Below are positions 1 to 64,000 of a DNA stretch of 64,000 bases, piece after piece (position 1 is the stretch's first letter; the number at the start of each line of letters is the position of its first letter). The stretch spans positions 7,744 to 71,743 of the forward strand of contig JACRKZ010000102.1 in NCBI GenBank assembly GCA_016235455.1, written 5' to 3'. Origin of the DNA: Armatimonadota bacterium (GTDB taxonomy: Bacteria; Armatimonadota; UBA10988). Made by a program: the position numbers and the translations under genes. Under the pieces are notes generated by a model. The model saw only the letters and a list, made by a program, of their open reading frames with translations, did not search any database and was not told the origin of the DNA.

Positions 1-1449
1 CGGCGATAGCCTGGGTCCTTGGGCGGGAATTGCATCGATTGGCTTCTCCAGCACACGCTGACCGCTGCCCGGCGCCGGCGGCAGGTCGACCTTCGGCAGC
101 CAGCGCGCCAGCTCCGCGAGGCGCGCGGCCTGGGCGGGGTCGCCCGCCAGATTGCGCCACTCGTTGGGGTCGGCCTGCATGTCGTACAGCTCCTGCGAGC
201 CGTCGGCATAGCGGATGTAGCGCCAGCGCTCGGTGCGCACGGTATGGTTGCCCTGGTTGTGCGTGGTGATCGCCGGCCACGGCCGCGCGGCGCGCGCGTT
301 CCGCAGTTGGGGCACCAGGCTGTGGCCTTCGAGCCCAGGCCGAGCCGGCAGACCGCAGAGCGCGTTCAGCGTCGGGTACATGTCCAGCAGCTCGGCCGGC
401 TGGGTGCAGCGTTGACCGGCCTTCACGCCCGGCCCGGCGAAGATCAGCGGCACCCGCGTGGAGCGCTCCCACAGCGAGTTCTTGCCGGTTATGTCCTTCT
501 CGCCCAGGTGCCAGGCGTTGTCCGACCAGAGCACGACGATCGTGTTGTCGCGACGGCCCGTCTCTTCCAGCGCGGCCAGCAGCCGGCCGATCTGGCTGTC
601 CATGAACGCTGTGCTGGCCAAGTAGGCGTGGACCAGCGGCCGCCATTGGTCGTGCGCCCTCAGCCACGACAACCGCGGCTCGGGCAGCTTCCAGTGCAGA
701 TACCACGAGAACTGCGGCGTGTCGTCGCGGTCACCGGTCAGTACCGGCGGCAGCCGGATGTCCTCGGGCCGGCCGATCAGATCGAACCACGGCTGGCTGG
801 CGAAGCACGGCACATGCGGCAGGCGGAACCCGCAGGCCAGGAACAGCGGCTGGCTCCGGGGCTGCGCGCGCAGGTGCTCTATGGCCCGGTCGGCGATCTG
901 CCAGTCCGCCTGCAGGCGGTCGTCGGTGGGGAATACGCCCCAGTCCACCGCGCGCATGGGGTCGGGCGTCTGCACGAACTTGGTGGGCGGCAGCGGCATG
1001 CCCGGCGCGGGCCCCCAGACGTCGAGTTCCTTGGCTCGTAGCTCGGGCGGGATGGCGCCGTCGTGAAACACCTTACCGAACCCGGCGGTGTGGTAGCCAT
1101 GCTGGGCGAAGTGCTGCGGCAGCGTCACCGCGTCACGCGTGGCCGGCACCGCGCGCAGGCCCGGCACCAGCCCGTAGATGCCCGTGCTCGACGGCCGCCG
1201 GCCGGTCAGCAGGCTGCTGCGCGAGGGGTTGCACAGCGGCGCCTGGCAGTGCGCGTTGCCGAACAGCGTGCCGCGCGCGGCCAGCGCGTCCAGGTGCGGG
1301 GTCCGCGCCTGCGGATGCCCGCCGAGACAGCCGACCCAGTCGTTCAGGTCGTCGATGGCGATGAACAACACATCGGGCCGCTTGGGCTGGGCCATCGCGG
1401 CGGCAGCCATGGCCAGCCCGGCCGTGCGCATGAAGCCTCGTCGGTCCAT
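1..1449 (-). CDS. Formylglycine-type sulfatase, C-terminal end cut by window edge (ORF absent from supplied track)
   Basis: Minus-strand frame is open from ATG at 1449 to base 1 (checked codon by codon). GGGAG lies 8 nt upstream of the ATG. N-terminus MDRRGFMRTAGLAMAAAAMAQPKRPDVLFIAIDDLNDW; sulfatase active-site motif LCNPSRSSLLTGR (CxPSR); C-terminal DPNEWRNLA. Confidence 0.85.
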   Translation of the reverse strand, partial: MDRRGFMRTAGLAMAAAAMAQPKRPDVLFIAIDDLNDWVGCLGGHPQARTPHLDALAARGTLFGNAHCQAPLCNPSRSSLLTGRRPSSTGIYGLVPGLRAVPATRDAVTLPQHFAQHGYHTAGFGKVFHDGAIPPELRAKELDVWGPAPGMPLPPTKFVQTPDPMRAVDWGVFPTDDRLQADWQIADRAIEHLRAQPRSQPLFLACGFRLPHVPCFASQPWFDLIGRPEDIRLPPVLTGDRDDTPQFSWYLHWKLPEPRLSWLRAHDQWRPLVHAYLASTAFMDSQIGRLLAALEETGRRDNTIVVLWSDNAWHLGEKDITGKNSLWERSTRVPLIFAGPGVKAGQRCTQPAELLDMYPTLNALCGLPARPGLEGHSLVPQLRNARAARPWPAITTHNQGNHTVRTERWRYIRYADGSQELYDMQADPNEWRNLAGDPAQAARLAELARWLPKVDLPPAPGSGQRVLEKPIDAIPAQGPRLSP

Positions 1450-1467
1450 CAAGTACGCTCCCAGGGC

Positions 1468-2892
1468 CTACGGCGCCCGACGCGGCGACTGCACCGGCGC
1501 GCCCTGCGCATAGGACACGCTGCCATGCGGCGCCAACGTGTAGCCGAAGCGCTTGAGGTACGCCTCGCGCGGTTCGAACCGGTCGCCGATGCGCCGCAGC
1601 GCGGCCTGCAGGCGGCCGTCAAGTTCGTCGCACAGCGCCTTCTGGTCCACCAAGTTGCGCTGCTGATAGGGGTCGGCCAGGTTGTCGAACAGCAACCACG
1701 GCCCATCGAGCCGCCGCGCATAGGTGTACTGGCGCGAGCGGATCATGCGGTACTCAGGCAGCCGCGCGGTGAACGGCGACACACTCATGACCAGCGCATC
1801 GCGGTCCGGCCCGGGCCCTGTGCCGCGCACGACCGGCGCCAGGTTCTCGCCCTCGACCGTCCTGGGCACATCGAGCCCGACCAGCCCCAGCAGCGTGGGC
1901 AGGACATCCGGCGCATTGATCGGCGTGTCGACCACGCGTGGCGCGACGCCGGGCACGCGCAGCAGGAACGGCACATGCGCCGCCTCGTCATAGGGCCACT
2001 GCTTCTGCGTGGGCGAGACGCCATGCGCGCCCATCATCTCGCCGTGGTCGGAGGTGAAGACGACGATGGTGTTGCTGGCCAGCCCGCTCTGGTCGAGCAT
2101 CTCCAGCAGGTCGCCGACGCACTTGTCCAGCGCGGAGCAGTGCCCGTAGTAGCCCACCAGCTCGCGCCGCGCGGCCTCGGCGTGCTCGGGCGCGACGTTG
2201 GGCGCCAGCTTGAGGTCGTTGGGCGAATACAGCTTGCGGTACTCGGCCGGCGCGGTGGCATGGGGGAAGTGCGGCGCGCCGTAGCTGAGGAACAGGCAGA
2301 ACGGCTTGGAGTCGGGCTGTCGCGAACAGACGAAGTCGGTCGCCGCGCGCGTCTGGTCAAAGGCGTCGTAGCCGTCCCAGAAGCGCTTCTCGGGCGAGTC
2401 GTCGGTGTAGTAGTGCGAGTGCGGGTAGTTGTGATCGCATTCCGCGCCGAACCACGTGGCCCAGCCCTGCCGCCGCGCGGGCGGGATGTAGCTGTCGCGC
2501 CCATGCCCATCAAGATGCCACTTGCCGATGTAGGCGGTGTCATAGCCGCCCGCGGCCAGCGTCTCGGCCAGGCAGACCTCGCCGTCGGGCAGATACGCGT
2601 CGTTGAGGAACATGCCGGTCGAGGTCGGATACCGCCCGGTCATCAGCGCCGCGCGATACGGCGTGCAGACGGGGCAGACGGAGACGGCGTTGGCAAAATG
2701 CACGCTCTGGCCGGCGAGGCGGTCGAGGCGCGGGGTCTGCACGTTCGGGTCGCCGGCATAGCCCAGGGCCGAGGCGCGCCATTGGTCGACGAGGACGAAC
2801 AGCACGTTGGGCCGGCGCGCGGGTTGGGCTCGCAGCGCGGGTGCGGCCAGCGCGGCTGCGCCAGCGCTCTGGAGGAGTTGGCGGCGGTTCAT
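1468..2892 (-). CDS. Sulfatase (arylsulfatase A family), Tat signal
   Basis: Track ORF 1468-2982 trimmed to ATG 2892, giving MNRRQLLQSAGAAALAAPALRA (twin-arginine signal). VCTPYRAALMTGRYP is the CxPxR formylglycine motif; also FTSDHGEMMG. Confidence 0.9.
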   Translation of the reverse strand: MNRRQLLQSAGAAALAAPALRAQPARRPNVLFVLVDQWRASALGYAGDPNVQTPRLDRLAGQSVHFANAVSVCPVCTPYRAALMTGRYPTSTGMFLNDAYLPDGEVCLAETLAAGGYDTAYIGKWHLDGHGRDSYIPPARRQGWATWFGAECDHNYPHSHYYTDDSPEKRFWDGYDAFDQTRAATDFVCSRQPDSKPFCLFLSYGAPHFPHATAPAEYRKLYSPNDLKLAPNVAPEHAEAARRELVGYYGHCSALDKCVGDLLEMLDQSGLASNTIVVFTSDHGEMMGAHGVSPTQKQWPYDEAAHVPFLLRVPGVAPRVVDTPINAPDVLPTLLGLVGLDVPRTVEGENLAPVVRGTGPGPDRDALVMSVSPFTARLPEYRMIRSRQYTYARRLDGPWLLFDNLADPYQQRNLVDQKALCDELDGRLQAALRRIGDRFEPREAYLKRFGYTLAPHGSVSYAQGAPVQSPRRAP

Positions 2893-2897
2893 GGCGA

Positions 2898-4517
2898 CTA
2901 GTCCTTCGCATCCGCCGGCGGCTTGCCGAAGGGCAGCACCGGCCCCGCATCCGCCTTCCACTGCTCGCCCAGCGCCTCCCACCGCGCGGCCATGGCCGTG
3001 ACGCGGTCGGGCTGGGCGGCGGCCAGGTCCTTCTGCTCGCAGCGGTCGGTCTTCAGGTCGAACAGCTCCCAGCGGTCCCCACCCTCGCGCGCCGAGACCA
3101 GCTTGTAGTCGCCGGCACGCAGCGCGTGGTTGCCCTCGTGGTTGAAATACAGCTCGCCCGCGCGCGCGCCCTGGTCGCGGCGCAGGCTCGGCGCGAGGCT
3201 GTGGCCGGGGAACGGCGGCGCTGCGGCCGGGAGCTGGGACTTGGCGCCGGTCAGCTCCAGCAGCGTCGGCGCGAGGTCGATGACGTGGCCTACGTCGTGC
3301 CTGAGCGAGCCGCGCTCCAGCGCGGCGGCCGGCCAGTGGGCGATGAGGGGCGAGGCAATGCCGCCCTCATGCACCCAGATCTTGTGCTTCCGGAACGGCG
3401 TGTTGCCGGCCGACGACCAGCTTGGCCCGAGGCACAGATAGGAGCCGCCCGAGCCGGGCTCGGCCGCGGGATCGTGTCCGTCGCCACGCACCAGAATGGT
3501 CGAATCGGTGCCGTTGTCCGAGGCGAACAGGATCAGCGTGTCGTCCCAGGCGCCCATGGCCCGCACCTGGTCGAGCACGCGGCCGATCTCGCGGTCCATG
3601 CGGTCCACCATGGCCGCGTGGATGGCCATCTTGGTCGCCTGGAAGTGCTTCTGCTCGTCGTTGAGCCGGGCCCAGGGCAGGGTCTTCTCCGTCTCGCCGG
3701 GGCCCAGGTTGCGCAGGAACTCGGGCTTGAGGTAGCGCGGCTCAAACGACTCGTCCAACGGCGCCAGATCGCAGTCGACGATGCCCATCTCGCGCTGCAT
3801 TCGCCAGCGTCGGTCACGCACGGCATCCCAGCCTTCCAGGTAGCGGTCACGGTACCGCGCGATGTCCTCAGGCGGCGCCATGAGCGGGAAGTGCGGCTCG
3901 GTGAAGGCCAGGTAGGAGAAGAACGGCTGCTCCGCAAAGTGCTCCGCGTGGTCGCGCAGGCAGTCGATGGCGTGGTCGGCGAAGGCCGTGGCGGTGTAGT
4001 AGGCGCCGCCCCGGTCCACCGGCGGCAAGGGCTTGTCGTCGCGGCGGTGCAGTTTGGGGTAGAACTTGCGGTCGTGGTCGTCGAGCACGTAGGAATGGTC
4101 GAACCCGCCGTCGGCGCAGGGCTTGGGCGCGCCGTTGACGTGCCATTTGCCGCTGTGATAGCAGCGATAGCCCGCGGGCCGCAGATGGTGCGGCAGCAGC
4201 CGGGCCCAGGCGGGCAGCCGGCCTTGGGGCGGGTCCATGTGCAGTTGCTGCGGGTAGTAGCCGGTGAGCAGCGCGCTACGCGTGGGCCAGCAGCGGGCCG
4301 TGCTGTAGAACTGCGTGAAGCGCACGCCGCCACGCGCCAGAGCGTCCAGCCGTGGCGTGGCGATCTCGCTGCCGTAGCAGCCGATGTCCGAGAAGCCGAG
4401 GTCGTCGGCCAGGACCAGGAGGACGTTGGTGCGTCGCGGCCGCTGGCCCGCGGCGCGCGGGATGCCCAACGCCATCGTGCCGGCGGCGCTGGTCTGCATG
4501 AAATCGCGTCGGTTCAT
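2898..4517 (-). CDS. Arylsulfatase, Tat signal
   Basis: Track ORF 2898-4553 trimmed to ATG 4517 (MNRRDFMQTSAAGTMALG). Motifs LADDLGFSDIGCYG, ARCWPTRSALLTGYYP (CxPxR), FASDNGT. Confidence 0.9.
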   Translation of the reverse strand: MNRRDFMQTSAAGTMALGIPRAAGQRPRRTNVLLVLADDLGFSDIGCYGSEIATPRLDALARGGVRFTQFYSTARCWPTRSALLTGYYPQQLHMDPPQGRLPAWARLLPHHLRPAGYRCYHSGKWHVNGAPKPCADGGFDHSYVLDDHDRKFYPKLHRRDDKPLPPVDRGGAYYTATAFADHAIDCLRDHAEHFAEQPFFSYLAFTEPHFPLMAPPEDIARYRDRYLEGWDAVRDRRWRMQREMGIVDCDLAPLDESFEPRYLKPEFLRNLGPGETEKTLPWARLNDEQKHFQATKMAIHAAMVDRMDREIGRVLDQVRAMGAWDDTLILFASDNGTDSTILVRGDGHDPAAEPGSGGSYLCLGPSWSSAGNTPFRKHKIWVHEGGIASPLIAHWPAAALERGSLRHDVGHVIDLAPTLLELTGAKSQLPAAAPPFPGHSLAPSLRRDQGARAGELYFNHEGNHALRAGDYKLVSAREGGDRWELFDLKTDRCEQKDLAAAQPDRVTAMAARWEALGEQWKADAGPVLPFGKPPADAKD

Positions 4518-5470
4518 GGTTGCTCCACCAGTTCGGCGATGCCGATACCGCATTCACCTGCCACCGAGTACAGCAGGTAGACTTGGCCGTCCGTGTCCAC
4601 GAAGATAGCCGGGTCGCGCAGGGCGTTCTCGGGCCCATTGACCGCCCCAGAGGCGGACTTGCGGAGCGGCAGGTCGGCGCCCTCCCACGGTCGCTCGGGG
4701 CGCAGGACCTCTTCCGAGTCGCCCGCGCGCCACTGCCGCCAGTCGCTGCTCAGCGCCAGCTTGCGCCGCAGAACGCGCTCCGGCGCATCGCCTATGTTGG
4801 TGTAGTAGACCCACAGCGTCTCGTCCACGCGATGCAACGCCACATGCCGCGGGCCAGCGCTGTTGGCCTGCTCGTCGCGACCGTCGCTGTCGGGCAGCGG
4901 GTTGCCGCCTTGGACGAACCCGGTCAGGCCGTCGTCCGAGCGGTACATCCGGCCGCCCTTGGCCATGGCGTACCAGGCGTCCTGCCACGGGAAGGCGCGG
5001 AAGTAGAACAGCCCCAACGGCTCCGGCCCGGCCTTGAAGGTCAGGCCGTCGGACGAACGCGCCGCAAACGACATCTGGCCGCCGCCGCCCTTGGCCGGGC
5101 CATGGAAATAGAGCCGGATCTCCTGGCGCAACCCATCCACGTGGGCATCGGGCGAGGCGATGTGGCCCGAGCAGCCGGGCGCATCTCGTAGCGCGAGCAC
5201 GCCCGGCTCATGGATGCGCCAGGGGCCGGCCAGCGCATCGGCGTAGGCCAGTCGAATGTACTTTCCGTTGTGATGCGCGAAGTACAGGTAGTACCGGCCC
5301 AGCCGGCCTGGCAGCCAGTCGGGCACGCGCACGAGCGATGGGCCGTTGATGTTGGCGCCATCCTTGCCCGGCAGCATGTCGGGGCGGATGATCGGCGCGT
5401 CGGTCAGTCGCCGCGCGGCCGGCGCGGCCGCGGTGGCCAGCACGTTGGCGGCAAGCAGGACCGACACCAT
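4514..5470 (-). CDS. Secreted five-bladed beta-propeller glycoside-hydrolase-like protein (GH43/GH117-like fold)
   Basis: The maximal ORF starts at TTG 5509. ATG at 5470 gives a Sec-like MVSVLLAANVLATAAAPAA, so the start is uncertain. Blade-like motifs NGPSLVRVPDW, YYLYFAHH, DPAIFVDTDGQVYLLYS. The stop overlaps the next gene's start (ATGA at 4514-4517). Confidence 0.6.
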   Translation of the reverse strand: MVSVLLAANVLATAAAPAARRLTDAPIIRPDMLPGKDGANINGPSLVRVPDWLPGRLGRYYLYFAHHNGKYIRLAYADALAGPWRIHEPGVLALRDAPGCSGHIASPDAHVDGLRQEIRLYFHGPAKGGGGQMSFAARSSDGLTFKAGPEPLGLFYFRAFPWQDAWYAMAKGGRMYRSDDGLTGFVQGGNPLPDSDGRDEQANSAGPRHVALHRVDETLWVYYTNIGDAPERVLRRKLALSSDWRQWRAGDSEEVLRPERPWEGADLPLRKSASGAVNGPENALRDPAIFVDTDGQVYLLYSVAGECGIGIAELVEQP

Positions 5471-5540
5471 GGATGAAGCGGTCACGCCGAGCCCTCCATA
5501 CGATGCCAAGGCGGGTTCGCCGGCGCGGCGCCGGGACCTC

Positions 5541-7037
5541 CTACGGCCGCGTCTTCGGCGTGTTGCGGCACCACTCGATCTTCGCCGCCAGCTCGGCGAC
5601 GATCTCGGGGTGGTCGGCGGCGACGTTGCGGGTCTCGCCGATGTCGTCCTTCAGGTTGTACAGCGTGCCCGGCTTGGGATGGCCCGGTCCGACGATCAGC
5701 TTCCAGTCGCCGCGCTTGAGCGCCAGCGGGTTGCCGCCGTTGTTCTGGCTGAGCAGCCACTCGCGGCCGGTCCGGCTCTCGCCCAGCAGCGCGGGCAGCA
5801 CGTTGAGGCTGTCGGGCGCGTCGTTGTCGGCCAGCTTGGCGCCGACCAGCGCCGACAGGCTGGCACAGAAGTCCACCTGGCTGACCACGGCATCGCTCAC
5901 GCCCGGCTTGACCCGCGCCGGCCAGCGCACGATGAACGGCTCGCGTGTGCCGCCCTCAAGCACCGTGTACTTGCCGCCGCGGAACGGGCCGGCGGGCTTG
6001 TGGTCGCCCAGCTTCTCCACGGCGCCGTCGCGGTAGCCATCGTCCAGCACGGGGCCGTTGTCCGAAGACAGGATGACCAGCGTGTTGTCGCTCAGACCGA
6101 GCCGCTCGAGCGCGTCCAGCAGCGTGCCCACGCAGGCGTCGAACTCGACGATGGCGTCGCCGCGCGGGCCCATGGTCGTCGCGCCCTGGAAGCGGGGATG
6201 CGGCACGCGCGGCACATGGATGTCGTGTGTGGCGAAGTACAGGAAGAACGGCTTGGTCCGGTTGCGCTCCATGAACTCGACGCCCTTCGCGGTGAAGGTG
6301 TCGGCCATGTCCTCGTCCTTCCACTGCGCCGCGCGACCGCCTCTGTACCAGCCGATGCGGCCGATGCCGTTAACCACGCCCATGTTGTGGCCGGCGCTCC
6401 AGTCCATCTTGAGGTGGTCGCGCTCGCTGACGCCGGTCGGCTCGCCGGGGAACGGCTGCTTGTAGCTGACCTGCAGCGGGTCGTCGGCGACCAGACCCAC
6501 GACCCGCTGGTTCTCGACGAACACGCAGGGCACGCGGTCGCCGGTGGCGGCCATGACGAACGAGTAGTCGAAGCCGACCTCACGCGGGCCGGGCTTGATC
6601 TCGGCGTTCCAGTCCAGTGTCTGGCCGTCGCCCAGGCCCAGATGCCACTTGCCCACGGCCCCGGTGGCGTAGCCGGCCTGTTTGAGCAGCGCCGGCAGGT
6701 TGGAGCGGTCGGTGGGCACAATGAGTGCGGCGTCGCCCGGCAGCACGCCGGTACCGCGGCGCCGGAAGGCATACTCGCCCGACAGCAGCGAGTAGCGCGA
6801 CGGCGTGCAGGTGGCCGCGGGACAGTGGCCGGCAGTGAAACGCAGACCTTGGCGCGCCAGACGGTCGATGTTCGGCGTCTTGACCGCGACCGCGCCGTTA
6901 CAGCCCACATCGCCATAGCCCAGGTCGTCGGCGTACAGGATGACGATGTTCGGCCTCGTCTCGGCGCTGTGCAGGCGCGAAGCCAGCAGCGTGGCGGCGC
7001 TCAGACCGGCTGCGCCAAGGAAGTTGCGGCGGTCCAT
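5541..7037 (-). CDS. Arylsulfatase, Tat signal
   Basis: Track ORF 5541-7058 trimmed to ATG 7037 (MDRRNFLGAAGLSAATLLA). Motifs YADDLGYGDVGCNG, TCTPSRYSLLSGEY (CxPSR), SSDNGP. Confidence 0.9.
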   Translation of the reverse strand: MDRRNFLGAAGLSAATLLASRLHSAETRPNIVILYADDLGYGDVGCNGAVAVKTPNIDRLARQGLRFTAGHCPAATCTPSRYSLLSGEYAFRRRGTGVLPGDAALIVPTDRSNLPALLKQAGYATGAVGKWHLGLGDGQTLDWNAEIKPGPREVGFDYSFVMAATGDRVPCVFVENQRVVGLVADDPLQVSYKQPFPGEPTGVSERDHLKMDWSAGHNMGVVNGIGRIGWYRGGRAAQWKDEDMADTFTAKGVEFMERNRTKPFFLYFATHDIHVPRVPHPRFQGATTMGPRGDAIVEFDACVGTLLDALERLGLSDNTLVILSSDNGPVLDDGYRDGAVEKLGDHKPAGPFRGGKYTVLEGGTREPFIVRWPARVKPGVSDAVVSQVDFCASLSALVGAKLADNDAPDSLNVLPALLGESRTGREWLLSQNNGGNPLALKRGDWKLIVGPGHPKPGTLYNLKDDIGETRNVAADHPEIVAELAAKIEWCRNTPKTRP

Positions 7038-7093
7038 GGGCTCGGCTCCCAGCCCCATGGTACACGAGCGGAGGGTCCGTCGGCAACGCTTGC

Positions 7094-7744
7094 TCAGACC
7101 GGCCAGCGCAGCAGGCCGTCGCGCACGCGGCAGCGGTTGGCGTTGTCCCAGGCGATGCGCCCGTCGACCCAGCCGCCCGTCGCATCGCGGTAGTTCATCA
7201 CCGAGCGCTCGGGCAGCCGGGTGTCGTCGAGGTCCACCGCGCCGAACCAGTGGCTCATCTCGTGGCAGAGCAGGCCGGTGGTGTAGACGTCGGTCGGCTC
7301 ATGCACCTGCGCCTTGAACAGCAGCCGCGGCCAGGAGGCCATGCCGCCCCAGTTGATGTCAGGCCGCGCGGCGACGGCGATGAGGCAGTTGGCGCGCGAC
7401 CCATGCGGCACGCCGCGGGGCACGTTGTCACGGTACACGGTGGCCAGCCGCGTTGGCCCGTCGGGCAGCGTCCAGCGGCCGGTGCCGGCCACCGACACCT
7501 CCACGCGCCGGCCGGGATAGGCCAACTGGAACTGGCGCGCCGCCAGGTACAACCACTCGTTGAGCCGCGCCCGGCCGTTGCCCGCCAGCGCGCCGAAACG
7601 CGGCTCGAAGTGCTGGTCGACCACCACGAAGGCGGCAATGCGCACCGGCGGCGTGGTGGCGACGGCGCGGGCAGGCGGCCGCGTGCAGCCGGCCAGAAGC
7701 GCTGCGCCGGCCACGGCCAACCATCGGTATCGTGCCGTGCCCAT
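7094..7744 (-). CDS. Lipoprotein, minimal metzincin-like zinc metalloprotease
   Basis: Lipobox LLAGC after MGTARYRWLAVAGAA. CHEMSHWFGAVD matches the HExxHxxGxxD zinc-binding motif and is followed by a Met-turn-like SVMNY. Confidence 0.6.
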   Translation of the reverse strand: MGTARYRWLAVAGAALLAGCTRPPARAVATTPPVRIAAFVVVDQHFEPRFGALAGNGRARLNEWLYLAARQFQLAYPGRRVEVSVAGTGRWTLPDGPTRLATVYRDNVPRGVPHGSRANCLIAVAARPDINWGGMASWPRLLFKAQVHEPTDVYTTGLLCHEMSHWFGAVDLDDTRLPERSVMNYRDATGGWVDGRIAWDNANRCRVRDGLLRWPV

Positions 7745-7787
7745 GCTCGGCTGTGACTCGCGGTGGCGACGACGTTACGCGGCGGTG

Positions 7788-9170
7788 CTACGGTCTCACG
7801 CCCACCTGCGCCCGCTCGCCGATGAGCAGCGGCCAGTCGCACACCGGCACGCGCCACTTCAGCGTGCCGTGCGGGCCCGCCTCGGCCGGCGCCGACCAGA
7901 CTGTCTGGCGGATGGGATCGATGAGCACCGGCTGGCGCGGGCGCAGCGCTGTCGGCAGCCAGGCCGTGAGCTGCCCGGCGACCGGCGGCAGCGGGTTCAT
8001 CACGTCCTGGGCGCGCCAGAAGGCCAGCAGCGGGCCGCGCTCGGTGCCAAAGGCCACGGTGCGGGCGTCGGTGCCGGGCTGGAGCACGGCGTTGATGGAC
8101 GCGTCGACGCTGATCTCGCCGGCCAGCAGCGTGCAGAGCGACTGCGCGGCGAGGAAGGCGGGCTTGCGGCGCATCTCCTTGCCGCCCAGCAGGCCGAAGT
8201 AGTATTCGCGCTCCACGTACTCGTTCTTGATGATGTAGAACTGAAAATCAGCGATGTGGAAGAACGCGGACAGGGCGGCGCCGTTTTGCAGGTCGAGCAG
8301 CGCGCGGCGTGCGTCCCACACCGCCTGGCGGTCCTCGTCGAACTCGCAGTCGGCCAGCGCCTGGCCGGCCACCGCCTTGGACGGCGCGCCGGATTCGCCC
8401 TGCCACAGCGGCAGGCCCGGCCGGTAGCGCTCGACCAGCGCGCGCAGCGTGGGCTGGAGCGGCTCGTAGCGCGGCTCGGGCGTGGGTGTGTAGATGTGGT
8501 AGGAGAAGGCGTCGATGTGCTCGCCCATGCCGGCCTCGAAGCAGCCCTGCACCCACTCGAACCCGTTGTGGCCCAGCGCCATGGCCGTGGCGCCACCGAC
8601 CACCTGCACGCCGGGATGGCCCTGGCGCAGCGCCGGTGCGGTCAGCTTGACCAGTTCGGCGTAGTCGGCGGGCGACGGGTCGTAGGGCGTCCAGAAGGGC
8701 TTGATGTCCGGCTCGTTCCAAACCTCGTAGTAGCGCACGCGGCCAGCATAATGGGCCGCCAGCGCGGTGCAGAAGGCGGCCCACCCCGCGCGCGCCGCGG
8801 GCTCGCGCACGGGCGTCCAGCCGACGGCGGTGGGATGCGGCGCGTCCGGCGTGTAGAGCTGGTTGCCATAGCCGACGTTGAACCACGGCTCGATGCCCAC
8901 CGCGATGAGCTTGTCGACGATGTCGTCCAGCCAGCCGAAGTCGTAGACGCCCGGCTGCGTCTCGCAGCGGCCCCAGCCGGTCTGCACGCGAGCCCACTTG
9001 GCGCCGAGTTCGGCCAGATGAGGCAAGGCTGGGTCGAGCTGCCACATGCCGCGGTCGAGGGTCTCCACGCCGATCGAGAAGCGGCTGCTCGCGATGTCGT
9101 CAGCGCGCCGCGTGGCCAGCAGGCCCAGTGGCGTCAGGTTCAGCTCGGAGGCCAGGTGGTCCAGGTTCAT
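7788..9170 (-). CDS. Glycoside hydrolase, clan GH-A TIM barrel (GH39/GH5-like)
   Basis: 460 aa. YYEVWNEPD (acid/base NEP motif) and LWQGESG (nucleophile Glu) at typical clan-A spacing. No signal peptide. Confidence 0.65.
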   Translation of the reverse strand: MNLDHLASELNLTPLGLLATRRADDIASSRFSIGVETLDRGMWQLDPALPHLAELGAKWARVQTGWGRCETQPGVYDFGWLDDIVDKLIAVGIEPWFNVGYGNQLYTPDAPHPTAVGWTPVREPAARAGWAAFCTALAAHYAGRVRYYEVWNEPDIKPFWTPYDPSPADYAELVKLTAPALRQGHPGVQVVGGATAMALGHNGFEWVQGCFEAGMGEHIDAFSYHIYTPTPEPRYEPLQPTLRALVERYRPGLPLWQGESGAPSKAVAGQALADCEFDEDRQAVWDARRALLDLQNGAALSAFFHIADFQFYIIKNEYVEREYYFGLLGGKEMRRKPAFLAAQSLCTLLAGEISVDASINAVLQPGTDARTVAFGTERGPLLAFWRAQDVMNPLPPVAGQLTAWLPTALRPRQPVLIDPIRQTVWSAPAEAGPHGTLKWRVPVCDWPLLIGERAQVGVRP

Positions 9171-9173
9171 CGC

Positions 9174-10037
9174 TCACTCCTTGTCCAGCCGGCCGAAGCA
9201 GCTCTGCGCCGCGGCCAGGTAATCGAATCCCGCCGAGCCGCGCAGTCCGTGCATGACCAGCGCCCAGCAGCCCTCAAACAGCGTGACCACCGAGGTGATG
9301 CGCGCGGCGCTGGCCAGTTCGTCCTCGCGGTAGCCGCATTCGACCAGGAAGGCCCGCTTGACCGCGTCGTCCCAGCCGGCCGACCAACTCAGCGTGGCCA
9401 CGTCGTACAGCCCGTCACCCAAGCCGCCGAACTCCCAGTCGACCAGCCACAGGCGTTCGCCGTCGTCCATGAAGTTGTTGGTCCACAGGTCGTTGTGGCA
9501 GAGGCAAGGAGCGAATCCAGCGGACGCGCGGCGCTCGTCCTCGAAGGCTACCGCGCGGTCGCGATGGGCCAGCAGGTCCGGCGTGACGGCCAGGCCAAGC
9601 GCGCGGGCGCTGGCCAGCAGTGCGTCGATACGGTCCGTCACCCGGCCGTTGGCGGCCACGGCGCCGATGCCGCGCAGGCGCCGCAGCACATCGGCCAGGC
9701 GTGCGCGATTGGCCTCGTCGGCGAAGTCCTCGGCACGCCAGTGCCGGCCGTCGATCCAAGCCAGCAGGTGATTGCCGCGGGCATCGCTCCAGATCACCTC
9801 GGGCGACACGCCAGCCGCGGCGGCGGCGTGCGCGGCGGCCTCCTCCTCGGCGCGACGAATGCCCAGGTGGCGCCCGTGATCCGAGGCCAGCCGCAGCAGG
9901 TATGTCCGGCCATCGGCGTCGACGCGGAAGTTGTGGTTGTTGAGCATGACCACATCGTGCAGCGGCTGCACCGCCACGGCGCGCGCCGCGCGCAGCGCGG
10001 GGATGGTCGAGGCCAGGGCCTGGGCTGCGTTGAGCAT
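9174..10037 (-). CDS. Phosphotransferase of the APH / choline-kinase family (small-molecule or sugar kinase)
   Basis: LCHNDLWTNNF (Brenner catalytic motif HxDxxxxN) and LVDWEFGG (metal-binding D). Lies 3 nt from the downstream gene. Confidence 0.7.
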   Translation of the reverse strand: MLNAAQALASTIPALRAARAVAVQPLHDVVMLNNHNFRVDADGRTYLLRLASDHGRHLGIRRAEEEAAAHAAAAAGVSPEVIWSDARGNHLLAWIDGRHWRAEDFADEANRARLADVLRRLRGIGAVAANGRVTDRIDALLASARALGLAVTPDLLAHRDRAVAFEDERRASAGFAPCLCHNDLWTNNFMDDGERLWLVDWEFGGLGDGLYDVATLSWSAGWDDAVKRAFLVECGYREDELASAARITSVVTLFEGCWALVMHGLRGSAGFDYLAAAQSCFGRLDKE

Positions 10038-10046
10038 GGTCTGCTC

Positions 10047-11489
10047 CTAAGCCGGCGTCAGCTTCACCAGCACCACGCCGTGCGGCGGCACGTCGGCGGC
10101 GAAATCGTCGTGGCGCTCGCCCAGATCGGCCTGCCGCCACAGGTCGCGCACCTGCTGCGGCCCGGTCAGGCCCAGCTCGCTCCAGGCCACGCCCACGCGC
10201 ACGGTGCTGTCTCCCACGTTGAACAGGCCCACGGCGCGCGTGCCGTCGGCCAGTTCCTTGACCAGCACCTCGCCGCTGCCGCGCGGCTCCAGGTCATAGG
10301 CCTGGTGACCCAGCTCATCCTGGTCCAGCGCCAGCACCTCGTCGTTGGTCAGCAGACCCAGGGTGAACGCGTCGAGCCGCTCGGGCGGACAACCGATGAT
10401 CAACGGCGCCGACCACAGGCACCACAGGCTCACGTGGCTGTATTGCTCATCGGCCGTCAGCCGGGTCGGCCGCAACGGCTGCAGGTCCCAGCCGCCGAGC
10501 AGGCCCACGCGCAGCGGGCACGGCATGTTCCAGTGGCCGGGCCGGTTGTAGGCCTGCCAGGCGCGATGGCCGAGCCAGATGTCGCGCACGCCGAGCGCCC
10601 AGCGCCGTTTGTCGTCGTCGAGTTGCGAGCGATCCCAGACGTCGACGATGTCGCCCGTGGTGCGGCACATCGACGCGATCTCGGTGTAGGCCGTTGCCTC
10701 GGCCAGTGGCGCGCTGTTGGAGAGTTCCAGGACGATATCGCGCCCGGAGTCGCGCAACGCGTTGCCCATGGATCGCGCCAGATCGACACTGTCGATGAGC
10801 CAGTCGTACTTGAAGTAGTCAAAACCCCAGGCGGCCACCTGCTGGGCGTCGGTCTGGTCGAACAGATGCCGGCCGCAGCGCCAGCCGGCGTGGACGGGCG
10901 TGCTCGGCTGCCAGGCGCCGCTGGGCTCGTCGCTGGAACCGCCGCAGAAGCCCGCGTAGCTGCTGACCCAGGGCGTCGAGTAGGTGCCCACCTTGAGGCC
11001 CAGACGATGCAGGTCGGCGCACAGCCGCGCCGGGTCGCCGAACTTGTCGTTCGGCTGGAGCGCGCCGTCGCGGTGGCCCTGCCAGCCGTCGTCGATGTTG
11101 ACATAGCAGTAGCCGTGCTCGGCCAGGCCTGTGTCGAACAGGGCCTGGGCACCCTCGCGCACGTTGGCCTCGGTGACCGCCGGCCCCCAGCCGCCCCAGG
11201 TGTTGAAGCCCATGGGCGGCGTCAGCGCGAAGTCGATGCCGATGACGATGCGCAGTGGCTTCTCGGCGCGGCCGTGGGCGTTCTCGGCATGCAGGACCAC
11301 GTGGTACGTGCCCACCGCGCCGGTCGTGCCGCTGATGACGCCGCTGGCAGCATCGAGCGCGAGCCCCGGCGGCAGGCCATCGGCGCCGAACGTCATCGGC
11401 CGCTCGCCGACCGCGGCGATGTGGAACAGGAGCGGGCTGCCGGGCCGCGCGCCGTAGACCGCGGCGGTGTTCAGGCGGGGTTCGCTCAT
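10047..11489 (-). CDS. Alpha-galactosidase family GH27 with N-terminal Ig-like domain
   Basis: TPPMGFNTWGGWG and YVNIDDGWQG are classic GH27 (melibiase) motifs. The N-terminal ~90 aa (GLPPGLALDAASGVISGT) look like a putative Ig domain. Confidence 0.75.
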   Translation of the reverse strand: MSEPRLNTAAVYGARPGSPLLFHIAAVGERPMTFGADGLPPGLALDAASGVISGTTGAVGTYHVVLHAENAHGRAEKPLRIVIGIDFALTPPMGFNTWGGWGPAVTEANVREGAQALFDTGLAEHGYCYVNIDDGWQGHRDGALQPNDKFGDPARLCADLHRLGLKVGTYSTPWVSSYAGFCGGSSDEPSGAWQPSTPVHAGWRCGRHLFDQTDAQQVAAWGFDYFKYDWLIDSVDLARSMGNALRDSGRDIVLELSNSAPLAEATAYTEIASMCRTTGDIVDVWDRSQLDDDKRRWALGVRDIWLGHRAWQAYNRPGHWNMPCPLRVGLLGGWDLQPLRPTRLTADEQYSHVSLWCLWSAPLIIGCPPERLDAFTLGLLTNDEVLALDQDELGHQAYDLEPRGSGEVLVKELADGTRAVGLFNVGDSTVRVGVAWSELGLTGPQQVRDLWRQADLGERHDDFAADVPPHGVVLVKLTPA

Positions 11490-13513
11490 CGCTCTGCCTC
11501 CCAGGCCAACAGGCGCGCCTCGTGCGCCTCGAGGGGCACATCGACATACCAGCGGCCCGTGCCGCCGTCGCGTTGCGCTGTCAGCAGGCCGGCGCGACCC
11601 GCGGCGCGTGTGCTCAGCAGCGGTCGCAGACTGCGCCGCTCGGGCAGCCAGACGCGTCGCGTCAGCGCTGTCGGCGAGTGCAGGCCGAGCACCTGATTGC
11701 TGGCGTACAGCGGGTGGTCGTCATCGCAGTAGATGTGCGCGCCGGCGCGCTGGGCGATCTCGCGCAGCAGCCAGCCAGGCACGGGCCCGACCGCCGACCA
11801 AGCCACGCGACTGTCACCCAGGCGGCCCTCGACCAGCCCGGCGTGGCCGTCGGGCGTGCGGCCCAGCACGTCCAGGTCGGCGGTGGTCACCGCCACGAAA
11901 CCCGGCTGCTGATCGGCCGCGAAACCGTAGTCATGCTCGCCCACACGCACCGACCGCACGGCGGGCACCTGGGCGAAATGCAGTCCGGTCAGCTCGGCCA
12001 TGGCCTCGACGCTCAGGCCGTCCTCGGCCACGAACCCCGGCGCGTAGGCCCACAGCAGCGTGCGGTCGGCGCCGCGCAGGCGCTTGACCGCCGCGCGCAG
12101 CTTCGCGCTCGGCGCGAACAGGTTGGGGAAGTAGATCAGCCGGTAGGCGTCGGCCGACCAGTCAGGATCGAGCAGGTCGCCGCTGAACACGATGTCGTAA
12201 GGCGTGCCCATGCGGCCCAGGCCGTCGAGCTGCCTAAGCAGCAGGCTCTGGGCCAGGCTGCCGCGCTGGTCCACGTACAGCAGCGAGGTCGTGTCGACGA
12301 CCACGGCCACCTGAGCCACCGAACGGTACGGTTGGTCGAGCAGCGATTCCGCGGCGGTCTGGGCCTGGCGGACAACGCTCCGCAGTCGATCGTCGTCGAA
12401 CCAGCCGCCGAACATGTCGAACCACCACAAGCCCTGGCCCTTGGCCAGCGCCAGGCAGGCGTCGCGGCCCATGACGCCGCTGGCCTGGTCGAAGTCGGCC
12501 AGCCGCGAGTCCTGGCCGGGGATCGGTTGGCCCTCGACATGCGTCACCGCGCTGGGCGTGATGTGGTCGAACTCCAGCAACGCCAGCTTGCCATGCCGGC
12601 GCAGGCTGTCCACCGGCATCATGAAGCTGCTGACCTGGTCGGCGCGGCGGTGATGGTAGTTGGCCGGGCAAAGGAAGAAGTCGAGATCCGCCGAGGCAAA
12701 GACCCGCTCGCAGTCCAGATGCCCGCCGAACAGCAGTTGCTGGCTGCCGAACTGGAGCACATAGCCAAAGAACGCGCCGAGCACTTTGCGATGGTCGAGC
12801 ACGCCTTGGGCCAGGCGTGCGAAATGCAGCAGCAGGTCGGCCACCTGCTCGTTGTGGAAGCGCCAGGCGTCGACGGCAGGCGATGCGGGGTCACGGAACT
12901 GGCCTTGAGCGAACACGCTCTCGCGCTCGGCCCGCGACGGCCACGGCCGACCCAGCGCGCGTTCGGCAGCCTCCACCTTGATCGGCTGGTCGGTGGCGTC
13001 GCGGTGACAGAACCACTCGTGAGTGCGACCGCCGAGCAGCGCATAGCCGGCGATGCGCTGGCCCCAGCGCGCCTCGCAATGGGCCAGCACGGCGGCCAGA
13101 TAGGCGCCGGCGTCCGCGCGCCAGGCCGGCGAGCTGGCCGCCTCGCCCAGGTCGGTGAACGGGTTGGCATGCCCGGGATGCGCCGCCAGCCACCACTCGG
13201 GCGGGTTGAGGTCGAGCATCATCAGCACCAGTTGGCCGCCCGACCAGGCCTCCAGATCGGCCATCTGCCGGTCGACCACAGTGAAGTCGTAGGTGCCCGG
13301 CGCGGTCCAGGCCGAGCCGTACAGGCTGTAGGGCACGCCGAGGCTGCACAGGTTGCCCGAGACCTGGGCATTGACGATGTCCACGCCCAGCGCGGCGAAC
13401 TCGGCCACATAGCGCTGTTGCGGGCGGAACGAGCGGAAGGTCACCGGCGCAATGGGCCGGTCGTCGACCAGCAGGCGCGGGTGGCCGAGCGTGGTGTCGA
13501 GGCGGGTGATCAT
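11486..13513 (-). CDS. Putative glycoside hydrolase (GH42-like beta-galactosidase architecture; family tentative)
   Basis: 675-aa ORF with coding-like composition. The stop overlaps the GH27 start (ATGA at 11486-11489). N-terminal TIM-barrel-like region; I recognise no sharp signature. Confidence 0.45.
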   Translation of the reverse strand: MITRLDTTLGHPRLLVDDRPIAPVTFRSFRPQQRYVAEFAALGVDIVNAQVSGNLCSLGVPYSLYGSAWTAPGTYDFTVVDRQMADLEAWSGGQLVLMMLDLNPPEWWLAAHPGHANPFTDLGEAASSPAWRADAGAYLAAVLAHCEARWGQRIAGYALLGGRTHEWFCHRDATDQPIKVEAAERALGRPWPSRAERESVFAQGQFRDPASPAVDAWRFHNEQVADLLLHFARLAQGVLDHRKVLGAFFGYVLQFGSQQLLFGGHLDCERVFASADLDFFLCPANYHHRRADQVSSFMMPVDSLRRHGKLALLEFDHITPSAVTHVEGQPIPGQDSRLADFDQASGVMGRDACLALAKGQGLWWFDMFGGWFDDDRLRSVVRQAQTAAESLLDQPYRSVAQVAVVVDTTSLLYVDQRGSLAQSLLLRQLDGLGRMGTPYDIVFSGDLLDPDWSADAYRLIYFPNLFAPSAKLRAAVKRLRGADRTLLWAYAPGFVAEDGLSVEAMAELTGLHFAQVPAVRSVRVGEHDYGFAADQQPGFVAVTTADLDVLGRTPDGHAGLVEGRLGDSRVAWSAVGPVPGWLLREIAQRAGAHIYCDDDHPLYASNQVLGLHSPTALTRRVWLPERRSLRPLLSTRAAGRAGLLTAQRDGGTGRWYVDVPLEAHEARLLAWEAER

Positions 13514-13530
13514 CGGCAGCCCTCCCTGTA

Positions 13531-13600
13531 GTCCCCCCGCGAGCGGGGGGACGGTGCAGTGACTCCCTCCCCGCTCGCGCGGAGGGCCGGGGTGGGGGCT
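13531..13600. repeat. GC-rich palindromic intergenic element (REP-like); possible terminator of the SDR gene
   Basis: A perfect 9-10 bp stem GTCCCCCCGC/GCGGGGGGAC at 13531-13552 is followed by an imperfect hairpin CCCTCC...GGAGGG at 13565-13586 and then CCGGGGTGGGGGC. Reads as PSPLARRAGVG in a spurious ORF. Single copy in the window. Confidence 0.5.
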
Positions 13601-13620
13601 GTTCGCGACGCCATCGTAAC

Positions 13621-14382
13621 CTACCCTTCCGCGCCAAGCGGCACCAACTGCACCGACACGCCGCCATCCACCACCAGCCGCGCGCCAGTCACGTTGGCCG
13701 CGTCAAGGGAGGCGAAGTACAGCACCGCCGCCGCCACGTCGTCGGCACTCGCGGGCTCGCCAAGCGGGGCATTGGCCCGCCGCCGCGCGGCGACCTCGGG
13801 GTCCAGTGTCGCCCAGCGCTCGGTGAGGATGTAGCCCGGCGCCACGGTGTTCACGCGGATGCCGTGCGGCGCCAGGTCCAGCGCCATGGCCCGCGTCAGC
13901 GCGTCGATAGCGCCCTTGGAGGCGCAGTAGGCCGTGCGCCCGCGCACCGGCCGCTCGGCCGTGTTGGAGCTGACATTGACGATCGCGCCTCGCGTGCTCT
14001 GGTCGATCATGCGCCGCGCCGCAGCCTGTGCGCAGCGGTAGTAGCCCAGCACGTTGACCGCCATGACCGCCTCGAGCAGCTCGTCATCGACGTCTACGAA
14101 CGTCGGACCCAGGCCCAGATGGGCCGCGTTGTTGACCAGCACGTCCACCCCACCCAGCTCGCGGTCGACGATGTCGAACAGTGTTCGGACTCCGCACGCC
14201 GTGCCGAGGTCGGCGACGGCCGGCACCGCGCCGGGCACGCTGGCCACGGCGGCGTCGACATGGGCCGGGTCGGTGCCGTTGATGGCCACCCGCGCGCCCT
14301 CGGCGGCGAAACGCCGGGCAATGCCCAGACCGGTGTTGCGCGAGGAGCCAGTGACCACCACGCGCGCGCCGTCAAAGCGCAT
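13621..14382 (-). CDS. Short-chain dehydrogenase/reductase (SDR)
   Basis: VVTGSSRNTGLGIA (Rossmann TGxxxxxG), NNAA, YCASKGAIDALT (catalytic YxxxK), IRVNTVAPGYI. Confidence 0.9.
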   Translation of the reverse strand: MRFDGARVVVTGSSRNTGLGIARRFAAEGARVAINGTDPAHVDAAVASVPGAVPAVADLGTACGVRTLFDIVDRELGGVDVLVNNAAHLGLGPTFVDVDDELLEAVMAVNVLGYYRCAQAAARRMIDQSTRGAIVNVSSNTAERPVRGRTAYCASKGAIDALTRAMALDLAPHGIRVNTVAPGYILTERWATLDPEVAARRRANAPLGEPASADDVAAAVLYFASLDAANVTGARLVVDGGVSVQLVPLGAEG

Positions 14383-14383
14383 A

Positions 14384-15553
14384 TCAGGTCTCCTTCATCC
14401 ACGGCACCGCGTCGGGCGGGCGGATCTCGGTCAGCGTGCCCACGTAGTGCCGCAGGTTGCGCCGCTCGTAGGGATGCTGGGCGATGGCTTCCAGGTTCAG
14501 ATCCAGGCCCAGGCCGGGCGCCGTGGGGATGAGCATCTCGCCGGCGGCGAAGCGCACGTCCTCGGTAGTGACATCGCCACGCCAGGGGACATCGGTGTTC
14601 ATCGTCTCCAGCAGCCAGAAGTTGGGCACGCAGGCGGCCAGATGCAGCGTGGCCGCGTTGGCCACCGGGCCGATGGGGTTGTGCGGGCAGACCACGCGGC
14701 TGTAGGTTTCGGTCATGGCGGCGATCTTGCGCAACTCGCCGATGCCGCCCACATGGCTGACATCGGGCTGGAGGATGTCGGCGCAGCCCTGCTCCAGGTA
14801 GGTGCGCGCATCCCACCGCGAGTAGAGCCGCTCGCCGCCGGCGATGGGCACCCGGCTGCGGCGCACCACCTCCGCCATGCCCTCGGGGTGGTCGGGCATG
14901 ATCGGCTCCTCGAACCATGAGATGTCGAAGTCCTCCAGCGCGTGGGCGATGCGAATGGCCGTCGGCACGTCGAACCGGCCGTGGCCCTCGATGAGGATGT
15001 TGACCTCCGGCCCGACCGCCTCGGCGACCGCCGCCACACAGGCGATGGCCTGCCGCAGCTCGGCCTTCTCGATGGTGCGGTAGGCGGAGCCGAAGGGGTC
15101 CCACTTGAGCCCGCGGAAGCCCTGGTCGACCGCGATGCGGGCTTTTGCAGCAAACTCCTCGGGCGTCTTGGCCGGCGAGAACCAGCCGTTGGCGTAGCAC
15201 GGCACGCGGTCACGGCAGCGGCCGCCGAGCAACTGCCAGACCGGCACGCCGAGAGCCTTGCCCTTGATGTCCCAGAGCGCCATCTCGACACCCGACAGAG
15301 CGGTCATCAGCACCGGGCCGCCGCGCCAGTAGCTGTCGCGGTAGCACTCGTGCCAGATGGACTCGATGTCGTGCGGGTCGCGGCCGATGAGGTGGCGCTC
15401 CAACTCCTGCACCGCGGCCGCGGCCGTCGGCTCGCGCATCTCCAGCGTCGCCTCGCCGATGCCGTGCAGACCCTCGTCGGTCATCACCCGCACAAACACC
15501 CAGTTGGCGCGGTAGCAGTGGCAGAGGTAGGTCTCCAGGGCCGTGATCTTCAT
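14384..15553 (-). CDS. Enolase-superfamily sugar-acid dehydratase (galactonate/mannonate dehydratase family)
   Basis: MKITALETY...NWVFVRVMTDEGLHGIGEATL, YWRGGPV, ALWDIKGKALGVPVWQLLGG, EEP...GGE, QPDVSHVGGI. Confidence 0.8.
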   Translation of the reverse strand: MKITALETYLCHCYRANWVFVRVMTDEGLHGIGEATLEMREPTAAAAVQELERHLIGRDPHDIESIWHECYRDSYWRGGPVLMTALSGVEMALWDIKGKALGVPVWQLLGGRCRDRVPCYANGWFSPAKTPEEFAAKARIAVDQGFRGLKWDPFGSAYRTIEKAELRQAIACVAAVAEAVGPEVNILIEGHGRFDVPTAIRIAHALEDFDISWFEEPIMPDHPEGMAEVVRRSRVPIAGGERLYSRWDARTYLEQGCADILQPDVSHVGGIGELRKIAAMTETYSRVVCPHNPIGPVANAATLHLAACVPNFWLLETMNTDVPWRGDVTTEDVRFAAGEMLIPTAPGLGLDLNLEAIAQHPYERRNLRHYVGTLTEIRPPDAVPWMKET

Positions 15554-16386
15554 TCGGCGTCTCCAAACGGTGACTGGCTCATCTCGTCGCGCATGGGGTC
15601 CAGAGGCAGCGTGGCCCAGTCGATGACCGGCATGGGCCCGGGCAGCTCACCGCCGAGTTCGGCCGACAGCTCAACCGCCGCCGACCACAGCGCGGCGGTC
15701 ATGCGCGCGCAACGCTCACCGTCGGCGCGGAACGCTGGGCAGGCCACGCCAATCGACGCCACGGGCGCCCCTTTGGCCACGACCGGCAGCGCCAGCAGCA
15801 CCTGCCCGCCGTCGCGATCGGTGCGCAGCGCGCAGTAGCCCAGCGCGCGCACCCGCCGCAGATCCGCCTGCCAGGCCGCCAGCGAGCAGCCTGGCCGCGT
15901 GTCGGGGCTGCGCTCGACAAAGGCCGGCCAGGCCGCCTCGTCGCCGCAGGCCACCAGCAGTCGGCCCGTGGCCAGCTTGAGCGCCTGGGGCCAGGACCAT
16001 TGCGGGAAGTGGATGGTGATCGCCTCGGTGCCCGGCTGGAAGGCGATGAGCCGGGCCTCGAAGCCCAGCAGGATCGTCGCCGAGGCGGCCTCGCCCGATT
16101 CGCGCGCCACCCGCACGAGTTTGGGCTGGAGGATGTCGGGCAGCGCTTGCACCGGATCCCAGCGCGAAGCCAGCACGCCGGCCGCGGGCCCCAACCGGTA
16201 GCGTCCGTTGTGGTTCAGGAGGAAGTGACGCGTCGCCAGCGTGCGCAGCAGGTTGTGTACCGTGGCGACATGCAGCCCCAGCTCACGCGCCAGCTCCGAC
16301 ACGCCGATCTCGCCCGCTGCGGCCACCGCCTCCAGCAGGTCCAGCGCCCGCTCCACCGACTGCACCAGATTGCCCGTGTTCGCCAC
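15550..16386 (-). CDS. IclR-family transcriptional regulator
   Basis: GTG start with GGAGG 8 nt upstream. N-terminal wHTH: SVERALDLLEAVAAAGEIGVSELARELGLHVATVHNLLRTL. The stop overlaps the dehydratase start (4-nt overlap). Confidence 0.85.
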   Translation of the reverse strand: MANTGNLVQSVERALDLLEAVAAAGEIGVSELARELGLHVATVHNLLRTLATRHFLLNHNGRYRLGPAAGVLASRWDPVQALPDILQPKLVRVARESGEAASATILLGFEARLIAFQPGTEAITIHFPQWSWPQALKLATGRLLVACGDEAAWPAFVERSPDTRPGCSLAAWQADLRRVRALGYCALRTDRDGGQVLLALPVVAKGAPVASIGVACPAFRADGERCARMTAALWSAAVELSAELGGELPGPMPVIDWATLPLDPMRDEMSQSPFGDAE

Positions 16387-16461
16387 GTCGCACGCCTCCG
16401 CATATCAGAATAGCGGATGGCTTATGGCAATGCAAGATGCACCGGGTGCTTGGCGCAGCTA

Positions 16462-16493
16462 TGCGTAGCCCAGCCTGGTCTCGGGGCTACGCA
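16462..16493. promoter_or_regulatory. Inverted repeat TGCGTAGCCC-N12-GGGCTACGCA (terminator of small ORF or operator upstream of the IclR operon)
   Basis: 10-bp arms at 16462-16471 and 16484-16493. Lies 35 nt downstream of the 16527 stop and about 80-100 nt upstream of the IclR start on the minus strand. Confidence 0.3.
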
Positions 16494-16526
16494 CGGCCAA
16501 TCGGTGCGATGCGCTGGTGCTAAGGG

Positions 16527-16775
16527 TCAGTAGGCCCGAGCGGCGCGGGCGGTACGCGCCGGTGCGGCGTAGCCGGTGCGGCGACCGACCGTCGCGGCGC
16601 GCGGCGCGGCCGGCTGCGCGTAGGTGGCATAGAAGGTCGGTTCGTTGCCCACATACGACGGCCAGAGCCACGCGCCGTCCAGCGGCAGTCTGGCGTAGAC
16701 CGTGACATTGGGCGCGTCGGCCGGTGTGACAGGCTCGGCCAACAGGGCCGCAGCGAAGAGTATCGTCAACATCAT
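16527..16775 (-). CDS. Small secreted hypothetical protein (82 aa)
   Basis: AAGGAAG RBS upstream of ATGATG. Signal-like MMLTILFAAALLAEPVTPADA. Third-codon positions are mostly G/C, like neighbouring genes. Confidence 0.5.
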   Translation of the reverse strand: MMLTILFAAALLAEPVTPADAPNVTVYARLPLDGAWLWPSYVGNEPTFYATYAQPAAPRAATVGRRTGYAAPARTARAARAY

Positions 16776-17173
16776 CAGCTTCCTTTGATCCTCACTGTGG
16801 GTGGCCCTGAAATCTGAGCAAGGCAGCGGATCCGGCGTTCGTCACAGCTTCGCCATACTTGCTATGGCGGTCCGACTCGCTCCACAGCTGACGGGAAGGA
16901 CCGTGGGTGGCTGATGGCACACTCCGCGGGGCCAAGGCAGGTCCCAGCCCAGGACCAGACTGCTGTCGTTGAGCAAGGCGCAGTTCGACGAGCGATTCCC
17001 CTCGACGCCATACCCGACGGGAGGTGGGGTGATGCCGGCACCGCCTGCTGCGTTCGCGGCACGTCGTCGGGCCAGACCGACACGAGGCTGTTCGACTGGC
17101 CCGACTGCTGAGCGCCAACGCTGAACCAGGACCGCGGGCCGAGCGTCTATGCTCCACCGAGAGGGAACCGCAC

Positions 17174-18535
17174 ATGGACCGCCGACACTTCCTCGGCGCC
17201 GCCGGCCTCGGCCTGGCGGCGGCTGCCTGTCGTTCACCTTTGCGCGCCGCCGATGCGCCGGCCGGCCGCCGGCCCAACATCATCCTCATCCTGAGCGATG
17301 ACGTGGGCATCGCCGAGCTGAGTTGCTACGGCGGCGAGCACCCCACGCCGCGGCTCGACGCCCTGGCCGGTGCCGGTATCCGCTTCGAGCAGTGCTACTC
17401 CACGCCGCTCTGCGGGCCGTCGCGCTGCCAGTTGCTCACCGGGCGCTATCCGTTCCGCACGGGGCTCAACACCAACCAGAGCGCCACGGCCGTCTCGCCC
17501 CAACGCGAGGTGATGATCCCCACCGTGATGCGCAAGGCCGGCTACGTGACCGGCAGCGTGGGCAAATGGGGCCAGATCTGCCTGGGACCCAAGGAGTGGG
17601 GTTTCGACGAGTGGTTCGTGTTCCAGGGCAGCGGCCGCTACTGGGCCAGCCAGAACATCAGCTACAACGTCAGCGGTCAGAGCAAGACGCTGGGACAGAA
17701 GGAGTATCTGCCCGACCTCATGCACGACTTCGCCGTCGACTTCACCACCCGGCACCGCGACAAGCCGTTCATGCTGTACTACCCCATGTCGCACATCCAC
17801 GGGCCGATCATGCCCACGCCCGACAGCAAGCCGGGCGCCGACGCCAAGCAGCTGTACGCGGACAACATCAGCTACATGGATAAGCTGGTGGGCAAGCTGG
17901 TCGACCATCTGGACCGGCTCGGGCTGCGCGAGAACACGCTGATCCTGTTCGTCGGTGACAACGGCACGGCGCGCTTTGGCGAGGCGACTATTGGCGGCAA
18001 GTCGCTCAGCGGCAAGAAGGGCTCCATGCTCGAAGGCGGCGCGCGCGTGCCGCTGCTGGCCAACTGGCCCGGCACCACGCCCACGGGCCGGGTCAATCGC
18101 GACCTGATCGACTTCTCGGACTTCTTCGCCACCTGCGCCAGCCTCGGCCGCGCCGATCTGCCCGCGGGCGTCACCCTCGACAGCCAGAGCTTCGCCGAGC
18201 AGTTGCGGGGCGAAGCCGGCAAGCCGCGCGAGTGGGTCTATGTCGAACTCGGCGGCAAGAGCTACGTGCGCGACAACCGCTACAAGCTGACCAACGGCGG
18301 CGCGCTCTTCGACCTGTCCAAGGCGCCGTTCGAAGAGATCGCGGTGCCGGACGACACCAAGGACACGCTGGCGCTGGCCTCGCGCGCCAAGCTGCAGGCC
18401 GTGCTCGATACACATCGGGCCAAGCCGGCGGGCGGCGGCGGCGGCGGCGGCGGCGCGGCAGGTGCAGCCGGCAAGGGCAAGGCCAATCGACCGGGCAAGG
18501 CCGGCCGACGCGCGAAGGGTCAAGCGGCGAAGTAG
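17174..18535 (+). CDS. Sulfatase with Gly/Lys/Arg-rich C-terminal tail
   Basis: MDRRHFLGAAGLGLAAAA (Tat-like), ILSDDVGIAELSCYGG, PLCGPSRCQLLTGRYP (CxPSR), FVGDNGT. Tail: KPAGGGGGGGGAAGAAGKGKANRPGKAGRRAKGQAAK. Confidence 0.9.
   Translation: MDRRHFLGAAGLGLAAAACRSPLRAADAPAGRRPNIILILSDDVGIAELSCYGGEHPTPRLDALAGAGIRFEQCYSTPLCGPSRCQLLTGRYPFRTGLNTNQSATAVSPQREVMIPTVMRKAGYVTGSVGKWGQICLGPKEWGFDEWFVFQGSGRYWASQNISYNVSGQSKTLGQKEYLPDLMHDFAVDFTTRHRDKPFMLYYPMSHIHGPIMPTPDSKPGADAKQLYADNISYMDKLVGKLVDHLDRLGLRENTLILFVGDNGTARFGEATIGGKSLSGKKGSMLEGGARVPLLANWPGTTPTGRVNRDLIDFSDFFATCASLGRADLPAGVTLDSQSFAEQLRGEAGKPREWVYVELGGKSYVRDNRYKLTNGGALFDLSKAPFEEIAVPDDTKDTLALASRAKLQAVLDTHRAKPAGGGGGGGGAAGAAGKGKANRPGKAGRRAKGQAAK
18431..18454 (+). 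repeat. (GGC)8 trinucleotide repeat inside the sulfatase tail
   Basis: Eight in-frame GGC codons read directly from the sequence, encoding Gly8. Confidence 0.9.
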
Positions 18536-18572
18536 ACGCTCGGGCTCGTCGCCCCGGCGCCCGGCGTCGGGG

Positions 18573-21500
18573 TCACTTGCCCAGCGGCGTTCCCTCGCTG
18601 ATCACCGTGACCTGGGCGCGCGCTCTCACGCCCGCCGGTGCCTCGGCGGCGAACGTCAGGGCGTTGGTGCCCGGCGCGAGGCTCGGCACCACGCCGCGCG
18701 GCGTCACATGCGCGATGACCGCGCCGCGCTCATCGCGCATGGTAGCCTCGCCGGTCCCCTCGTACTCCAGGTACTGGCCGCTCTCCAAGGTGACCGGGAA
18801 GCTCAGCGCCTGGCCCGCCACCGTTACCGTCGGGTTGGTCAGTTTGACCTTGAGCACGGGCAGCGCCCTGACCGCGCTGAGGTAGCAGGTGATCGGCTCA
18901 CCAGGCGGCAGGTTGTTGGCCCACAGGTTGAACGCCCCCACCCGACCCCGCACCAACGGGCTGCGACCGACCTCGCAGGCCCCGCCATACGGCCAGAAGT
19001 AGTCCTGATGGCGCTGGGCATCACGCTCGCGCAGCAGCAGTTCCACGTAGCGCCAGCCGACGAAGTCGATGTCCACGTAGTGGTCGTCCCAGGCCGTGTA
19101 GTCCTCGCGGGTGTTGTTGAGCTGGAGGTTCAGCAACTCGCCCTTCCCATCGCCATGGATCCACACGCCCAGCGCGCCACACGCGCTCATGTTCAGCGGC
19201 GGCGTGAAGGCCTGGGCCAGTTTGGTCCACGCGCCGCGGCGCTCGGCCGTGGTGTTCGTGGCGGTCAGCCGGCCGCTCACGCTGCCCGCGCGCGCGGGCT
19301 CGGTGGCCGTGGTCAGGCTCTGCGTCGCGCCCGCCGCCTGCGGGGTGAACCGCTCGGGGCGGGTGAAGTCGGTGACCAGCACCCCGTCAGGCGAATCGTA
19401 GGGCTGCACGGCATACAACGCCTCGATCCGCAGCCGCAGCGGCTGGGCGGCGTGGCGATTGATCACCTGCCAGCGGCCGGAGCCGTCGTCGAGCGCGGTC
19501 ACGCGATGGTGCGCGTAGTCCGTGGGTCGCAGCTGCCAGGCGCCGCCCGCGGCCGGCGCGAGCCGGAACTGCTCGCCCGGCGCGCGCAGTCTGGCCAGCA
19601 CCTGCGGCGCGAACGCGCGGTCCAGCCGCAGCCGCTCATAGCGCCCGAGCAGGGCCAGGTACTCGTCCTGGCGCGCATTGGGCGGAGTGGGCCCGGCCTC
19701 GATGCCCTGCAGGCTTGACGAGTGGTCCCAGCCCAGGCACTTGCCGGCGAAGTACTCCATGTCCTCGGGGAACATGCCCGCGTGGTCGGCCGACGGGCCG
19801 TTGAGCACCCACCAGCCCATGTGGCCGGGCAGCATCTCGCCCGTCGCGTAGGTGGCCAGCTCGGCGCAGTGCAGGTCGGTGAAGCGGTTGTAGCCCCACA
19901 GCGGATGGTCCCAGGCGCCCACCCGCGAATGGAACGGCCAGGCGCCCCACGAGCCCGAGCTGGACTCGACCAGCACGCGTCCCTTCAGCCGGCGGAAGAT
20001 GGCCTGCTTCATGACGGCCACCGCGTGCGCGGTCTTCATGCCCTCGGAGCCGTCCATGTAGATCATGTCGAACCCGCAGGTGTTGTAGACCTCGGCGATG
20101 CGCGCGGCCAGTTCATCGACCAGCGTGCTGCCCTCGTCGGGGATGTAGCAGCAGTAGCTGGCCAGCAGATGGTCCGTCGCGTCGCCCTGAGCATGCGCCG
20201 CCGGCCGGGTCCCCCACCGCCCGCGCGTGCAGCCGTTGAAGCCGTAGGGCGGCTGGCTGGCGATGCCGCTGTAGGCGATGATCTCGTCGCCGATCTGGAT
20301 GGTGTTGCCCGTGCTCATATCGCTCCAGAAGGTCTCCAGCCCTTCGGGCCGCTCGACGGTCGGGATCACCTTGTCGTTCGGGCCGATATCGCCGGCCAGC
20401 GTGAAATGGGCGTCCTTGGCCAGCCGCTTGTCGGGCACCGGCGCCACCCAGGGGTCGTCGACCTGGATGCACCCGGTGAGCGTATGCATGCCGGCCTTGA
20501 GCCCGGCCGCATGGACCTTGGCCACCACCTGCGCGAGCCCGGCCAGGCCGTGGGGGAACAGCGCCGGATTGGGCTCGTAGTGCCCCATGGTGCGCCACCA
20601 CGGGTGGAAGTGGATCTCGGCGAAGCCGCCGCGGCGGGCCAGGGCGATCCACTCGTCGACATTGGCCTCGGAGATCGTGGCGAACACGTATGAGCCGCGA
20701 TTCTCGGGCGCGTCGAGCGCGAACGGCCCGCCCAGCGGCGAGTACGGCAGCCCTTCGGCGCGTACGACGTCCTGCAGCACGCTCCTGATGGCCGCCTGCG
20801 GGCACGCGACCAGCGCCACCTTGGCGCCGACGAGGCCGTAGCGGCGCTCGCAGCGCGGCGTGAGCACGGCCGGCTCGCCGCCCTGCACCGCGGCCTCGAC
20901 CTGCAGGTTGAGCGGCACAGTGGCCGCGGCAAAGTCGGCGTTCACCGCCCAGGCTACGGAGGCGCTGGAGCGCTTGGCGCCGGCGAAGGCCACGCGCCCG
21001 AAGACCACCTGCTCGACCTGCGGGTCGCTGACCGACAGTAGCTCGCAGACCAGGTAGCGACCGCGGTCGGTGACCTTGACCCGCGCGCTGACGCCCGACC
21101 GACCAAAGGTGAAGCTGAGCACGCCGTCACGGTACCCGCAGGCGCTCGGCCGGAAGGTCGTCCCGCCACGCCGGATGCTGACGAAGTCGACGGCCGGCTG
21201 GCCACCATGGTCGCGGCCGGTGGCGCGGTCCACCAGCCCCACCACACGACCGCGCTGGTCGAGCAGCAGGCGCGCTGAGCGAGTCTCCAGGGTCACCGCG
21301 GGCTTGGCCGGAACCGTCGGCATCGGTGCGTAGGCGACGCTGGTCCGCTGTGGCGCGCCGGCCCGATAGTCCGCGAGCACCTGCTCGGGCGTCAGCGCGC
21401 GGTTGTAGAGCTTCACCTCGTCGATCAGGCCGGTATGGCCGGGCTGCTCACCGGCCCAGCGCCCGACCTGCAAGTCGCCCGTGGCTCCCACCGGATAGTC

Positions 21501-22046
21501 CCATTGGGCGGTGCCGACCTGCTTGCCATCGAGGTAGGTGGTCACCGTGGGCCGCGCGAAGGTGGCGGCCAGATGGTACCAGCGACCCGGCTCGAAATGC
21601 CCGAGGCCGACGCCGACCTCGGTCCAGTCGGTCATGGCCATCGGCGCGCGGCCAGGCTTGCCCATGCGGAACGAGCAGTCCTGGTCGGAGACGAACAGCA
21701 TGAAGCCGCCGGGGCACCAGTTGCCCGTGGTGAGGATGTTGGGGTAACGCCCGCCACGTTCCCAACAGACCCACGCCTCGACGGTCAGCGCGGCGGCACC
21801 ATCGAGCCCGGCCGGACAGGGGATGGACACCCAAGCGCCGTTGCCACCGAAGCGCAGTGCCGTGCCAAACGCGCCGCGCACCCACGCCGCGCCGTGGACC
21901 TCACCGTCATTGCCCTGACCCGAGCCGTCAACCACGACGTCACCGGCGCCATCGTCGAAGCGCCAGTCGCCCAGCAGCCCTGGGGTCTGGGCGCGGAGCA
22001 GCCCGCACGCCAGCAGCAGCAACAGAACGGCGCTCCGGTTGGCCAT
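18573..22046 (-). CDS. Large secreted LamG (concanavalin-like) domain protein, probable glycan-active enzyme (1157 aa)
   Basis: Track ORF trimmed to ATG 22046 (AGGAGGG 6 nt upstream), giving MANRSAVLLLLLACGLLRAQ. N-terminal LamG pattern: LLGDWRFDDGAGDVVVDGSGQGNDGEVHGAAW ... GLIDEVKLYNRALTPEQV. The rest is large and unassigned. Confidence 0.75.
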   Translation of the reverse strand: MANRSAVLLLLLACGLLRAQTPGLLGDWRFDDGAGDVVVDGSGQGNDGEVHGAAWVRGAFGTALRFGGNGAWVSIPCPAGLDGAAALTVEAWVCWERGGRYPNILTTGNWCPGGFMLFVSDQDCSFRMGKPGRAPMAMTDWTEVGVGLGHFEPGRWYHLAATFARPTVTTYLDGKQVGTAQWDYPVGATGDLQVGRWAGEQPGHTGLIDEVKLYNRALTPEQVLADYRAGAPQRTSVAYAPMPTVPAKPAVTLETRSARLLLDQRGRVVGLVDRATGRDHGGQPAVDFVSIRRGGTTFRPSACGYRDGVLSFTFGRSGVSARVKVTDRGRYLVCELLSVSDPQVEQVVFGRVAFAGAKRSSASVAWAVNADFAAATVPLNLQVEAAVQGGEPAVLTPRCERRYGLVGAKVALVACPQAAIRSVLQDVVRAEGLPYSPLGGPFALDAPENRGSYVFATISEANVDEWIALARRGGFAEIHFHPWWRTMGHYEPNPALFPHGLAGLAQVVAKVHAAGLKAGMHTLTGCIQVDDPWVAPVPDKRLAKDAHFTLAGDIGPNDKVIPTVERPEGLETFWSDMSTGNTIQIGDEIIAYSGIASQPPYGFNGCTRGRWGTRPAAHAQGDATDHLLASYCCYIPDEGSTLVDELAARIAEVYNTCGFDMIYMDGSEGMKTAHAVAVMKQAIFRRLKGRVLVESSSGSWGAWPFHSRVGAWDHPLWGYNRFTDLHCAELATYATGEMLPGHMGWWVLNGPSADHAGMFPEDMEYFAGKCLGWDHSSSLQGIEAGPTPPNARQDEYLALLGRYERLRLDRAFAPQVLARLRAPGEQFRLAPAAGGAWQLRPTDYAHHRVTALDDGSGRWQVINRHAAQPLRLRIEALYAVQPYDSPDGVLVTDFTRPERFTPQAAGATQSLTTATEPARAGSVSGRLTATNTTAERRGAWTKLAQAFTPPLNMSACGALGVWIHGDGKGELLNLQLNNTREDYTAWDDHYVDIDFVGWRYVELLLRERDAQRHQDYFWPYGGACEVGRSPLVRGRVGAFNLWANNLPPGEPITCYLSAVRALPVLKVKLTNPTVTVAGQALSFPVTLESGQYLEYEGTGEATMRDERGAVIAHVTPRGVVPSLAPGTNALTFAAEAPAGVRARAQVTVISEGTPLGK

Positions 22047-22100
22047 GGTCGGCCCTCCTGTGTCGGGTGGAGGCCTTCGGCGGTGGGCTGGCAGGACCTT

Positions 22101-22130
22101 CTGACGGCCGTGCCCGCGACGTGGCATAAT
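22101..22130 (+). promoter_or_regulatory. Candidate sigma70-type promoter with extended -10 for the PtuA-like gene
   Basis: CTGACG (22101-22106), 18-nt spacer, then TGgCATAAT (TG at 22122-22123, CATAAT at 22125-22130). Followed by GGAGG at 22143-22147 and GTG at 22157. Confidence 0.4.
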
Positions 22131-22156
22131 GGGTGGCGGCTTGGAGGCGACGAGCA

Positions 22157-24190
22157 GTGCTTCAGTACCTGCGACTAGAGAACGTCGGGCCGGCGCCCGA
22201 GATGGCGTTCGACTTCGCGCCGCGGCTCAATCTGTTGACCGGCGACAACGGGCTGGGCAAGAGCTTCGTGCTGGATGTCGCTTGGTGGGCGCTGACGGGG
22301 ACGTGGGCCAATGGCATCGCGATCCCTCCGGCGGAGGCTGCAGCCCCAGCGATCGCCTTTCGGCACACGTCTGCCGACGCGGGCGCAACGCGGCCCACGC
22401 TCGCTGTCAAGCGCGCTGACTCGGTTGGGCTGGACTGGCCGCAGCTAGCCAGAGCACGACTGCTCGCACACGGCCATGACCAGAACGAGTGGGGGTCCCT
22501 TCTCCCGGCACTGCTAGAGCAACAGGCAGGCGACACCGACCTGTTGGCGACCGGCCGCGCGTGGCTCATGGGCCGCGAAGACCAGGCGGGCTGGAGCCAG
22601 GTCTGGCAGACGCTGCTAGCCATGCAGCCGGGCGACGCCGACCTGTTGGCGACCGGCCGCACGTGGCTCACCGGCCGCGAGAACCGGGCGGAGTGGGCGC
22701 ACGTCTACCAGACGCTGCTGGCGGCGCAGCCGGGCGACGCCGAGCTGTTTGCGACCGGCCGCGCGTGGCTCGCGGGCCGCGACGACCGGGCGGAGTGGAG
22801 CTACGTCTGGCAGACGCTGCTGGCGGCGCAGGCGGGCGACGCCGAACTGTTGGCGACCGGCCGCGCGTGGCTCGCGGGCCGCGAGGACCGGGCGGAGTGG
22901 AGCCACGTCTGGCGGAGGCTGTTGGCGGCGCAGCCGGGCGACACCGACCTGTTGGCGACCGGCCGCGCGTGGCTCATGGGGCGCGAGGAGCAGGCGGGCT
23001 GGAGCCAGGTCTGGCAGACGCTGCTAGCGACGCAGCCGGGCGACACCGGCCTGCCAATGGGCGAGCTGGCGAAACTACTCGGCCAACTAACCCACGTGGG
23101 CGGACGCGCAGAGACCGTGCACGGCGGCCGAGCGGATCTTGCAGGCGGGTCTGCGTCCAGAGGGCCCCGTGCATCAGCTGGCCCGCAAGACCGCCTTGGC
23201 CTGTACGATCGCGCCACGCAGCAATGGAGGATCGGCAAGGCGTTACCCGGCCACGCTGGCCTTGTCGTCTACATGCGGGTGGACGGTGGGTTCGCAGTTT
23301 GGGATCCGCAGCGCAACGCGGTCAGCGCCGACGGGCCGGGGCGGCCACCAGCGTTTGTGTTCACAGCCGATGAGCTGTGGTCGGGCAACTCAGCCTGCGA
23401 AGGCCTGGTACGCGACTGGACGTCTTGGCAGCGCGAAGGAAACAACGCGTTTCAGCTCCTCTCGAGAGTGCTCGAAGAGCTGGCGCCCGCCGCAGAGGAG
23501 CCGCTGGTGCCCGGTGAGCCGCGACGCATAGCCGTGGGCGACCCCAGAGACTACCCGACTCTGCGGATGCCGTACGGCGAAGACGTTCCGGTGGTGCATG
23601 TCTCCGCAGGCATGAAGCGCATTATCAGTCTGGCCTATCTGCTAGTCTGGACTTGGCGTGAACACCAGGAGATATGCCAGTTGCTCGGGCAGCGGCCAAC
23701 TGACGAACTGGTCCTTCTCGTCGATGAGGTCGAGACGCACCTGCATCCACGTTGGCAACGCTGTATCGTACCCGCCCTTCTGACGGTAATGGACACCATC
23801 ACCGCCGGTTGTCGACTTCAGGCCATCGTGGCCACCCACTCGCCGCTGGTCCTCGCCTCGATGGAAGACACCTTCGACACGAGCACCGACCAGGTCTTCG
23901 ACCTGGAGCTGACCGACGGCCAGGTCGAGGTGCGCCGGCTGCCCTACGAGCCGCTGGGCACCGCCGACGACTGGCTGACCTCCGACGCCATCGGCTTGCG
24001 CTCGGCGCGCGGCTCCTTGGTGCAGGAGGCGCTGCTCGAGGAACTGGCGGCAGCCTGGAACGATCCCGCGCTCACCGAACCGCGTTACCGCGAGCTGTCG
24101 GAGAAGCTGGCGTCGTCGTCCATGCGTGACACCGACCCTGTGCGCAGCCGCTGGCTGGCGCTGGGCGAGCGCCGAGGGTTCGTGTCGTGA
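22157..24190 (+). CDS. PtuA-like ABC/SMC-type AAA ATPase (Septu-like defence) with inserted TPR-like repeat array
   Basis: The track ORF starts at GTG 22133. GTG 22157 (MLQYLRLENVGP) has GGAGG 9 nt upstream. Walker A LLTGDNGLGKS (22241-22264), signature-like VSAGMKRIISL, Walker B VLLVDEVETHLHP (23711-23749), ATHSP. Five 34-aa repeats lie between Walker A and the signature motif. Confidence 0.75.
   Translation: MLQYLRLENVGPAPEMAFDFAPRLNLLTGDNGLGKSFVLDVAWWALTGTWANGIAIPPAEAAAPAIAFRHTSADAGATRPTLAVKRADSVGLDWPQLARARLLAHGHDQNEWGSLLPALLEQQAGDTDLLATGRAWLMGREDQAGWSQVWQTLLAMQPGDADLLATGRTWLTGRENRAEWAHVYQTLLAAQPGDAELFATGRAWLAGRDDRAEWSYVWQTLLAAQAGDAELLATGRAWLAGREDRAEWSHVWRRLLAAQPGDTDLLATGRAWLMGREEQAGWSQVWQTLLATQPGDTGLPMGELAKLLGQLTHVGGRAETVHGGRADLAGGSASRGPRASAGPQDRLGLYDRATQQWRIGKALPGHAGLVVYMRVDGGFAVWDPQRNAVSADGPGRPPAFVFTADELWSGNSACEGLVRDWTSWQREGNNAFQLLSRVLEELAPAAEEPLVPGEPRRIAVGDPRDYPTLRMPYGEDVPVVHVSAGMKRIISLAYLLVWTWREHQEICQLLGQRPTDELVLLVDEVETHLHPRWQRCIVPALLTVMDTITAGCRLQAIVATHSPLVLASMEDTFDTSTDQVFDLELTDGQVEVRRLPYEPLGTADDWLTSDAIGLRSARGSLVQEALLEELAAAWNDPALTEPRYRELSEKLASSSMRDTDPVRSRWLALGERRGFVS
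22529..23038 (+). repeat. Tandem repeat, 5 x 102 bp (in frame, 34 aa each), flanked by degenerate partial units
   Basis: Units start at 22529, 22631, 22733, 22835 and 22937. Consensus: GDxDLLATGRAWLxGRxDxAxWSxVWQTLLAxQP. Units 1 and 5 differ at about 5 of 102 nt, and units 3 and 4 at about 8 of 102 nt (hand comparison). Confidence 0.95.
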
Positions 24191-24753
24191 TCCGTGTCAA
24201 ACCAGCACCAGAACCGCCGTCGTTCGACGAGCGAGTTCGCCAACCCGGCTTGGCGCAGTTGCCTGAGCTGAAGCCGCACTGGCGCCGCTGTCTACCCGAC
24301 CTGCTCGCCGCGTACCAGCACATCTGCGCCTACTCGTGCTTCTACATCCATCCGGTCGCCGGCGCGCGTACCGTCGAGCACTTCGGGCCGAAGTCGGCGT
24401 CGCCCGAGCTGGCCTACGAATGGTCGAACTACCGCCTGGTGTGCAGCCTGATGAACAGCCGCAAACAGGCCTTCGACGATGTCCTCGACCCGTTTGAGAT
24501 CGAGAACGGGTGGTTCGTGCTCGACTTCGTGAATTTTGAGGTCCATCCGGACGTTGAGCTGGCCATTGACCACGCCGCCATCCAGGCCACAATCGACCGG
24601 CTCGGACTCAACGACGCGCCCTGCCCGAGCACGCGCCAGCAGGAGTACGAGATGTATGAGCGCGGCGACGCCTCCTGGCGGCATCTCTGTCGCGTCAGCC
24701 CCTTCGTCGCCGCCGAAGTGGAGCGCCAAGGCCTGCGCCGGGCCGGCGACTGA
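24187..24753 (+). CDS. PtuB-like HNH nuclease-family protein
   Basis: The GTG start overlaps the PtuA-like stop (GTGA, 24187-24190). Core ICAYSCFYIHPVAGARTVEHFGPKSASPELAYEWSNYRLVCSLMNSRKQ resembles the CxYCE...EHxxPKS...W.N...C..CNxxK pattern of the HNH partner found next to such ATPases. Confidence 0.65.
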   Translation: MIRVKPAPEPPSFDERVRQPGLAQLPELKPHWRRCLPDLLAAYQHICAYSCFYIHPVAGARTVEHFGPKSASPELAYEWSNYRLVCSLMNSRKQAFDDVLDPFEIENGWFVLDFVNFEVHPDVELAIDHAAIQATIDRLGLNDAPCPSTRQQEYEMYERGDASWRHLCRVSPFVAAEVERQGLRRAGD

Positions 24754-24769
24754 TTCGTCGGAGACACCC

Positions 24770-25897
24770 ATGCCCAGGCTCAAATGGACCCGCCACGCCG
24801 ACCTGGCCATCTCGCGCGGCTGCTCCGTGCGGCGCGAGGAATACCTCGACCACATGACCTTCGCCGCCAATGCTCGGCCGCTGTTCACCGAGATCTTCGG
24901 CCCGCTCATTGGCCTCAAGGAGGAATGGGAGGAGCAGGGCGCCAGCCCCGAGGAACTCGACTTCTCCGCCTTTCGCTACCGCTGCCCGCTGACCGCGGGC
25001 CTGCCGATCAACACCGGTTGGCTCGGCGGGCCGGCGCCCGAGACGCTGTCCGAGACCGACGACTTCCTGACCTACCGCGATGCCATGGGCCGCACCATGA
25101 AGCTGGCCAAGGGCGTCTCGACGCTGGCGCTGCCCATGGACTGGCCCGTGCGCGGCATGGACGACTGGCTGGCCATCCGGCACCACTACGCCTTCGATGA
25201 GGCTCGTTTCGGCGCCGGCTGGGAGCAGATGGCCCGTGACCACCTGGCCGCCGGCCGCGCCGTGACCGTGTCCCTGCCCGGCGGCTACGACACGTCGCGG
25301 CAGCTCATGGGCGACGAGGCGGCCTGCCTGGCGTTTGCCGACCAGCCGGAGCTGATCGCCGACATCCTGCAGACCGTCGGCGCGATGGTCCAGCGGGTGC
25401 TCGACCGCGTGTCGGCGGCGGTGCAGGTAGACATCCTCAGTGTGCACGAGGACATGGCTGGCCGGAGCGGGCCGATGGTCGGGCCGCGGCAGGTGCGTGA
25501 GTTCATCGCACCCTACTACCGCCGCGTCTGGGACATGCTCGCCGAGCGGGGCGCGCGTCTGTTCGACCAGGATTCCGATGGCAACATGAACCCGGTCATC
25601 GACGCCTTCCTCGACGCGGGCGTCAACGTCATGCACCCCATGGAGCCCGCCGCCGGCATGGACATCGTGCAGGTGCGCCAGCGCTATGGCCGCCGACTGG
25701 CGTTCTATGGCGGCATCGACAAGCATGTGCTGCGCCGCTCGCACGAGGAGATCGACGCCGAGTTGGCGTACCGGGTCCCGCCGCTGCTGGCCTCGGGCGG
25801 GTGCGTGTTCGCGCTGGACCACCGCATTCCCAACGGCACGCCGCTGGGCAACTATCGGTACTATGTGCAGCGGATGTGGGAGATGCTGGGAGATTAG
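24770..25897 (+). CDS. Uroporphyrinogen-decarboxylase (URO-D)-like family protein
   Basis: Track ORF 24536-25897 trimmed to ATG 24770 (GGAGA upstream), giving MPRLKWTRHAD. The URO-D/MtaA-like C-terminal half includes DSDGNMNPVIDAFLDAGVNVMHPMEP. Confidence 0.6.
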   Translation: MPRLKWTRHADLAISRGCSVRREEYLDHMTFAANARPLFTEIFGPLIGLKEEWEEQGASPEELDFSAFRYRCPLTAGLPINTGWLGGPAPETLSETDDFLTYRDAMGRTMKLAKGVSTLALPMDWPVRGMDDWLAIRHHYAFDEARFGAGWEQMARDHLAAGRAVTVSLPGGYDTSRQLMGDEAACLAFADQPELIADILQTVGAMVQRVLDRVSAAVQVDILSVHEDMAGRSGPMVGPRQVREFIAPYYRRVWDMLAERGARLFDQDSDGNMNPVIDAFLDAGVNVMHPMEPAAGMDIVQVRQRYGRRLAFYGGIDKHVLRRSHEEIDAELAYRVPPLLASGGCVFALDHRIPNGTPLGNYRYYVQRMWEMLGD

Positions 25898-26019
25898 GTG
25901 CACCGAGCACGGCCGACTCTCTTTGGTTGTCTCAGAACAAAGAATCCAGAGAACGATGAATCTACATTTACAGCGACGGCACGCATGGCTACATTCGACA
26001 TAGTCGAATGGAGATCGAG

Positions 26020-27606
26020 ATGATATCGTGTCGGACTGGGCTCGCGACGGTGGTTCTGGTCGCGACACTCTCGCCGCTGTCAGCGCAGAACAGCAGCAGT
26101 ACCGGCGGCATCTGCGGCGTCCCGCCGCGCGAAGCCCTGTTGATACTCCGAGAGGCTGGGATGCCGTGGGCACCGTGCAAGGGTTGGGCCGACGTCATGG
26201 CCGCCGGCGGCGGCGAGCCCGGGCTTGACCTGTCGAGCTGGGGCAGCGGACGCACCTGGCGCACGCTCAAGGGCTGGAATCAGGATCTGACGGTCACTCA
26301 GCTCGGTAGCTGGGCGCAGACCTTGCGTGCGCCGGAGCGCGTGGCCAGCATCGAGCGACTCGGAGCCACGGGGCTCCCACAGGCCGTGGACGCACTGGCA
26401 GTGCTGCTTGACTCCAGCGATGTGGGCATCGCCCCGGCCGCAGGCAAGGCCTTGCGCCGACTTGCGGAACGGGGCTTGGTGAAGCCTGACCGGGTGGCGG
26501 ACTGGCTACAGGTCGGCGCCAAGCAAGCCGCAGCGATCAGCGTGGCGGCAGGGGTGAAGGACGAGACTGGCGTTATGGTAGATCGTGTCGCCAGCCTCGT
26601 CCCAGACCTGTTGCTGCGGGCAGACACCACGACCCTGGGTTGTGCGGCGCTGGCGCTGTACCGCAACGGCCGAAGCGAGCAGGTCGATGCTCTGCTCGGG
26701 TCGGGCGCGAAGGGCAGAGACAGGGACCTCGCCTATCAGGCACTCGCCGACATCGCCGGTGACGTGCGCCCCAACGACCTTCACTGGCTGCCCGGCACAT
26801 GGCAGAGCAAGACACGCGCCGATGAGCCTGACGCGTTGGCAGCGGCGGGGCTCCTGCTCCAGGCCAGCCTGGCCGCCCGCGCCGACCCGGCCACCGAGCT
26901 CGCAAGCGCCGCCCTGCTGGACGACCTACTGGCCGCGGACCGACCTGTTTGGCTGCGCGTGCACGTGGCTGACCTGATAGCGCGGCAGGGCCTCCTTGCC
27001 GACTGCCGGCCGCGCCCCGGCGGCGCCACGCTAGGCGAGCACGCCAGCCAGACCCCGGCTGAGATAGTGGCCAGCGGCACGCTGCCAACCGAGTCGATTT
27101 GGTGGCTTGTGTACCACTTCAGTGTGCCCTGCGCGCTCCGCGCGGGGTGGCCACTACCGAACCACACAGGGATCCTCTCATGCAAACCGACGGCAGAGAA
27201 CACCACCTGCGCCGCGCAATGCCGGGCCATCGGCAAGCTGGCCAAGGAGCGAGGTGAGCACATCGTCGCCCGGTACGTCGAGTTGAACGCAGGCACCCAG
27301 CATGCCGCCTGCGGTGTGTTGCTCCGCGACTCATCGTGCGACAAAGCCTGGGATCAGGAGTTCGTGCTCGTTCGCCTGGCCCACACCGCTTGTGCCGAGG
27401 CAAGGACGTTCGCGCGCTGCGTCGAGCTCAACTACGTCAAGCCCGACACGGTCGGCGCCATTGACGTACTTGCATTGTCGTACAGCTGGCACAACGGCAG
27501 GTACGAACTGGTGACGACGGCAAGCGGCGCTGTTGCGCGGAACGCTTTCGCGCGTATGGTCACAAACAATCTCGGCCACCTGAACTGGAAGGAGACGGAC
27601 ACATGA
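26020..27606 (+). CDS. Secreted hypothetical protein, HEAT-like repeat segment plus Cys-rich C-terminal domain
   Basis: ATG 26020 (GGAGA 5 nt upstream; alternative ATG at 26008) gives MISCRTGLATVVLVATLSPLSAQ. HEAT-like IERLGATGLPQAVDALAVLLDSSDVGIAPAAGKALRRL. The C-terminal ~150 aa contain 8 Cys. A lower-GC patch lies upstream. Confidence 0.7.
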   Translation: MISCRTGLATVVLVATLSPLSAQNSSSTGGICGVPPREALLILREAGMPWAPCKGWADVMAAGGGEPGLDLSSWGSGRTWRTLKGWNQDLTVTQLGSWAQTLRAPERVASIERLGATGLPQAVDALAVLLDSSDVGIAPAAGKALRRLAERGLVKPDRVADWLQVGAKQAAAISVAAGVKDETGVMVDRVASLVPDLLLRADTTTLGCAALALYRNGRSEQVDALLGSGAKGRDRDLAYQALADIAGDVRPNDLHWLPGTWQSKTRADEPDALAAAGLLLQASLAARADPATELASAALLDDLLAADRPVWLRVHVADLIARQGLLADCRPRPGGATLGEHASQTPAEIVASGTLPTESIWWLVYHFSVPCALRAGWPLPNHTGILSCKPTAENTTCAAQCRAIGKLAKERGEHIVARYVELNAGTQHAACGVLLRDSSCDKAWDQEFVLVRLAHTACAEARTFARCVELNYVKPDTVGAIDVLALSYSWHNGRYELVTTASGAVARNAFARMVTNNLGHLNWKETDT

Positions 27607-28064
27607 GTGGTACTGCACCGACAGTGATCAGCCGCCGTGCGGGCCGCAAGCGCCTCACCAGCGCTCTCGGCCTGGGCTGCGTCGTTGCGGCGGTCTGCGG
27701 CCTGGCGGCGAGTCTCTATAACCGCGACCACGACATTGTGCGGCTCGCGCAGGCCATCCTGCCAGCCTTCCTGCCCGCGCTCTCGGCCTTGGTGCCACTG
27801 GTGCTGACCCCGCAGAAGGACGACGATGAGCCGCTACCTGATGGGGCCTTGTCGCTGGCCCTGGGTATCTGCGTCATCTACTCGACCGCCTGGTGTGTGC
27901 TGGCCGCGTGCTCCTACACGCTCGATGATCTCGGAGTCGGGCAGCGGCCCCACTTCGACAGCGCCGTGGCGCTGCTCTCAACCATCGGCCAGTCGGTGGT
28001 GGTCGGCATGGTGGTCACGAGTTTGGGCGGCGCGGCGAAGGCCGTCACTCCGCCGGGCAAGTAG
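27603..28064 (+). CDS. Small integral membrane protein (about 4 TM helices)
   Basis: The ATG overlaps the upstream stop (ATGA, 27603-27606). Hydrophobic segments: LGLGCVVAAVCGLAASLY, AILPAFLPALSALVPLVL, LSLALGICVIYSTAWCVLAACSY, ALLSTIGQSVVVGMVVTSLGG. Confidence 0.7.
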   Translation: MSGTAPTVISRRAGRKRLTSALGLGCVVAAVCGLAASLYNRDHDIVRLAQAILPAFLPALSALVPLVLTPQKDDDEPLPDGALSLALGICVIYSTAWCVLAACSYTLDDLGVGQRPHFDSAVALLSTIGQSVVVGMVVTSLGGAAKAVTPPGK

Positions 28065-28098
28065 GATCGGCACGGCATGCCTCGCAGGCGCCCGACCT

Positions 28099-28107
28099 TG
28101 GTATACT
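28099..28107 (+). promoter_or_regulatory. Candidate extended -10 element (TGgTATACT) upstream of the NPCBM/GH gene
   Basis: TG at 28099-28100 and TATACT at 28102-28107, 27 nt before ATG 28134. No good -35. Embedded in the small inverted repeat CCTTGG...CCAAGG. Confidence 0.3.
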
Positions 28108-28133
28108 GACGCCCAAGGCTCAGGGACTTGCTG

Positions 28134-30755
28134 ATGACCGCCATCACCTTCCTCCAAACCGCCCTGCTCGGCCTGGCCCTGACGCAGCCCGGCGCAGCGA
28201 CAGAAACCCGCCTCTCCGAGCTCGACCTGTCGGGCCTGACCCAGGGCTACGGCTCGCCGCAGGTGGACGTCTCGGCCATGGGCCATGCGCCGGCCAAGTG
28301 GACGCTGCGGCTCGATGGCAAGGCGACCGAGTTCAGAGCGGCGGTCGGCGTGCAGGAGTACGCCGACAACGTCGGCGTCGGCAGCGTCGAGTTTGTCGTG
28401 CTCGGCGACGGACGCGAGCTGTTCCGCTCGGGAGTCATGCGCGGCGGGCAGCCGGCCAAGGACGTCAAGGTCGACCTGACCGGCCTCAAGGAGCTGGTGC
28501 TGCAGGTCACCGACGGCGGCGACGGCAACAGCTCGGACCATGCCGACTGGCTGGAGCCGGTCATCGTCCACAACGGCGCGCCGCTGCCCCTGCCGCCGAC
28601 CGACCCGGTGGTGCCCGACCCGCCCGGCGCGCCGCCCAGCCAGGCCGCCAAGGTCGAGTTCGACGCCGGCCGTGGCACGCTGCGGCTGACCTACAACGGG
28701 GGCGTCCTGCTGGATGCGAAGGTCACCGGCCGGGCCAGACTGGAGCAGCAGGTCAGCGAGGCCAAGGGCGCGGTCACTCAGGTGCTGACACTGACCGGCA
28801 CCGGGCTGAAGCTGGCCGGCAGCGTGCAGGCGGGCGAGCAGTCGCTGGCCGCGGAGACGCGCGGCGAGGCGCAGAAGCGCTTCCCGCTGGTGCGCACCAG
28901 CCATGGCGCCAGCCGGAACCTGCGCAACAACGCCGTCTACGACCGCGCGGGCGACTGGTGCCTGCTGGGCCCGGCCGATGGCTCAACCCGCATCACGCCC
29001 ACCGCGAACCATGCCTACCGGCTGGCGTGCACGGGCGACACCATCCGCCTGACTTTCCAGCCGCGGCTGTATAGCCGGCACCGCAACCTGCCCTACTACC
29101 GGCCCTGGACCTACCGCGTGCGGCAGGATAGCATCACCGGTTGGTGCTCGTGGTGGGCTTACATGCGCGGCTTCCGGCAGACCGACCTGGACGGGCTGCT
29201 GGCGGTCTGGAAGGACAAGCGTCTGGCCGACTACGGCTACCGCTTCATCCAGATCGACGACTGCTTCCAGGGCGGCGAGGATGGCGGCCGGCCCGGCACG
29301 CCCAAGACCAACGGCTACCCCGGTGGTCGGCCCGAGACCTGGCTGAAATGGCGGACGGACGCGTTCCCCGGCGGCCTGACCGGCTATGCCGAGGCCTGCC
29401 GGCAGGCCGGCTTCGAGCCGGGCGTGTGGATCGGCAGCGGCATGGGCGACTTGGGGACCGTCGAGGCTCATCCCGACTGGTTCGTCCACGGGCCGGATGG
29501 CAAGCCATTTGCCGGCGACTGGGTGGGCTTCGCCGTGGACAGCACCATCCCCGCGGCGGCCGACGCCCTGGTGCGACCCATCTACCGCGGGATCCGGCAG
29601 GCCGGCTACTCGTATGTCAAGATCGACACGCTGCGCCATCGGCTGTACGACAACCTGCACCACAACCCCGGCTATTGCGCCGAACGCGGCAAGTCGGCCG
29701 CTGAGATCTTCCGCTCTTACGTGCAGGCCGCGCGCGAGGAACTGGGGCCGGACACGTTCCTGCTGGCCTGCTGGGGCGTGTTGCCCGAGGTCATCGGCCT
29801 GGCCGACGCCTGCCGCATCGGCGGCGACGGCTACGGCCCCGTGACCATGCAGTCGTACAACTCGTTCAACGGCATCGTCTGGCGCAACGACCCCGATCAC
29901 TGCGACGTCTACCCGCGCTTCAAGCCGGCCGAGAGCGGCAACGTGACGCACACCAACGTGGTGACCGCGACCAACAGCGAGACCCTCCTGCGGCCGGCGC
30001 TGGCCTCCATCGCCGGGTGCATGCTGATGCTCAGCGACAAGCCCGAGGTGTATCGCGACGACGCCAACCTGATCGGTGCGCGGCGGGCCTCACCGGTGCT
30101 GTTCTCGGTGCCCGGTCAGCTCTATGACTTCGAGCCGGCCAAGTCCGACAACCTGCGGCGCGGCGCCCGGCTGTCGATCACCTCCGGCGGCCCGCCGGCG
30201 CCGGTCGACGCCGACCAGTTCGGCCCGGTCTGCCCCTGGTGGCTCAACGAAATCGACCGGCCGTTTGAGCATTGGAGCGTGCTGCACCACCTCAACTGGA
30301 CCGACCGCCCCATGACGGCGACCACCGTCGCGCTGGCCGACCTGGGCCTCGACGCCGACCGCGACTACCTGGTCTACGAGTTCTGGTCGCAGCGCTTCGT
30401 GGGCAGCGTGCGCGGCAGCCTGGCCGTGCCGGAGCTGGCCGCTCAAGGCCTGGCCAGCTACGCGCTGCGCGAACGGCTCGACCGGCCGCAGTTGCTCAGC
30501 ACGAGTCGCCACCTGACCCAGGGCGGCGTCGACCTGCTGGCGGTGAACTGGCGCGGCAAGACCCTCTCTGGTAGCAGCAAGGTCGTGGCTGGTGACCGCT
30601 ACGAACTGGTGCTCCACGCGCCGGCCGGCTTCACGCTCGCCGCGGCAACGATCGCCGACAAGGCCGCCGAGGCCAAGACCGACGGCGAGGTGCTGCGCGT
30701 GGCCTTCACACCGACCGCCACCGGCACGGTAGCGTGGTCCGTGAGCTTCCACTGA
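28134..30755 (+). CDS. Secreted NPCBM-domain + clan GH-D alpha-galactosidase-like glycoside hydrolase
   Basis: ATG 28134 (the track starts at TTG 28128). Signal MTAITFLQTALLGLALTQPGAA. NPCBM-like module: LSELDLSGLTQGYGSPQVD...VEFVVLGDG...SDHADWLEP. Catalytic region YRFIQIDDCFQGG (compare GH27/36 IDDGWQ). Confidence 0.7.
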   Translation: MTAITFLQTALLGLALTQPGAATETRLSELDLSGLTQGYGSPQVDVSAMGHAPAKWTLRLDGKATEFRAAVGVQEYADNVGVGSVEFVVLGDGRELFRSGVMRGGQPAKDVKVDLTGLKELVLQVTDGGDGNSSDHADWLEPVIVHNGAPLPLPPTDPVVPDPPGAPPSQAAKVEFDAGRGTLRLTYNGGVLLDAKVTGRARLEQQVSEAKGAVTQVLTLTGTGLKLAGSVQAGEQSLAAETRGEAQKRFPLVRTSHGASRNLRNNAVYDRAGDWCLLGPADGSTRITPTANHAYRLACTGDTIRLTFQPRLYSRHRNLPYYRPWTYRVRQDSITGWCSWWAYMRGFRQTDLDGLLAVWKDKRLADYGYRFIQIDDCFQGGEDGGRPGTPKTNGYPGGRPETWLKWRTDAFPGGLTGYAEACRQAGFEPGVWIGSGMGDLGTVEAHPDWFVHGPDGKPFAGDWVGFAVDSTIPAAADALVRPIYRGIRQAGYSYVKIDTLRHRLYDNLHHNPGYCAERGKSAAEIFRSYVQAAREELGPDTFLLACWGVLPEVIGLADACRIGGDGYGPVTMQSYNSFNGIVWRNDPDHCDVYPRFKPAESGNVTHTNVVTATNSETLLRPALASIAGCMLMLSDKPEVYRDDANLIGARRASPVLFSVPGQLYDFEPAKSDNLRRGARLSITSGGPPAPVDADQFGPVCPWWLNEIDRPFEHWSVLHHLNWTDRPMTATTVALADLGLDADRDYLVYEFWSQRFVGSVRGSLAVPELAAQGLASYALRERLDRPQLLSTSRHLTQGGVDLLAVNWRGKTLSGSSKVVAGDRYELVLHAPAGFTLAAATIADKAAEAKTDGEVLRVAFTPTATGTVAWSVSFH

Positions 30756-30772
30756 TGCCAAGCGCTCATTCG

Positions 30773-30841
30773 ATCCACAGATGACACAGATGCCACAGAT
30801 CACGGACCCGACAATCTGTGTAATCTGTGTAATCTGTGGAT
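30773..30841. repeat. CACAGAT-heptamer hairpin repeat, copy A (69 bp)
   Basis: ATCCACAGATGACACAGATGCCACAGATCAC-loop-CAATCTGTGTAATCTGTGTAATCTGTGGAT. Each arm holds 3 heptamers at about 9-bp spacing. Starts 18 nt after the stop at 30755. Confidence 0.9.
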
Positions 30842-30874
30842 GATCATCCACCCAACAGTCTGGAGAGAAACCGC

Positions 30875-31567
30875 ATGCCCCAGCTCAGCCGTTCAGTCAT
30901 CAATGCCGCCATCGAGCAGGCCAAGGCGACGTTTGCCCAGTTTGGCATCGCCTTGCCGCCGTTCGCCTTCTGGACGCCCGAAGACTGGGCCACCAAGGGC
31001 CCGGAGTGCGATGAGATCCGGCACTGCATGTTGGGCTGGGATGTGACCGACTTCGGCAGCCAGCGGTTCGAGCAGATCGGCCGCACGCTGTTCACACTGC
31101 GCAATGGCACGACGCGGCACCTGGGCTATGCCAAGACGTATGCCGAGAAGCTGCTGTTCGACCCCGAGATCCAGCGTGCGCCGGCGCACTTCCACCGCTC
31201 TAAGATGGAGGACATCTGCTGCCGCGCGGGCGGCAACATGCTGGTGCAGCTCACTGCCGCCACACCCGACGGCCAACCGAGCGACCAGCCGCTGACGATC
31301 AAGGTCGACGGCGTGGCGCTGAGCGTGCGGCCGGGCGGCATTGTGCGGCTGCGGCCGGGCATGAGCGTGAACATCCCGCCGCGTACCATCCATCAGTTCT
31401 GGGGCGAGGAGGGCACCGGCCTGACCGTCAGCTCCGAGGTGTCGAGCGTCTGCGACGACTGGAATGACAACGCCTTCCTGGAGCCGGCCGAGCGCTTCCC
31501 CAGCCTGATCGAGGATGCGCCGCGCGTGCACTACCTGTGCCACGAGTATCCGGCGGCGAGTGCGTGA
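30875..31567 (+). CDS. D-lyxose/D-mannose ketol-isomerase (cupin)
   Basis: Track ORF trimmed to ATG 30875 (GGAGAGAAA upstream). MPQLSRSVINAAIEQAKATFAQFGIALPPFAFWTPEDW, MLGWDVTDFGS, YAEKLL, PAHFHRSKMEDI: a typical D-lyxose isomerase pattern. Confidence 0.8.
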   Translation: MPQLSRSVINAAIEQAKATFAQFGIALPPFAFWTPEDWATKGPECDEIRHCMLGWDVTDFGSQRFEQIGRTLFTLRNGTTRHLGYAKTYAEKLLFDPEIQRAPAHFHRSKMEDICCRAGGNMLVQLTAATPDGQPSDQPLTIKVDGVALSVRPGGIVRLRPGMSVNIPPRTIHQFWGEEGTGLTVSSEVSSVCDDWNDNAFLEPAERFPSLIEDAPRVHYLCHEYPAASA

Positions 31568-31585
31568 CGCTCCGGCCGGGCTATG

Positions 31586-31654
31586 ATCCACAGATTATGA
31601 AGATTACACAGATTGGCAGGTCCGCAATCTGTGTGATCTGCGTAATCTGTGGAT
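31586..31654. repeat. CACAGAT-heptamer hairpin repeat, copy B (69 bp)
   Basis: ATCCACAGATTATGAAGATTACACAGATTG-loop-CAATCTGTGTGATCTGCGTAATCTGTGGAT. Sits between convergent genes, and its last base is the first base of the stop codon at 31654-31656. Confidence 0.9.
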
Positions 31655-32025
31655 TATGACTTCGGCTTCTTGTCGGCCAGTTCGGCCAGCCGTAGCGTGA
31701 TGACCTTCTCCACGAGTTCCTCGGGCAAGGGCTCGTCGGGCGGGAAGCGGATGGTGCCCTCGCTGGTCGAGTAGCCGGCCAGGTCGTCGGCCAGCGACTT
31801 GATCACCGCGCGGCTCATGGGATAGAGCGCGCAGTGGTGCTTGGCGGCGCCGAAGCAGACCAGCAGCCGGCCCTGCCAGCGGAAGGCGGGCAGTTGATAG
31901 CTGATGCCCTCGGTCACCTCGGGCACCAGCTCACTCACCGTCGCTCGCAGGTGTTGCAGCGTGCGGCGTTTGTCGCTGGGCAGCGTGTCCAGATAGCCGT
32001 CGATGGGGCTGGGTGCGTCGATCAT
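31654..32025 (-). CDS. DUF1801 (YdhG-like) domain protein
   Basis: 123 aa. IDGYLDTLPSDKRRTLQHLRATV...ISYQLPAFRWQGRLLVCFGAAKHHCALYP is a typical DUF1801 pattern. Confidence 0.7.
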   Translation of the reverse strand: MIDAPSPIDGYLDTLPSDKRRTLQHLRATVSELVPEVTEGISYQLPAFRWQGRLLVCFGAAKHHCALYPMSRAVIKSLADDLAGYSTSEGTIRFPPDEPLPEELVEKVITLRLAELADKKPKS

Positions 32026-32051
32026 CGGGGTGCCTCACCGATATGGTGGGT

Positions 32052-33251
32052 TCACTCCGGGCCGGCGTCAGCCTCGGTGTCGGGTCGCGGTATGGCGGCG
32101 CCTGGCACACCTGCCGCCAGCAGCGCCTGCTCGATGTGGTCGGCGGCCAGTTGGTAGTCCTCGCCGACGGCCAGGATGGAGCGGGCCACTGCCTCGCGCA
32201 CCTCGGTCTGGGCCAGACGGGCGATGTCTTTCTCCTCACCGGGCGCCACGCCGTGTAGCACGGCGCTGTGTTGCAGCGCGGCGACCGCGGCGCGCAGTTG
32301 TTTGGCCATAACCGGCTCGGCCAGCGCGGCGTCGGCCAGGAAGGCCGTGACTCCGCCGCGCTCGACCTGCATGGTCATGCCGTCCCAGTGGCTGTGGAGC
32401 CGTTCCAGCAGCACCTTGGGGTCGTCGGGGAAGAAGTCGTTGGCGCGCATGTCCGCCGCCCAGGCCTCGAACGCGGCCGGGCCGGCGGCATGCCTGCCCA
32501 CGCGCCGCTCGCGCAGTACCTGGACCAACCAGAGCAGCGTATCGCGCCGCAGCTCCGCGGCGGCCGGCGGCGCGGTCTGCTCGCCCAGCAGTAGCAGGGC
32601 GTGGGTGGAGGGGTACCAGTTGCGCAGCCGGAAGTGCCCCGACGGCTCGGTCTCGGCCTTCTCCTCGTCCTGGAAGGTGTTCCAGCCGAGCAGCACCGCG
32701 CCGCCCTCGTCGTAGCCACAGATGACGCAGGCCTCCGGCGGGCCGATGACGCCGAAGGCGATGACCGGGCGGCCCCGGTCGATGCTGTCCACGATGCGGC
32801 GGCGGAAGCCCGACTCATCGGTCGACTCGCCACCAAGCCGGCGCGTGTCGGCCACCAGGATGTCTTCGGGCCAGGCGCCCGGCGCGGCCTTGGCCACCGC
32901 CTGCATGGTCCATCCAGCCGAACGGAACGCCCGGCGCATGGGCTCTAGCGTCTGGCGGGCCATGTGCAGAATGTCGCTGTTGCCGCCGTCCCAGGCTCGT
33001 GCCGACCAGGCCAGCCGTACGCCCGCACCCGACATGGCCATCAGCCGGTCGTACTGCTCGCGCTGACCGACGAACTGCAGGCACGCGTCGAGCGCGTTGC
33101 AGAACGCGGCAAACCGCCAGCGGTCGGTGTGCCACGACACGCGCCGCACGCCCTCCAGCAGCCGCCGCCCAGGCGGCGCGGTGGGTTGGGCCGAGGCTCC
33201 CGCGCCCAGCAGCACGACAAGCGTGACCGCCACCGTGTGCCTTGCCACCAT
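32052..33251 (-). CDS. Secreted hypothetical protein (possible BtrH-N/papain-like fold, tentative)
   Basis: Signal MVARHTVAVTLVVLLGAGASAQ. 399 aa with coding-like composition. GPPEACVICGYDEGG is suggestive only. Confidence 0.6.
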   Translation of the reverse strand: MVARHTVAVTLVVLLGAGASAQPTAPPGRRLLEGVRRVSWHTDRWRFAAFCNALDACLQFVGQREQYDRLMAMSGAGVRLAWSARAWDGGNSDILHMARQTLEPMRRAFRSAGWTMQAVAKAAPGAWPEDILVADTRRLGGESTDESGFRRRIVDSIDRGRPVIAFGVIGPPEACVICGYDEGGAVLLGWNTFQDEEKAETEPSGHFRLRNWYPSTHALLLLGEQTAPPAAAELRRDTLLWLVQVLRERRVGRHAAGPAAFEAWAADMRANDFFPDDPKVLLERLHSHWDGMTMQVERGGVTAFLADAALAEPVMAKQLRAAVAALQHSAVLHGVAPGEEKDIARLAQTEVREAVARSILAVGEDYQLAADHIEQALLAAGVPGAAIPRPDTEADAGPE

Positions 33252-33278
33252 GATGTTCCCCTGCCCAGCGGTCGCGGC

Positions 33279-36200
33279 TCAGTGGCCAGCCGCCTTCCGC
33301 CAGTCCGGAATGCTCACCGGCTTGGTCACCACCGGCCAGCTGGCGCGGAAGTCGTCGTCATAGAGCCCGATCTCGTCGATGGGAATGGGCTTGAAGCCGA
33401 CCTTGGCCAGCAGCTCGCTCTTGGCCTTGAGGTCGTAGTCGCCGGCCTCAGGGTTCACGAACCCTGGATTCGCCTCGGGCCATTCGCCGTTCTCGATGAG
33501 ATCGTAGCCGGCGCGGTTGCCGCGGACCATGTCGCCGCTGCGGTAGAAGACATTGCGCCACAGGTAGTTGATGCCTGGCGGCTTGAGCATGGTCTTCATC
33601 TCTGGGTAGCGCTCCTGGTAGAGCGGGTTGTTGATGTAGGCGGCCGGCGGCGTGGCCTGCGCCATCTGCACCCAGCAGGAGTTGCCGGCGTGCCAGCCGC
33701 CACTGACGCCCTGCTTGCAGTCGACAAACAGGTTGTTGTCCATGATGTTGTCACGGCCGCTGTTGATCTGCACGGCGCCGAAGTTGCCGTTGGCGCTGCG
33801 GATGAACACGTTGCCGTAGACCACCATGCCGCTGATGGCGTCGTCGAAGCGGATCGCCGCCTGGCCGTGCACCGCCGCGCCGGGCTTGTCCTTGCCGCAG
33901 TTCTCAAAACGGTTGTACCGGAAGATCACCCCGCGGTAGGTCGGGTTGCCGAACAGCTCCATCGCGCCCTGGTCGTCGCTCTCGCGTACCGCCGAGTGGA
34001 CGTCGTTGTACTCGATTAGGTGGTCGTTGCCCTCGATGCGCATGACGCTGCTCGGGCAGTCGTACATGAGGTTGTGCGCCACGCGGTTGCCCACGCCCTC
34101 AAGCTGGATGGCCGGCGTGTAGGTACGGTCGATGCGGCCGAAGTTGTGTATCTGGCAGTTCTCGACGAAATGCTGGCCCGGCGTCAGCGTCGCGCGGTCG
34201 CCGCCGATGACTTCCGTGGCGCGGCGGCCGATGGTGTGGATGTCACACCCATAGATGCCGTCGGCCGTGCCGCCGTTGATGGTGATGCCGTTGCCGGCCA
34301 GTCGGCTGACGGTGCAGCCGGCCACCAGCGCGCGGTTGCAGTTGGTCAGCACGAGCCCGTTGGACCGGCCCAGGTCGAAGGTCAGGCCCTCGAACCGCAG
34401 GTCGTTGACGCTGTCGGCGGTGACCATCGGCGTGGCCAGCAGGCCCACCTCCACCGTGGCACCGGCCAGGTCGGTCGGCGGGTAGAGGTAGAGCACACCC
34501 GACTTGCGGTCCAGGTAGTACTCGCCCGGTTGGTCGATCTCTTCGAGCAGGTTGAAGGCGTAGTACTGGATGCCCTGCCCTGGGTCCATGCCCGGCCCGC
34601 CATACTGGTAGGCCTCGTTGCAGGTCATGGTCTTGGTCGCGGGATCGATCTTGGAGACCTTGATGGTCGCGTCGGCCCACAGGTAGCGGAAGTAGCCGAA
34701 CAGCCAGGCGTCGTCGGCCTGCGTCCAGCGCGCATGACGGTCGTCCAGGTACTCGAAGACCGACGGCTTCTTCTGTCCGCGGTCGCCGCGTTCGGTCAGC
34801 TTGCCGATGCCCACGAAACCCTCATTGGGCCAGCGTGCCGGCGTCAGCGCCCGGCCATTGACGAACACCTCCAGCGTCGGCGGCGAGTCGGGCTGGCCGA
34901 AGCCGCGGACGGCGAGTTGGCCATACTCGGTGATGCCTTGTTCCTTCAGATCGCAGCGCATGACCTTGCCGCGGCTGGCCTCGGGCAGGCGCGCGGTGAT
35001 GGCCGCGTCGGTCACGGGGCCGAAGCCGGTCAGGCGCTGGCCGCCATACAGCCGCGTCTTGCCGGGCTGCGAGGCGCGGTAGACCGTGGGGCCGCTGTCG
35101 GTGCCCGAATCCGGCGCGGTCAGCGCCAGCGGGCCGGTGACCCGGTATTCGCCCGGCAGCAGCGTCACGGTCACGGCGCCCTTGACGCCCCGAGCGCGCT
35201 GTGCCCGCACCAGGTCGCGCGCGCGGGTCAGGCTGGCCACGGGCTTGGCCACGCCGTTGGCGGCATCGTCGCCCGTGGGCGAGACGATGATCTCGGCCTC
35301 GAACTTGGTCACTGCGTCGGGCGTGTGGCGGGACGACAGCGGGTTGTGGCCCGGCAGGCCCTTGCCCTCGCGCTCGATCTCGCGCGCGCACGCCAGCGCC
35401 TCGTCGCGATGGACCTGCGGGTACTCGACGTTGTTCGCGATGTCGTTGTAGACGTTCTGAGCCTCTTTGGCCTTGCCCTGGGCCACCCAGGTCTGCGCCG
35501 AGCGCAGGTGGGCGTAGCTGCGCAGCGGCGCCGGCAGCTCCTTGGTGGCGATGAGCGCCACGCAAGCGCGGCGCACGGCGGTGTAGTCGCCGCGAGCCCA
35601 GTCATCGTGCGATTTGGCGAAGTCCTGCATGAGCGCCTCCCGCCGTTCGGCGGCGGCCGCCTCGGGCGAGATGATCACGCCGAAGGTCTTTTGCAGCCGG
35701 TCGAACTCGGCCTTGGCATCGGCCCGGGTCAGCGCTCGGCGGTAGACCTTAGCCTCGTCCATCAGGCCCATGTAGTTGTGCCAGCCGTTGCCCAGGGTCA
35801 GCTCGCCGCCCACCGAGAAGTCACCGCTCCAGCCCGCGGGCAGCGTCGAGCCGCCCTGGTTGAAGCCGTTGAGGAACACGTCGACGCGACCCTTGGCACG
35901 ATCCACGCTGAGCACCAGGTGCGCCCACTCGCCGACCTTGAGGCCCATGGCACCGCCGCCGCCGGTCGAGGCCACCTTGCCATCGGCGCCCTTGTAGCAG
36001 AAGTAGTAGTTGGGCGTGCCGTTGGCCATCAAGTCGAGCACGAGGTACGCATCGGGATACGTACCGCAGCCGAAGATGCGCCGCTGGTTCTGGGCGTCGG
36101 CGATGTCGAACCTGGTGGGCTTGAGCCACAAGCTCACGCTCCACGAGCCCTTGCCGAAGCGCTGGTTGTCAGGCAGCTTGACGCTGACCACGCTGGCGCC

Positions 36201-36410
36201 GGTGCCGTCGCACGACAGCGCCTGGCCCGAGGGCGACGCGACCAGCGTGCCACTCGTGGTGCCGTCGAGCTTGTTGGGCGAGCGGTCGGCGATGACCCGG
36301 CCCGCGGGCTCATCGAACGTGTAGTGCAGCAGCAGGCCATCCTGGGCCCAGAGCACCGCCTGGCTGACCATCAGCGCCAGACAACCCAACAGCATACGAC
36401 GTGCGGACAT
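33279..36410 (-). CDS. Secreted LamG domain + right-handed parallel beta-helix protein (polysaccharide lyase/hydrolase-like)
   Basis: Trimmed to ATG 36410 (GGGAG upstream), giving MSARRMLLGCLALMVSQAVLWAQ. LamG: LLLHYTFDEPAGRVIADRSPNKLDGT...GLMDEAKVYRRALTRAD. Beta-helix repeats: NCNRALVAGCTVSRLAGNGITINGG..., YGNVFIRSANGNFGAVQINSG. Confidence 0.8.
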   Translation of the reverse strand: MSARRMLLGCLALMVSQAVLWAQDGLLLHYTFDEPAGRVIADRSPNKLDGTTSGTLVASPSGQALSCDGTGASVVSVKLPDNQRFGKGSWSVSLWLKPTRFDIADAQNQRRIFGCGTYPDAYLVLDLMANGTPNYYFCYKGADGKVASTGGGGAMGLKVGEWAHLVLSVDRAKGRVDVFLNGFNQGGSTLPAGWSGDFSVGGELTLGNGWHNYMGLMDEAKVYRRALTRADAKAEFDRLQKTFGVIISPEAAAAERREALMQDFAKSHDDWARGDYTAVRRACVALIATKELPAPLRSYAHLRSAQTWVAQGKAKEAQNVYNDIANNVEYPQVHRDEALACAREIEREGKGLPGHNPLSSRHTPDAVTKFEAEIIVSPTGDDAANGVAKPVASLTRARDLVRAQRARGVKGAVTVTLLPGEYRVTGPLALTAPDSGTDSGPTVYRASQPGKTRLYGGQRLTGFGPVTDAAITARLPEASRGKVMRCDLKEQGITEYGQLAVRGFGQPDSPPTLEVFVNGRALTPARWPNEGFVGIGKLTERGDRGQKKPSVFEYLDDRHARWTQADDAWLFGYFRYLWADATIKVSKIDPATKTMTCNEAYQYGGPGMDPGQGIQYYAFNLLEEIDQPGEYYLDRKSGVLYLYPPTDLAGATVEVGLLATPMVTADSVNDLRFEGLTFDLGRSNGLVLTNCNRALVAGCTVSRLAGNGITINGGTADGIYGCDIHTIGRRATEVIGGDRATLTPGQHFVENCQIHNFGRIDRTYTPAIQLEGVGNRVAHNLMYDCPSSVMRIEGNDHLIEYNDVHSAVRESDDQGAMELFGNPTYRGVIFRYNRFENCGKDKPGAAVHGQAAIRFDDAISGMVVYGNVFIRSANGNFGAVQINSGRDNIMDNNLFVDCKQGVSGGWHAGNSCWVQMAQATPPAAYINNPLYQERYPEMKTMLKPPGINYLWRNVFYRSGDMVRGNRAGYDLIENGEWPEANPGFVNPEAGDYDLKAKSELLAKVGFKPIPIDEIGLYDDDFRASWPVVTKPVSIPDWRKAAGH

Positions 36411-36485
36411 GCGCGGCTCCCGTGATGGCGGGGACTTCGACACGGGGCGCGCGGTTCCTTCCGCCGGTGCGCAGGTGCTTCTGGG

Positions 36486-37703
36486 TCAGCCGCCGATCGG
36501 CGTGCGGCCGAGGTCGGCCAGCGCCGCCATCTCGGCAGCGGTCAGCGCGCGCCCGAACACCGCCACGCCGCCGATGTAGCCCGTGAAGCCCACCGACCGG
36601 CCCATGTGAACCACACGGCCGATGGTGAACGGCCCGCCCAGCTCCGGGCTCGACGGCGTGTGGATGTCGTAGGGGAACCACCACGGGTTCTTGCGCACCG
36701 CCACCAGCTCGCGGCCCGCCTCGGTCCAGGCGTCGCCGGCGCGGCGCAGCGTGACCTTGATCTTGGAGTACGGGTACTCGCGCAGCTCGACACGCTCGGC
36801 GTCAGTCTCGCTGACGACGTTGACGCTGACCGTCTTGGTCTCCGGCGGTCGGTAGCGCTGGTCCGGCGGGCAGGCCGGCGCGCCCGACCAGGCGCCGGTC
36901 ACGAAGCGGTCGCGGATGGGCGCTTCGTCCCAGCGCGGGCTGACCACGCCGTTGAGCCAGGCGGCGGCCTCGTCGCGCTCGTTGTCGAAGGTCAGACCGA
37001 TCGTCGACCACGAGCGGCCGAGCACTTCGGGCGGCGAGTCGCCCGGCACGGTGGCCATTAACGCACCGGTGGTCGGCTTGTGGTGGGCGTAGATGTCGCC
37101 AAACGACGCGGCGCCGTTCTCCGAAACGTGGCCGCAGGCCGCGCCGGGATACTCCAGCCCGGCGAACAACGCGTACTGCCTCATGCCGCGCTGCACCTTG
37201 GCCGCGGCGCCTTCGTGCCGGAGGTCGGTGCCCTCGTGCCAGATGCCGGCGACGGCATGGTTGCCGCTCTCGCGGATGACCCAGGCGACAAGCGTCACAC
37301 TACGGCCAGGGCCCTTGATGTCCAGGTCGCTGTCGTGAAAGCGCGCCCGCGGTAGGACGAGCATCGGCCGGAAGTCGCGGTCGGTCTCGGCGCGCAGGCG
37401 GATGGCCTGGCCGAACGGGCCACGGCCGAGCAGCGGGAAGTCGTCGTATGTGGCCTCGCGCCCGGCGTTCCAGAACTCGCGCACGTAGTTGGCCGCATCG
37501 AGCGCGAAGCTGTTGGTCTCCCCCGGCGGCCGGTGAGCGACAAACCGGCGAGAGCCATCGGGTTCACGCTGCACGAAGTCCCACAGGGCGACGAACCCGG
37601 GGATCCGAGTGACAGTGGCGACACGGTCGGCGTAGCCGTCGGCCAGGACCGCCGAACAGAGCCCGGACAGTGTCAGCAACATCGCGCCCGTGCTGGACCT
37701 CAT
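36486..37703 (-). CDS. Secreted LamG/concanavalin-like domain protein
   Basis: Trimmed to ATG 37703 (MRSSTGAMLLTLSGLCSAVLA), which overlaps the stop of the upstream gene (ATGA at 37700-37703). C-terminal GYIGGVAVFGRALTAAEM is typical of LamG. Confidence 0.7.
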   Translation of the reverse strand: MRSSTGAMLLTLSGLCSAVLADGYADRVATVTRIPGFVALWDFVQREPDGSRRFVAHRPPGETNSFALDAANYVREFWNAGREATYDDFPLLGRGPFGQAIRLRAETDRDFRPMLVLPRARFHDSDLDIKGPGRSVTLVAWVIRESGNHAVAGIWHEGTDLRHEGAAAKVQRGMRQYALFAGLEYPGAACGHVSENGAASFGDIYAHHKPTTGALMATVPGDSPPEVLGRSWSTIGLTFDNERDEAAAWLNGVVSPRWDEAPIRDRFVTGAWSGAPACPPDQRYRPPETKTVSVNVVSETDAERVELREYPYSKIKVTLRRAGDAWTEAGRELVAVRKNPWWFPYDIHTPSSPELGGPFTIGRVVHMGRSVGFTGYIGGVAVFGRALTAAEMAALADLGRTPIGG

Positions 37704-40405
37704 CGCGCCGCCCTCATCGTGACCGCCAACGGCGCTTCGCCCTCGGCGACCGCCACGCGCACCAAGCCGTTGCGGTGCGCGAGCAGGTCCGGCTCCAGCC
37801 GCCAATGCGGGCCGCTGAGCTCCACGGCCTGGCCATCGCGCTCGAGCCACAGCCGGTCGCCATCGTTGGCCACCGCCGTGTGCGTTTGGCCGTCGAACTC
37901 CAGGAAGGGCCAGCGCACGGTCCGCGCCCCGGCGCGCTGGAGCAGCAGTCCGTCGCGGCCGAGGGTGACCGTGTCGCCCCAGCCGTCGAAGGCGACCTCG
38001 AAGCGCACTTGCTCAGGGGTCTCGGCCAGGACGCGCGGTCGGCCCGCGGGGCAAGGTTCCTTGTCCAGCAACCCGTCGGACGGGCCCAGCAGCGGGTTGC
38101 CGCCGGCCAGGTGGACGCGGATCAGGCCACTGGGGTTGTACTTGCCATTGCCGTGGGTCATGTACTGCGCATACGTCCCGCCGGCGTTGGCGATGACCAT
38201 GTCGAACCGTGGCAGGACCACGGCGAACCCGCCGACATCGGCCGGCGCAGGCCCCTCGGCGATGCTGTCATCGGCCATCTGCCACGCGGCGCAGAGCTTG
38301 GTGCAGGCCAGCAGGTTGTAGTTGACGTGCTCGGAGTAGCCTTCGTAGCCGAACCGGGCCTCGATGGGGTAACGGTTCTTGACCACATAGCCCGAGCCGT
38401 CGGCGCGAATCCAGCGTGCCACAGCGCCCAACGCCAGCCGCGCGCCGCGCTTGAAGGCCGTGGCCAGGGCTGGTTGACCGGCGGCGGCGTAGTGCCGGGC
38501 GTAAGTCTCGTAGACCGTGGTCAGCTCAGCCTCGTTCCAGATATGTTGCGCGCTGCGGTAGCCTGTGGGCAGCTCGCCCGACGGCGACTGGATGAGCAGC
38601 GAGGTCCAGGCCCCGCGCTGGCAGGCGTCGCGGTAGAACTCGTCGCGCAGACCGTGGTGCAGCATGCCGGTGAGGAAGTAGCGGCTGAAGGCGTCGTAGG
38701 CGAACGGCGCGCCACCTTCCAGGTACAGTCCCTCGGCGGTGATGTGTGGCCGCTGACGGGCCAGCGCACTGGTCACGTAGGCGGGGTCCACCAGGCCCTG
38801 CCGGGCGCGCAGGAACTCGCCCGCGGCGTGAACCAACTGCCAGTTGTTGCCGGGGTTGTCGTAGGTGGCATAGGTCTTGGCCGGGTCGATGGCGGCCAGG
38901 GCCCGGCGCCATGCCGCGAGCCGCTGGGTGGGTGCCACCAGTTCAAACTGCTCCAGCGCCAACATGACCGGGTAGATGTAGAAGTCGGGATGCCGGTCGC
39001 GGAAGGCGGTGAGCCCTTTGGCCAGGGCGTTGACACTGTAGTCCATGGCCAACATGCCCGAGGCCAGCAGATCGGCGTCGGTGTCGTAGCCGCTGGCCGC
39101 CAGCGTGGCCACGCAGTGGGCGTAGCACGGCGCGGCGTAGTAGGTCTTGCCCGACACCGGGTCGGGCAACTCGCCGTTGGGCGCCTGGTAGCGGCGCAGC
39201 GCGCGTACCTGGCCGTCCACGATGCGCAGGTAGTCGTTGCGGCCCAGGCCGGTGGGAGTGAAGCCGTCGACACGGTCGCGGCCGGCGAGGTAGCGGTCGA
39301 TCTGGGCTTGCAGCGGATGAGGCGCGCTGCCGATCAGCGACTCCGGTTGCTCCAACTTCACCATCTCGCTCCCGGCCAGCAACAAGGTGCCCGTGACATA
39401 CTCGTGGCTGTCGCCGGCCTTCACCGGCGCCGGCCGGTCACCGACCAACTGGCCCCATTGCACTTTGCCGTCGTCGGCGACGGAGCGCAGGAGCCCATCC
39501 CAGGCCCGACGCGCGCTCGACAGGTAGGTGGCTCGGTTGAGCAGGCCGCGATTGAGCCCCCAGGCCAGCCCATGGCAGAAGAAGCCCGTGCCGCTGGATT
39601 CGCCCATGGTGAACTGCGCGGGATCGTCCAGGTTCGGCCGCCACAGTCCGTCATCGCCCTGGCACTTGACCAACGCCGCGGCCATGGTTCTGAACAGCGC
39701 GACATAGCGCGGTCGCTGCGGGTCGTTGGCGGGCAGGTGCTCCAGGAGCCGCGCCAGCCCAGCAAACGCCCAGCCGTTACCGCGCGACCACAGCACCCGG
39801 CGGCCCCGGGGCGTGCGCTGACCGGCGAAGCGCTCGTCGCGGTAATACAGACCGACCTCCTTGTCGAAGATCGCGTCGGTGACGTCCCAGAAGAAGGCGT
39901 GCATCCACTCGCGATAGCGCGGGTCGCCCGTCTGTTCGGCCAGCATGGCCAGGCCGGCGGCGCCGTAGAGCGAATCGGCATAGTGCCGGCCGCCTTCGAG
40001 GTACCACAGGCGCGCGCCGGACGGCGAGTTCGGCGCCACGGTGTCGAGCCACCGGATAGCCGGCGCCAGGGCGAACGGGTTGTGGGTGGCGGCGGCGAGT
40101 TCGGCCCAGGTCTGCACGCAGAACAGGCGGTTGGCACCGCCTGACTCGGTGCCCACCTGCCACTGGTGCAGTTCGGCCCAGTCGCGCGCCTGCTTGAGGT
40201 AGGCGGCCTCGCCCGTGGCGCGCCACGCCGCCAACACGCCGGTGTACCACGTGGCGCGCTCCCAGTTGCGGTTGCCCGCGGGCATGACGGGATGCGCCAG
40301 TTGCCAGGCGTTGGCCCGGCGCATGACCGCGGCGATGTCGTCGGGCCGCGCGGTCTGCGCACCGGCCGTGGCCACCAGCAGAACGAGAGCCAGTGTGGCG
40401 CGCAT
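37700..40405 (-). CDS. GH105-like unsaturated rhamnogalacturonyl/glucuronyl hydrolase fused to a second ~500-aa alpha-helical domain
   Basis: Signal MRATLALVLLVATAGAQ. GH105/YteR-type motifs: NWERATWYTG, LWSRGNGWAFAGLARLLEHLP, ESSGTGFF. Residues ~380-901 form an additional helical (toroid-like) region. Confidence 0.7.
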   Translation of the reverse strand: MRATLALVLLVATAGAQTARPDDIAAVMRRANAWQLAHPVMPAGNRNWERATWYTGVLAAWRATGEAAYLKQARDWAELHQWQVGTESGGANRLFCVQTWAELAAATHNPFALAPAIRWLDTVAPNSPSGARLWYLEGGRHYADSLYGAAGLAMLAEQTGDPRYREWMHAFFWDVTDAIFDKEVGLYYRDERFAGQRTPRGRRVLWSRGNGWAFAGLARLLEHLPANDPQRPRYVALFRTMAAALVKCQGDDGLWRPNLDDPAQFTMGESSGTGFFCHGLAWGLNRGLLNRATYLSSARRAWDGLLRSVADDGKVQWGQLVGDRPAPVKAGDSHEYVTGTLLLAGSEMVKLEQPESLIGSAPHPLQAQIDRYLAGRDRVDGFTPTGLGRNDYLRIVDGQVRALRRYQAPNGELPDPVSGKTYYAAPCYAHCVATLAASGYDTDADLLASGMLAMDYSVNALAKGLTAFRDRHPDFYIYPVMLALEQFELVAPTQRLAAWRRALAAIDPAKTYATYDNPGNNWQLVHAAGEFLRARQGLVDPAYVTSALARQRPHITAEGLYLEGGAPFAYDAFSRYFLTGMLHHGLRDEFYRDACQRGAWTSLLIQSPSGELPTGYRSAQHIWNEAELTTVYETYARHYAAAGQPALATAFKRGARLALGAVARWIRADGSGYVVKNRYPIEARFGYEGYSEHVNYNLLACTKLCAAWQMADDSIAEGPAPADVGGFAVVLPRFDMVIANAGGTYAQYMTHGNGKYNPSGLIRVHLAGGNPLLGPSDGLLDKEPCPAGRPRVLAETPEQVRFEVAFDGWGDTVTLGRDGLLLQRAGARTVRWPFLEFDGQTHTAVANDGDRLWLERDGQAVELSGPHWRLEPDLLAHRNGLVRVAVAEGEAPLAVTMRAAR

Positions 40406-40638
40406 GGGCTCAACCTCCGATGGCCGCGAATTTGCCGTTCAGCACGGCCAAGCCTGCCCGGCGCTGGCCTGCCGGGTCGACAGGCCGGGCCAGGAGGCCG
40501 GTGCGGCCGGCGTCTGACCGGTTGGTAGGGACAGCCATGGTCGCGGCTCCGAGCGTGTGGTTGGGCCGCATGGTAGCACCTGGCCACGCCGCTGGCCAGA
40601 CGTCGGCGGATGGCGCCACGGACAGGCGTGCACAGGCG

Positions 40639-40655
40639 GCCCCGAGGTGCGGGGC
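40639..40655 (-). terminator. Small GC hairpin downstream of the PPC-domain gene
   Basis: GCCCCG-aggtg-CGGGGC, 31 nt after the stop at 40686. No U-tract. Confidence 0.25.
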
Positions 40656-40685
40656 TCCTGACGGCGGTCGTCGCGGCTCACCGCA

Positions 40686-42884
40686 TCAGCGCACTATCTC
40701 CACCGCGATGGCCGGCAACGCGCCCAACGGCACGCGCAACTTGTCGTCGGGGATCGGCGGACCGCCCGCGGGCTGTCGTTGCTCGGCGGACACCAGCACG
40801 ATCAGGTTGCCGAGCCAGCCGACCGGGCAGCGGCCGGCCTCGGCGCTCAGCGTCAGCATCGACGGCGAGAGCGTGGCCACCGACACGCCGGCCGGCGGCT
40901 CAAGCAGCTCGAACGCGACGTTGCCGAGCGCCGGGGGCAGCGGCAAGACCACGCCAACGCGAGCGCTGCCGCCGGCGCGCAACAGGACCGGCTCGTCGCT
41001 GGCGAGCTGCATCCGGGCGTCGGGCCGCGACCGCCCGACCACCGCCGCCAGCAGGTCTTGGGCCGGCACCAGATGGCGGTAGGAGAAGGCCTGCGTCTGG
41101 TTGTCCGCGGGCACGGCGGCACGGCTCGTCTGGTGACCGGCGATCACGGCGCGACCGGCGATGCGCAGGCCAAACGGCTCCGGCCACACCTGCGTCGGCG
41201 CCGACACCGTGAACGTCACGCGATCCTGCCCGCTGGGGATGACCGCGCCGGTGACTGCGCAGCCACGTGGCGCGTCGACCAGGGTGAGGGCGATGTCGCC
41301 ATCGAAGCCGTCGCGCCGCTGGGCGAAAGCAGTCACCGGCACGTTGGCGCCGCCGCGCATGGTCAGGCTGGAGGGCGTCACGCGCAGCTCGAAGTCCGGC
41401 CGAGGCGCGCTGAGCCGCAGGCGATAGCGCCACGCCGGGCCGCCGGCCTGCTGCGCGTCGCCCAGTTCCAGCGTGTAGCGGCCCGTGACCGGCAAGGTCA
41501 GCATCAGGTAGGAATCCGCATGGTGCGTCTGCAGACCGGCGGCCTGGTCGTCGCGGTCGTCGTTGGCCGCGATGAGCTGGCCGGTCGGGTCGCGCAGCCG
41601 CAGAACCGAATCGATCGGCGAGTCGAGCCGGCGCCCGTAGACTTCGGCCACCAGTGCCTGGCCGGCGCGCCCCTCGACGGCGAAGCAGTCCCAGTCGCCC
41701 GGCGCATCGAGGCGGCCGTTGACCATGGCCGGCAGGCTCACCGACCGGGCCTGGTCGGGCGTGTCGTTGGGCTCGCGCTCATCGAGTTCGGGCAGGGCGT
41801 CGGCCTGCATGGGCAGCTCGTTGGCCTGCGGCCAGGCCTGCCAGGACTGGAGGCCGGGCGCCTGCGCCAGCGGCTGCCAGTCGACGGGATTGGCGGGCAG
41901 GTTCCAGCCGTCGAGTCGCACGGTGGTGGGCTGACCCAGCCGGCCACCGGCGGGGAAGGCGCCGGTGACGAACGGCAACTCGCCCAGCGTGACGCGGTAG
42001 ACGAAGTCCTCGCGCCCGCGGTACAGCGAGTCGCGCAGGTCCAGACGATAGGTGCCATCGGCGGGGATCTGGTAGCCAAGGACCGGATCGGGCCGGAACA
42101 GGTAGTTGTCGGCATGGGCCACTTCGCGGCCGGCGGGGTCGTAGAGCGTGGCCGTGGCCTGGAGCCAGCCGGGCACGGCGTCGGCGATGTAGGGGATCAG
42201 ATCACGCGCCTTGACGGCCACGGTGAGCCGCTGGCCGGCGCGCGCGGCGAAGCGGTAGTGATCGACGCAGCCGGGTGAGAGCTGGCCGTTGAGCACCAGC
42301 GGCGGCGTCACGTCGACCGGCGCGGGATCGGCGTCATTGGCGGCCGCCATGCTGTCGCGACCCATCGGCACGTCCTTCCAGTCGGGCTTGCGATATTCCG
42401 GCAGGTCGCCTACCCAGAAGGCGCGTGGGTTGGTCAGCCCGGCGCGCGTCAGCAGCCGCACCTCGTGCCGGCCCACGGTGGCATCGGCGGCGATGGTCAC
42501 ACGTAGCGTGATGAACTCGCCCAGAGACGGGTTGGACAGCCGCCGACCAAAAGCGGTCAGCGTGCTCTTGATGGCATCGACCTGCGCTCGCTCTTCGGCC
42601 GTCAGCCGCATGCCGTCGCGCAGCTTGGCCTGCAGCCGGCCCAGCCGGTCGCGCAGATCACGTTGCTCTTCGGGCGTCACCTGCCGCGCCTGCGCCAGCA
42701 CCGCTGCCTGCACGCCGCCGCCGACGAACAGGACGGCGACGGGATCGTTGAGATCGGCGCCGCCGACAACGGCCGAGAAGCTCGTGCCGCGTTGGCCGCC
42801 GGCCGGGTAGACATAGCCCAGCCGCGGCTCTCGAGCCGCAGCCACCGTCACCATCAGCAGGACCAGCCCGACACAGCTTCGCAT
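40686..42884 (-). CDS. Secreted protein with pre-peptidase C-terminal (PPC)-like beta-sandwich domains
   Basis: Trimmed to ATG 42884 (MRSCVGLVLLMVTVAAA). Repeated PPC-like segments: VLNGQLSPGCVDHYRFAARAGQRLTVAV...TLYDPAGREV and MVNGRLDAPGDWDCFAVEGRAGQALVAEV...RLRDPTGQLIA. Confidence 0.65.
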   Translation of the reverse strand: MRSCVGLVLLMVTVAAAREPRLGYVYPAGGQRGTSFSAVVGGADLNDPVAVLFVGGGVQAAVLAQARQVTPEEQRDLRDRLGRLQAKLRDGMRLTAEERAQVDAIKSTLTAFGRRLSNPSLGEFITLRVTIAADATVGRHEVRLLTRAGLTNPRAFWVGDLPEYRKPDWKDVPMGRDSMAAANDADPAPVDVTPPLVLNGQLSPGCVDHYRFAARAGQRLTVAVKARDLIPYIADAVPGWLQATATLYDPAGREVAHADNYLFRPDPVLGYQIPADGTYRLDLRDSLYRGREDFVYRVTLGELPFVTGAFPAGGRLGQPTTVRLDGWNLPANPVDWQPLAQAPGLQSWQAWPQANELPMQADALPELDEREPNDTPDQARSVSLPAMVNGRLDAPGDWDCFAVEGRAGQALVAEVYGRRLDSPIDSVLRLRDPTGQLIAANDDRDDQAAGLQTHHADSYLMLTLPVTGRYTLELGDAQQAGGPAWRYRLRLSAPRPDFELRVTPSSLTMRGGANVPVTAFAQRRDGFDGDIALTLVDAPRGCAVTGAVIPSGQDRVTFTVSAPTQVWPEPFGLRIAGRAVIAGHQTSRAAVPADNQTQAFSYRHLVPAQDLLAAVVGRSRPDARMQLASDEPVLLRAGGSARVGVVLPLPPALGNVAFELLEPPAGVSVATLSPSMLTLSAEAGRCPVGWLGNLIVLVSAEQRQPAGGPPIPDDKLRVPLGALPAIAVEIVR

Positions 42885-43194
42885 GGTGTCTCTGACCTCC
42901 AGCAGCCCCATAGACGCCGTGATGCCGAACTCGGGCTTGCGATCCTGTTAACTGCGGTCGACAGGCGCGGGCGGTCGAGCGCGCGATCGCCAACGACCAA
43001 GGTAGCGGCGGCCACAAGGCGAGGCGTGGCCAAGGGTCTGTCGATGCGATCGCGGCTGATGCTGGTCACGACCGCCCCACCCCGGGATGTTGGCCGCGCG
43101 GATTGCCACGCGGACCGGCGCGCTGCCGCGTTTGGCCTTGCGGTGCTGTTGCACTTGGCTAGGATACGATCGACACACGCCTCGGAGGATCGTC

Positions 43195-43446
43195 ATGTGC
43201 GCCTCGCGCCTATGGGCCATCGTGGCCGGCGCGGCCACGCTCGCGCTGGCCGCCTTCTTCACCGTTCTGCTGCTGGTCAAGACCCTGTGGGCTTGGACCA
43301 TCCCCGACCTCTTCCCCGGCGCTGTGCGGCAGGGCCTGGTGGCCGGCTCCATCTCCTGGCTCACGGCCATGAAGGTGGCGCTGTTCGTGGCCATCTTGTC
43401 GGGGTTCAGCCGCGGTCAGGACGGCCTCCGAACCGGGTCGGCCTAG
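43195..43446 (+). CDS. Small membrane protein (83 aa, 2 TM)
   Basis: ATG 43195 with GGAGGA 5 nt upstream. LWAIVAGAATLALAAFFTVLLLV and ISWLTAMKVALFVAILSGF are hydrophobic helices. Confidence 0.55.
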   Translation: MCASRLWAIVAGAATLALAAFFTVLLLVKTLWAWTIPDLFPGAVRQGLVAGSISWLTAMKVALFVAILSGFSRGQDGLRTGSA

Positions 43447-43483
43447 GCACGGCCGGTGCACTGTTTCTGGGTGAGATCCGGTC

Positions 43484-46225
43484 CTACTCGACGGTCAGCG
43501 CCAGATCATCCAGCTCACAGGAGCCGGCCACGTTGCCGGCGCAGATGAACATGACGCGGCTGAGCGTCTGGAAATCGTCGGCCAGCGGCACCTCGGCCCG
43601 CTGCTCGCGGCCGTCGGGCCAGGTCGCCGTGACGACGGCTCGCCGCGCGTCGGCCCGGCCCAGCGTGAACCGCACGCTCAGCCGCAGCCACTCGCCCGGC
43701 GAGAGCTGGCCGAGCGTCTGGCCGCCGGCCGTGACCCGGCCATCGCCGTTGACCTGCGCGCTAGGCCCACCGGCGAACTCGCGGCCGGTCTTGGGCTGGT
43801 AGTCGCGGAACTCGAAGGACACGCCGCACGGCGCGCCGGGCTCGGTTCGCACGCGGCCCGACAGTGTCACCGTGCCCGACGGCACCGGCCTGGCCAGCGT
43901 GTGCGACAGATACGGCAGGAATGAGCGCGTCGCCAGCACCGTGTCCGTCAGTCGCAGGCAGCGCCGGCCCTCCGCCGCCACCGCGTCGGTGACCCCGACA
44001 TCGGCCTGCCGCCCATCGGCCACCGCGACGACGAACTCGCGCGGCACCATGCCCACGGGCACATCCTCCAGGCTCAGCCGGAACCCCGGCACAGGCTCGG
44101 GAATGGCCGCCGGCTTCATCGCGTAGACCGGCGGCGGGGTCACGCGTACCGGCGCGGCCACGTCGCGGTAGTCCGCGCCGCGCCCCGCCTGGCTGGGATC
44201 GAACGGTACGAAGCCCAAGGCCAGGGCCGGCGACCCGGGCTTGAGCCGGAAGTCGCCGTGCGCCGGATCGACAAACAGCGGATCGGCTCTGACCGAGCCC
44301 TGGTCCTGCCCGAGCGCCTGCCATTCGGCCCAGGTCTTGCCCGCGAAGCCCAACGGCAGGCCGGCGGCGTTCCAGTACAGGTTCCCGCGACAGGCCATCA
44401 GCCCCAGCGGCCACACGGCATCAACCAGGTTGGGGCTGGTCGTGTAGCACAGGTTGCGCTCGAAGACGTTGGCCTTGGCGTACGGATTGGCGTAGCTGCG
44501 CACGAACGGCGCGGATTCGCCGTGCACCGGCCCGAAGATGTTGTTGCGAATGGTGTTCTGTGCGCCGCCGTTGATGTTGAACCCGTGCGTGCCCACGTTG
44601 TAGTCGAGGTTGTTCTCGACCAGCATCTCCGACGACCCTTCATCGAGATACAGGCCCAGTTGCCAGTGTTCCCGAGCGTGCGGGCCCTGCCGGTTGTCGT
44701 AGAGCACGTTGCCGGCGATGACCGTCCCCGGCTGTCGGCCGAGCGTATAGATGCTAGCGCCATCGGCCAGCAGCGACACGACGTTGTGAATGCGGTTGTA
44801 CTCGATGCGGTTGCCTCCGCAGGCGGTGGGCTGGTCGCTCCAGTTCCAGCCCACGGCAATGCCCGAATACGGGAAGTTCCAGATTTCGTTGTGCGCGATG
44901 ACCGTGTTGCGTACGATGCCGGCCCAGATCGCGTTGGCCGAGTAGTACATCAGCCCGCCGTCGGAGACCGCGCAGTTCTCGATGCGGTTGCCCGTCGGCA
45001 CTTCCGGCGCGGTGGCATCGCCCTTCATGGCAATATCGCCGATCTTGATGCCGCCGCCGCCCAGGTCATACAGCCGGCAGCCCGAGACACGATCGTCGGC
45101 GCAGCCCAGGCCCAGGCCGAGACCGTAGTTGCCGGTCTGCGCGATGGTGCAGCGCTCCCACACGCAGCCGCGCGCGCCGACCGCCTCGACCGCGGCGGGC
45201 AGGTCGGGCTGGGCCTGGGAGCCGCCGTAGCCCTCACGCGGCAACGGGGTCTCGGTGTGCGAGAACGTCAGCCGCTCGAACCGCACGTGGTCGACGAACC
45301 GGCCCTTGGCCCAGTCGCCCGCGAGCCGCAGCACACGGTCGAGCCGGGGCGCCACCAGTCGCGTGTCGGCCAGCGCCTCGCCTGGCAGGGGCAGGTAGGT
45401 CAGCGTCCCGGTCGGCCGATCCAGATACCACTCGCCCGGCTCGCGCAGCGCCTCGGCCACGTTCTCCACGTAGTAAGGGTTGTGTGGCCCGACCTGGCCG
45501 ATGGCGAAGGTCGGCAGGCCGGTGAACTCGACGATGCGGCTGGCTTCGTCGACGCGCGCGATGCGCAGGCGCGACGAACTCCACATGTGCAGCGCCACTA
45601 CCTCCACATCGTCCAGGTTGCGCCAGGGCCGAATGTCGCCGGCGAAGTAGACGAAGTCCTTCTGTGCCGCGCGGTGCGCCGCGGCTACGCGCCGGGGCGA
45701 GTAGGTCAGCTGGTCCACGGCCAACATGCCGAGATGCGGCCGGTAGCGCCGCTGATAGGGCCCGTTGCCCGTCGAGACGAACAGCTGCCGGAAGGTCCAC
45801 TGGCCCGCCGCCACCTCGGGCAGCGTGACGGTCCACTGGCGCCGGCCGCCGACCGTGCTCTCGCGCAACCCGCTCAGCGCGCGGCCGCCGCTGATCACCG
45901 GGCGCTCGTCGCGATAGGCGCGCCACACGGTCGGCGCCGCGGCCGTGCCGGAGTCCTCCGGCCCCAAGGTCCACGGCGCGTCCAGCGCGTAGGTCCCGCC
46001 GCGCAGCTCCACCGCCACCGGTCGGGCGGCGGCGCGCACTGCCTGCTGAGCGCGCCCGAGCGTGGCGAACGGACCATCGGTACCCGCGGCGTTGGCGGCC
46101 GGCAGCCGGCCCGACCAGGCGTCGCGGCCGGCGGGCGCCACGTAGAAGGTGGTCTGGCCCAGCGCGGCGACGGCACACAAGCCGGCGCACAACAGCGCTC
46201 GCGCGGGCAGTGGTATCGTGATCAT
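43484..46225 (-). CDS. Secreted right-handed parallel beta-helix repeat protein (glycan lyase/hydrolase-like)
   Basis: Trimmed to ATG 46225 (MITIPLPARALLCAGLCAVAALGQ). TFYVAPAGRD...GPFATLGRAQQAV; beta-helix repeats NRIENCAVSDGG, NTVIAHNEIWNFPYSGIAVGW, NRIEYNRIHN, NTIRNNIFG. Confidence 0.8.
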   Translation of the reverse strand: MITIPLPARALLCAGLCAVAALGQTTFYVAPAGRDAWSGRLPAANAAGTDGPFATLGRAQQAVRAAARPVAVELRGGTYALDAPWTLGPEDSGTAAAPTVWRAYRDERPVISGGRALSGLRESTVGGRRQWTVTLPEVAAGQWTFRQLFVSTGNGPYQRRYRPHLGMLAVDQLTYSPRRVAAAHRAAQKDFVYFAGDIRPWRNLDDVEVVALHMWSSSRLRIARVDEASRIVEFTGLPTFAIGQVGPHNPYYVENVAEALREPGEWYLDRPTGTLTYLPLPGEALADTRLVAPRLDRVLRLAGDWAKGRFVDHVRFERLTFSHTETPLPREGYGGSQAQPDLPAAVEAVGARGCVWERCTIAQTGNYGLGLGLGCADDRVSGCRLYDLGGGGIKIGDIAMKGDATAPEVPTGNRIENCAVSDGGLMYYSANAIWAGIVRNTVIAHNEIWNFPYSGIAVGWNWSDQPTACGGNRIEYNRIHNVVSLLADGASIYTLGRQPGTVIAGNVLYDNRQGPHAREHWQLGLYLDEGSSEMLVENNLDYNVGTHGFNINGGAQNTIRNNIFGPVHGESAPFVRSYANPYAKANVFERNLCYTTSPNLVDAVWPLGLMACRGNLYWNAAGLPLGFAGKTWAEWQALGQDQGSVRADPLFVDPAHGDFRLKPGSPALALGFVPFDPSQAGRGADYRDVAAPVRVTPPPVYAMKPAAIPEPVPGFRLSLEDVPVGMVPREFVVAVADGRQADVGVTDAVAAEGRRCLRLTDTVLATRSFLPYLSHTLARPVPSGTVTLSGRVRTEPGAPCGVSFEFRDYQPKTGREFAGGPSAQVNGDGRVTAGGQTLGQLSPGEWLRLSVRFTLGRADARRAVVTATWPDGREQRAEVPLADDFQTLSRVMFICAGNVAGSCELDDLALTVE

Positions 46226-46292
46226 CGGGGTGGCTCCGCGGGCCGCCTTCGCCGTCGGGCTCAGCACATCCTTCCGCGGCGCCGGACAGGTC

Positions 46293-46321
46293 GAACCGGA
46301 TCATGACATCCGGTGTCTTCA
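46293..46321 (+). promoter_or_regulatory. Candidate ECF-type promoter (GAAC-N19-TCTTCA) upstream of the ECF sigma gene
   Basis: GAAC at 46293-46296 and TCTTCA at 46316-46321; compare the RpoE/AlgU-type GAACTT-N16/17-TCTGA. The spacer contains the inverted repeat CCGGAT-catgac-ATCCGG. Use of this promoter implies the ATG 46337 start. Confidence 0.25.
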
Positions 46322-46336
46322 CTTCGGAAACGGTCG

Positions 46337-46918
46337 ATGCACGCCGAGCAGAATCCCACAACCCGAGACGCGGCTGCGTTCGAGGCGGCTTGTGCGCAGT
46401 GGCGTGGCGAGCTGCAGCGGCTGGCGCTGGGCATTCTGCGCCAACCCGACACGGCCGACGACGTGGTGCAGGAGGCGTTGCTGCGGCTGTGGACCGCCGA
46501 CCCGCCACCATCGACCCAGGGCACGCGGTCCTGGCTGCTCAGGGTCACCACCAACCTGGCGCTCAACGCGCTGCGCAGCGCGCGCCGCCGGCCGGCCGAC
46601 CCGGTCGATCCCGCGAGGCTGGGTCTGGCCCTGGCCGCGGGCGCGGGCCTGGCGGCCGGCAGTCAGCCGCCGGCCACGCCGCATCAGGCATTGGTACGCG
46701 CCGAGACCGACGGCCTGTACCGTCGCGCCCTGGCCGACCTGCCGCCTGCTCAGCGGCAGATCGTGTCGCTGGTCTACGAATCCGAGATGCGCCTGCGCGA
46801 TGTGGCGGAGGCGCTCGGGGTGCCCGAGGGCACCGTCAAGTCGCGGCTGCACGCCGCCCGCGCCAAACTGTCGCGCCGCTGGCGCGAACTGGCCCCCGAC
46901 TGGGAGGATGAGTCATGA
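46337..46918 (+). CDS. ECF (group 4) sigma-70 family RNA polymerase sigma factor
   Basis: ATG 46337 (the track ORF starts at GTG 46313). Region 2: ADDVVQEALLRLW, SWLLRVTTNLALNALRSARRRP. Region 4: LPPAQRQIVSLVYESEMRLRDVAEALGVPEGTVKSRLHAARAKL. Confidence 0.9.
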   Translation: MHAEQNPTTRDAAAFEAACAQWRGELQRLALGILRQPDTADDVVQEALLRLWTADPPPSTQGTRSWLLRVTTNLALNALRSARRRPADPVDPARLGLALAAGAGLAAGSQPPATPHQALVRAETDGLYRRALADLPPAQRQIVSLVYESEMRLRDVAEALGVPEGTVKSRLHAARAKLSRRWRELAPDWEDES

Positions 46919-49881
46919 ACCCCATTCCGCCAACCCCCTGGCACGCCGCCTCGTTTGACCACTGCCTGCGCGGCAGCCTCCCGCGGCTTCTTGCCGAGCG
47001 ACTGCCGTTGAGCGGTTACCACGTCGCGCCCGGCGAGGACGGCCAGGTGCGCGTGACGGTGACCGTCGACGCGGCCGCCGCCGTCTACCACCTGCCGGCG
47101 CCCACGCCGGACGGCGTTTTCCACACGCCGCGCGGACCGCGCGTGGTCACGCCGTTGGTGGCCCATGACGATCTGGCCACGGCGGCGGTGGCCTGCGTGG
47201 GCGAGCAGTTGGCCACCATCGTCGAAACGCGCCTGGGCGTCGCGCCGGCCGACATCCCCTGGGACGAGGCGCTGCTGCGCGCCTGGCTGCCGCTGGACGG
47301 TTGGCTGGCCGAGTTGCTGGCCACCGCCGCGCCGCTGGACGAGCGCAATCTGCTGGCCCGCCTGACGCATCTGCGGCGCATCCGCGTGACCGCCATCGGG
47401 CCCGACGGACCGATCCTGCTGCCCGGTCACTGGGGCCGGGTCTGTCCCGTGGAGTCGCCCGAGGGCGAGAACCTGGGCCGGGTGCTGGTGCTGGCGCGCG
47501 GCGCCGGCATCGCCCACGGCCGTATCCTGCCCGCCGGCGCCGAGCCCGCGGAGCAGCTCGGACCTGGCGCGGCCTGCATCCCGTTCCTGCATCACGACGA
47601 CGGCGTACGCGCGCTGATGGGCGCCAACATGATGCGCCAGTGGCTGCCACCCGAGGCGCCGGAGCCGGCGCTGGTGGTCACCGGCCTGGAGCCCGGTGAG
47701 CCGGCGCTGTGGTGCGGGCGCAACCTGCTCACCGGCTACCTGGATGTGGGCGCCGACACCCACGAGGATGCGCTGGTGGTCAGTGCCTCGGCCGCCTCCC
47801 GCCTGGGCCAGCAGGCGCCGCTGGAGCCCGGTGACAAGCTCAGCAACCGCCACGGCCAGAAAGGCGTGGTCAGCGCGATCTGGCCCGACGCGGCCATGCC
47901 GCGGCTGGCCGACGGCACGCCACTCGACCTCGTCGTCAGCCATCTCGGCGTGCAGACCAGGCTCAACCTCGGCCAACTGCTGGAGGCCGTCGCCGGCCGG
48001 CTGGCCCGCGCGGAAGGCCAGGCCGTGGCAGCGCCACCCTACAGCGGGCCGAGCGTCGACGACCTGCGCCAGCGGCTGCGCGCCGCAGGCCTGCCCGAGG
48101 ACGGCATGGAGCGGCTGAGCCTCGACGGCGCGGCGCTGGAACTGCCGTCGACGGTCGGCTACGTGTACTGGGGCAAGCTCTACTTGCGCGCGGCGCCGGC
48201 CCTGCACAGCCAGCCCGCGGGCCATGCCGGCGAGCGCATGGGGTGGCTGGACCACGCTTGCGTGCGCGAGAGCGGCTGCCGCGCCATCCCGGCCGAATGG
48301 GGCGGTCTGGGCTCGGTGGCACGGCTGGCACCGGGCGAACTCGCCGAGCTGCTGGCCGCCGGCGAGCCGCCACCACTGGGTCCGCCGACGCCCTGGCTGG
48401 CGGCGCTGACGCGGCGCCTGGCGGTGCTCGGCATCGGCGTCGAGATCGACAGTGCCGGCCTGCATTTCGGGCTGCGTGAGCCGGACGACGCGCTGGAACT
48501 GGCCGAGCCGGTGCCGCATCCGTGGCACCGCGACCTGCTGCTGACCCGCCTGGGGCCATGGAGCGGCGACGCCTGGGAGGCCACCCTGGCCGCTAACGCC
48601 AGGTTGGCCCGGCTGCGGGCCGAGGCCGCGCCCGACGCCTTGCTGCAGCCCGCGCGCGGCGCGCTGGCCAGCGCCATCGAGGCGCTGGCGCGGCGGCTGG
48701 TGCGCCGCGAGCACCTGTGCGCCGGCGACCGCGTGGCCTACAGCGGTCGTGCGGTCATCGCGCCCGGCGGCGACCTGTGCTGGGACCAGGTCGGCCTGCC
48801 GCGCGACCTGGCGGAGCCGTTGTTCGCGCCGCTGCTGGCCCGGAGCGGCGAGACGGACTTGGCGGCGGTGATGGCGCGGCACTGGCTGTTGGTGACCCGC
48901 GCGCCGGCCGTGGCGGCCTCCGCTCATGTGGCGCTGCGGCCGGTGCTGGTGCCCGACCGCGTCATCCGGCTGCATGCGCTGACGCTGATGATGCTCAACG
49001 CCGACTTTGACGGTGATCAGGTGGCGGTGATGCTGCCGCTCACCGCCGCCACGCAGGCCGAGGCGGCGCAGCGGCTGAGCATCGGCGCCCACCTGGAGCG
49101 CGATTCAGGCTTGCTGGGCTCGCTGCTGCCGCCCATGTCGGCACGCTGGGGCCTGGCCTGGCTCAGCCTGACCACCGCCGGCCGGCAGCAGATCGCCCAC
49201 CTGCTGGGCTTCGAGCTGCCCGACGATGGCCACTTGACCCGCGCCGGCCTGCTGGAAGCCGCGGCGCAGATACGGCTGCGCGACGGCGTGGACGGCCTGA
49301 TGGGCACTCTCGACGCGTTGACCCGGCTGGGCTTCGCCGCGGCCCGGCGTAGCGGCGCGTCGCTGGCGCCGTTCGCCGGCACCACGCGCGCCCTGCCGCC
49401 GCAGCCGCAAGACGATGATCGCGTGGCCTGGGCGGCCTACGCCGAGCAACTCGTCGAGTGCCTGCGGGCCGTGGAGGACTATGCCAACCCCGACCTCGGG
49501 CCGCAGATCCTCGCCGTCAAGTCCGGCGCGCGCGGTACGTGGCGCTTCTTCGAGCGGATGCTCGGCGGCCAGCTCCTACCCGATGGCGCGGCCGGGCTGA
49601 CCCCGCAGAGGCATTCGCAGATCGAGGGCCTGAGCCCCGAGGAGTACCGCCTGCGCCTGCACTCTGGCCGTAGCGCGCTGGCCATGTGGCTCCAGAGCTG
49701 GACGGCCACCTGCACCAGCATCCGCGAGGGCGCCGGCCCGCATGGCTTCGGCGTGCTGGCGCGCGCCTGCCACTCGGCGCAGCCGGGCGTCATCTTCGCC
49801 CGCGCCGCGCTCACCGGCGAGTGCGACCCCCTGGCTGACGCCGCCAGCCGCCTGTTCGTCGGCGTCGCGGACCGCGGGTAG
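46915..49881 (+). CDS. Miniature collinear RpoB-RpoC (beta-beta') fusion: single-polypeptide two-barrel RNA-polymerase-like protein (988 aa)
   Basis: The ATG overlaps the sigma gene's stop (ATGA, 46915-46918), with GGGAGGA 6 nt upstream. Beta motifs in order: THLRRIRVTAIGPDG, GRVCPVESPEGENLG, FLHHDDGVRALMGANMMRQ, THEDAL, GDKLSNRHGQKG, DGTPLDLVVSHLGVQTRLNLGQLLE, VGYVYWGKL, RLAVLGIGVEID. Beta' motifs in order: ELAEPVPHPW, GDRVAYSGRAVI, NADFDGDQVAVMLPL, SGARG, EGLSPEEYRLRLHSGRSALA. Confidence 0.85.
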   Translation: MNPIPPTPWHAASFDHCLRGSLPRLLAERLPLSGYHVAPGEDGQVRVTVTVDAAAAVYHLPAPTPDGVFHTPRGPRVVTPLVAHDDLATAAVACVGEQLATIVETRLGVAPADIPWDEALLRAWLPLDGWLAELLATAAPLDERNLLARLTHLRRIRVTAIGPDGPILLPGHWGRVCPVESPEGENLGRVLVLARGAGIAHGRILPAGAEPAEQLGPGAACIPFLHHDDGVRALMGANMMRQWLPPEAPEPALVVTGLEPGEPALWCGRNLLTGYLDVGADTHEDALVVSASAASRLGQQAPLEPGDKLSNRHGQKGVVSAIWPDAAMPRLADGTPLDLVVSHLGVQTRLNLGQLLEAVAGRLARAEGQAVAAPPYSGPSVDDLRQRLRAAGLPEDGMERLSLDGAALELPSTVGYVYWGKLYLRAAPALHSQPAGHAGERMGWLDHACVRESGCRAIPAEWGGLGSVARLAPGELAELLAAGEPPPLGPPTPWLAALTRRLAVLGIGVEIDSAGLHFGLREPDDALELAEPVPHPWHRDLLLTRLGPWSGDAWEATLAANARLARLRAEAAPDALLQPARGALASAIEALARRLVRREHLCAGDRVAYSGRAVIAPGGDLCWDQVGLPRDLAEPLFAPLLARSGETDLAAVMARHWLLVTRAPAVAASAHVALRPVLVPDRVIRLHALTLMMLNADFDGDQVAVMLPLTAATQAEAAQRLSIGAHLERDSGLLGSLLPPMSARWGLAWLSLTTAGRQQIAHLLGFELPDDGHLTRAGLLEAAAQIRLRDGVDGLMGTLDALTRLGFAAARRSGASLAPFAGTTRALPPQPQDDDRVAWAAYAEQLVECLRAVEDYANPDLGPQILAVKSGARGTWRFFERMLGGQLLPDGAAGLTPQRHSQIEGLSPEEYRLRLHSGRSALAMWLQSWTATCTSIREGAGPHGFGVLARACHSAQPGVIFARAALTGECDPLADAASRLFVGVADRG

Positions 49882-49895
49882 TCATGCCTGAATCA

Positions 49896-49975
49896 GATCC
49901 ACAGATTACGCAGGTTGCACAGACTGCTCAGAGGCCAGTCCGAGCGATCTGTGTCATCTGTGTGATCTGTGGATC
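49896..49975. repeat. CACAGAT-heptamer hairpin repeat, copy C (80 bp)
   Basis: GATCCACAGATTACGCAGGTTGCACAGACTGC-loop-GCGATCTGTGTCATCTGTGTGATCTGTGGATC. Sits between the convergent stops at 49881 and 49989. Confidence 0.9.
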
Positions 49976-49988
49976 CTCAGGGAGATGG

Positions 49989-51038
49989 CTAGCGATTGGC
50001 GCACCAGGTGCGCAGTGTGGCCAGGATGCGCCGTGCGTCGTCCAGTGGGCGGCCGCCCATGTTGAACAGGAACCGCGTGTCGGGCCGCGCCAGGTCGAGC
50101 ATTTCGCGCACGCCGGCCTCGTCGCGCCAGGCGACCATGTGCACCGTCTCGCCGGCGAACAGATCGAGCGCGGGCTTGGGGCCGGGCGGATACTGGAACA
50201 CGCGGTTGAGCCCGCGCAGCCGCGGCACCCGCGCGAACAGCGGGTAGTGCGCGTCGGCCCGAGCGCAGCAGTGCATCCACATGCCGCCGTAGCGCTCGCT
50301 CATGGCCACCAGGCTGGGCAGGCAGAACTGCTCGAACATGGCCGGCGACAGGCTGCCCGTTTCGTCCTCGGACAGTGAGCAGCCCAGCGCCGGCGGCCCG
50401 TAGGCGGCGCCGGGGCAATGGATGGCGTTGTGGCCAGGGAACGCGCGGCGGAAGTCGTCGAGGAAGCCGGTGAGCAGCGCGTAGGTCTTGTCCACCAGTG
50501 CCAGCACCGCCTCGGGCGTGTCCACCATGGCGATGAACATCTCCTCCTTGTTCCAGATCAGCGCGGCAATGTCGAACGGACTCTGGATGTCCGGGCCGGT
50601 GATCGGCGCGTCAGGCCCCAGTTCGGCCTGCACCAGCTCCGCCAGCTCCCACCAGCGCGCCAACCCGCGACCGGCCGACCAGTCGGGCGTCGGCAAGGCA
50701 TCGGCCTCGGCGGCGGCATGCACGAACGGCAGCGCGGCGGCGTTCGAATCCCGGAACGGCACCACGCGGCAGCCAAAGGCCTCGGCGAAAACGCCGGTGT
50801 GCGTGGTCATCGGCGCCACCGGCACGGTGTCGCAGCCCAGCGCCTCGGTCTGCGCCAGCCAGGCGCGGTACTGAGCAACGATGCCCGGCACCCAATCGCT
50901 CACCGGCCGGTCGGACACCGTCACATCGCCCGGGCTGTCGACGAGGCCGGGCGGATCGAAGGTGATGGCATGGCCGGGGAATGGGCCGCTGAACAGATCG
51001 ATCTGGTACTGACGATTGCGCGCAATGCGATCGGGCAT
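49989..51038 (-). CDS. Uroporphyrinogen-decarboxylase (URO-D)-like family protein (second paralogue)
   Basis: Track ORF 49989-51251 trimmed to ATG 51038 (GGGAGG upstream), giving MPDRIARNRQYQIDLFSG. URO-D-like layout; the C-terminal half aligns loosely with the 24770-25897 product. Confidence 0.55.
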   Translation of the reverse strand: MPDRIARNRQYQIDLFSGPFPGHAITFDPPGLVDSPGDVTVSDRPVSDWVPGIVAQYRAWLAQTEALGCDTVPVAPMTTHTGVFAEAFGCRVVPFRDSNAAALPFVHAAAEADALPTPDWSAGRGLARWWELAELVQAELGPDAPITGPDIQSPFDIAALIWNKEEMFIAMVDTPEAVLALVDKTYALLTGFLDDFRRAFPGHNAIHCPGAAYGPPALGCSLSEDETGSLSPAMFEQFCLPSLVAMSERYGGMWMHCCARADAHYPLFARVPRLRGLNRVFQYPPGPKPALDLFAGETVHMVAWRDEAGVREMLDLARPDTRFLFNMGGRPLDDARRILATLRTWCANR

Positions 51039-51114
51039 GGCCGACCTCCCAGCCGCGTAGCATAGCGCGTTTGGGGCGCGGTTAGGTACAATCCCCCGAC
51101 TGGGAGCCTGTGCC

Positions 51115-52149
51115 ATGGCCGCTCGCTGGCTGCGCTGTCTGTTGTTGGTCCTGCCCCTCGCCGCCGGAGCCGCTCCGGCTCGCACCGAGCATGTCAGCGA
51201 TGGCGCCGAACTGATGGCCGCCGTGGCGCGCGGTGGCGGCGAACGCAGCATCGTGCTCGACGCGGGTACCTATGAGATAAGTGGGACTCTGAGCTTCGAG
51301 CGCGTGAACCAGGTAAGCGTGCTGGGCAGCGGCTGGAATACGGTCATTCGCAAGACCGGGCCCGGCCCGGCCATGGCCTTCGCCGACTGCGGCTTCTGCC
51401 TGGTGCGCGACCTGCTGATCGTCGGTGACGGCAAGGCTCAGGCCGGCATCGTCTTTGGCGGCCAGAGCAGCTCCAACACCGTCGACAAGTGCCGACTGGC
51501 CGACTTCCTGCTGAGCGGCATCCGCTTCCAGGGCGAGGCCGCCCGCCCCATGTCGTCCAACGTGGTGCGCGACTGCCACTTCGTCGACAACGCTGCCGCG
51601 CAGCTCTACAGCGAGTACAACAACGACTACGCGATCAGCGGCTGCCAGTTTGGCGCGCACCACTCGACCCCCGCCGCCGGCGCGCAGTTGTTGCACTCGT
51701 CGGCCGGCAACTACACCGGTAACTTCCATTGGGGCAACCAGAACGCGCTACTGCTGGGGCCCGGCAGCAACTTCAACCGCATCCAGGCCAACCGCCTGGA
51801 GGAGAGCCAGCGCGAGGCGCTGATCATCGGCTCACCCGAGCCCAGCCCCGCCTGGTCGGGTCATTGCAGCCTGAACATCATCACGGGCAACACCTTCCAC
51901 ACCAACTCCAAGCAAGAGAAGGGCCGCTACGACGCCATCGCCGCCTACGACGCGGTGGACACGACGTTCACCTCGAACCAGGTGTTCTCGTGGGACTCCG
52001 ACCACTTCCGCCACCGCGCGGCGTTGGCGCTGGGTCGCGGCTGTGGCACGTGGATCGTCCGGGACAACATCCTGCGGCACCACACCGGGCCGGCGCTCGT
52101 GTTCGATGCCGGTTCGGGGCATCTGGTGAAGGACAACCTGGGCCAGTAG
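51115..52149 (+). CDS. Secreted right-handed beta-helix (pectate-lyase-fold) protein
   Basis: GGGAG upstream. Signal MAARWLRCLLLVLPLAAGAAPA. Repeats: NTVDKCRLADFLLSGIRFQG, NVVRDCHFVDNAAAQL, NFNRIQANRLEES, NIITGNTFHTNS. Confidence 0.75.
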   Translation: MAARWLRCLLLVLPLAAGAAPARTEHVSDGAELMAAVARGGGERSIVLDAGTYEISGTLSFERVNQVSVLGSGWNTVIRKTGPGPAMAFADCGFCLVRDLLIVGDGKAQAGIVFGGQSSSNTVDKCRLADFLLSGIRFQGEAARPMSSNVVRDCHFVDNAAAQLYSEYNNDYAISGCQFGAHHSTPAAGAQLLHSSAGNYTGNFHWGNQNALLLGPGSNFNRIQANRLEESQREALIIGSPEPSPAWSGHCSLNIITGNTFHTNSKQEKGRYDAIAAYDAVDTTFTSNQVFSWDSDHFRHRAALALGRGCGTWIVRDNILRHHTGPALVFDAGSGHLVKDNLGQ

Positions 52150-52399
52150 GCGGGGGAACCAGCTCGATCACGCTGGATTGCCACGGGCCGGCTATGCCTT
52201 GAGGGCGCCGCCACGGGCTCCATGTTCCTGTCAAGGCGATTCCGCTCGCGAACGAGCGCCCGCTGACGATCGCCGCGCCCGGTCGAGTCCTCGTATTGCG
52301 ACATTGTGATCTCCTTCGGTTTACTCCCGGGGGTATTCAGGGTATGAAGCGAAAATAGACCAGGCGTGTCCGATTATGCGGCGCGCCCCGGAGGACGAT

Positions 52400-53656
52400 A
52401 TGGAACTTCGCGGATCCGTGTCAGGACGAGGGCGTACCCTCACTGCTCGACCAACGACGGTGGTGCTGGGGCTGATGGTGGGTGTGCTGCCCTGGCTGAC
52501 CAGCTGCGGTAGCGCCAGCGATGCCGGTGGCAACCCACTGGCCGCGGCCGGCCCGACGAGTGAAGGCGGCCGGGCGGTCGCCTCGAACCCGTATGTGGTC
52601 ATCGGCTGGAACGATCTGGGCATGCACTGCATGAACCAGGACTTCTCGAATCTGATGATCCTGCCGCCGTACAACACACTGCACGCGCAGGTCATCCGGC
52701 GCGGTGAGGAGCCGCAGATCGTCAGCAGCGGCGTGACGGTGAACTACAGCGTGCCGGGCAACACGCGCTCGAGTACCAAGACGAACTTCTGGCAGTACGC
52801 CAAGGCCCTGACCGGCCTGACCTTGGCCAACGATGTCGGCTTGACGGGCCACCGGCTGGCCGGGACCATGACCGCGACGAGCAATCGAGACTGGAGCGTG
52901 ACCGGCGTGCCCATCACTCCGGTGACCGATGTGGGCGCGCTGAACGCCTACCAGATGGCCAGCATCAGTGTGGCTAGCCGGGGTACCACGGTGGCCAACA
53001 CACAGGCGGTGATACCAGTCTCGTGGGAGATAAGCTGCAATCTGTGTCACAACACGCCGGGCATCTCGCCCGATGTGGACATCCTGCGCAAGCACGACAG
53101 CCTGCACGGCACCCAACTGGTCAAGCAGCGGCCGGTGAACTGCGCCAAGTGCCATGCCGAGCCGAACCTGGGCTCGACCGGCGCGCCTGGCGTCAAGAGC
53201 CTGTCGGCCGCCATGCACGGCTCACACGCCAAGCGCATGGCCTCCGCCAAGCTGACCAACGAATGCTACGCCTGTCACCCTGGCGTCAAGACCAACTGCC
53301 AGCGTGACGTGCACAAAGCCAAGGGCATCACCTGCACCGCCTGCCACGGCTCCATGGCCACGGTGGCCGCGCCGAGTAGGCGCCCGTGGGTCGATGAGCC
53401 GAGCTGCGGCAGCTGCCACAAGCGCGCCGGGTTCGAGTTCGAGCAGCCTGGCAAGCTGTTCCGCGACAGCAAGGGCCATCATGGGGTCCAGTGCGCGGCT
53501 TGCCACGGCAGCCCGCACGCCGTCGGGCCCGCTGTGAACGCGGCCGACAACGCCCAGGCCATCGCCCTGCAAGGTCATGCCGGCCCGATCGACACCTGCA
53601 CGGTCTGCCACACCAAGCGGCCGGACGAGGCGTTCGAGCATCGGCTCGACGACTGA
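52400..53656 (+). CDS. Multihaem (7 x CxxCH) c-type cytochrome lipoprotein
   Basis: ATG 52400 with GGAGGA upstream. Lipobox LPWLTSCGS. Haem-binding motifs: CNLCH, CAKCH, CYACH, CTACH, CGSCH, CAACH, CTVCH. Confidence 0.85.
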   Translation: MELRGSVSGRGRTLTARPTTVVLGLMVGVLPWLTSCGSASDAGGNPLAAAGPTSEGGRAVASNPYVVIGWNDLGMHCMNQDFSNLMILPPYNTLHAQVIRRGEEPQIVSSGVTVNYSVPGNTRSSTKTNFWQYAKALTGLTLANDVGLTGHRLAGTMTATSNRDWSVTGVPITPVTDVGALNAYQMASISVASRGTTVANTQAVIPVSWEISCNLCHNTPGISPDVDILRKHDSLHGTQLVKQRPVNCAKCHAEPNLGSTGAPGVKSLSAAMHGSHAKRMASAKLTNECYACHPGVKTNCQRDVHKAKGITCTACHGSMATVAAPSRRPWVDEPSCGSCHKRAGFEFEQPGKLFRDSKGHHGVQCAACHGSPHAVGPAVNAADNAQAIALQGHAGPIDTCTVCHTKRPDEAFEHRLDD

Positions 53657-53684
53657 CGCAATAGCTCATCACCGAGCGCACGGG

Positions 53685-53726
53685 GAGCACAGGGATCGGC
53701 CCGTTCCGGGTTCGCGCCCTGTGCTC
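53685..53726 (+). terminator. Hairpin between convergent cytochrome and serpin genes (candidate bidirectional terminator)
   Basis: GAGCACAGGG (53685-53694) pairs with CCCTGTGCTC (53717-53726). 22-nt structured loop, followed by TCTGTGTGCTT. Starts 29 nt after the stop at 53656. Confidence 0.45.
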
Positions 53727-53759
53727 TCTGTGTGCTTGGTGACGATGCGGCGGCGCGCA

Positions 53760-55043
53760 CTAAGCCGACGGGTCGGCCACGCGGCCCAGGAACAGCACCG
53801 CGCCGGTGGGCCGGTCGCGCAGCACCAGCAGGAACGGCCGGTCGATGGTCAGCGTGACGTGGTCACCGGGTGCCGAGGTGGCGCCGATGACCACCGCCGT
53901 GGCCGCGGCGGCTTCGGTGCCGGTCTCGTCGATACGCACGTACGCCTTGTGCAGCACATCGCTGATGGCCAGGTCGCGCCGGCCGTCGATGCCGCTCAGG
54001 TCGGCCAGGGATCCGTCGAAGGCGTCGGTCATGCCCAGCGACTGGAGCGCGGCACTGAGCGGCAGGCTGCTCTCCACCTTGAACTTGGGTAGCGCCAACG
54101 AGACGTCGGTGTTTCTCAACCCACCGAGGATCGCCGTCAGCCGCGCCGCGTCGAGCGCGTTCTCCACCGCGGCGAAGCGGCCGGCGTCGGGCACGAGCAG
54201 CAGCAAGGACAACTGCTCGCCGGCGTAGGGCAGTTCCACCGCGCGCCAGCCGTCGCCGGCCGCATACGGCAGGGCTTGGCGCTGGTTCATGAACGTCACG
54301 GTGACGCTGACGCCAGCCAGCGTGGTGAAGGAGCGGTCGGCGGTCTGCGCCACCTCGAACGGCGTGGCCCAGGGCGCCAGGAAGTAGATGGCGTTGGTCA
54401 GCACCAGCCGCGTCAGCGTCGTCACCGCGCCCGGCGGCAGGAGATTGTTGATGCGGTCGGCGGTCTGGTCGCTGACCCACTGGTTGATGGTGCCGCGCGC
54501 CGCCTCGGCGTTGGCCTGGTAGTCCACCACCCTCATGCCCGCGCCGTAGTTGACCGCCAGCGTGTCCAGGAAGGCCGACTGGAACGTCTCGCCGCGCTGG
54601 CCCCAGATGGCGTTGGCCACGCGCAGCCGGAAGCCCTGGTTGCCGTTTTGCCCCGCCTCGCGCGCGGCCAGCGCCAGGTCGAGCGCGTCGAACGCCGGGT
54701 GCAGCCGCGCCGCGGGCAGGTCGTAGCCGAGCGCGGCGGCCATCTGCGTCGCGGTGTTGCCAGCGGCGCCGGCATAGGCCATGGCCAAGGCCAGCGACAC
54801 GCTGTAGGGTGAGAAGAAGAGGTTGCCCGAGCGGCTCTGGGTGCCATACAGGTTGAGTGCAAAGCGCGTGTTGCCCGCCACCAGCGCGGCCAGATCGCCA
54901 GCGGGCACAACGGGTGACGTGTTGCGCGGCAGATCCGAGGCGATGCGCGACGAGTCGCCCGACTTGCCGCTCGAGCCGCAGCCGCCCAAAGCGGCATAGC
55001 CGGATGCCAGCGCCAGCATCCGCAGGAGAGAACGCCTGTCCAT
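53760..55043 (-). CDS. Serpin (serine protease inhibitor) lipoprotein
   Basis: Trimmed to ATG 55043 (GGGAG upstream). MDRRSLLRMLALASGYAALGGCGS (lipobox). NLFFSPYSVSLALAMAYAGA, LVLTNAIYFLAPW. Reactive-centre hinge: IDETGTEAAAATAVVIGATS...FTIDRPFLLVLRD. Confidence 0.85.
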   Translation of the reverse strand: MDRRSLLRMLALASGYAALGGCGSSGKSGDSSRIASDLPRNTSPVVPAGDLAALVAGNTRFALNLYGTQSRSGNLFFSPYSVSLALAMAYAGAAGNTATQMAAALGYDLPAARLHPAFDALDLALAAREAGQNGNQGFRLRVANAIWGQRGETFQSAFLDTLAVNYGAGMRVVDYQANAEAARGTINQWVSDQTADRINNLLPPGAVTTLTRLVLTNAIYFLAPWATPFEVAQTADRSFTTLAGVSVTVTFMNQRQALPYAAGDGWRAVELPYAGEQLSLLLLVPDAGRFAAVENALDAARLTAILGGLRNTDVSLALPKFKVESSLPLSAALQSLGMTDAFDGSLADLSGIDGRRDLAISDVLHKAYVRIDETGTEAAAATAVVIGATSAPGDHVTLTIDRPFLLVLRDRPTGAVLFLGRVADPSA

Positions 55044-55183
55044 GATCGACTCCCGCCAGATAGGATGCCACTGCAACGCGGCGACGGCCATGGGTGTTCA
55101 AGACGATGGTACGCGCCACGGGGCGATTATCCTCAGAGAACAGTAGTCGCCCCTCTGACTTCCCGGGGTAATCGCTGTCCGCC

Positions 55184-56173
55184 CTACCAGTGCGGCTCGA
55201 TGGCCGGCGGCGTGGCGATGCCGGCCAGGGGATGCTCGCTGACTACCTTCCACACCACCTGCTGCACAAGCTCGGCGAAGCGGGCGTCGGTGACCTTGTA
55301 GGGCTCGGTCGGGAAGCCCTTGGGGTCGCGCCGCAGCAGCGTGGCGTAGAAGGTCGCGCCGACCACGTAAGAGCCCGCGTTGGTCAGGTGGATGGCGTCC
55401 TTGTAGAGGTCGTAGGCGCCCTTGAAGCCGGGCATGTCGCCGGCGCGGAAGCGGCGGTCGAGTTCCAGCAGCACATGGCCGACGGGGATCATCAGCGGCG
55501 GCTTCTTGGCCTTGGGGTTGATGTTGCGCAACGTGCGCGTCAGCGTCTCGAAGTAGTCGGCCGTCTCGTTGGTGGTGTCCCAACCGCCGGTGTACTTCGC
55601 GGTGAAGCGGCCCTCGAACGGGTCGACCTTGCTCCAGTCGGCGGTCTTGCCCTCGACCGGCTTGTCGTAGGCGTCCTTGTCGTAGGGCACGCCCTGGCGG
55701 CCGATCAACATGCGCGGCCAGCGAGCGTAGATGTAGACCTGCACGTCGGGGCTGCGGCGCGTGGCCAGGTCGAAGTACTTCTGGGCATAGAGGATATCGC
55801 CCTGCTCGTCGGCGTTCTTGGGGTCGGCGTTGGCCAGCAGCCGGTCGAAGGGCTGGAGGGTGACGGCGTCCCACTCGTAGTTGGCCAGCGCGTTCAGACC
55901 GCTGCCAAAAGGCTTCTCGACGAACCCGCAGTTGTCGGGCCGGCTCTCGGCCGCGCGCCACAGGCCGAACAGCGGGCAGCCGGGTATCATCTGGCGGCCC
56001 CAGAGCACCTTGGTGCCCAGGCTCTCGGCGCACTGGGCGAAGGCGCGGTAGTTGACGGTATCGGTGACGCTGTTGCCCAGGTAGAAGACGCGCAAGGGCG
56101 GGTCGGCGGCCAGGGCCGAGCCCGCGACGACGGCCAGAGTCAGCAGAACGGTGCCGAGTCGCCTCAGGTCCAT
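55184..56173 (-). CDS. Secreted SGNH/GDSL-like hydrolase (carbohydrate esterase-like)
   Basis: AAGGAAG RBS. Signal MDLRRLGTVLLTLAVVAGSALA. VFYLGNSVTD (block I, Ser) and DAIHLT (block V, DxxH). Confidence 0.65.
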   Translation of the reverse strand: MDLRRLGTVLLTLAVVAGSALAADPPLRVFYLGNSVTDTVNYRAFAQCAESLGTKVLWGRQMIPGCPLFGLWRAAESRPDNCGFVEKPFGSGLNALANYEWDAVTLQPFDRLLANADPKNADEQGDILYAQKYFDLATRRSPDVQVYIYARWPRMLIGRQGVPYDKDAYDKPVEGKTADWSKVDPFEGRFTAKYTGGWDTTNETADYFETLTRTLRNINPKAKKPPLMIPVGHVLLELDRRFRAGDMPGFKGAYDLYKDAIHLTNAGSYVVGATFYATLLRRDPKGFPTEPYKVTDARFAELVQQVVWKVVSEHPLAGIATPPAIEPHW

Positions 56174-56282
56174 GGTTCAACTTCCTTGTCTGGTGCAAGT
56201 TCGGCGCGGCGCAGGGCCGATCCTGCACTGCGGCGGCAGGAACTCATGGCACGCAGCCGAACCGACTCACGGGAGGGCACCC

Positions 56283-56576
56283 ATGGACGACGGCCGACAG
56301 CGCCGACGCGAGGTGGAGGCTCGGCAGATCGAGCGTCGAGCGCGGCTGCTGGCGCGCTATGGCCTGGGCATCGACGAGCCGCACCGCCTGGCGCACAAGC
56401 TGCGCTGCTGTCGCCGTGGCTGCCTCTACTGCCGTCTGGAAGCCGACCGCCGATCCGTGCTGCGCACCGAGCGCCGGTTGGTGCTCGACGATGACGACCG
56501 GGCAGCGCTCGGCGCGCACGCGACCGACCGGCTGAGCCGGCTGCGCACGCGTCGTCGCCACCGGCAGGTGCCCTAG
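56283..56576 (+). CDS. Hypothetical Arg-rich small protein (97 aa) with CCxxGCxxC
   Basis: ATG 56283 with GGGAGGG 5 nt upstream. Third-codon positions are mostly G/C. ARYGLGIDEPHRLAHKLRCCRRGCLYC. Convergently overlaps the ADH stop by 4 nt (CTAG). Confidence 0.35.
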   Translation: MDDGRQRRREVEARQIERRARLLARYGLGIDEPHRLAHKLRCCRRGCLYCRLEADRRSVLRTERRLVLDDDDRAALGAHATDRLSRLRTRRRHRQVP

Positions 56577-57607
56577 CGCTTCAACCTCACCAGCGCCTTC
56601 ACCGTCCGCCGCGCGCGCACCGCGTCGAACGCCTCGCCGATGCGCGCCAGCGGCCAGGCCGCCTCGACGTCGTACCACAGCCGCGCGTCGAGCTTGCCGC
56701 ACAGCACGAACTCGGACACCCGCTGGTGCGTCTCGGCCTCGTCGTAGTTGCCGCCGCCATAGACCGTGAACGCGCCGCGGGCGCGGGTCGGATCGAGCCG
56801 GATCTGCCCCAGGTCATCGATGCCATACGTGGCGTACTTGCCGCCGGGCTTGAGCACAGGCAACACCGCGTCGGCCACGCTCCGGCGGCCCACGGCGTCG
56901 ATGATGATGTCCACGCCACCCGGCAACGCGGCGGCCAGCGCCGCGCCGAGATCCTCGCGGCGGTAATCCAGGTACGTATCCACCCCGGCCAGCGCCTGCG
57001 CCGGCTCAGCCAGCGCGGCCGAGCCGACCATGGCCACCGTCGCCGCGCCCACGTTGCGCGCGTGCGCCGCATAGCTCAGCCCATTGCCGCCCGAGCCCAC
57101 CACCAGGATCGACTGCCCGGCGGCAAACCCCAGTCGCGTCAGGTAGGACAGCGTCTCGCGCCAGGTGGTGAACATCGGCGCGACGCGCTCATCGATGCCA
57201 TGCGGCACGACCTGGTTGACGCGATGGCCCATCCACTGCTCGGCGGGCAGGCCGTCGGCGGCCATGGCCCACCAGTCACGTGCCAGACCATACTCGGCGA
57301 ACCCGCCCCAGGTCACCGACAGCCCCACCTCGGGCGCCGCGGGCGTGCCCACACGGGTCACCAGATCGCCCACGCGCAGGTGCCGCACCTTGGCGCCAAG
57401 CTCCACCACGCGGCCCACCGACTCATGCCCGAACACCGTGGGCAGCGGCGAGAGGTAGGGGAACCCGCCGTCGATGATGTGTGTGTCGGTGCCGGTGCAA
57501 CTCGCGCCGTAGACCAGCTCGCACAGCGCCTCATACGGCCCGGGCCGGGGCTCGGGCATCTCACGCACGACCAGTTGACCGGGACCCTCGACGACGGCTG
57601 CCAGCAT
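56573..57607 (-). CDS. Zinc-dependent medium-chain alcohol/polyol dehydrogenase
   Basis: Track ORF 56573-58606 trimmed to ATG 57607 (AAGGAAGGG upstream). MLAAVVEGPGQLVVREMPEP, CGTDTHII, GHESVGRVVELG, VVGSGGNGL (Rossmann). Confidence 0.85.
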   Translation of the reverse strand: MLAAVVEGPGQLVVREMPEPRPGPYEALCELVYGASCTGTDTHIIDGGFPYLSPLPTVFGHESVGRVVELGAKVRHLRVGDLVTRVGTPAAPEVGLSVTWGGFAEYGLARDWWAMAADGLPAEQWMGHRVNQVVPHGIDERVAPMFTTWRETLSYLTRLGFAAGQSILVVGSGGNGLSYAAHARNVGAATVAMVGSAALAEPAQALAGVDTYLDYRREDLGAALAAALPGGVDIIIDAVGRRSVADAVLPVLKPGGKYATYGIDDLGQIRLDPTRARGAFTVYGGGNYDEAETHQRVSEFVLCGKLDARLWYDVEAAWPLARIGEAFDAVRARRTVKALVRLKR

Positions 57608-57612
57608 GTCCA

Positions 57613-60576
57613 CTACCCTTCCTTGCTCGCCTGGCCCAGAAGGACCACCTCGCGGTACACACAGAACCCCAACGGCCCATCGCCAAAGCTCAGGCGCACG
57701 GCCACCACGCGCTTCGCCAGCAGCGCGCCGTTCCCTGCGGCCAGGCGCACCTGCGAGCTGCCGCCCGCGCAGACCAGCCGGGCCTCGCCCAGCGGCTCGA
57801 AGCGGTCGGGCGCATCCGCGGTCGCTGCCGACACCGCGTAGCTCTGGCTCGCGCGCTGGTCGTCGTGGCCGGCGAAGGTGCGGATCTCGCTCAGGTCGCA
57901 CGCTCGCGCCAGCCGCAGCGTCAGCGTCTGGCCGGCGGCATAGCCGCGGAAGGTCTTGCCGTCGGTGGCGGTCGCGTCGCCACCCGCCGCGTTGAGCGTC
58001 GTGCCGTTGAGCAGCGCGGCCGGCGTGGGCGCGCCGCCGTCGTGCGCGGCACCGCTCTCCTCGGTGCCGGCGATGGCCAGGCGCTCGGCCGTGGTGATGT
58101 CGCTCTCGAAGCCGGCCAGCGAGGCGTCCGTGGTGCGGCCGGTAACCACCGGCGTGGCTCCCTCGGCCGACAGGCGCTGCTCGACAACGGTGGTGGCGGG
58201 CGCCGGCGGCGGCGCTGGGGCGGTGGTGACCGTACCCGCGTGTGCGCCGGCGCCCAACTCGGCGCAGACGTAGCGGCCATCGACCGTGGCCTTGGCCGGC
58301 TTGCCGTCGACGATCAGCGTCTTCGCCTCGGCGTCGGGCAGGCGCAATCTGGCCCGCGTGCCGGGGGGCACGTCCAGGTTGAAGCGGAGTTGCCGGCCCT
58401 CCCGGCGCCACGCGACCGGCACCGGCCCGAACTCCGTGCAGACGACGCCGCCGGCCTCCGTCAGGTCGGCCAGGCGCGGCTCGATGATCAGCCGCCGCCC
58501 GCTCACCGGCCCGTCGAGCCGCACGCCCAGCACATAGGAGCTGAGGAACCAGGCCGGCACCGAGCCGTAGTTGTGGCACGACTCCGGTCCGCTGAACATT
58601 TCCCACAGCGTGCCACAGTCGTCCGGCTTGACCATCCGCGCCCAGCGCCGGCGCATCTCGCCCAGCGCCAGCGCGTCGGCCGAAGCGCTGTCCATGCGGT
58701 ACAGCTCGCCGAACACCCAGTAGTAGGTGACCGGCATGCCGATGCCCGCGCGCCGGGCCACCGACTGCTCGTAGTCGTTGTTGTCACCGCAATGCCACAC
58801 CGCCGGCCGCTGGTAGTTGGCCTGGAACCAGGCTCGAGTCGAAGCCACGCGCTCGGCCGGCACCACGCCGCGGGCCAGCGCCAGCAGCGCCGCGTGCGCC
58901 GTCGGGCCGAGCCGTTTGTCCTTGACATACCCCGAGTCATACGTCCCCTCGGCCGCGTTCCACAGGTGCTGGTGTATGGCCGTGGTCAGGTCGGCCGCCT
59001 CGCGCGCGTAGCCCGGCTGCCCGATGACCGCGCCGAGCGCCGTGGCATCGCGCAGCGCCTGGGCCACGAAGGCGTTGAGCGCGGTGCCCTCGCAGGTCAC
59101 ATAGGCCAGCGGGTCGTCGAACGAGGTGTACTGCCGGGCTGAGACCAGCCCGCGCGGCGTGCGATGGTCGAGGAACCAGCGCATCTGGCGGACCAGCGCC
59201 GGCCACATCTCGCGCACGAAGGCGTCGTCGCCGGTGGCCAGCCAGTAGAGCCGCAGCGACTCCACCCACTGGCAGGCGTAGTCTTCGATGTAGCCGTGGA
59301 TGTCCCAGCGGTCGGAGATGGAGTGCGCCTTGAGCCGGCCGTCGGGCGTCTGCGACAGGGCGATATGGCGCAGCAGGTTCTTCAACAGCCGCGGGTCGGA
59401 GTAGACCGGCCGACCACCTTCGCCCGGCCCGGCCAGCGCCACGCGGCTGGTGATGAAGTTGGGCTGGGCCGGATCCTGCAGCCACTCGTTGCGCTCGCGC
59501 GCGTCGGCGCCGTAGGCGTCGTCGCAGGTGGACTCGATGGTGTTGACCGCCATCTCCCACAAGCGGTTGAGGAACGGATCGCTGCACGCGAACCGCCCGA
59601 CCCGCTCGAACGGGTAGCGCCGGTCGGTCATGGTCAGGCCGAGCACCTTCACGCGGCCGACCGCGCAGCGCAGCGTGACGTAGTGACAGCCCCATTCGTC
59701 GCCGGTGACGAAGCTCTGCCGGCCGGCGCGTGCGGTGTAAGTGGTGCCCTCGCCGTAGGTCTCGGTGGGTTGGCCGTTAATGCTGCGCAGCGAGTAGCTC
59801 AGCTTGAGCACGCTGTCGGCGTCCGCCTCCAGATCGACCGCGGCCCAGGCCATGGCCATGCGGCCCAGGTCGACGGTCACCTGCTGCCCAGCGCTCAGTT
59901 CGGCGGGAATGCCGCGCAGGCCGGTCAGCTCGCGCTCGCGGGCCAGCGGGATAGCCCGCGGCTGCAGAGCGCCCCACAGCGCCCCATCGACCGCCCGGGC
60001 CGCCTCCCAGGCGGAATCGTCGAAGTCGGGCTGGGTCCAGTCGCCGGTCTCCAGGCGCGCGTCGATGACATCGGGGATGGAGCCCCAGGCCGCGGGCGAC
60101 GGGCGGTACCGCGTGCGGCTGCTGCAGCGCCACGCGGTGTCGGTGCGCACGGTCTCCGCACCGCCGACGGTCAGCACGGCACCGAATCCGGGCGCATGCT
60201 CGATGACCTTCGAGTTGTGCCCGCCGGCATAGCCATGCACCAGCGCCACGAGCACGTTGCGGCCGGCGCGCAGGTACGGCGCGACCTCGACGCTGTCGTA
60301 CTCGGGGCGCTGCGGGTCGAACCGGCACGGCCCGCGCAGCACATAGCGCCCGTTGATCCACAGGATGTAACGCGAGTCGGCAAACAGATGCAGCGTCGCG
60401 GCCGTCGGCGCCTGCGGCAGGTCGACCGCGCGGCGGAAGGCGACGTACGCCTGTTGACCCGCCGGCACCGCGGGCGACCAGACCAGCGAGGCTTGCAGCC
60501 GCGGGCCGAGGTCGGCGGCGTGAGCGCTGGCCAGGCAGGTCAGCAGCGTCAGCAGGCGGAGGGGATGGCTGTGCAT
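57613..60576 (-). CDS. Secreted GH78-like alpha-L-rhamnosidase with C-terminal discoidin/CBM-like domain
   Basis: Signal MHSHPLRLLTLLTCLASAHA. N-terminal LHLFADSRYILWINGRYVLRGP...YLRAGRNVLVALVHGY (GH78 N-domain pattern). Six-hairpin region with DDAYGADARERNEWLQDP. C-terminal beta-sandwich ~150 aa. Confidence 0.65.
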   Translation of the reverse strand: MHSHPLRLLTLLTCLASAHAADLGPRLQASLVWSPAVPAGQQAYVAFRRAVDLPQAPTAATLHLFADSRYILWINGRYVLRGPCRFDPQRPEYDSVEVAPYLRAGRNVLVALVHGYAGGHNSKVIEHAPGFGAVLTVGGAETVRTDTAWRCSSRTRYRPSPAAWGSIPDVIDARLETGDWTQPDFDDSAWEAARAVDGALWGALQPRAIPLARERELTGLRGIPAELSAGQQVTVDLGRMAMAWAAVDLEADADSVLKLSYSLRSINGQPTETYGEGTTYTARAGRQSFVTGDEWGCHYVTLRCAVGRVKVLGLTMTDRRYPFERVGRFACSDPFLNRLWEMAVNTIESTCDDAYGADARERNEWLQDPAQPNFITSRVALAGPGEGGRPVYSDPRLLKNLLRHIALSQTPDGRLKAHSISDRWDIHGYIEDYACQWVESLRLYWLATGDDAFVREMWPALVRQMRWFLDHRTPRGLVSARQYTSFDDPLAYVTCEGTALNAFVAQALRDATALGAVIGQPGYAREAADLTTAIHQHLWNAAEGTYDSGYVKDKRLGPTAHAALLALARGVVPAERVASTRAWFQANYQRPAVWHCGDNNDYEQSVARRAGIGMPVTYYWVFGELYRMDSASADALALGEMRRRWARMVKPDDCGTLWEMFSGPESCHNYGSVPAWFLSSYVLGVRLDGPVSGRRLIIEPRLADLTEAGGVVCTEFGPVPVAWRREGRQLRFNLDVPPGTRARLRLPDAEAKTLIVDGKPAKATVDGRYVCAELGAGAHAGTVTTAPAPPPAPATTVVEQRLSAEGATPVVTGRTTDASLAGFESDITTAERLAIAGTEESGAAHDGGAPTPAALLNGTTLNAAGGDATATDGKTFRGYAAGQTLTLRLARACDLSEIRTFAGHDDQRASQSYAVSAATADAPDRFEPLGEARLVCAGGSSQVRLAAGNGALLAKRVVAVRLSFGDGPLGFCVYREVVLLGQASKEG

Positions 60577-60625
60577 GGACGTTGCTCCCAGGGCCGCTGG
60601 CCCGTCTCGAACTGCGCCGCCCGGG

Positions 60626-61546
60626 TCACAACCCCAGCAGCGGATCCGGCATGGTCAACCACGCCGCCCCGGCATCGCTGACACCGGCGAACAGCGTCGC
60701 CGTGCCATCCCAATGCCGCTGAAGCCCGCCGCTGAAGACCACGTCGACCAGGTCGGGCCGCTTGGCCGGGCCGGGCGGGAACTGCGCGCGCGTGGCGATG
60801 ATGCGCACCGGCGTCGTGGCCAACGTATCGGGGTCGACGGCGAAGACCATCGGGTAGTAGTGGCGGATATCGCCGGCCTCCATCCAGGCGATATGGCCCA
60901 GCACGCCGAACCGGCCGTCGGGCAGCAGGTGCGCCTCGTTGGCCCCACCCCACTCGTAGGGCACGAAGTTGGTCGTCAGCAGCGGCGCTTCGGCGATCCG
61001 CTCGGCGGTCAGGTCGGCGAGCCGGTCGACCGTGGTCAGGCCGATGCGCGCGCGCCACTCGGCGGCGCCGTGCGGGCGGCTGAAGACCGTCACCCGGCCG
61101 TCACGCCGTTGGGCCAGGCGGATGTCCTTCATGTGGTCGGGCCCGCTGAGGAAGTGTTCCAGCCCGTCCAGCCGCCGGCCGCGATAGAAGTCCATGCGCC
61201 AGCCGATCTGGCCGCTCGGCAGCGTGACCGGGTAGCGCACGCCACCCAGCACCAGTTCGCCGTCGACGAAGGCCACGCACGGGTCCTGCAAGGCCTCGAA
61301 GGTCGGCGCCTCGGGACACGGATGCCAGACGCCGTCGGCCGCGCGCTCGAACAGCATCAGCGTCGAATACTCGGTGGCCCGTGACTCCACGCGGCCGGCC
61401 AGCAACAGGCGTCCGTCGAACCAGAACGGCGCGGCGATGTTGTAGACGTCGCAGTCGCCCACGCCGCCGAAGCGCAACGTGCCGGTGGCGAGCGGCGGCG
61501 CCGGCAGGTTGGCCAGCAGTTGCGCACAGGTCAGGGGCGAGGCCAT
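60626..61546 (-). CDS. DUF1861-like beta-propeller protein (GH130-related fold, tentative)
   Basis: Trimmed to ATG 61546 (AAGGAGA upstream), giving MASPLTCAQLL. DVYNIAAPFWFDGRLLLAGRVESRATEYS, LQDPCVAFVDGELVLGG. Confidence 0.5.
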   Translation of the reverse strand: MASPLTCAQLLANLPAPPLATGTLRFGGVGDCDVYNIAAPFWFDGRLLLAGRVESRATEYSTLMLFERAADGVWHPCPEAPTFEALQDPCVAFVDGELVLGGVRYPVTLPSGQIGWRMDFYRGRRLDGLEHFLSGPDHMKDIRLAQRRDGRVTVFSRPHGAAEWRARIGLTTVDRLADLTAERIAEAPLLTTNFVPYEWGGANEAHLLPDGRFGVLGHIAWMEAGDIRHYYPMVFAVDPDTLATTPVRIIATRAQFPPGPAKRPDLVDVVFSGGLQRHWDGTATLFAGVSDAGAAWLTMPDPLLGL

Positions 61547-61562
61547 CGATCCGTCTCCTTGG

Positions 61563-63416
61563 TCAGGTTCGCGTCCACCGGCCAAAGTCCCACACCATCC
61601 GCCGCCCGCCGTGCTCGACGATCAGCGTGTCGCCGCCAACGGCCTGCTTGACCCACGGGCTGTCGGTCAGCGGGAAGGCGCGGTAGTCCACGGTCTTGCC
61701 GTCCACCCGGTGCTGGTCGCGATAGGCGGTGCCGTGTGGCGTGTAGGTGAGGTCCAGCCGGTGGCCGGCCAGGTTGGTGTAGACCAGTCGTGGCGTCTTC
61801 GCGGCCAGCCCCGTGGCGTCGAGCCGGGTCCTGGCGCCCAGCGCATCGGCGAAGCGCGCCAGTTCCGCGTCGATGCCGCCACCGGCATACGGCGCCAGCT
61901 CGCTGGCCTCCAGCACCCAGGCGTTGCGCCGTTCGTTCGACCAGAGCACATCGCAGCCGTTCTCGGGCTTGCCCCAGGCGCCGGGCTTCACCAGCCGATA
62001 GGCAAAGAGCGTCGAGCCGCCGTGGCAGACCACCCAGCCTTCGCGCTCGACGCGCCGGACGATGGCGCCGGACAGCGGGAAGGGCACGTACAGCCGGTAG
62101 AACGGGAAGGCCGCCGGCACGTCGTAGAGCGCGATCTGCGTGGCTTCGTGTTGCAGGATCTGCTCATACGGGTTGTCGCCGTAGCCGAAGGCGTTCTTGG
62201 TCACGTCCTTCGGCCGGTAGGGACGCAGCAGGTTCTCCTGCTGCACCGCGAAGGTGCTCATCGGCTTGTCGGACACCCACTTGAGCATCTGCCGCTTCTG
62301 CTCCTTGTAGAGCCCGTCATCGCGGCTGGGGATGCTCTCCCACTGGCTGGCCAGGCTGTAGCTGGAGGTGTGCCAGGTCTGCAGTCGGATATCACGACCG
62401 CCCAGCGAAGCCACCGTCTGGCGCAGCAGGTGCGGCGCGGCACGGTCGTTGGCCACCTCGGCCACCAACGGCGGCAGGTGCCAGCGGCCGGGCCAGGCCA
62501 TCCAGAAGACGTGATACGGGCCCGTGGGCGACACGGCTATGCCGCGCCGGCCACCGAAGTACAGCCAGCCCACGCCGCCCGTGGAGCCGTTGGCGTCGGG
62601 GCTGGTGGCCACTGAGAACCAGTACTTGGCGCGTGAGCAGGCGCTGACGTAGTAGCCCTGGTTCCAGGCGCACGCCAGGTTGATCATCATCGCGTCAAGT
62701 GTCAGCTCCGCCTGCCGGCGGATGGTCTCATCCTGGGCGAACTCGGCGATCATACGCACCGGCATCAGGTCGCAGGCGAAGTAGATGGGCGCGTTGTACT
62801 CGTCCAAGCCGCGCGTGCAGATGCTCCGGAAGTACTCGCTGAGCCGCCGTCCGCAGGCCGTGCGAATCGCCGGGGCATCCAGCCCGTCCGCGTCGACCAG
62901 GTCGGGCCAGCGCTCGGCGGCGAGGTAACCTGCGCCGTCCTTCATGAGCCGGTAGTTCATGGCGCCGTAGCCGGTGTATTCGCGGTGCCGCCAGGTGGCC
63001 ACGAGGTCGCGGATTTTGAGAGCCGTGGCGGCGGGTATCTTCTCGGGGCAGAGGAGGTAGCCGTTGACCAGCGCATGTTTGTCGAACGGGTCACCAGGGT
63101 TGTTGTCGGTGGGATTGGCCTTGGATTTGGCTCGCGCCGCCGGCAGGACCGCGCTCACGGCCGCATCGATGCCTTTCAGCGCATACGCCGTGTCCTGGTC
63201 GAGGATCAGCCGCGCGGCGTAGTAGCCCATGGCTTCCTTGGGGTAGTTCGGCTTGGATGGTTTGTTCGTCGCACACCAGCGCAGGTACGCGGCGCAGCGC
63301 GCCTCGGCGCTCGCGCCGTTGATCGTCGCGCCGCCCGCGGCACCCGCGGGCACGTCGTCACCCTCCTGCGCCAACGCAGGCGTCAACAGCAGCGCCAGCA
63401 GCCAGACCACCCTCAT
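61563..63416 (-). CDS. Secreted hypothetical protein (617 aa), probable glycan-active enzyme of unknown family
   Basis: Signal MRVVWLLALLLTPALAQ. Long ORF with coding-like composition, in an operon with the GH78-like and DUF1861-like genes. I recognise no motif. Confidence 0.75.
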   Translation of the reverse strand: MRVVWLLALLLTPALAQEGDDVPAGAAGGATINGASAEARCAAYLRWCATNKPSKPNYPKEAMGYYAARLILDQDTAYALKGIDAAVSAVLPAARAKSKANPTDNNPGDPFDKHALVNGYLLCPEKIPAATALKIRDLVATWRHREYTGYGAMNYRLMKDGAGYLAAERWPDLVDADGLDAPAIRTACGRRLSEYFRSICTRGLDEYNAPIYFACDLMPVRMIAEFAQDETIRRQAELTLDAMMINLACAWNQGYYVSACSRAKYWFSVATSPDANGSTGGVGWLYFGGRRGIAVSPTGPYHVFWMAWPGRWHLPPLVAEVANDRAAPHLLRQTVASLGGRDIRLQTWHTSSYSLASQWESIPSRDDGLYKEQKRQMLKWVSDKPMSTFAVQQENLLRPYRPKDVTKNAFGYGDNPYEQILQHEATQIALYDVPAAFPFYRLYVPFPLSGAIVRRVEREGWVVCHGGSTLFAYRLVKPGAWGKPENGCDVLWSNERRNAWVLEASELAPYAGGGIDAELARFADALGARTRLDATGLAAKTPRLVYTNLAGHRLDLTYTPHGTAYRDQHRVDGKTVDYRAFPLTDSPWVKQAVGGDTLIVEHGGRRMVWDFGRWTRT

Positions 63417-63429
63417 GCCCTTGTCTCCG

Positions 63430-63455
63430 CGTCGGCGCAGTATAGCGCGCCGACG
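63430..63455 (-). other. Intergenic hairpin between the glycyl-radical enzyme gene and the next gene
   Basis: CGTCGGCGC (63430-63438) pairs with GCGCCGACG (63447-63455). 8-nt AT-rich loop, no U-tract. Confidence 0.25.
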
Positions 63456-63469
63456 GGTCGGCGACGAGG

Positions 63470-64000
63470 TCAGAACCCGTGGCGATGCCGCGCCATGATG
63501 TGCTGTTGGTAGACCTCGTCGAGCTCACAGAAGTAGCCGCTCCAGCCCCACACCCGCACGATCAGGTTGCGGTGCTGCTCGGGATGGCGCTGCGCGTCCT
63601 CCAGCGTGTCCAGGTCCAGCGTGTTGAGCTGGAGTTGCTGCCCGCCGGTCTGGGCGAAGGCGCGCACCAACATGGCCACTTTGTCCAGCGCCTCGTCGTT
63701 GCGGAAGGCGGTGTCGCTCAGTTCAAGCGTGATCGGCCCGCCGTTGCAGACACGCTGGTAGGGGATCTTGGCAAAACTCTGCAACACGCTCAGCGGCCCG
63801 CGCACGGTCGCGCCGGGCGTGGGGGCGAGGTTGGCGCCGAAGAACTCGCCCGCGTGGCGACCGTCGGCGGTGGCGCCGACCACCGGCTCGCGCATGCCCT
63901 CATGGCCGCGCGCCAGCCACACGTAGTACATGGCCGAACCCGTGCCGGGCCGCACAATGCCGCCGCGACCGTTCTCGCCTACCGCCTCGCAGGCGTCGGC
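63470..64000 (-). CDS. Glycyl-radical enzyme (pyruvate formate-lyase superfamily), C-terminal part; 5' end outside window
   Basis: The frame stays open from 63955 to 64000 (…ADACEAVGENGRGGIV-RPGTG…). VGATADGRHAGEFFGANLAPTPG (compare ATPDGRxAGEP), GGQQLQLNTLDLDTLEDAQRHPEQHRNLIVRVWGWSGYFCEL (Gly-radical loop RVxG). Confidence 0.85.
   Translation of the reverse strand, partial: ADACEAVGENGRGGIVRPGTGSAMYYVWLARGHEGMREPVVGATADGRHAGEFFGANLAPTPGATVRGPLSVLQSFAKIPYQRVCNGGPITLELSDTAFRNDEALDKVAMLVRAFAQTGGQQLQLNTLDLDTLEDAQRHPEQHRNLIVRVWGWSGYFCELDEVYQQHIMARHRHGF

What the first reader, a model, noticed from the sequence alone, without database searches (positions are those of the whole stretch)
46915..49881. 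Deletion pattern keeps a clamp-helix-like sigma-2 docking hairpin but removes the flap, the Zn ribbon and the C-terminal modules
Only about 60 residues separate RQWLP (res ~243) from GDKLSNRHG (res 306). In cellular beta this interval holds the large wall/flap segment, including the flap-tip helix that docks sigma region 4. The beta' N-terminal zinc ribbon that precedes HIELAAPVAHIWF is absent. The protein ends just after a trigger-loop-like GECDPLADAASRLFVG (compare GEPGTQLTMRTFHxGG), so the jaw, the second trigger helix and the omega-binding C-terminus are missing. The N-terminal ~140 aa match nothing I recognise. Directly upstream of GDRVAYSGRAVI there is an Ala/Leu/Arg-rich segment, DAWEATLAANARLARLRAEAAPDALLQPARGALASAIEALARRLV (nt ~48568-48702). 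It sits where beta' carries the clamp-helix coiled coil, the principal sigma region 2 binding site. This predicts sigma-dependent -10 recognition with altered or absent -35/region-4 geometry.
Basis: inference. Interest (0 to 1): 0.7.

Follow-up and report, generated by a model that had tools for sequence, protein, structure and literature searches.

The report
Sigma-paired minimal single-chain RNA polymerase
A 988-residue bacterial protein fuses stripped-down versions of the two catalytic RNA polymerase subunits, keeps the coiled-coil that normally holds the sigma factor, and is almost always encoded directly behind its own sigma factor, so it looks like a naturally miniaturised, promoter-specific transcription machine that I could not find described anywhere.

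Summary
The ORF at 46915-49881 is real. It is a single-chain beta::beta' RNA polymerase of bacterial type, and its AF2 model is confident (pLDDT 92.7).

**Confirmed by profile alignment to E. coli:**
- The flap (beta 823-1053) is cut out at its base.
- There is no Zn ribbon and no rudder.
- Nearly everything after the bridge helix is gone.
- The helical hairpin at residues 552-596 aligns without gaps to the beta' clamp helices (267-311) and shares the N-x-R-L-x-R-L-L face.

**Two reader details are wrong:**
[quoted passage not shown] - The N-terminus does match beta.

**New context:**
- An ECF sigma gene lies directly upstream, with an ATGA overlap, in 76 of 79 related loci from at least six phyla. 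No third gene is conserved.
- A promoter, TGAAC-N15-GGTGTC, precedes the sigma gene in 59 of 74 loci, always with the same spacer.

Sigma dependence is therefore well supported. "Absent -35" is not supported, because region 4 and a -35 box are both conserved.

No member of the family turned up in viral contigs, defence-system models or the literature I could search. Physical sigma binding, polymerase activity and the regulon remain untested.

The parts
46292..46297 (+). -35 box (cGAACC) of the family promoter, upstream of the sigma gene
   Evidence: GAAC-N15-GGTGTC is found upstream of sigma in 59 of 74 loci with an invariant spacer. It is the only site in the window with 1 mismatch or fewer. 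Sequence read.
46312..46317 (+). -10 box (GGTGTC) of the family promoter. It overlaps the GTG at 46313 that the ORF list uses as the sigma start.
   Evidence: PWM score 20 bits.
46337..46918 (+). ECF sigma factor gene with regions 2 and 4. The probable start is ATG 46337 with SD GGAAA at 46326-46330. The listed ORF starts at 46313.
   Evidence: Pfam Sigma70_r2 2.4e-12 and Sigma70_r4_2 2.2e-15. NCBIfam TIGR02937 scores 80.1 bits against a cut-off of 42.9. Start inferred from the promoter position.
46902..46918 (+). Translational coupling signal: SD GGAGGA (46902-46907) and an ATGA stop/start overlap (46915-46918)
   Evidence: Sequence read.
46915..49881 (+). Single-chain beta::beta' RNA polymerase gene, 988 aa
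46921..47214 (+). Residues 3-100: reduced beta N-terminal region (conserved SFxxF and PxxxxxGxFxxxGxxxVVV blocks). The lobe is deleted.
   Evidence: hhalign to E. coli beta 24-172, probability 78%, E=1.8e-5. Weak.
47215..47514 (+). Residues 101-200: beta fork / rifampicin-region block (E. coli beta about 460-581)
47803..47823 (+). Residues 297-303: the scar where the beta flap (E. coli 823-1053) is excised
   Evidence: HMM and hhalign alignments.
47830..47865 (+). Residues 306-317: GDKLSNRHGQKG, the catalytic lysine motif of the beta double-psi barrel
   Evidence: G306, D307, K308, R312, G314 and G317 are invariant in 60 sequences. Aligned to E. coli 1063-1074.
48232..48456 (+). Residues 440-514: beta C-terminal region, aligned through to the last residue of E. 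coli beta (1268-1342)
   Evidence: hhalign probability 85%.
48493..48567 (+). Residues 527-551: two beta-strands and a loop at the beta/beta' junction. This is either lid-like (beta' 241-263) or the HIELASPxAHIWF strand. The mapping is unresolved.
48568..48702 (+). Residues 552-596: helical hairpin, the homologue of the beta' clamp helices and the predicted sigma region 2 docking site
   Evidence: Gapless register with E. coli beta' 267-311. Shared residues are N276, R278, L279, R281, L282, A287, P288 and L299. AF2 helices 552-569 and 574-595. No indels in the family.
48703..48762 (+). Residues 597-616: switch 2 (RREHLCAGDRVAYSGRAVI). It follows the hairpin directly, and the rudder (E. coli 311-336) is deleted.
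48997..49017 (+). Residues 695-701: NADFDGD, the catalytic Mg-binding loop of the beta' double-psi barrel
   Evidence: D697, D699, G700 and D701 are invariant..
49636..49734 (+). Residues 908-940: bridge helix. Its C-terminal half is the least conserved part of the family.
   Evidence: AF2 helix 908-940. Aligned to E. coli beta' 769-797. Conservation.
49783..49863 (+). Residues 957-983: conserved C-terminal motif VFARAAAxGExDPLxDxxSRLFVG, which corresponds to beta'/A''/Rpb1 region H and not to the trigger loop
   Evidence: hhalign score 17.8 against region H and 7.7 against the trigger loop. The top two PDB-wide hits are archaeal A'' 332-370 and Rpa1 1646-1667.

Best explanation
The two genes form a self-contained, sigma-dependent minimal transcription module.

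**Shown.**
- The 988-aa protein is a bacterial-type beta::beta' fusion reduced to the catalytic core. It keeps both double-psi barrels, the fork, switch 2, the beta C-terminus, the funnel, the F-loop, the bridge helix and region H. All catalytic residues are conserved.
- Of the peripheral modules, it keeps the clamp-helix coiled-coil.
- It is co-transcribed and translationally coupled with an ECF sigma.
- The pair sits behind a family-specific promoter, TGAAC-N15-GGTGTC.

**Inferred.**
- Sigma region 2 docks on hairpin 552-596, as it does on the beta' clamp helices in ordinary holoenzymes. Sigma then opens the -10 GGTGTC element, and region 4 reads the TGAAC -35 box.
- There is no flap-tip helix, so region 4 must be positioned by the sigma linker or by another surface.
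- The enzyme then elongates without a trigger loop, flap, Zn ribbon, rudder, lid-proximal clamp parts, jaw, alpha or omega. It should therefore be insensitive to hairpin pausing and termination, NusA, Gre factors and alpha-dependent activators.
- The module activates its own operon and an unidentified regulon located elsewhere in the genome.

For: **Clamp helices retained while their neighbours are deleted.**

**Sigma linkage.** A sigma gene lies directly upstream on the same strand in 16 of 16 genome loci and in 76 of 79 loci overall. These come from Armatimonadota, Planctomycetota, Chloroflexota, Poribacteria, Latescibacterota and Myxococcota. There is an ATGA overlap and an SD sequence. No other gene is conserved nearby and there is no anti-sigma.

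**Promoter.** It has an invariant spacer in 59 of 74 loci. CGGTGTC occurs in 47 of 68 dereplicated upstream regions, against 1.1 expected. In L117, which lacks an adjacent sigma gene, the same promoter sits directly in front of the polymerase gene.

**Precedent for the contacts.** In solved ECF holoenzymes, sigma2 binds the clamp helices and sigma4 binds the flap-tip helix (PMC6648896).

**Precedent for activity without a trigger loop.** YonO is an active RNAP with no trigger-loop homology (PMC5467207).
Against: - No tool here shows physical contact between the sigma and the hairpin. A covariation test with 44 pairs showed no enrichment on the hairpin, but it was underpowered.
- The promoter spacing looks canonical. 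That would be equally expected if the host core enzyme, which has a flap, reads the promoter with this sigma.
- Three of 79 loci lack an adjacent sigma.
- Only one possible extra target promoter was found in about 1 Mb of flanking DNA (L137). The regulon is therefore unknown.
- The E. coli residues whose mutation affects sigma70 binding, R275, E295 and A302 (from my own knowledge), are not conserved in the family.
- Losing the flap, the Zn ribbon and the rudder also removes the channel that the ECF linker normally threads.
Confidence: 0.65

Rival explanations
1. The sigma works only with the host's ordinary core RNA polymerase and merely switches on the gene for the fused protein. The fused protein then polymerises RNA without sigma, for example by factor-independent or end-primed synthesis like other single-chain two-barrel enzymes.
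For: - The promoter has ordinary ECF architecture: a -35 and a -10 box at a fixed, canonical-looking spacing. That fits a flap-containing holoenzyme.
- In L117 the polymerase gene alone sits behind the promoter. L087 and L099 have no sigma nearby.
- Known single-chain relatives such as YonO are not known to use sigma.
Against: - The clamp-helix hairpin has no indels and keeps the N-x-R-L-x-R-L-L face, while the flanking rudder, N-terminal clamp and Zn ribbon were deleted. That retention is hard to explain without a binding partner.
- The ATGA coupling and 96% adjacency across phyla are typical of subunits of one complex.
- Three of the seven positions equivalent to the sigmaE flap-tip contacts are polar or charged in the family sigmas. 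This is weak evidence.
Confidence: 0.18
2. The fused protein is mainly a regulator rather than a polymerase. It acts as a decoy core that sequesters its sigma (an anti-sigma-like sink) or that competes for promoters.
For: - No anti-sigma gene is conserved next to this autoregulated sigma, so some other brake is needed.
- The sigma-docking hairpin is retained.
Against: - Every catalytic motif (NADFDGD, GDKxxxRHGxKG, the ED pair, NRAP) is invariant or nearly invariant across about 40%-identical sequences from several phyla.
- About 950 of 988 residues superimpose on the catalytic core. A decoy would not need this.
Confidence: 0.05
3. The cassette belongs to a phage, a defence system or another mobile element, and transcribes that element rather than host genes.
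For: - Its phyletic distribution is patchy across distant phyla.
- Other reduced two-barrel RNAPs are viral or plasmid-borne (PMC2919709; PMC10770324).
Against: - No family member was found among 2.9 million viral contigs. The best viral relatives are two-gene beta/beta' enzymes at 22-27% identity.
- There is no PADLOC hit.
- The flanks are not conserved and hold ordinary chromosomal genes.
- The cassette is present in complete 5-6 Mb chromosomes.
Confidence: 0.07

Closest known systems
Bacterial RNA polymerase holoenzyme with an ECF sigma factor (e.g. E. coli sigmaE-RPo, M. tuberculosis sigmaH-RPo; PMC6648896)
   Same: - Bacterial-type beta and beta' catalytic core, with up to about 45% identity in the barrels.
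- Clamp-helix coiled-coil retained in register.
- A two-domain ECF sigma.
- A -35 GAAC / -10 GTC type promoter.
   Different: - One chain of 988 aa instead of beta + beta' (about 2,750 aa in E. coli), plus two alpha and omega in the canonical core (own knowledge).
- No flap or flap-tip helix, which is the sigma4 dock.
- No Zn ribbon, rudder, lobe, trigger loop, jaw or second Zn site.
- The RNA-exit channel that the ECF linker threads is largely gone.
Natural full-length beta::beta' fusions (NCBIfam NF011417 / NF007172, Helicobacter- and Wolbachia-type)
   Same: Beta is fused N-terminal to beta' in one polypeptide.
   Different: Those proteins are about 2,800-2,900 aa and keep all modules. This protein scores 139 and 131 bits against cut-offs of 4632 and 5372. 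In the 50%-identity library there is a score gap between the roughly 1,000-aa family (above about 800 bits for full-length members) and fusions of 1,900-2,800 aa (about 470 bits or less).
Kluyveromyces lactis killer-plasmid pGKL2 Orf6, a 982-aa Rpb2::Rpb1 fusion (PMC2919709)
   Same: It is a single chain of nearly the same size, in the same beta-then-beta' order, with about half of each subunit deleted.
   Different: It is of eukaryotic/plasmid origin and derived from Rpb2/Rpb1. No sigma-family partner is described in that paper. It was not compared by sequence here.
YonO of Bacillus prophage SPbeta and related single-chain two-barrel RNAPs (QDE-1, crAss-like phi14:2 gp66, P23-45 gp64/gp96)
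   Same: Single-chain two-barrel enzymes lacking the trigger loop, flap, lobe and rudder. YonO is catalytically competent despite this.
Jumbo-phage non-virion RNAPs (phiKZ, AR9)
   Different: They are split into several polypeptides. They are viral and use a phage-specific fifth subunit rather than a sigma70-family factor (own knowledge; PMC7598289 was listed but not read in detail).

Membership tests
Multisubunit-type (two-barrel) DNA-dependent RNA polymerase catalytic core | Beta'-type double-psi barrel with the NADFDGD Mg-binding loop | tested here: met
   Residues 695-701. D697, D699 and D701 are invariant in 60 sequences.
Multisubunit-type (two-barrel) DNA-dependent RNA polymerase catalytic core | Beta-type double-psi barrel with the GDKxxxRHGxKG lysines and the ED pair | tested here: met
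   Residues 306-317 and HEDA 283-286. Pfam Rpb2_6 4e-29.
Multisubunit-type (two-barrel) DNA-dependent RNA polymerase catalytic core | Bridge helix | tested here: met
   AF2 helix 908-940, aligned to E. coli beta' 769-797. The C-terminal half is poorly conserved.
Multisubunit-type (two-barrel) DNA-dependent RNA polymerase catalytic core | Trigger loop (GEPGTQLTMRTFHxGG and second trigger helix) | tested here: not met
   Only 48 residues follow the bridge helix. They score 7.7 (E=0.5) against the trigger loop and 17.8 against region H. The PDB-wide top hits are region H of A'' and Rpa1.
Multisubunit-type (two-barrel) DNA-dependent RNA polymerase catalytic core | Template-dependent RNA synthesis | not testable with these tools
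   Needs biochemistry.
Canonical bacterial core enzyme (alpha2-beta-beta'-omega; rpoB/rpoC equivalogs) | Full-length beta and beta' that reach the NCBIfam equivalog cut-offs | tested here: not met
   TIGR02013 scores 153 bits against 801. TIGR02386 scores 76 bits against 963.
Sigma70-family-dependent holoenzyme | Beta' clamp-helix coiled-coil (sigma region 2 dock) | tested here: met
   Residues 552-596 align without gaps to E. coli beta' 267-311, inside an E=9e-43 match. Helices in the AF2 model. No indels in the family.
Sigma70-family-dependent holoenzyme | Beta flap with flap-tip helix (sigma region 4 dock) | tested here: not met
Sigma70-family-dependent holoenzyme | A cognate sigma with regions 2 and 4 | tested here: met
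   The upstream gene passes TIGR02937 (80.1 bits against 42.9). Pfam finds regions 2 and 4. It is adjacent in 76 of 79 loci.
Sigma70-family-dependent holoenzyme | Bipartite -35/-10 promoter read by the holoenzyme | tested here: inconclusive
   The conserved TGAAC-N15-GGTGTC motif exists. Which polymerase uses it cannot be determined.
Sigma70-family-dependent holoenzyme | Physical sigma-core complex | not testable with these tools
   No multimer prediction is available. Covariation with 44 pairs was underpowered.
YonO/QDE-1-like single-chain two-barrel polymerases | Similarity to beta/beta' restricted to a few catalytic residues; own fold elaborations | tested here: not met
ECF sigma factors (the upstream gene) | Regions 2 and 4 only, passing the sigma70-ECF superfamily model | tested here: met
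   No ECF subgroup model reaches its cut-off; the best is PRK12513, 89 bits against 206.

The most novel reading that the evidence does not exclude
A free-standing two-protein bacterial transcription machine. A roughly 110-kDa single-chain beta::beta' core plus one ECF sigma would carry out promoter-specific initiation and elongation with no alpha, omega, flap, Zn ribbon, rudder or trigger loop. It would be the smallest known sigma-dependent RNA polymerase, and a natural experiment showing that the clamp helices, possibly with a lid-like strand, are the only peripheral module that sigma function strictly needs.
Probability: 0.5. Interest if true: 0.9.

Novelty: new variant of a known kind. Interest (0 to 1): 0.78.

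Why it matters
**Mechanism.** Which parts of the 400-kDa bacterial RNA polymerase are truly needed for sigma-dependent promoter recognition has so far been addressed mainly with engineered deletions. Here evolution seems to have done the experiment. Everything peripheral is gone except the sigma region 2 dock, and the enzyme stays tied to a sigma that still has region 4 and a -35 box. If the pair is active, it shows how region 4 can work without the flap-tip helix. It also shows that a bacterial-type active site can do without the trigger loop.

**Application.** The pair would be a compact (about 3.6 kb), potentially orthogonal, sigma-programmable transcription system for synthetic biology.

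**Biology.** Many environmental bacteria, across at least six phyla, would have a second, private transcription channel of unknown purpose.

Tried and rejected
1. **Trigger-loop reading of GECDPLADAASRLFVG.** Rejected in favour of beta' region H.
Neither confirmed nor rejected. The sub-alignment hhalign gives E=0.019. The full-length hhalign prefers the lid region. A PDB-wide profile search of residues 500-553 found only unrelated proteins.
3. **Sigma-polymerase covariation** (MI with APC, 44 paired sequences). No enrichment on the hairpin: 1 of the top 20 pairs against 1.2 expected. Too few sequences to mean anything.
4. **SigmaE flap-tip contact positions in the family sigmas.** Three of seven are polar or charged. 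This is suggestive only, because the alignment between distant ECFs is unsure.
5. **Defence-system models.** No hit for the polymerase.
6. **Viral origin.** No family member among viral contigs.
7. **A third conserved gene or an anti-sigma.** None found.
8. **Further promoter copies.**
   - None in the 64-kb window above chance.
   - One good extra site in about 1 Mb of related loci (L137).
9. **Natural sigma-polymerase fusion proteins.** None among the best 150 representatives.
10. **Sigma70-type promoters and intrinsic terminators around the operon.** None.
11. **Literature.** Nine full-text searches found no description of a sigma-linked fused mini-RNAP. Iyer & Aravind 2012 (PMC3769190), the paper most likely to mention it, is not held.
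12. **Tools I could not use.** The afdb50 fold library was unavailable. I did not attempt a tethered sigma-polymerase AF2 model.

Full report

**Checking the observation.** I mapped the protein onto E. coli numbering in three ways: the family HMM against E. coli RpoB/RpoC, profile-profile alignments to canonical beta and beta' alignments, and sub-alignment tests.

| Subunit | Retained (E. coli numbering) | Missing |
|---|---|---|
| beta | about 24-172 in reduced form (weak: probability 78%); 442-581; 649-707; 789-822; 1054-1148; 1177-1342, up to the last residue | the lobe; 582-648; 708-788; the flap, where 823-1053 is replaced by about four residues |
| beta' | about 238-310; 337-514; 587-640; 716-805; a short C-terminal piece | about 1-237 (Zn ribbon, zipper, N-terminal clamp); 311-336 (rudder); essentially everything from about 806 to 1310 (second Zn site, trigger loop, jaw); the last ~55 residues |

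No cysteine is invariant in the family.

- **The hairpin.** Residues 552-596 form two helices in the model (552-569 and 574-595). The hairpin has no indel in 60 sequences. It aligns without gaps to E. coli beta' 267-311, sharing N276, R278, L279, R281, L282, A287, P288 and L299. The central observation therefore holds: flap, Zn ribbon and C-terminal modules are gone, and a clamp-helix hairpin is kept.

- **Correction 1: the C-terminal motif.** The family consensus VFARAAAxGExDPLxDxDSRLFVG is not trigger-loop-like. Against the trigger-loop segment it scores 7.7 (E=0.5). Against beta' region H ([24 protein letters not shown], E. coli 1331-1354) it scores 17.8 (E=0.005). In an unbiased search of all PDB sequences, its two best hits are archaeal subunit A'' residues 332-370 (SVLARA...AAERGEVDPLNGV...G) and Pol I Rpa1 1646-1667. 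Each hit is marginal on its own (E=0.075 and 0.89), but both fall on the same region H. Only 48 residues follow the bridge helix, and the bridge helix's C-terminal half is the least conserved part of the protein. The trigger loop is therefore most likely absent entirely. The deletion is internal, not a C-terminal truncation.

- **Correction 2: the N-terminus.** It is not unrecognisable. Residues 81-200 are the beta fork / rifampicin-region block. Residues 3-100 align weakly to the conserved N-terminal blocks of beta.

- **Unresolved.** The Zn ribbon is absent under either reading.

- **A coupled sigma gene.** The gene immediately upstream (ORF 46313-46918) is an ECF sigma factor with regions 2 and 4. 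Its stop codon overlaps the polymerase start (ATGA), and a GGAGGA Shine-Dalgarno lies 7 nt upstream.
- **Size of the polymerase family.** There are more than 600 homologues at 90% clustering. About 80 full-length 50%-identity clusters measure 940-1101 aa. A score gap separates them from ordinary and full-length-fused enzymes.
- **Distribution.** Members occur in Armatimonadota, Planctomycetota/Phycisphaerae, Chloroflexota, Poribacteria, Latescibacterota, Myxococcota and Gemmatimonadota, including complete 5-6 Mb chromosomes.
- **Conserved pairing.** A homologous sigma lies directly upstream on the same strand in 16 of 16 genome loci, and in 76 of 79 loci with enough upstream sequence. The exceptions are L087, L099 and L117. 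Nothing else is conserved nearby, and there is no anti-sigma.
- **Not viral or defence-linked.** The family is absent from 2.9 million viral contigs, whose best relatives are two-gene phage beta/beta' enzymes at 22-27% identity. It matches no defence-system model.

**A family promoter.**
- **Motif.** Upstream of the sigma genes there is a strongly conserved bipartite motif, TGAAC(C/T)ttt...gCGGTGTCnT, followed by an A.T.GAGG block that looks like a start site plus Shine-Dalgarno. GAAC-N15-GGTGTC occurs in 59 of 74 loci, always with a 15-nt spacer. Most of the remaining loci carry one-base variants.
- **In the window.** The site is 46292-46317. Its -10 box overlaps the GTG that the ORF list uses as the start, so the sigma probably begins at ATG 46337 (SD GGAAA at 46326-46330).
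- **Elsewhere.** A PWM scan of about 1.04 Mb of related loci finds strong sites almost only at this position. In L117, which has no adjacent sigma, the motif sits directly in front of the polymerase gene. In L137 a second copy precedes a CBM9-like secreted protein. No further site in the 64-kb window exceeds chance.

[quoted passage not shown] This protein keeps the first dock in register, possibly with a lid-like strand pair. It lacks the second dock and most of the channel.

- **Best reading.** Taken with the near-obligatory, translationally coupled sigma gene, the best-supported reading is a sigma-dependent minimal polymerase in which sigma2 docks on residues 552-596 (confidence 0.65).
- **Sigma-dependent -10 recognition.** This prediction is thereby supported indirectly.
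- **Absent -35 / region 4.** This prediction is contradicted. Region 4 is intact and a -35 box is conserved at a rigid spacing that, from my knowledge of ECF promoters, is within the normal range.
- **Altered geometry.** Whether region 4 sits differently on this enzyme cannot be decided, because the same promoter could be read by host core plus this sigma. That possibility feeds the main rival (0.18): the sigma only switches the gene on, and the polymerase acts without it. Against this rival stand the selective retention of the hairpin among deleted neighbours and the operon coupling.
- **Other rivals.** A pure decoy or anti-sigma role (0.05) is unlikely given the invariant catalytic motifs. 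A mobile-element role (0.07) has no support.

**Expected behaviour of the enzyme (inferred).**
- Loss of the trigger loop has a precedent in YonO. YonO is fast but less accurate and lacks cleavage activity (PMC5467207).
- Loss of the flap, Zn ribbon and rudder predicts insensitivity to hairpin-dependent pausing and termination and to NusA.
- A single chain removes the need for alpha- and omega-assisted assembly.

These points are inferences, not results.

**Comparison and novelty.** The closest known things are listed below.
- The ECF holoenzyme: same parts list, but vastly larger and multisubunit.
- Full-length beta::beta' fusions: same gene order, nothing deleted.
- The yeast killer-plasmid Orf6: a 982-aa Rpb2::Rpb1 fusion (PMC2919709).
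- The YonO, QDE-1, crAss and P23-45 single-chain enzymes: similarly minimal, but hardly alignable to beta/beta' and not sigma-linked.
- Jumbo-phage non-virion RNAPs.

None of these combines a bacterial-type single-chain core with a sigma70-family partner. Nine literature searches found no description. One likely source could not be read, so prior mention cannot be excluded. I class it as a new variant of a known kind.

**Limits.**
- There is no evidence of physical interaction, activity or regulon.
- The beta N-terminus, lid and region H mappings rest on weak profile scores.

Noticed in passing
window 46312-46339: The family -10 box (GGTGTC, 46312-46317) overlaps the GTG at 46313 that starts the listed sigma ORF. 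ATG 46337, preceded by GGAAA (46326-46330), is the more likely start. That makes the sigma 193 aa with a very short leader.
   Followed up: partly
L117 about 825-900; L087 and L099 upstream regions: Three loci lack a sigma gene next to the polymerase. In L117 the same TGAAC-N15-GGTGTC promoter sits directly in front of the polymerase gene, so the sigma must be encoded elsewhere. L087 and L099 show neither a sigma nor the motif.
   Followed up: partly
L137 about 15791-15820 (minus strand), upstream of ORF 13773-15857: A second strong copy of the promoter motif (23 bits) lies about 20 nt upstream of a 694-aa secreted CBM9-like/DUF5916 protein. It is the only candidate regulon member seen in about 1 Mb of flanking DNA.
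   Followed up: partly
family sigma alignment (loci L001-L161), sigma2/sigma4 linker: The family sigmas share a conserved P-x-W-M-x-D motif in the linker, a region that is normally unconserved in ECF sigmas. The window's own sigma lacks it and has an Ala/Gly/Pro-rich linker instead.
   Followed up: no
window residues 547-552 of the polymerase (nt ~48553-48570) and the same position in homologues: Some family members carry 20-35-residue insertions in the loop just before the first hairpin helix, which is the lid-loop position. The hairpin itself never varies in length.
   Followed up: no
window 52345-52370 (+): A 2-mismatch match to the promoter pattern (TGAAGC...GCGTGTC) ends 6 nt before the ATG of a multihaem cytochrome c gene (52376-53656). 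Sites of this quality occur at chance frequency in the window.
   Followed up: partly
L164 (ORF 5763-10100) and L203 (ORF 5751-11981), viral contigs: Among phage relatives, most have separate beta-like (~890 aa) and beta'-like (~1000 aa) genes. Two contigs instead carry single ORFs of 1445 and 2076 aa that span the matched region, so they may be other fused phage RNAPs.
   Followed up: no
window 43484-46267 (-) and 51115-52149 (+): The operon is flanked by secreted right-handed beta-helix proteins (one with a GH141-like insertion), a URO-D-like gene and a multihaem cytochrome. The divergent upstream gene leaves only about 45-90 nt for the sigma promoter.
   Followed up: partly
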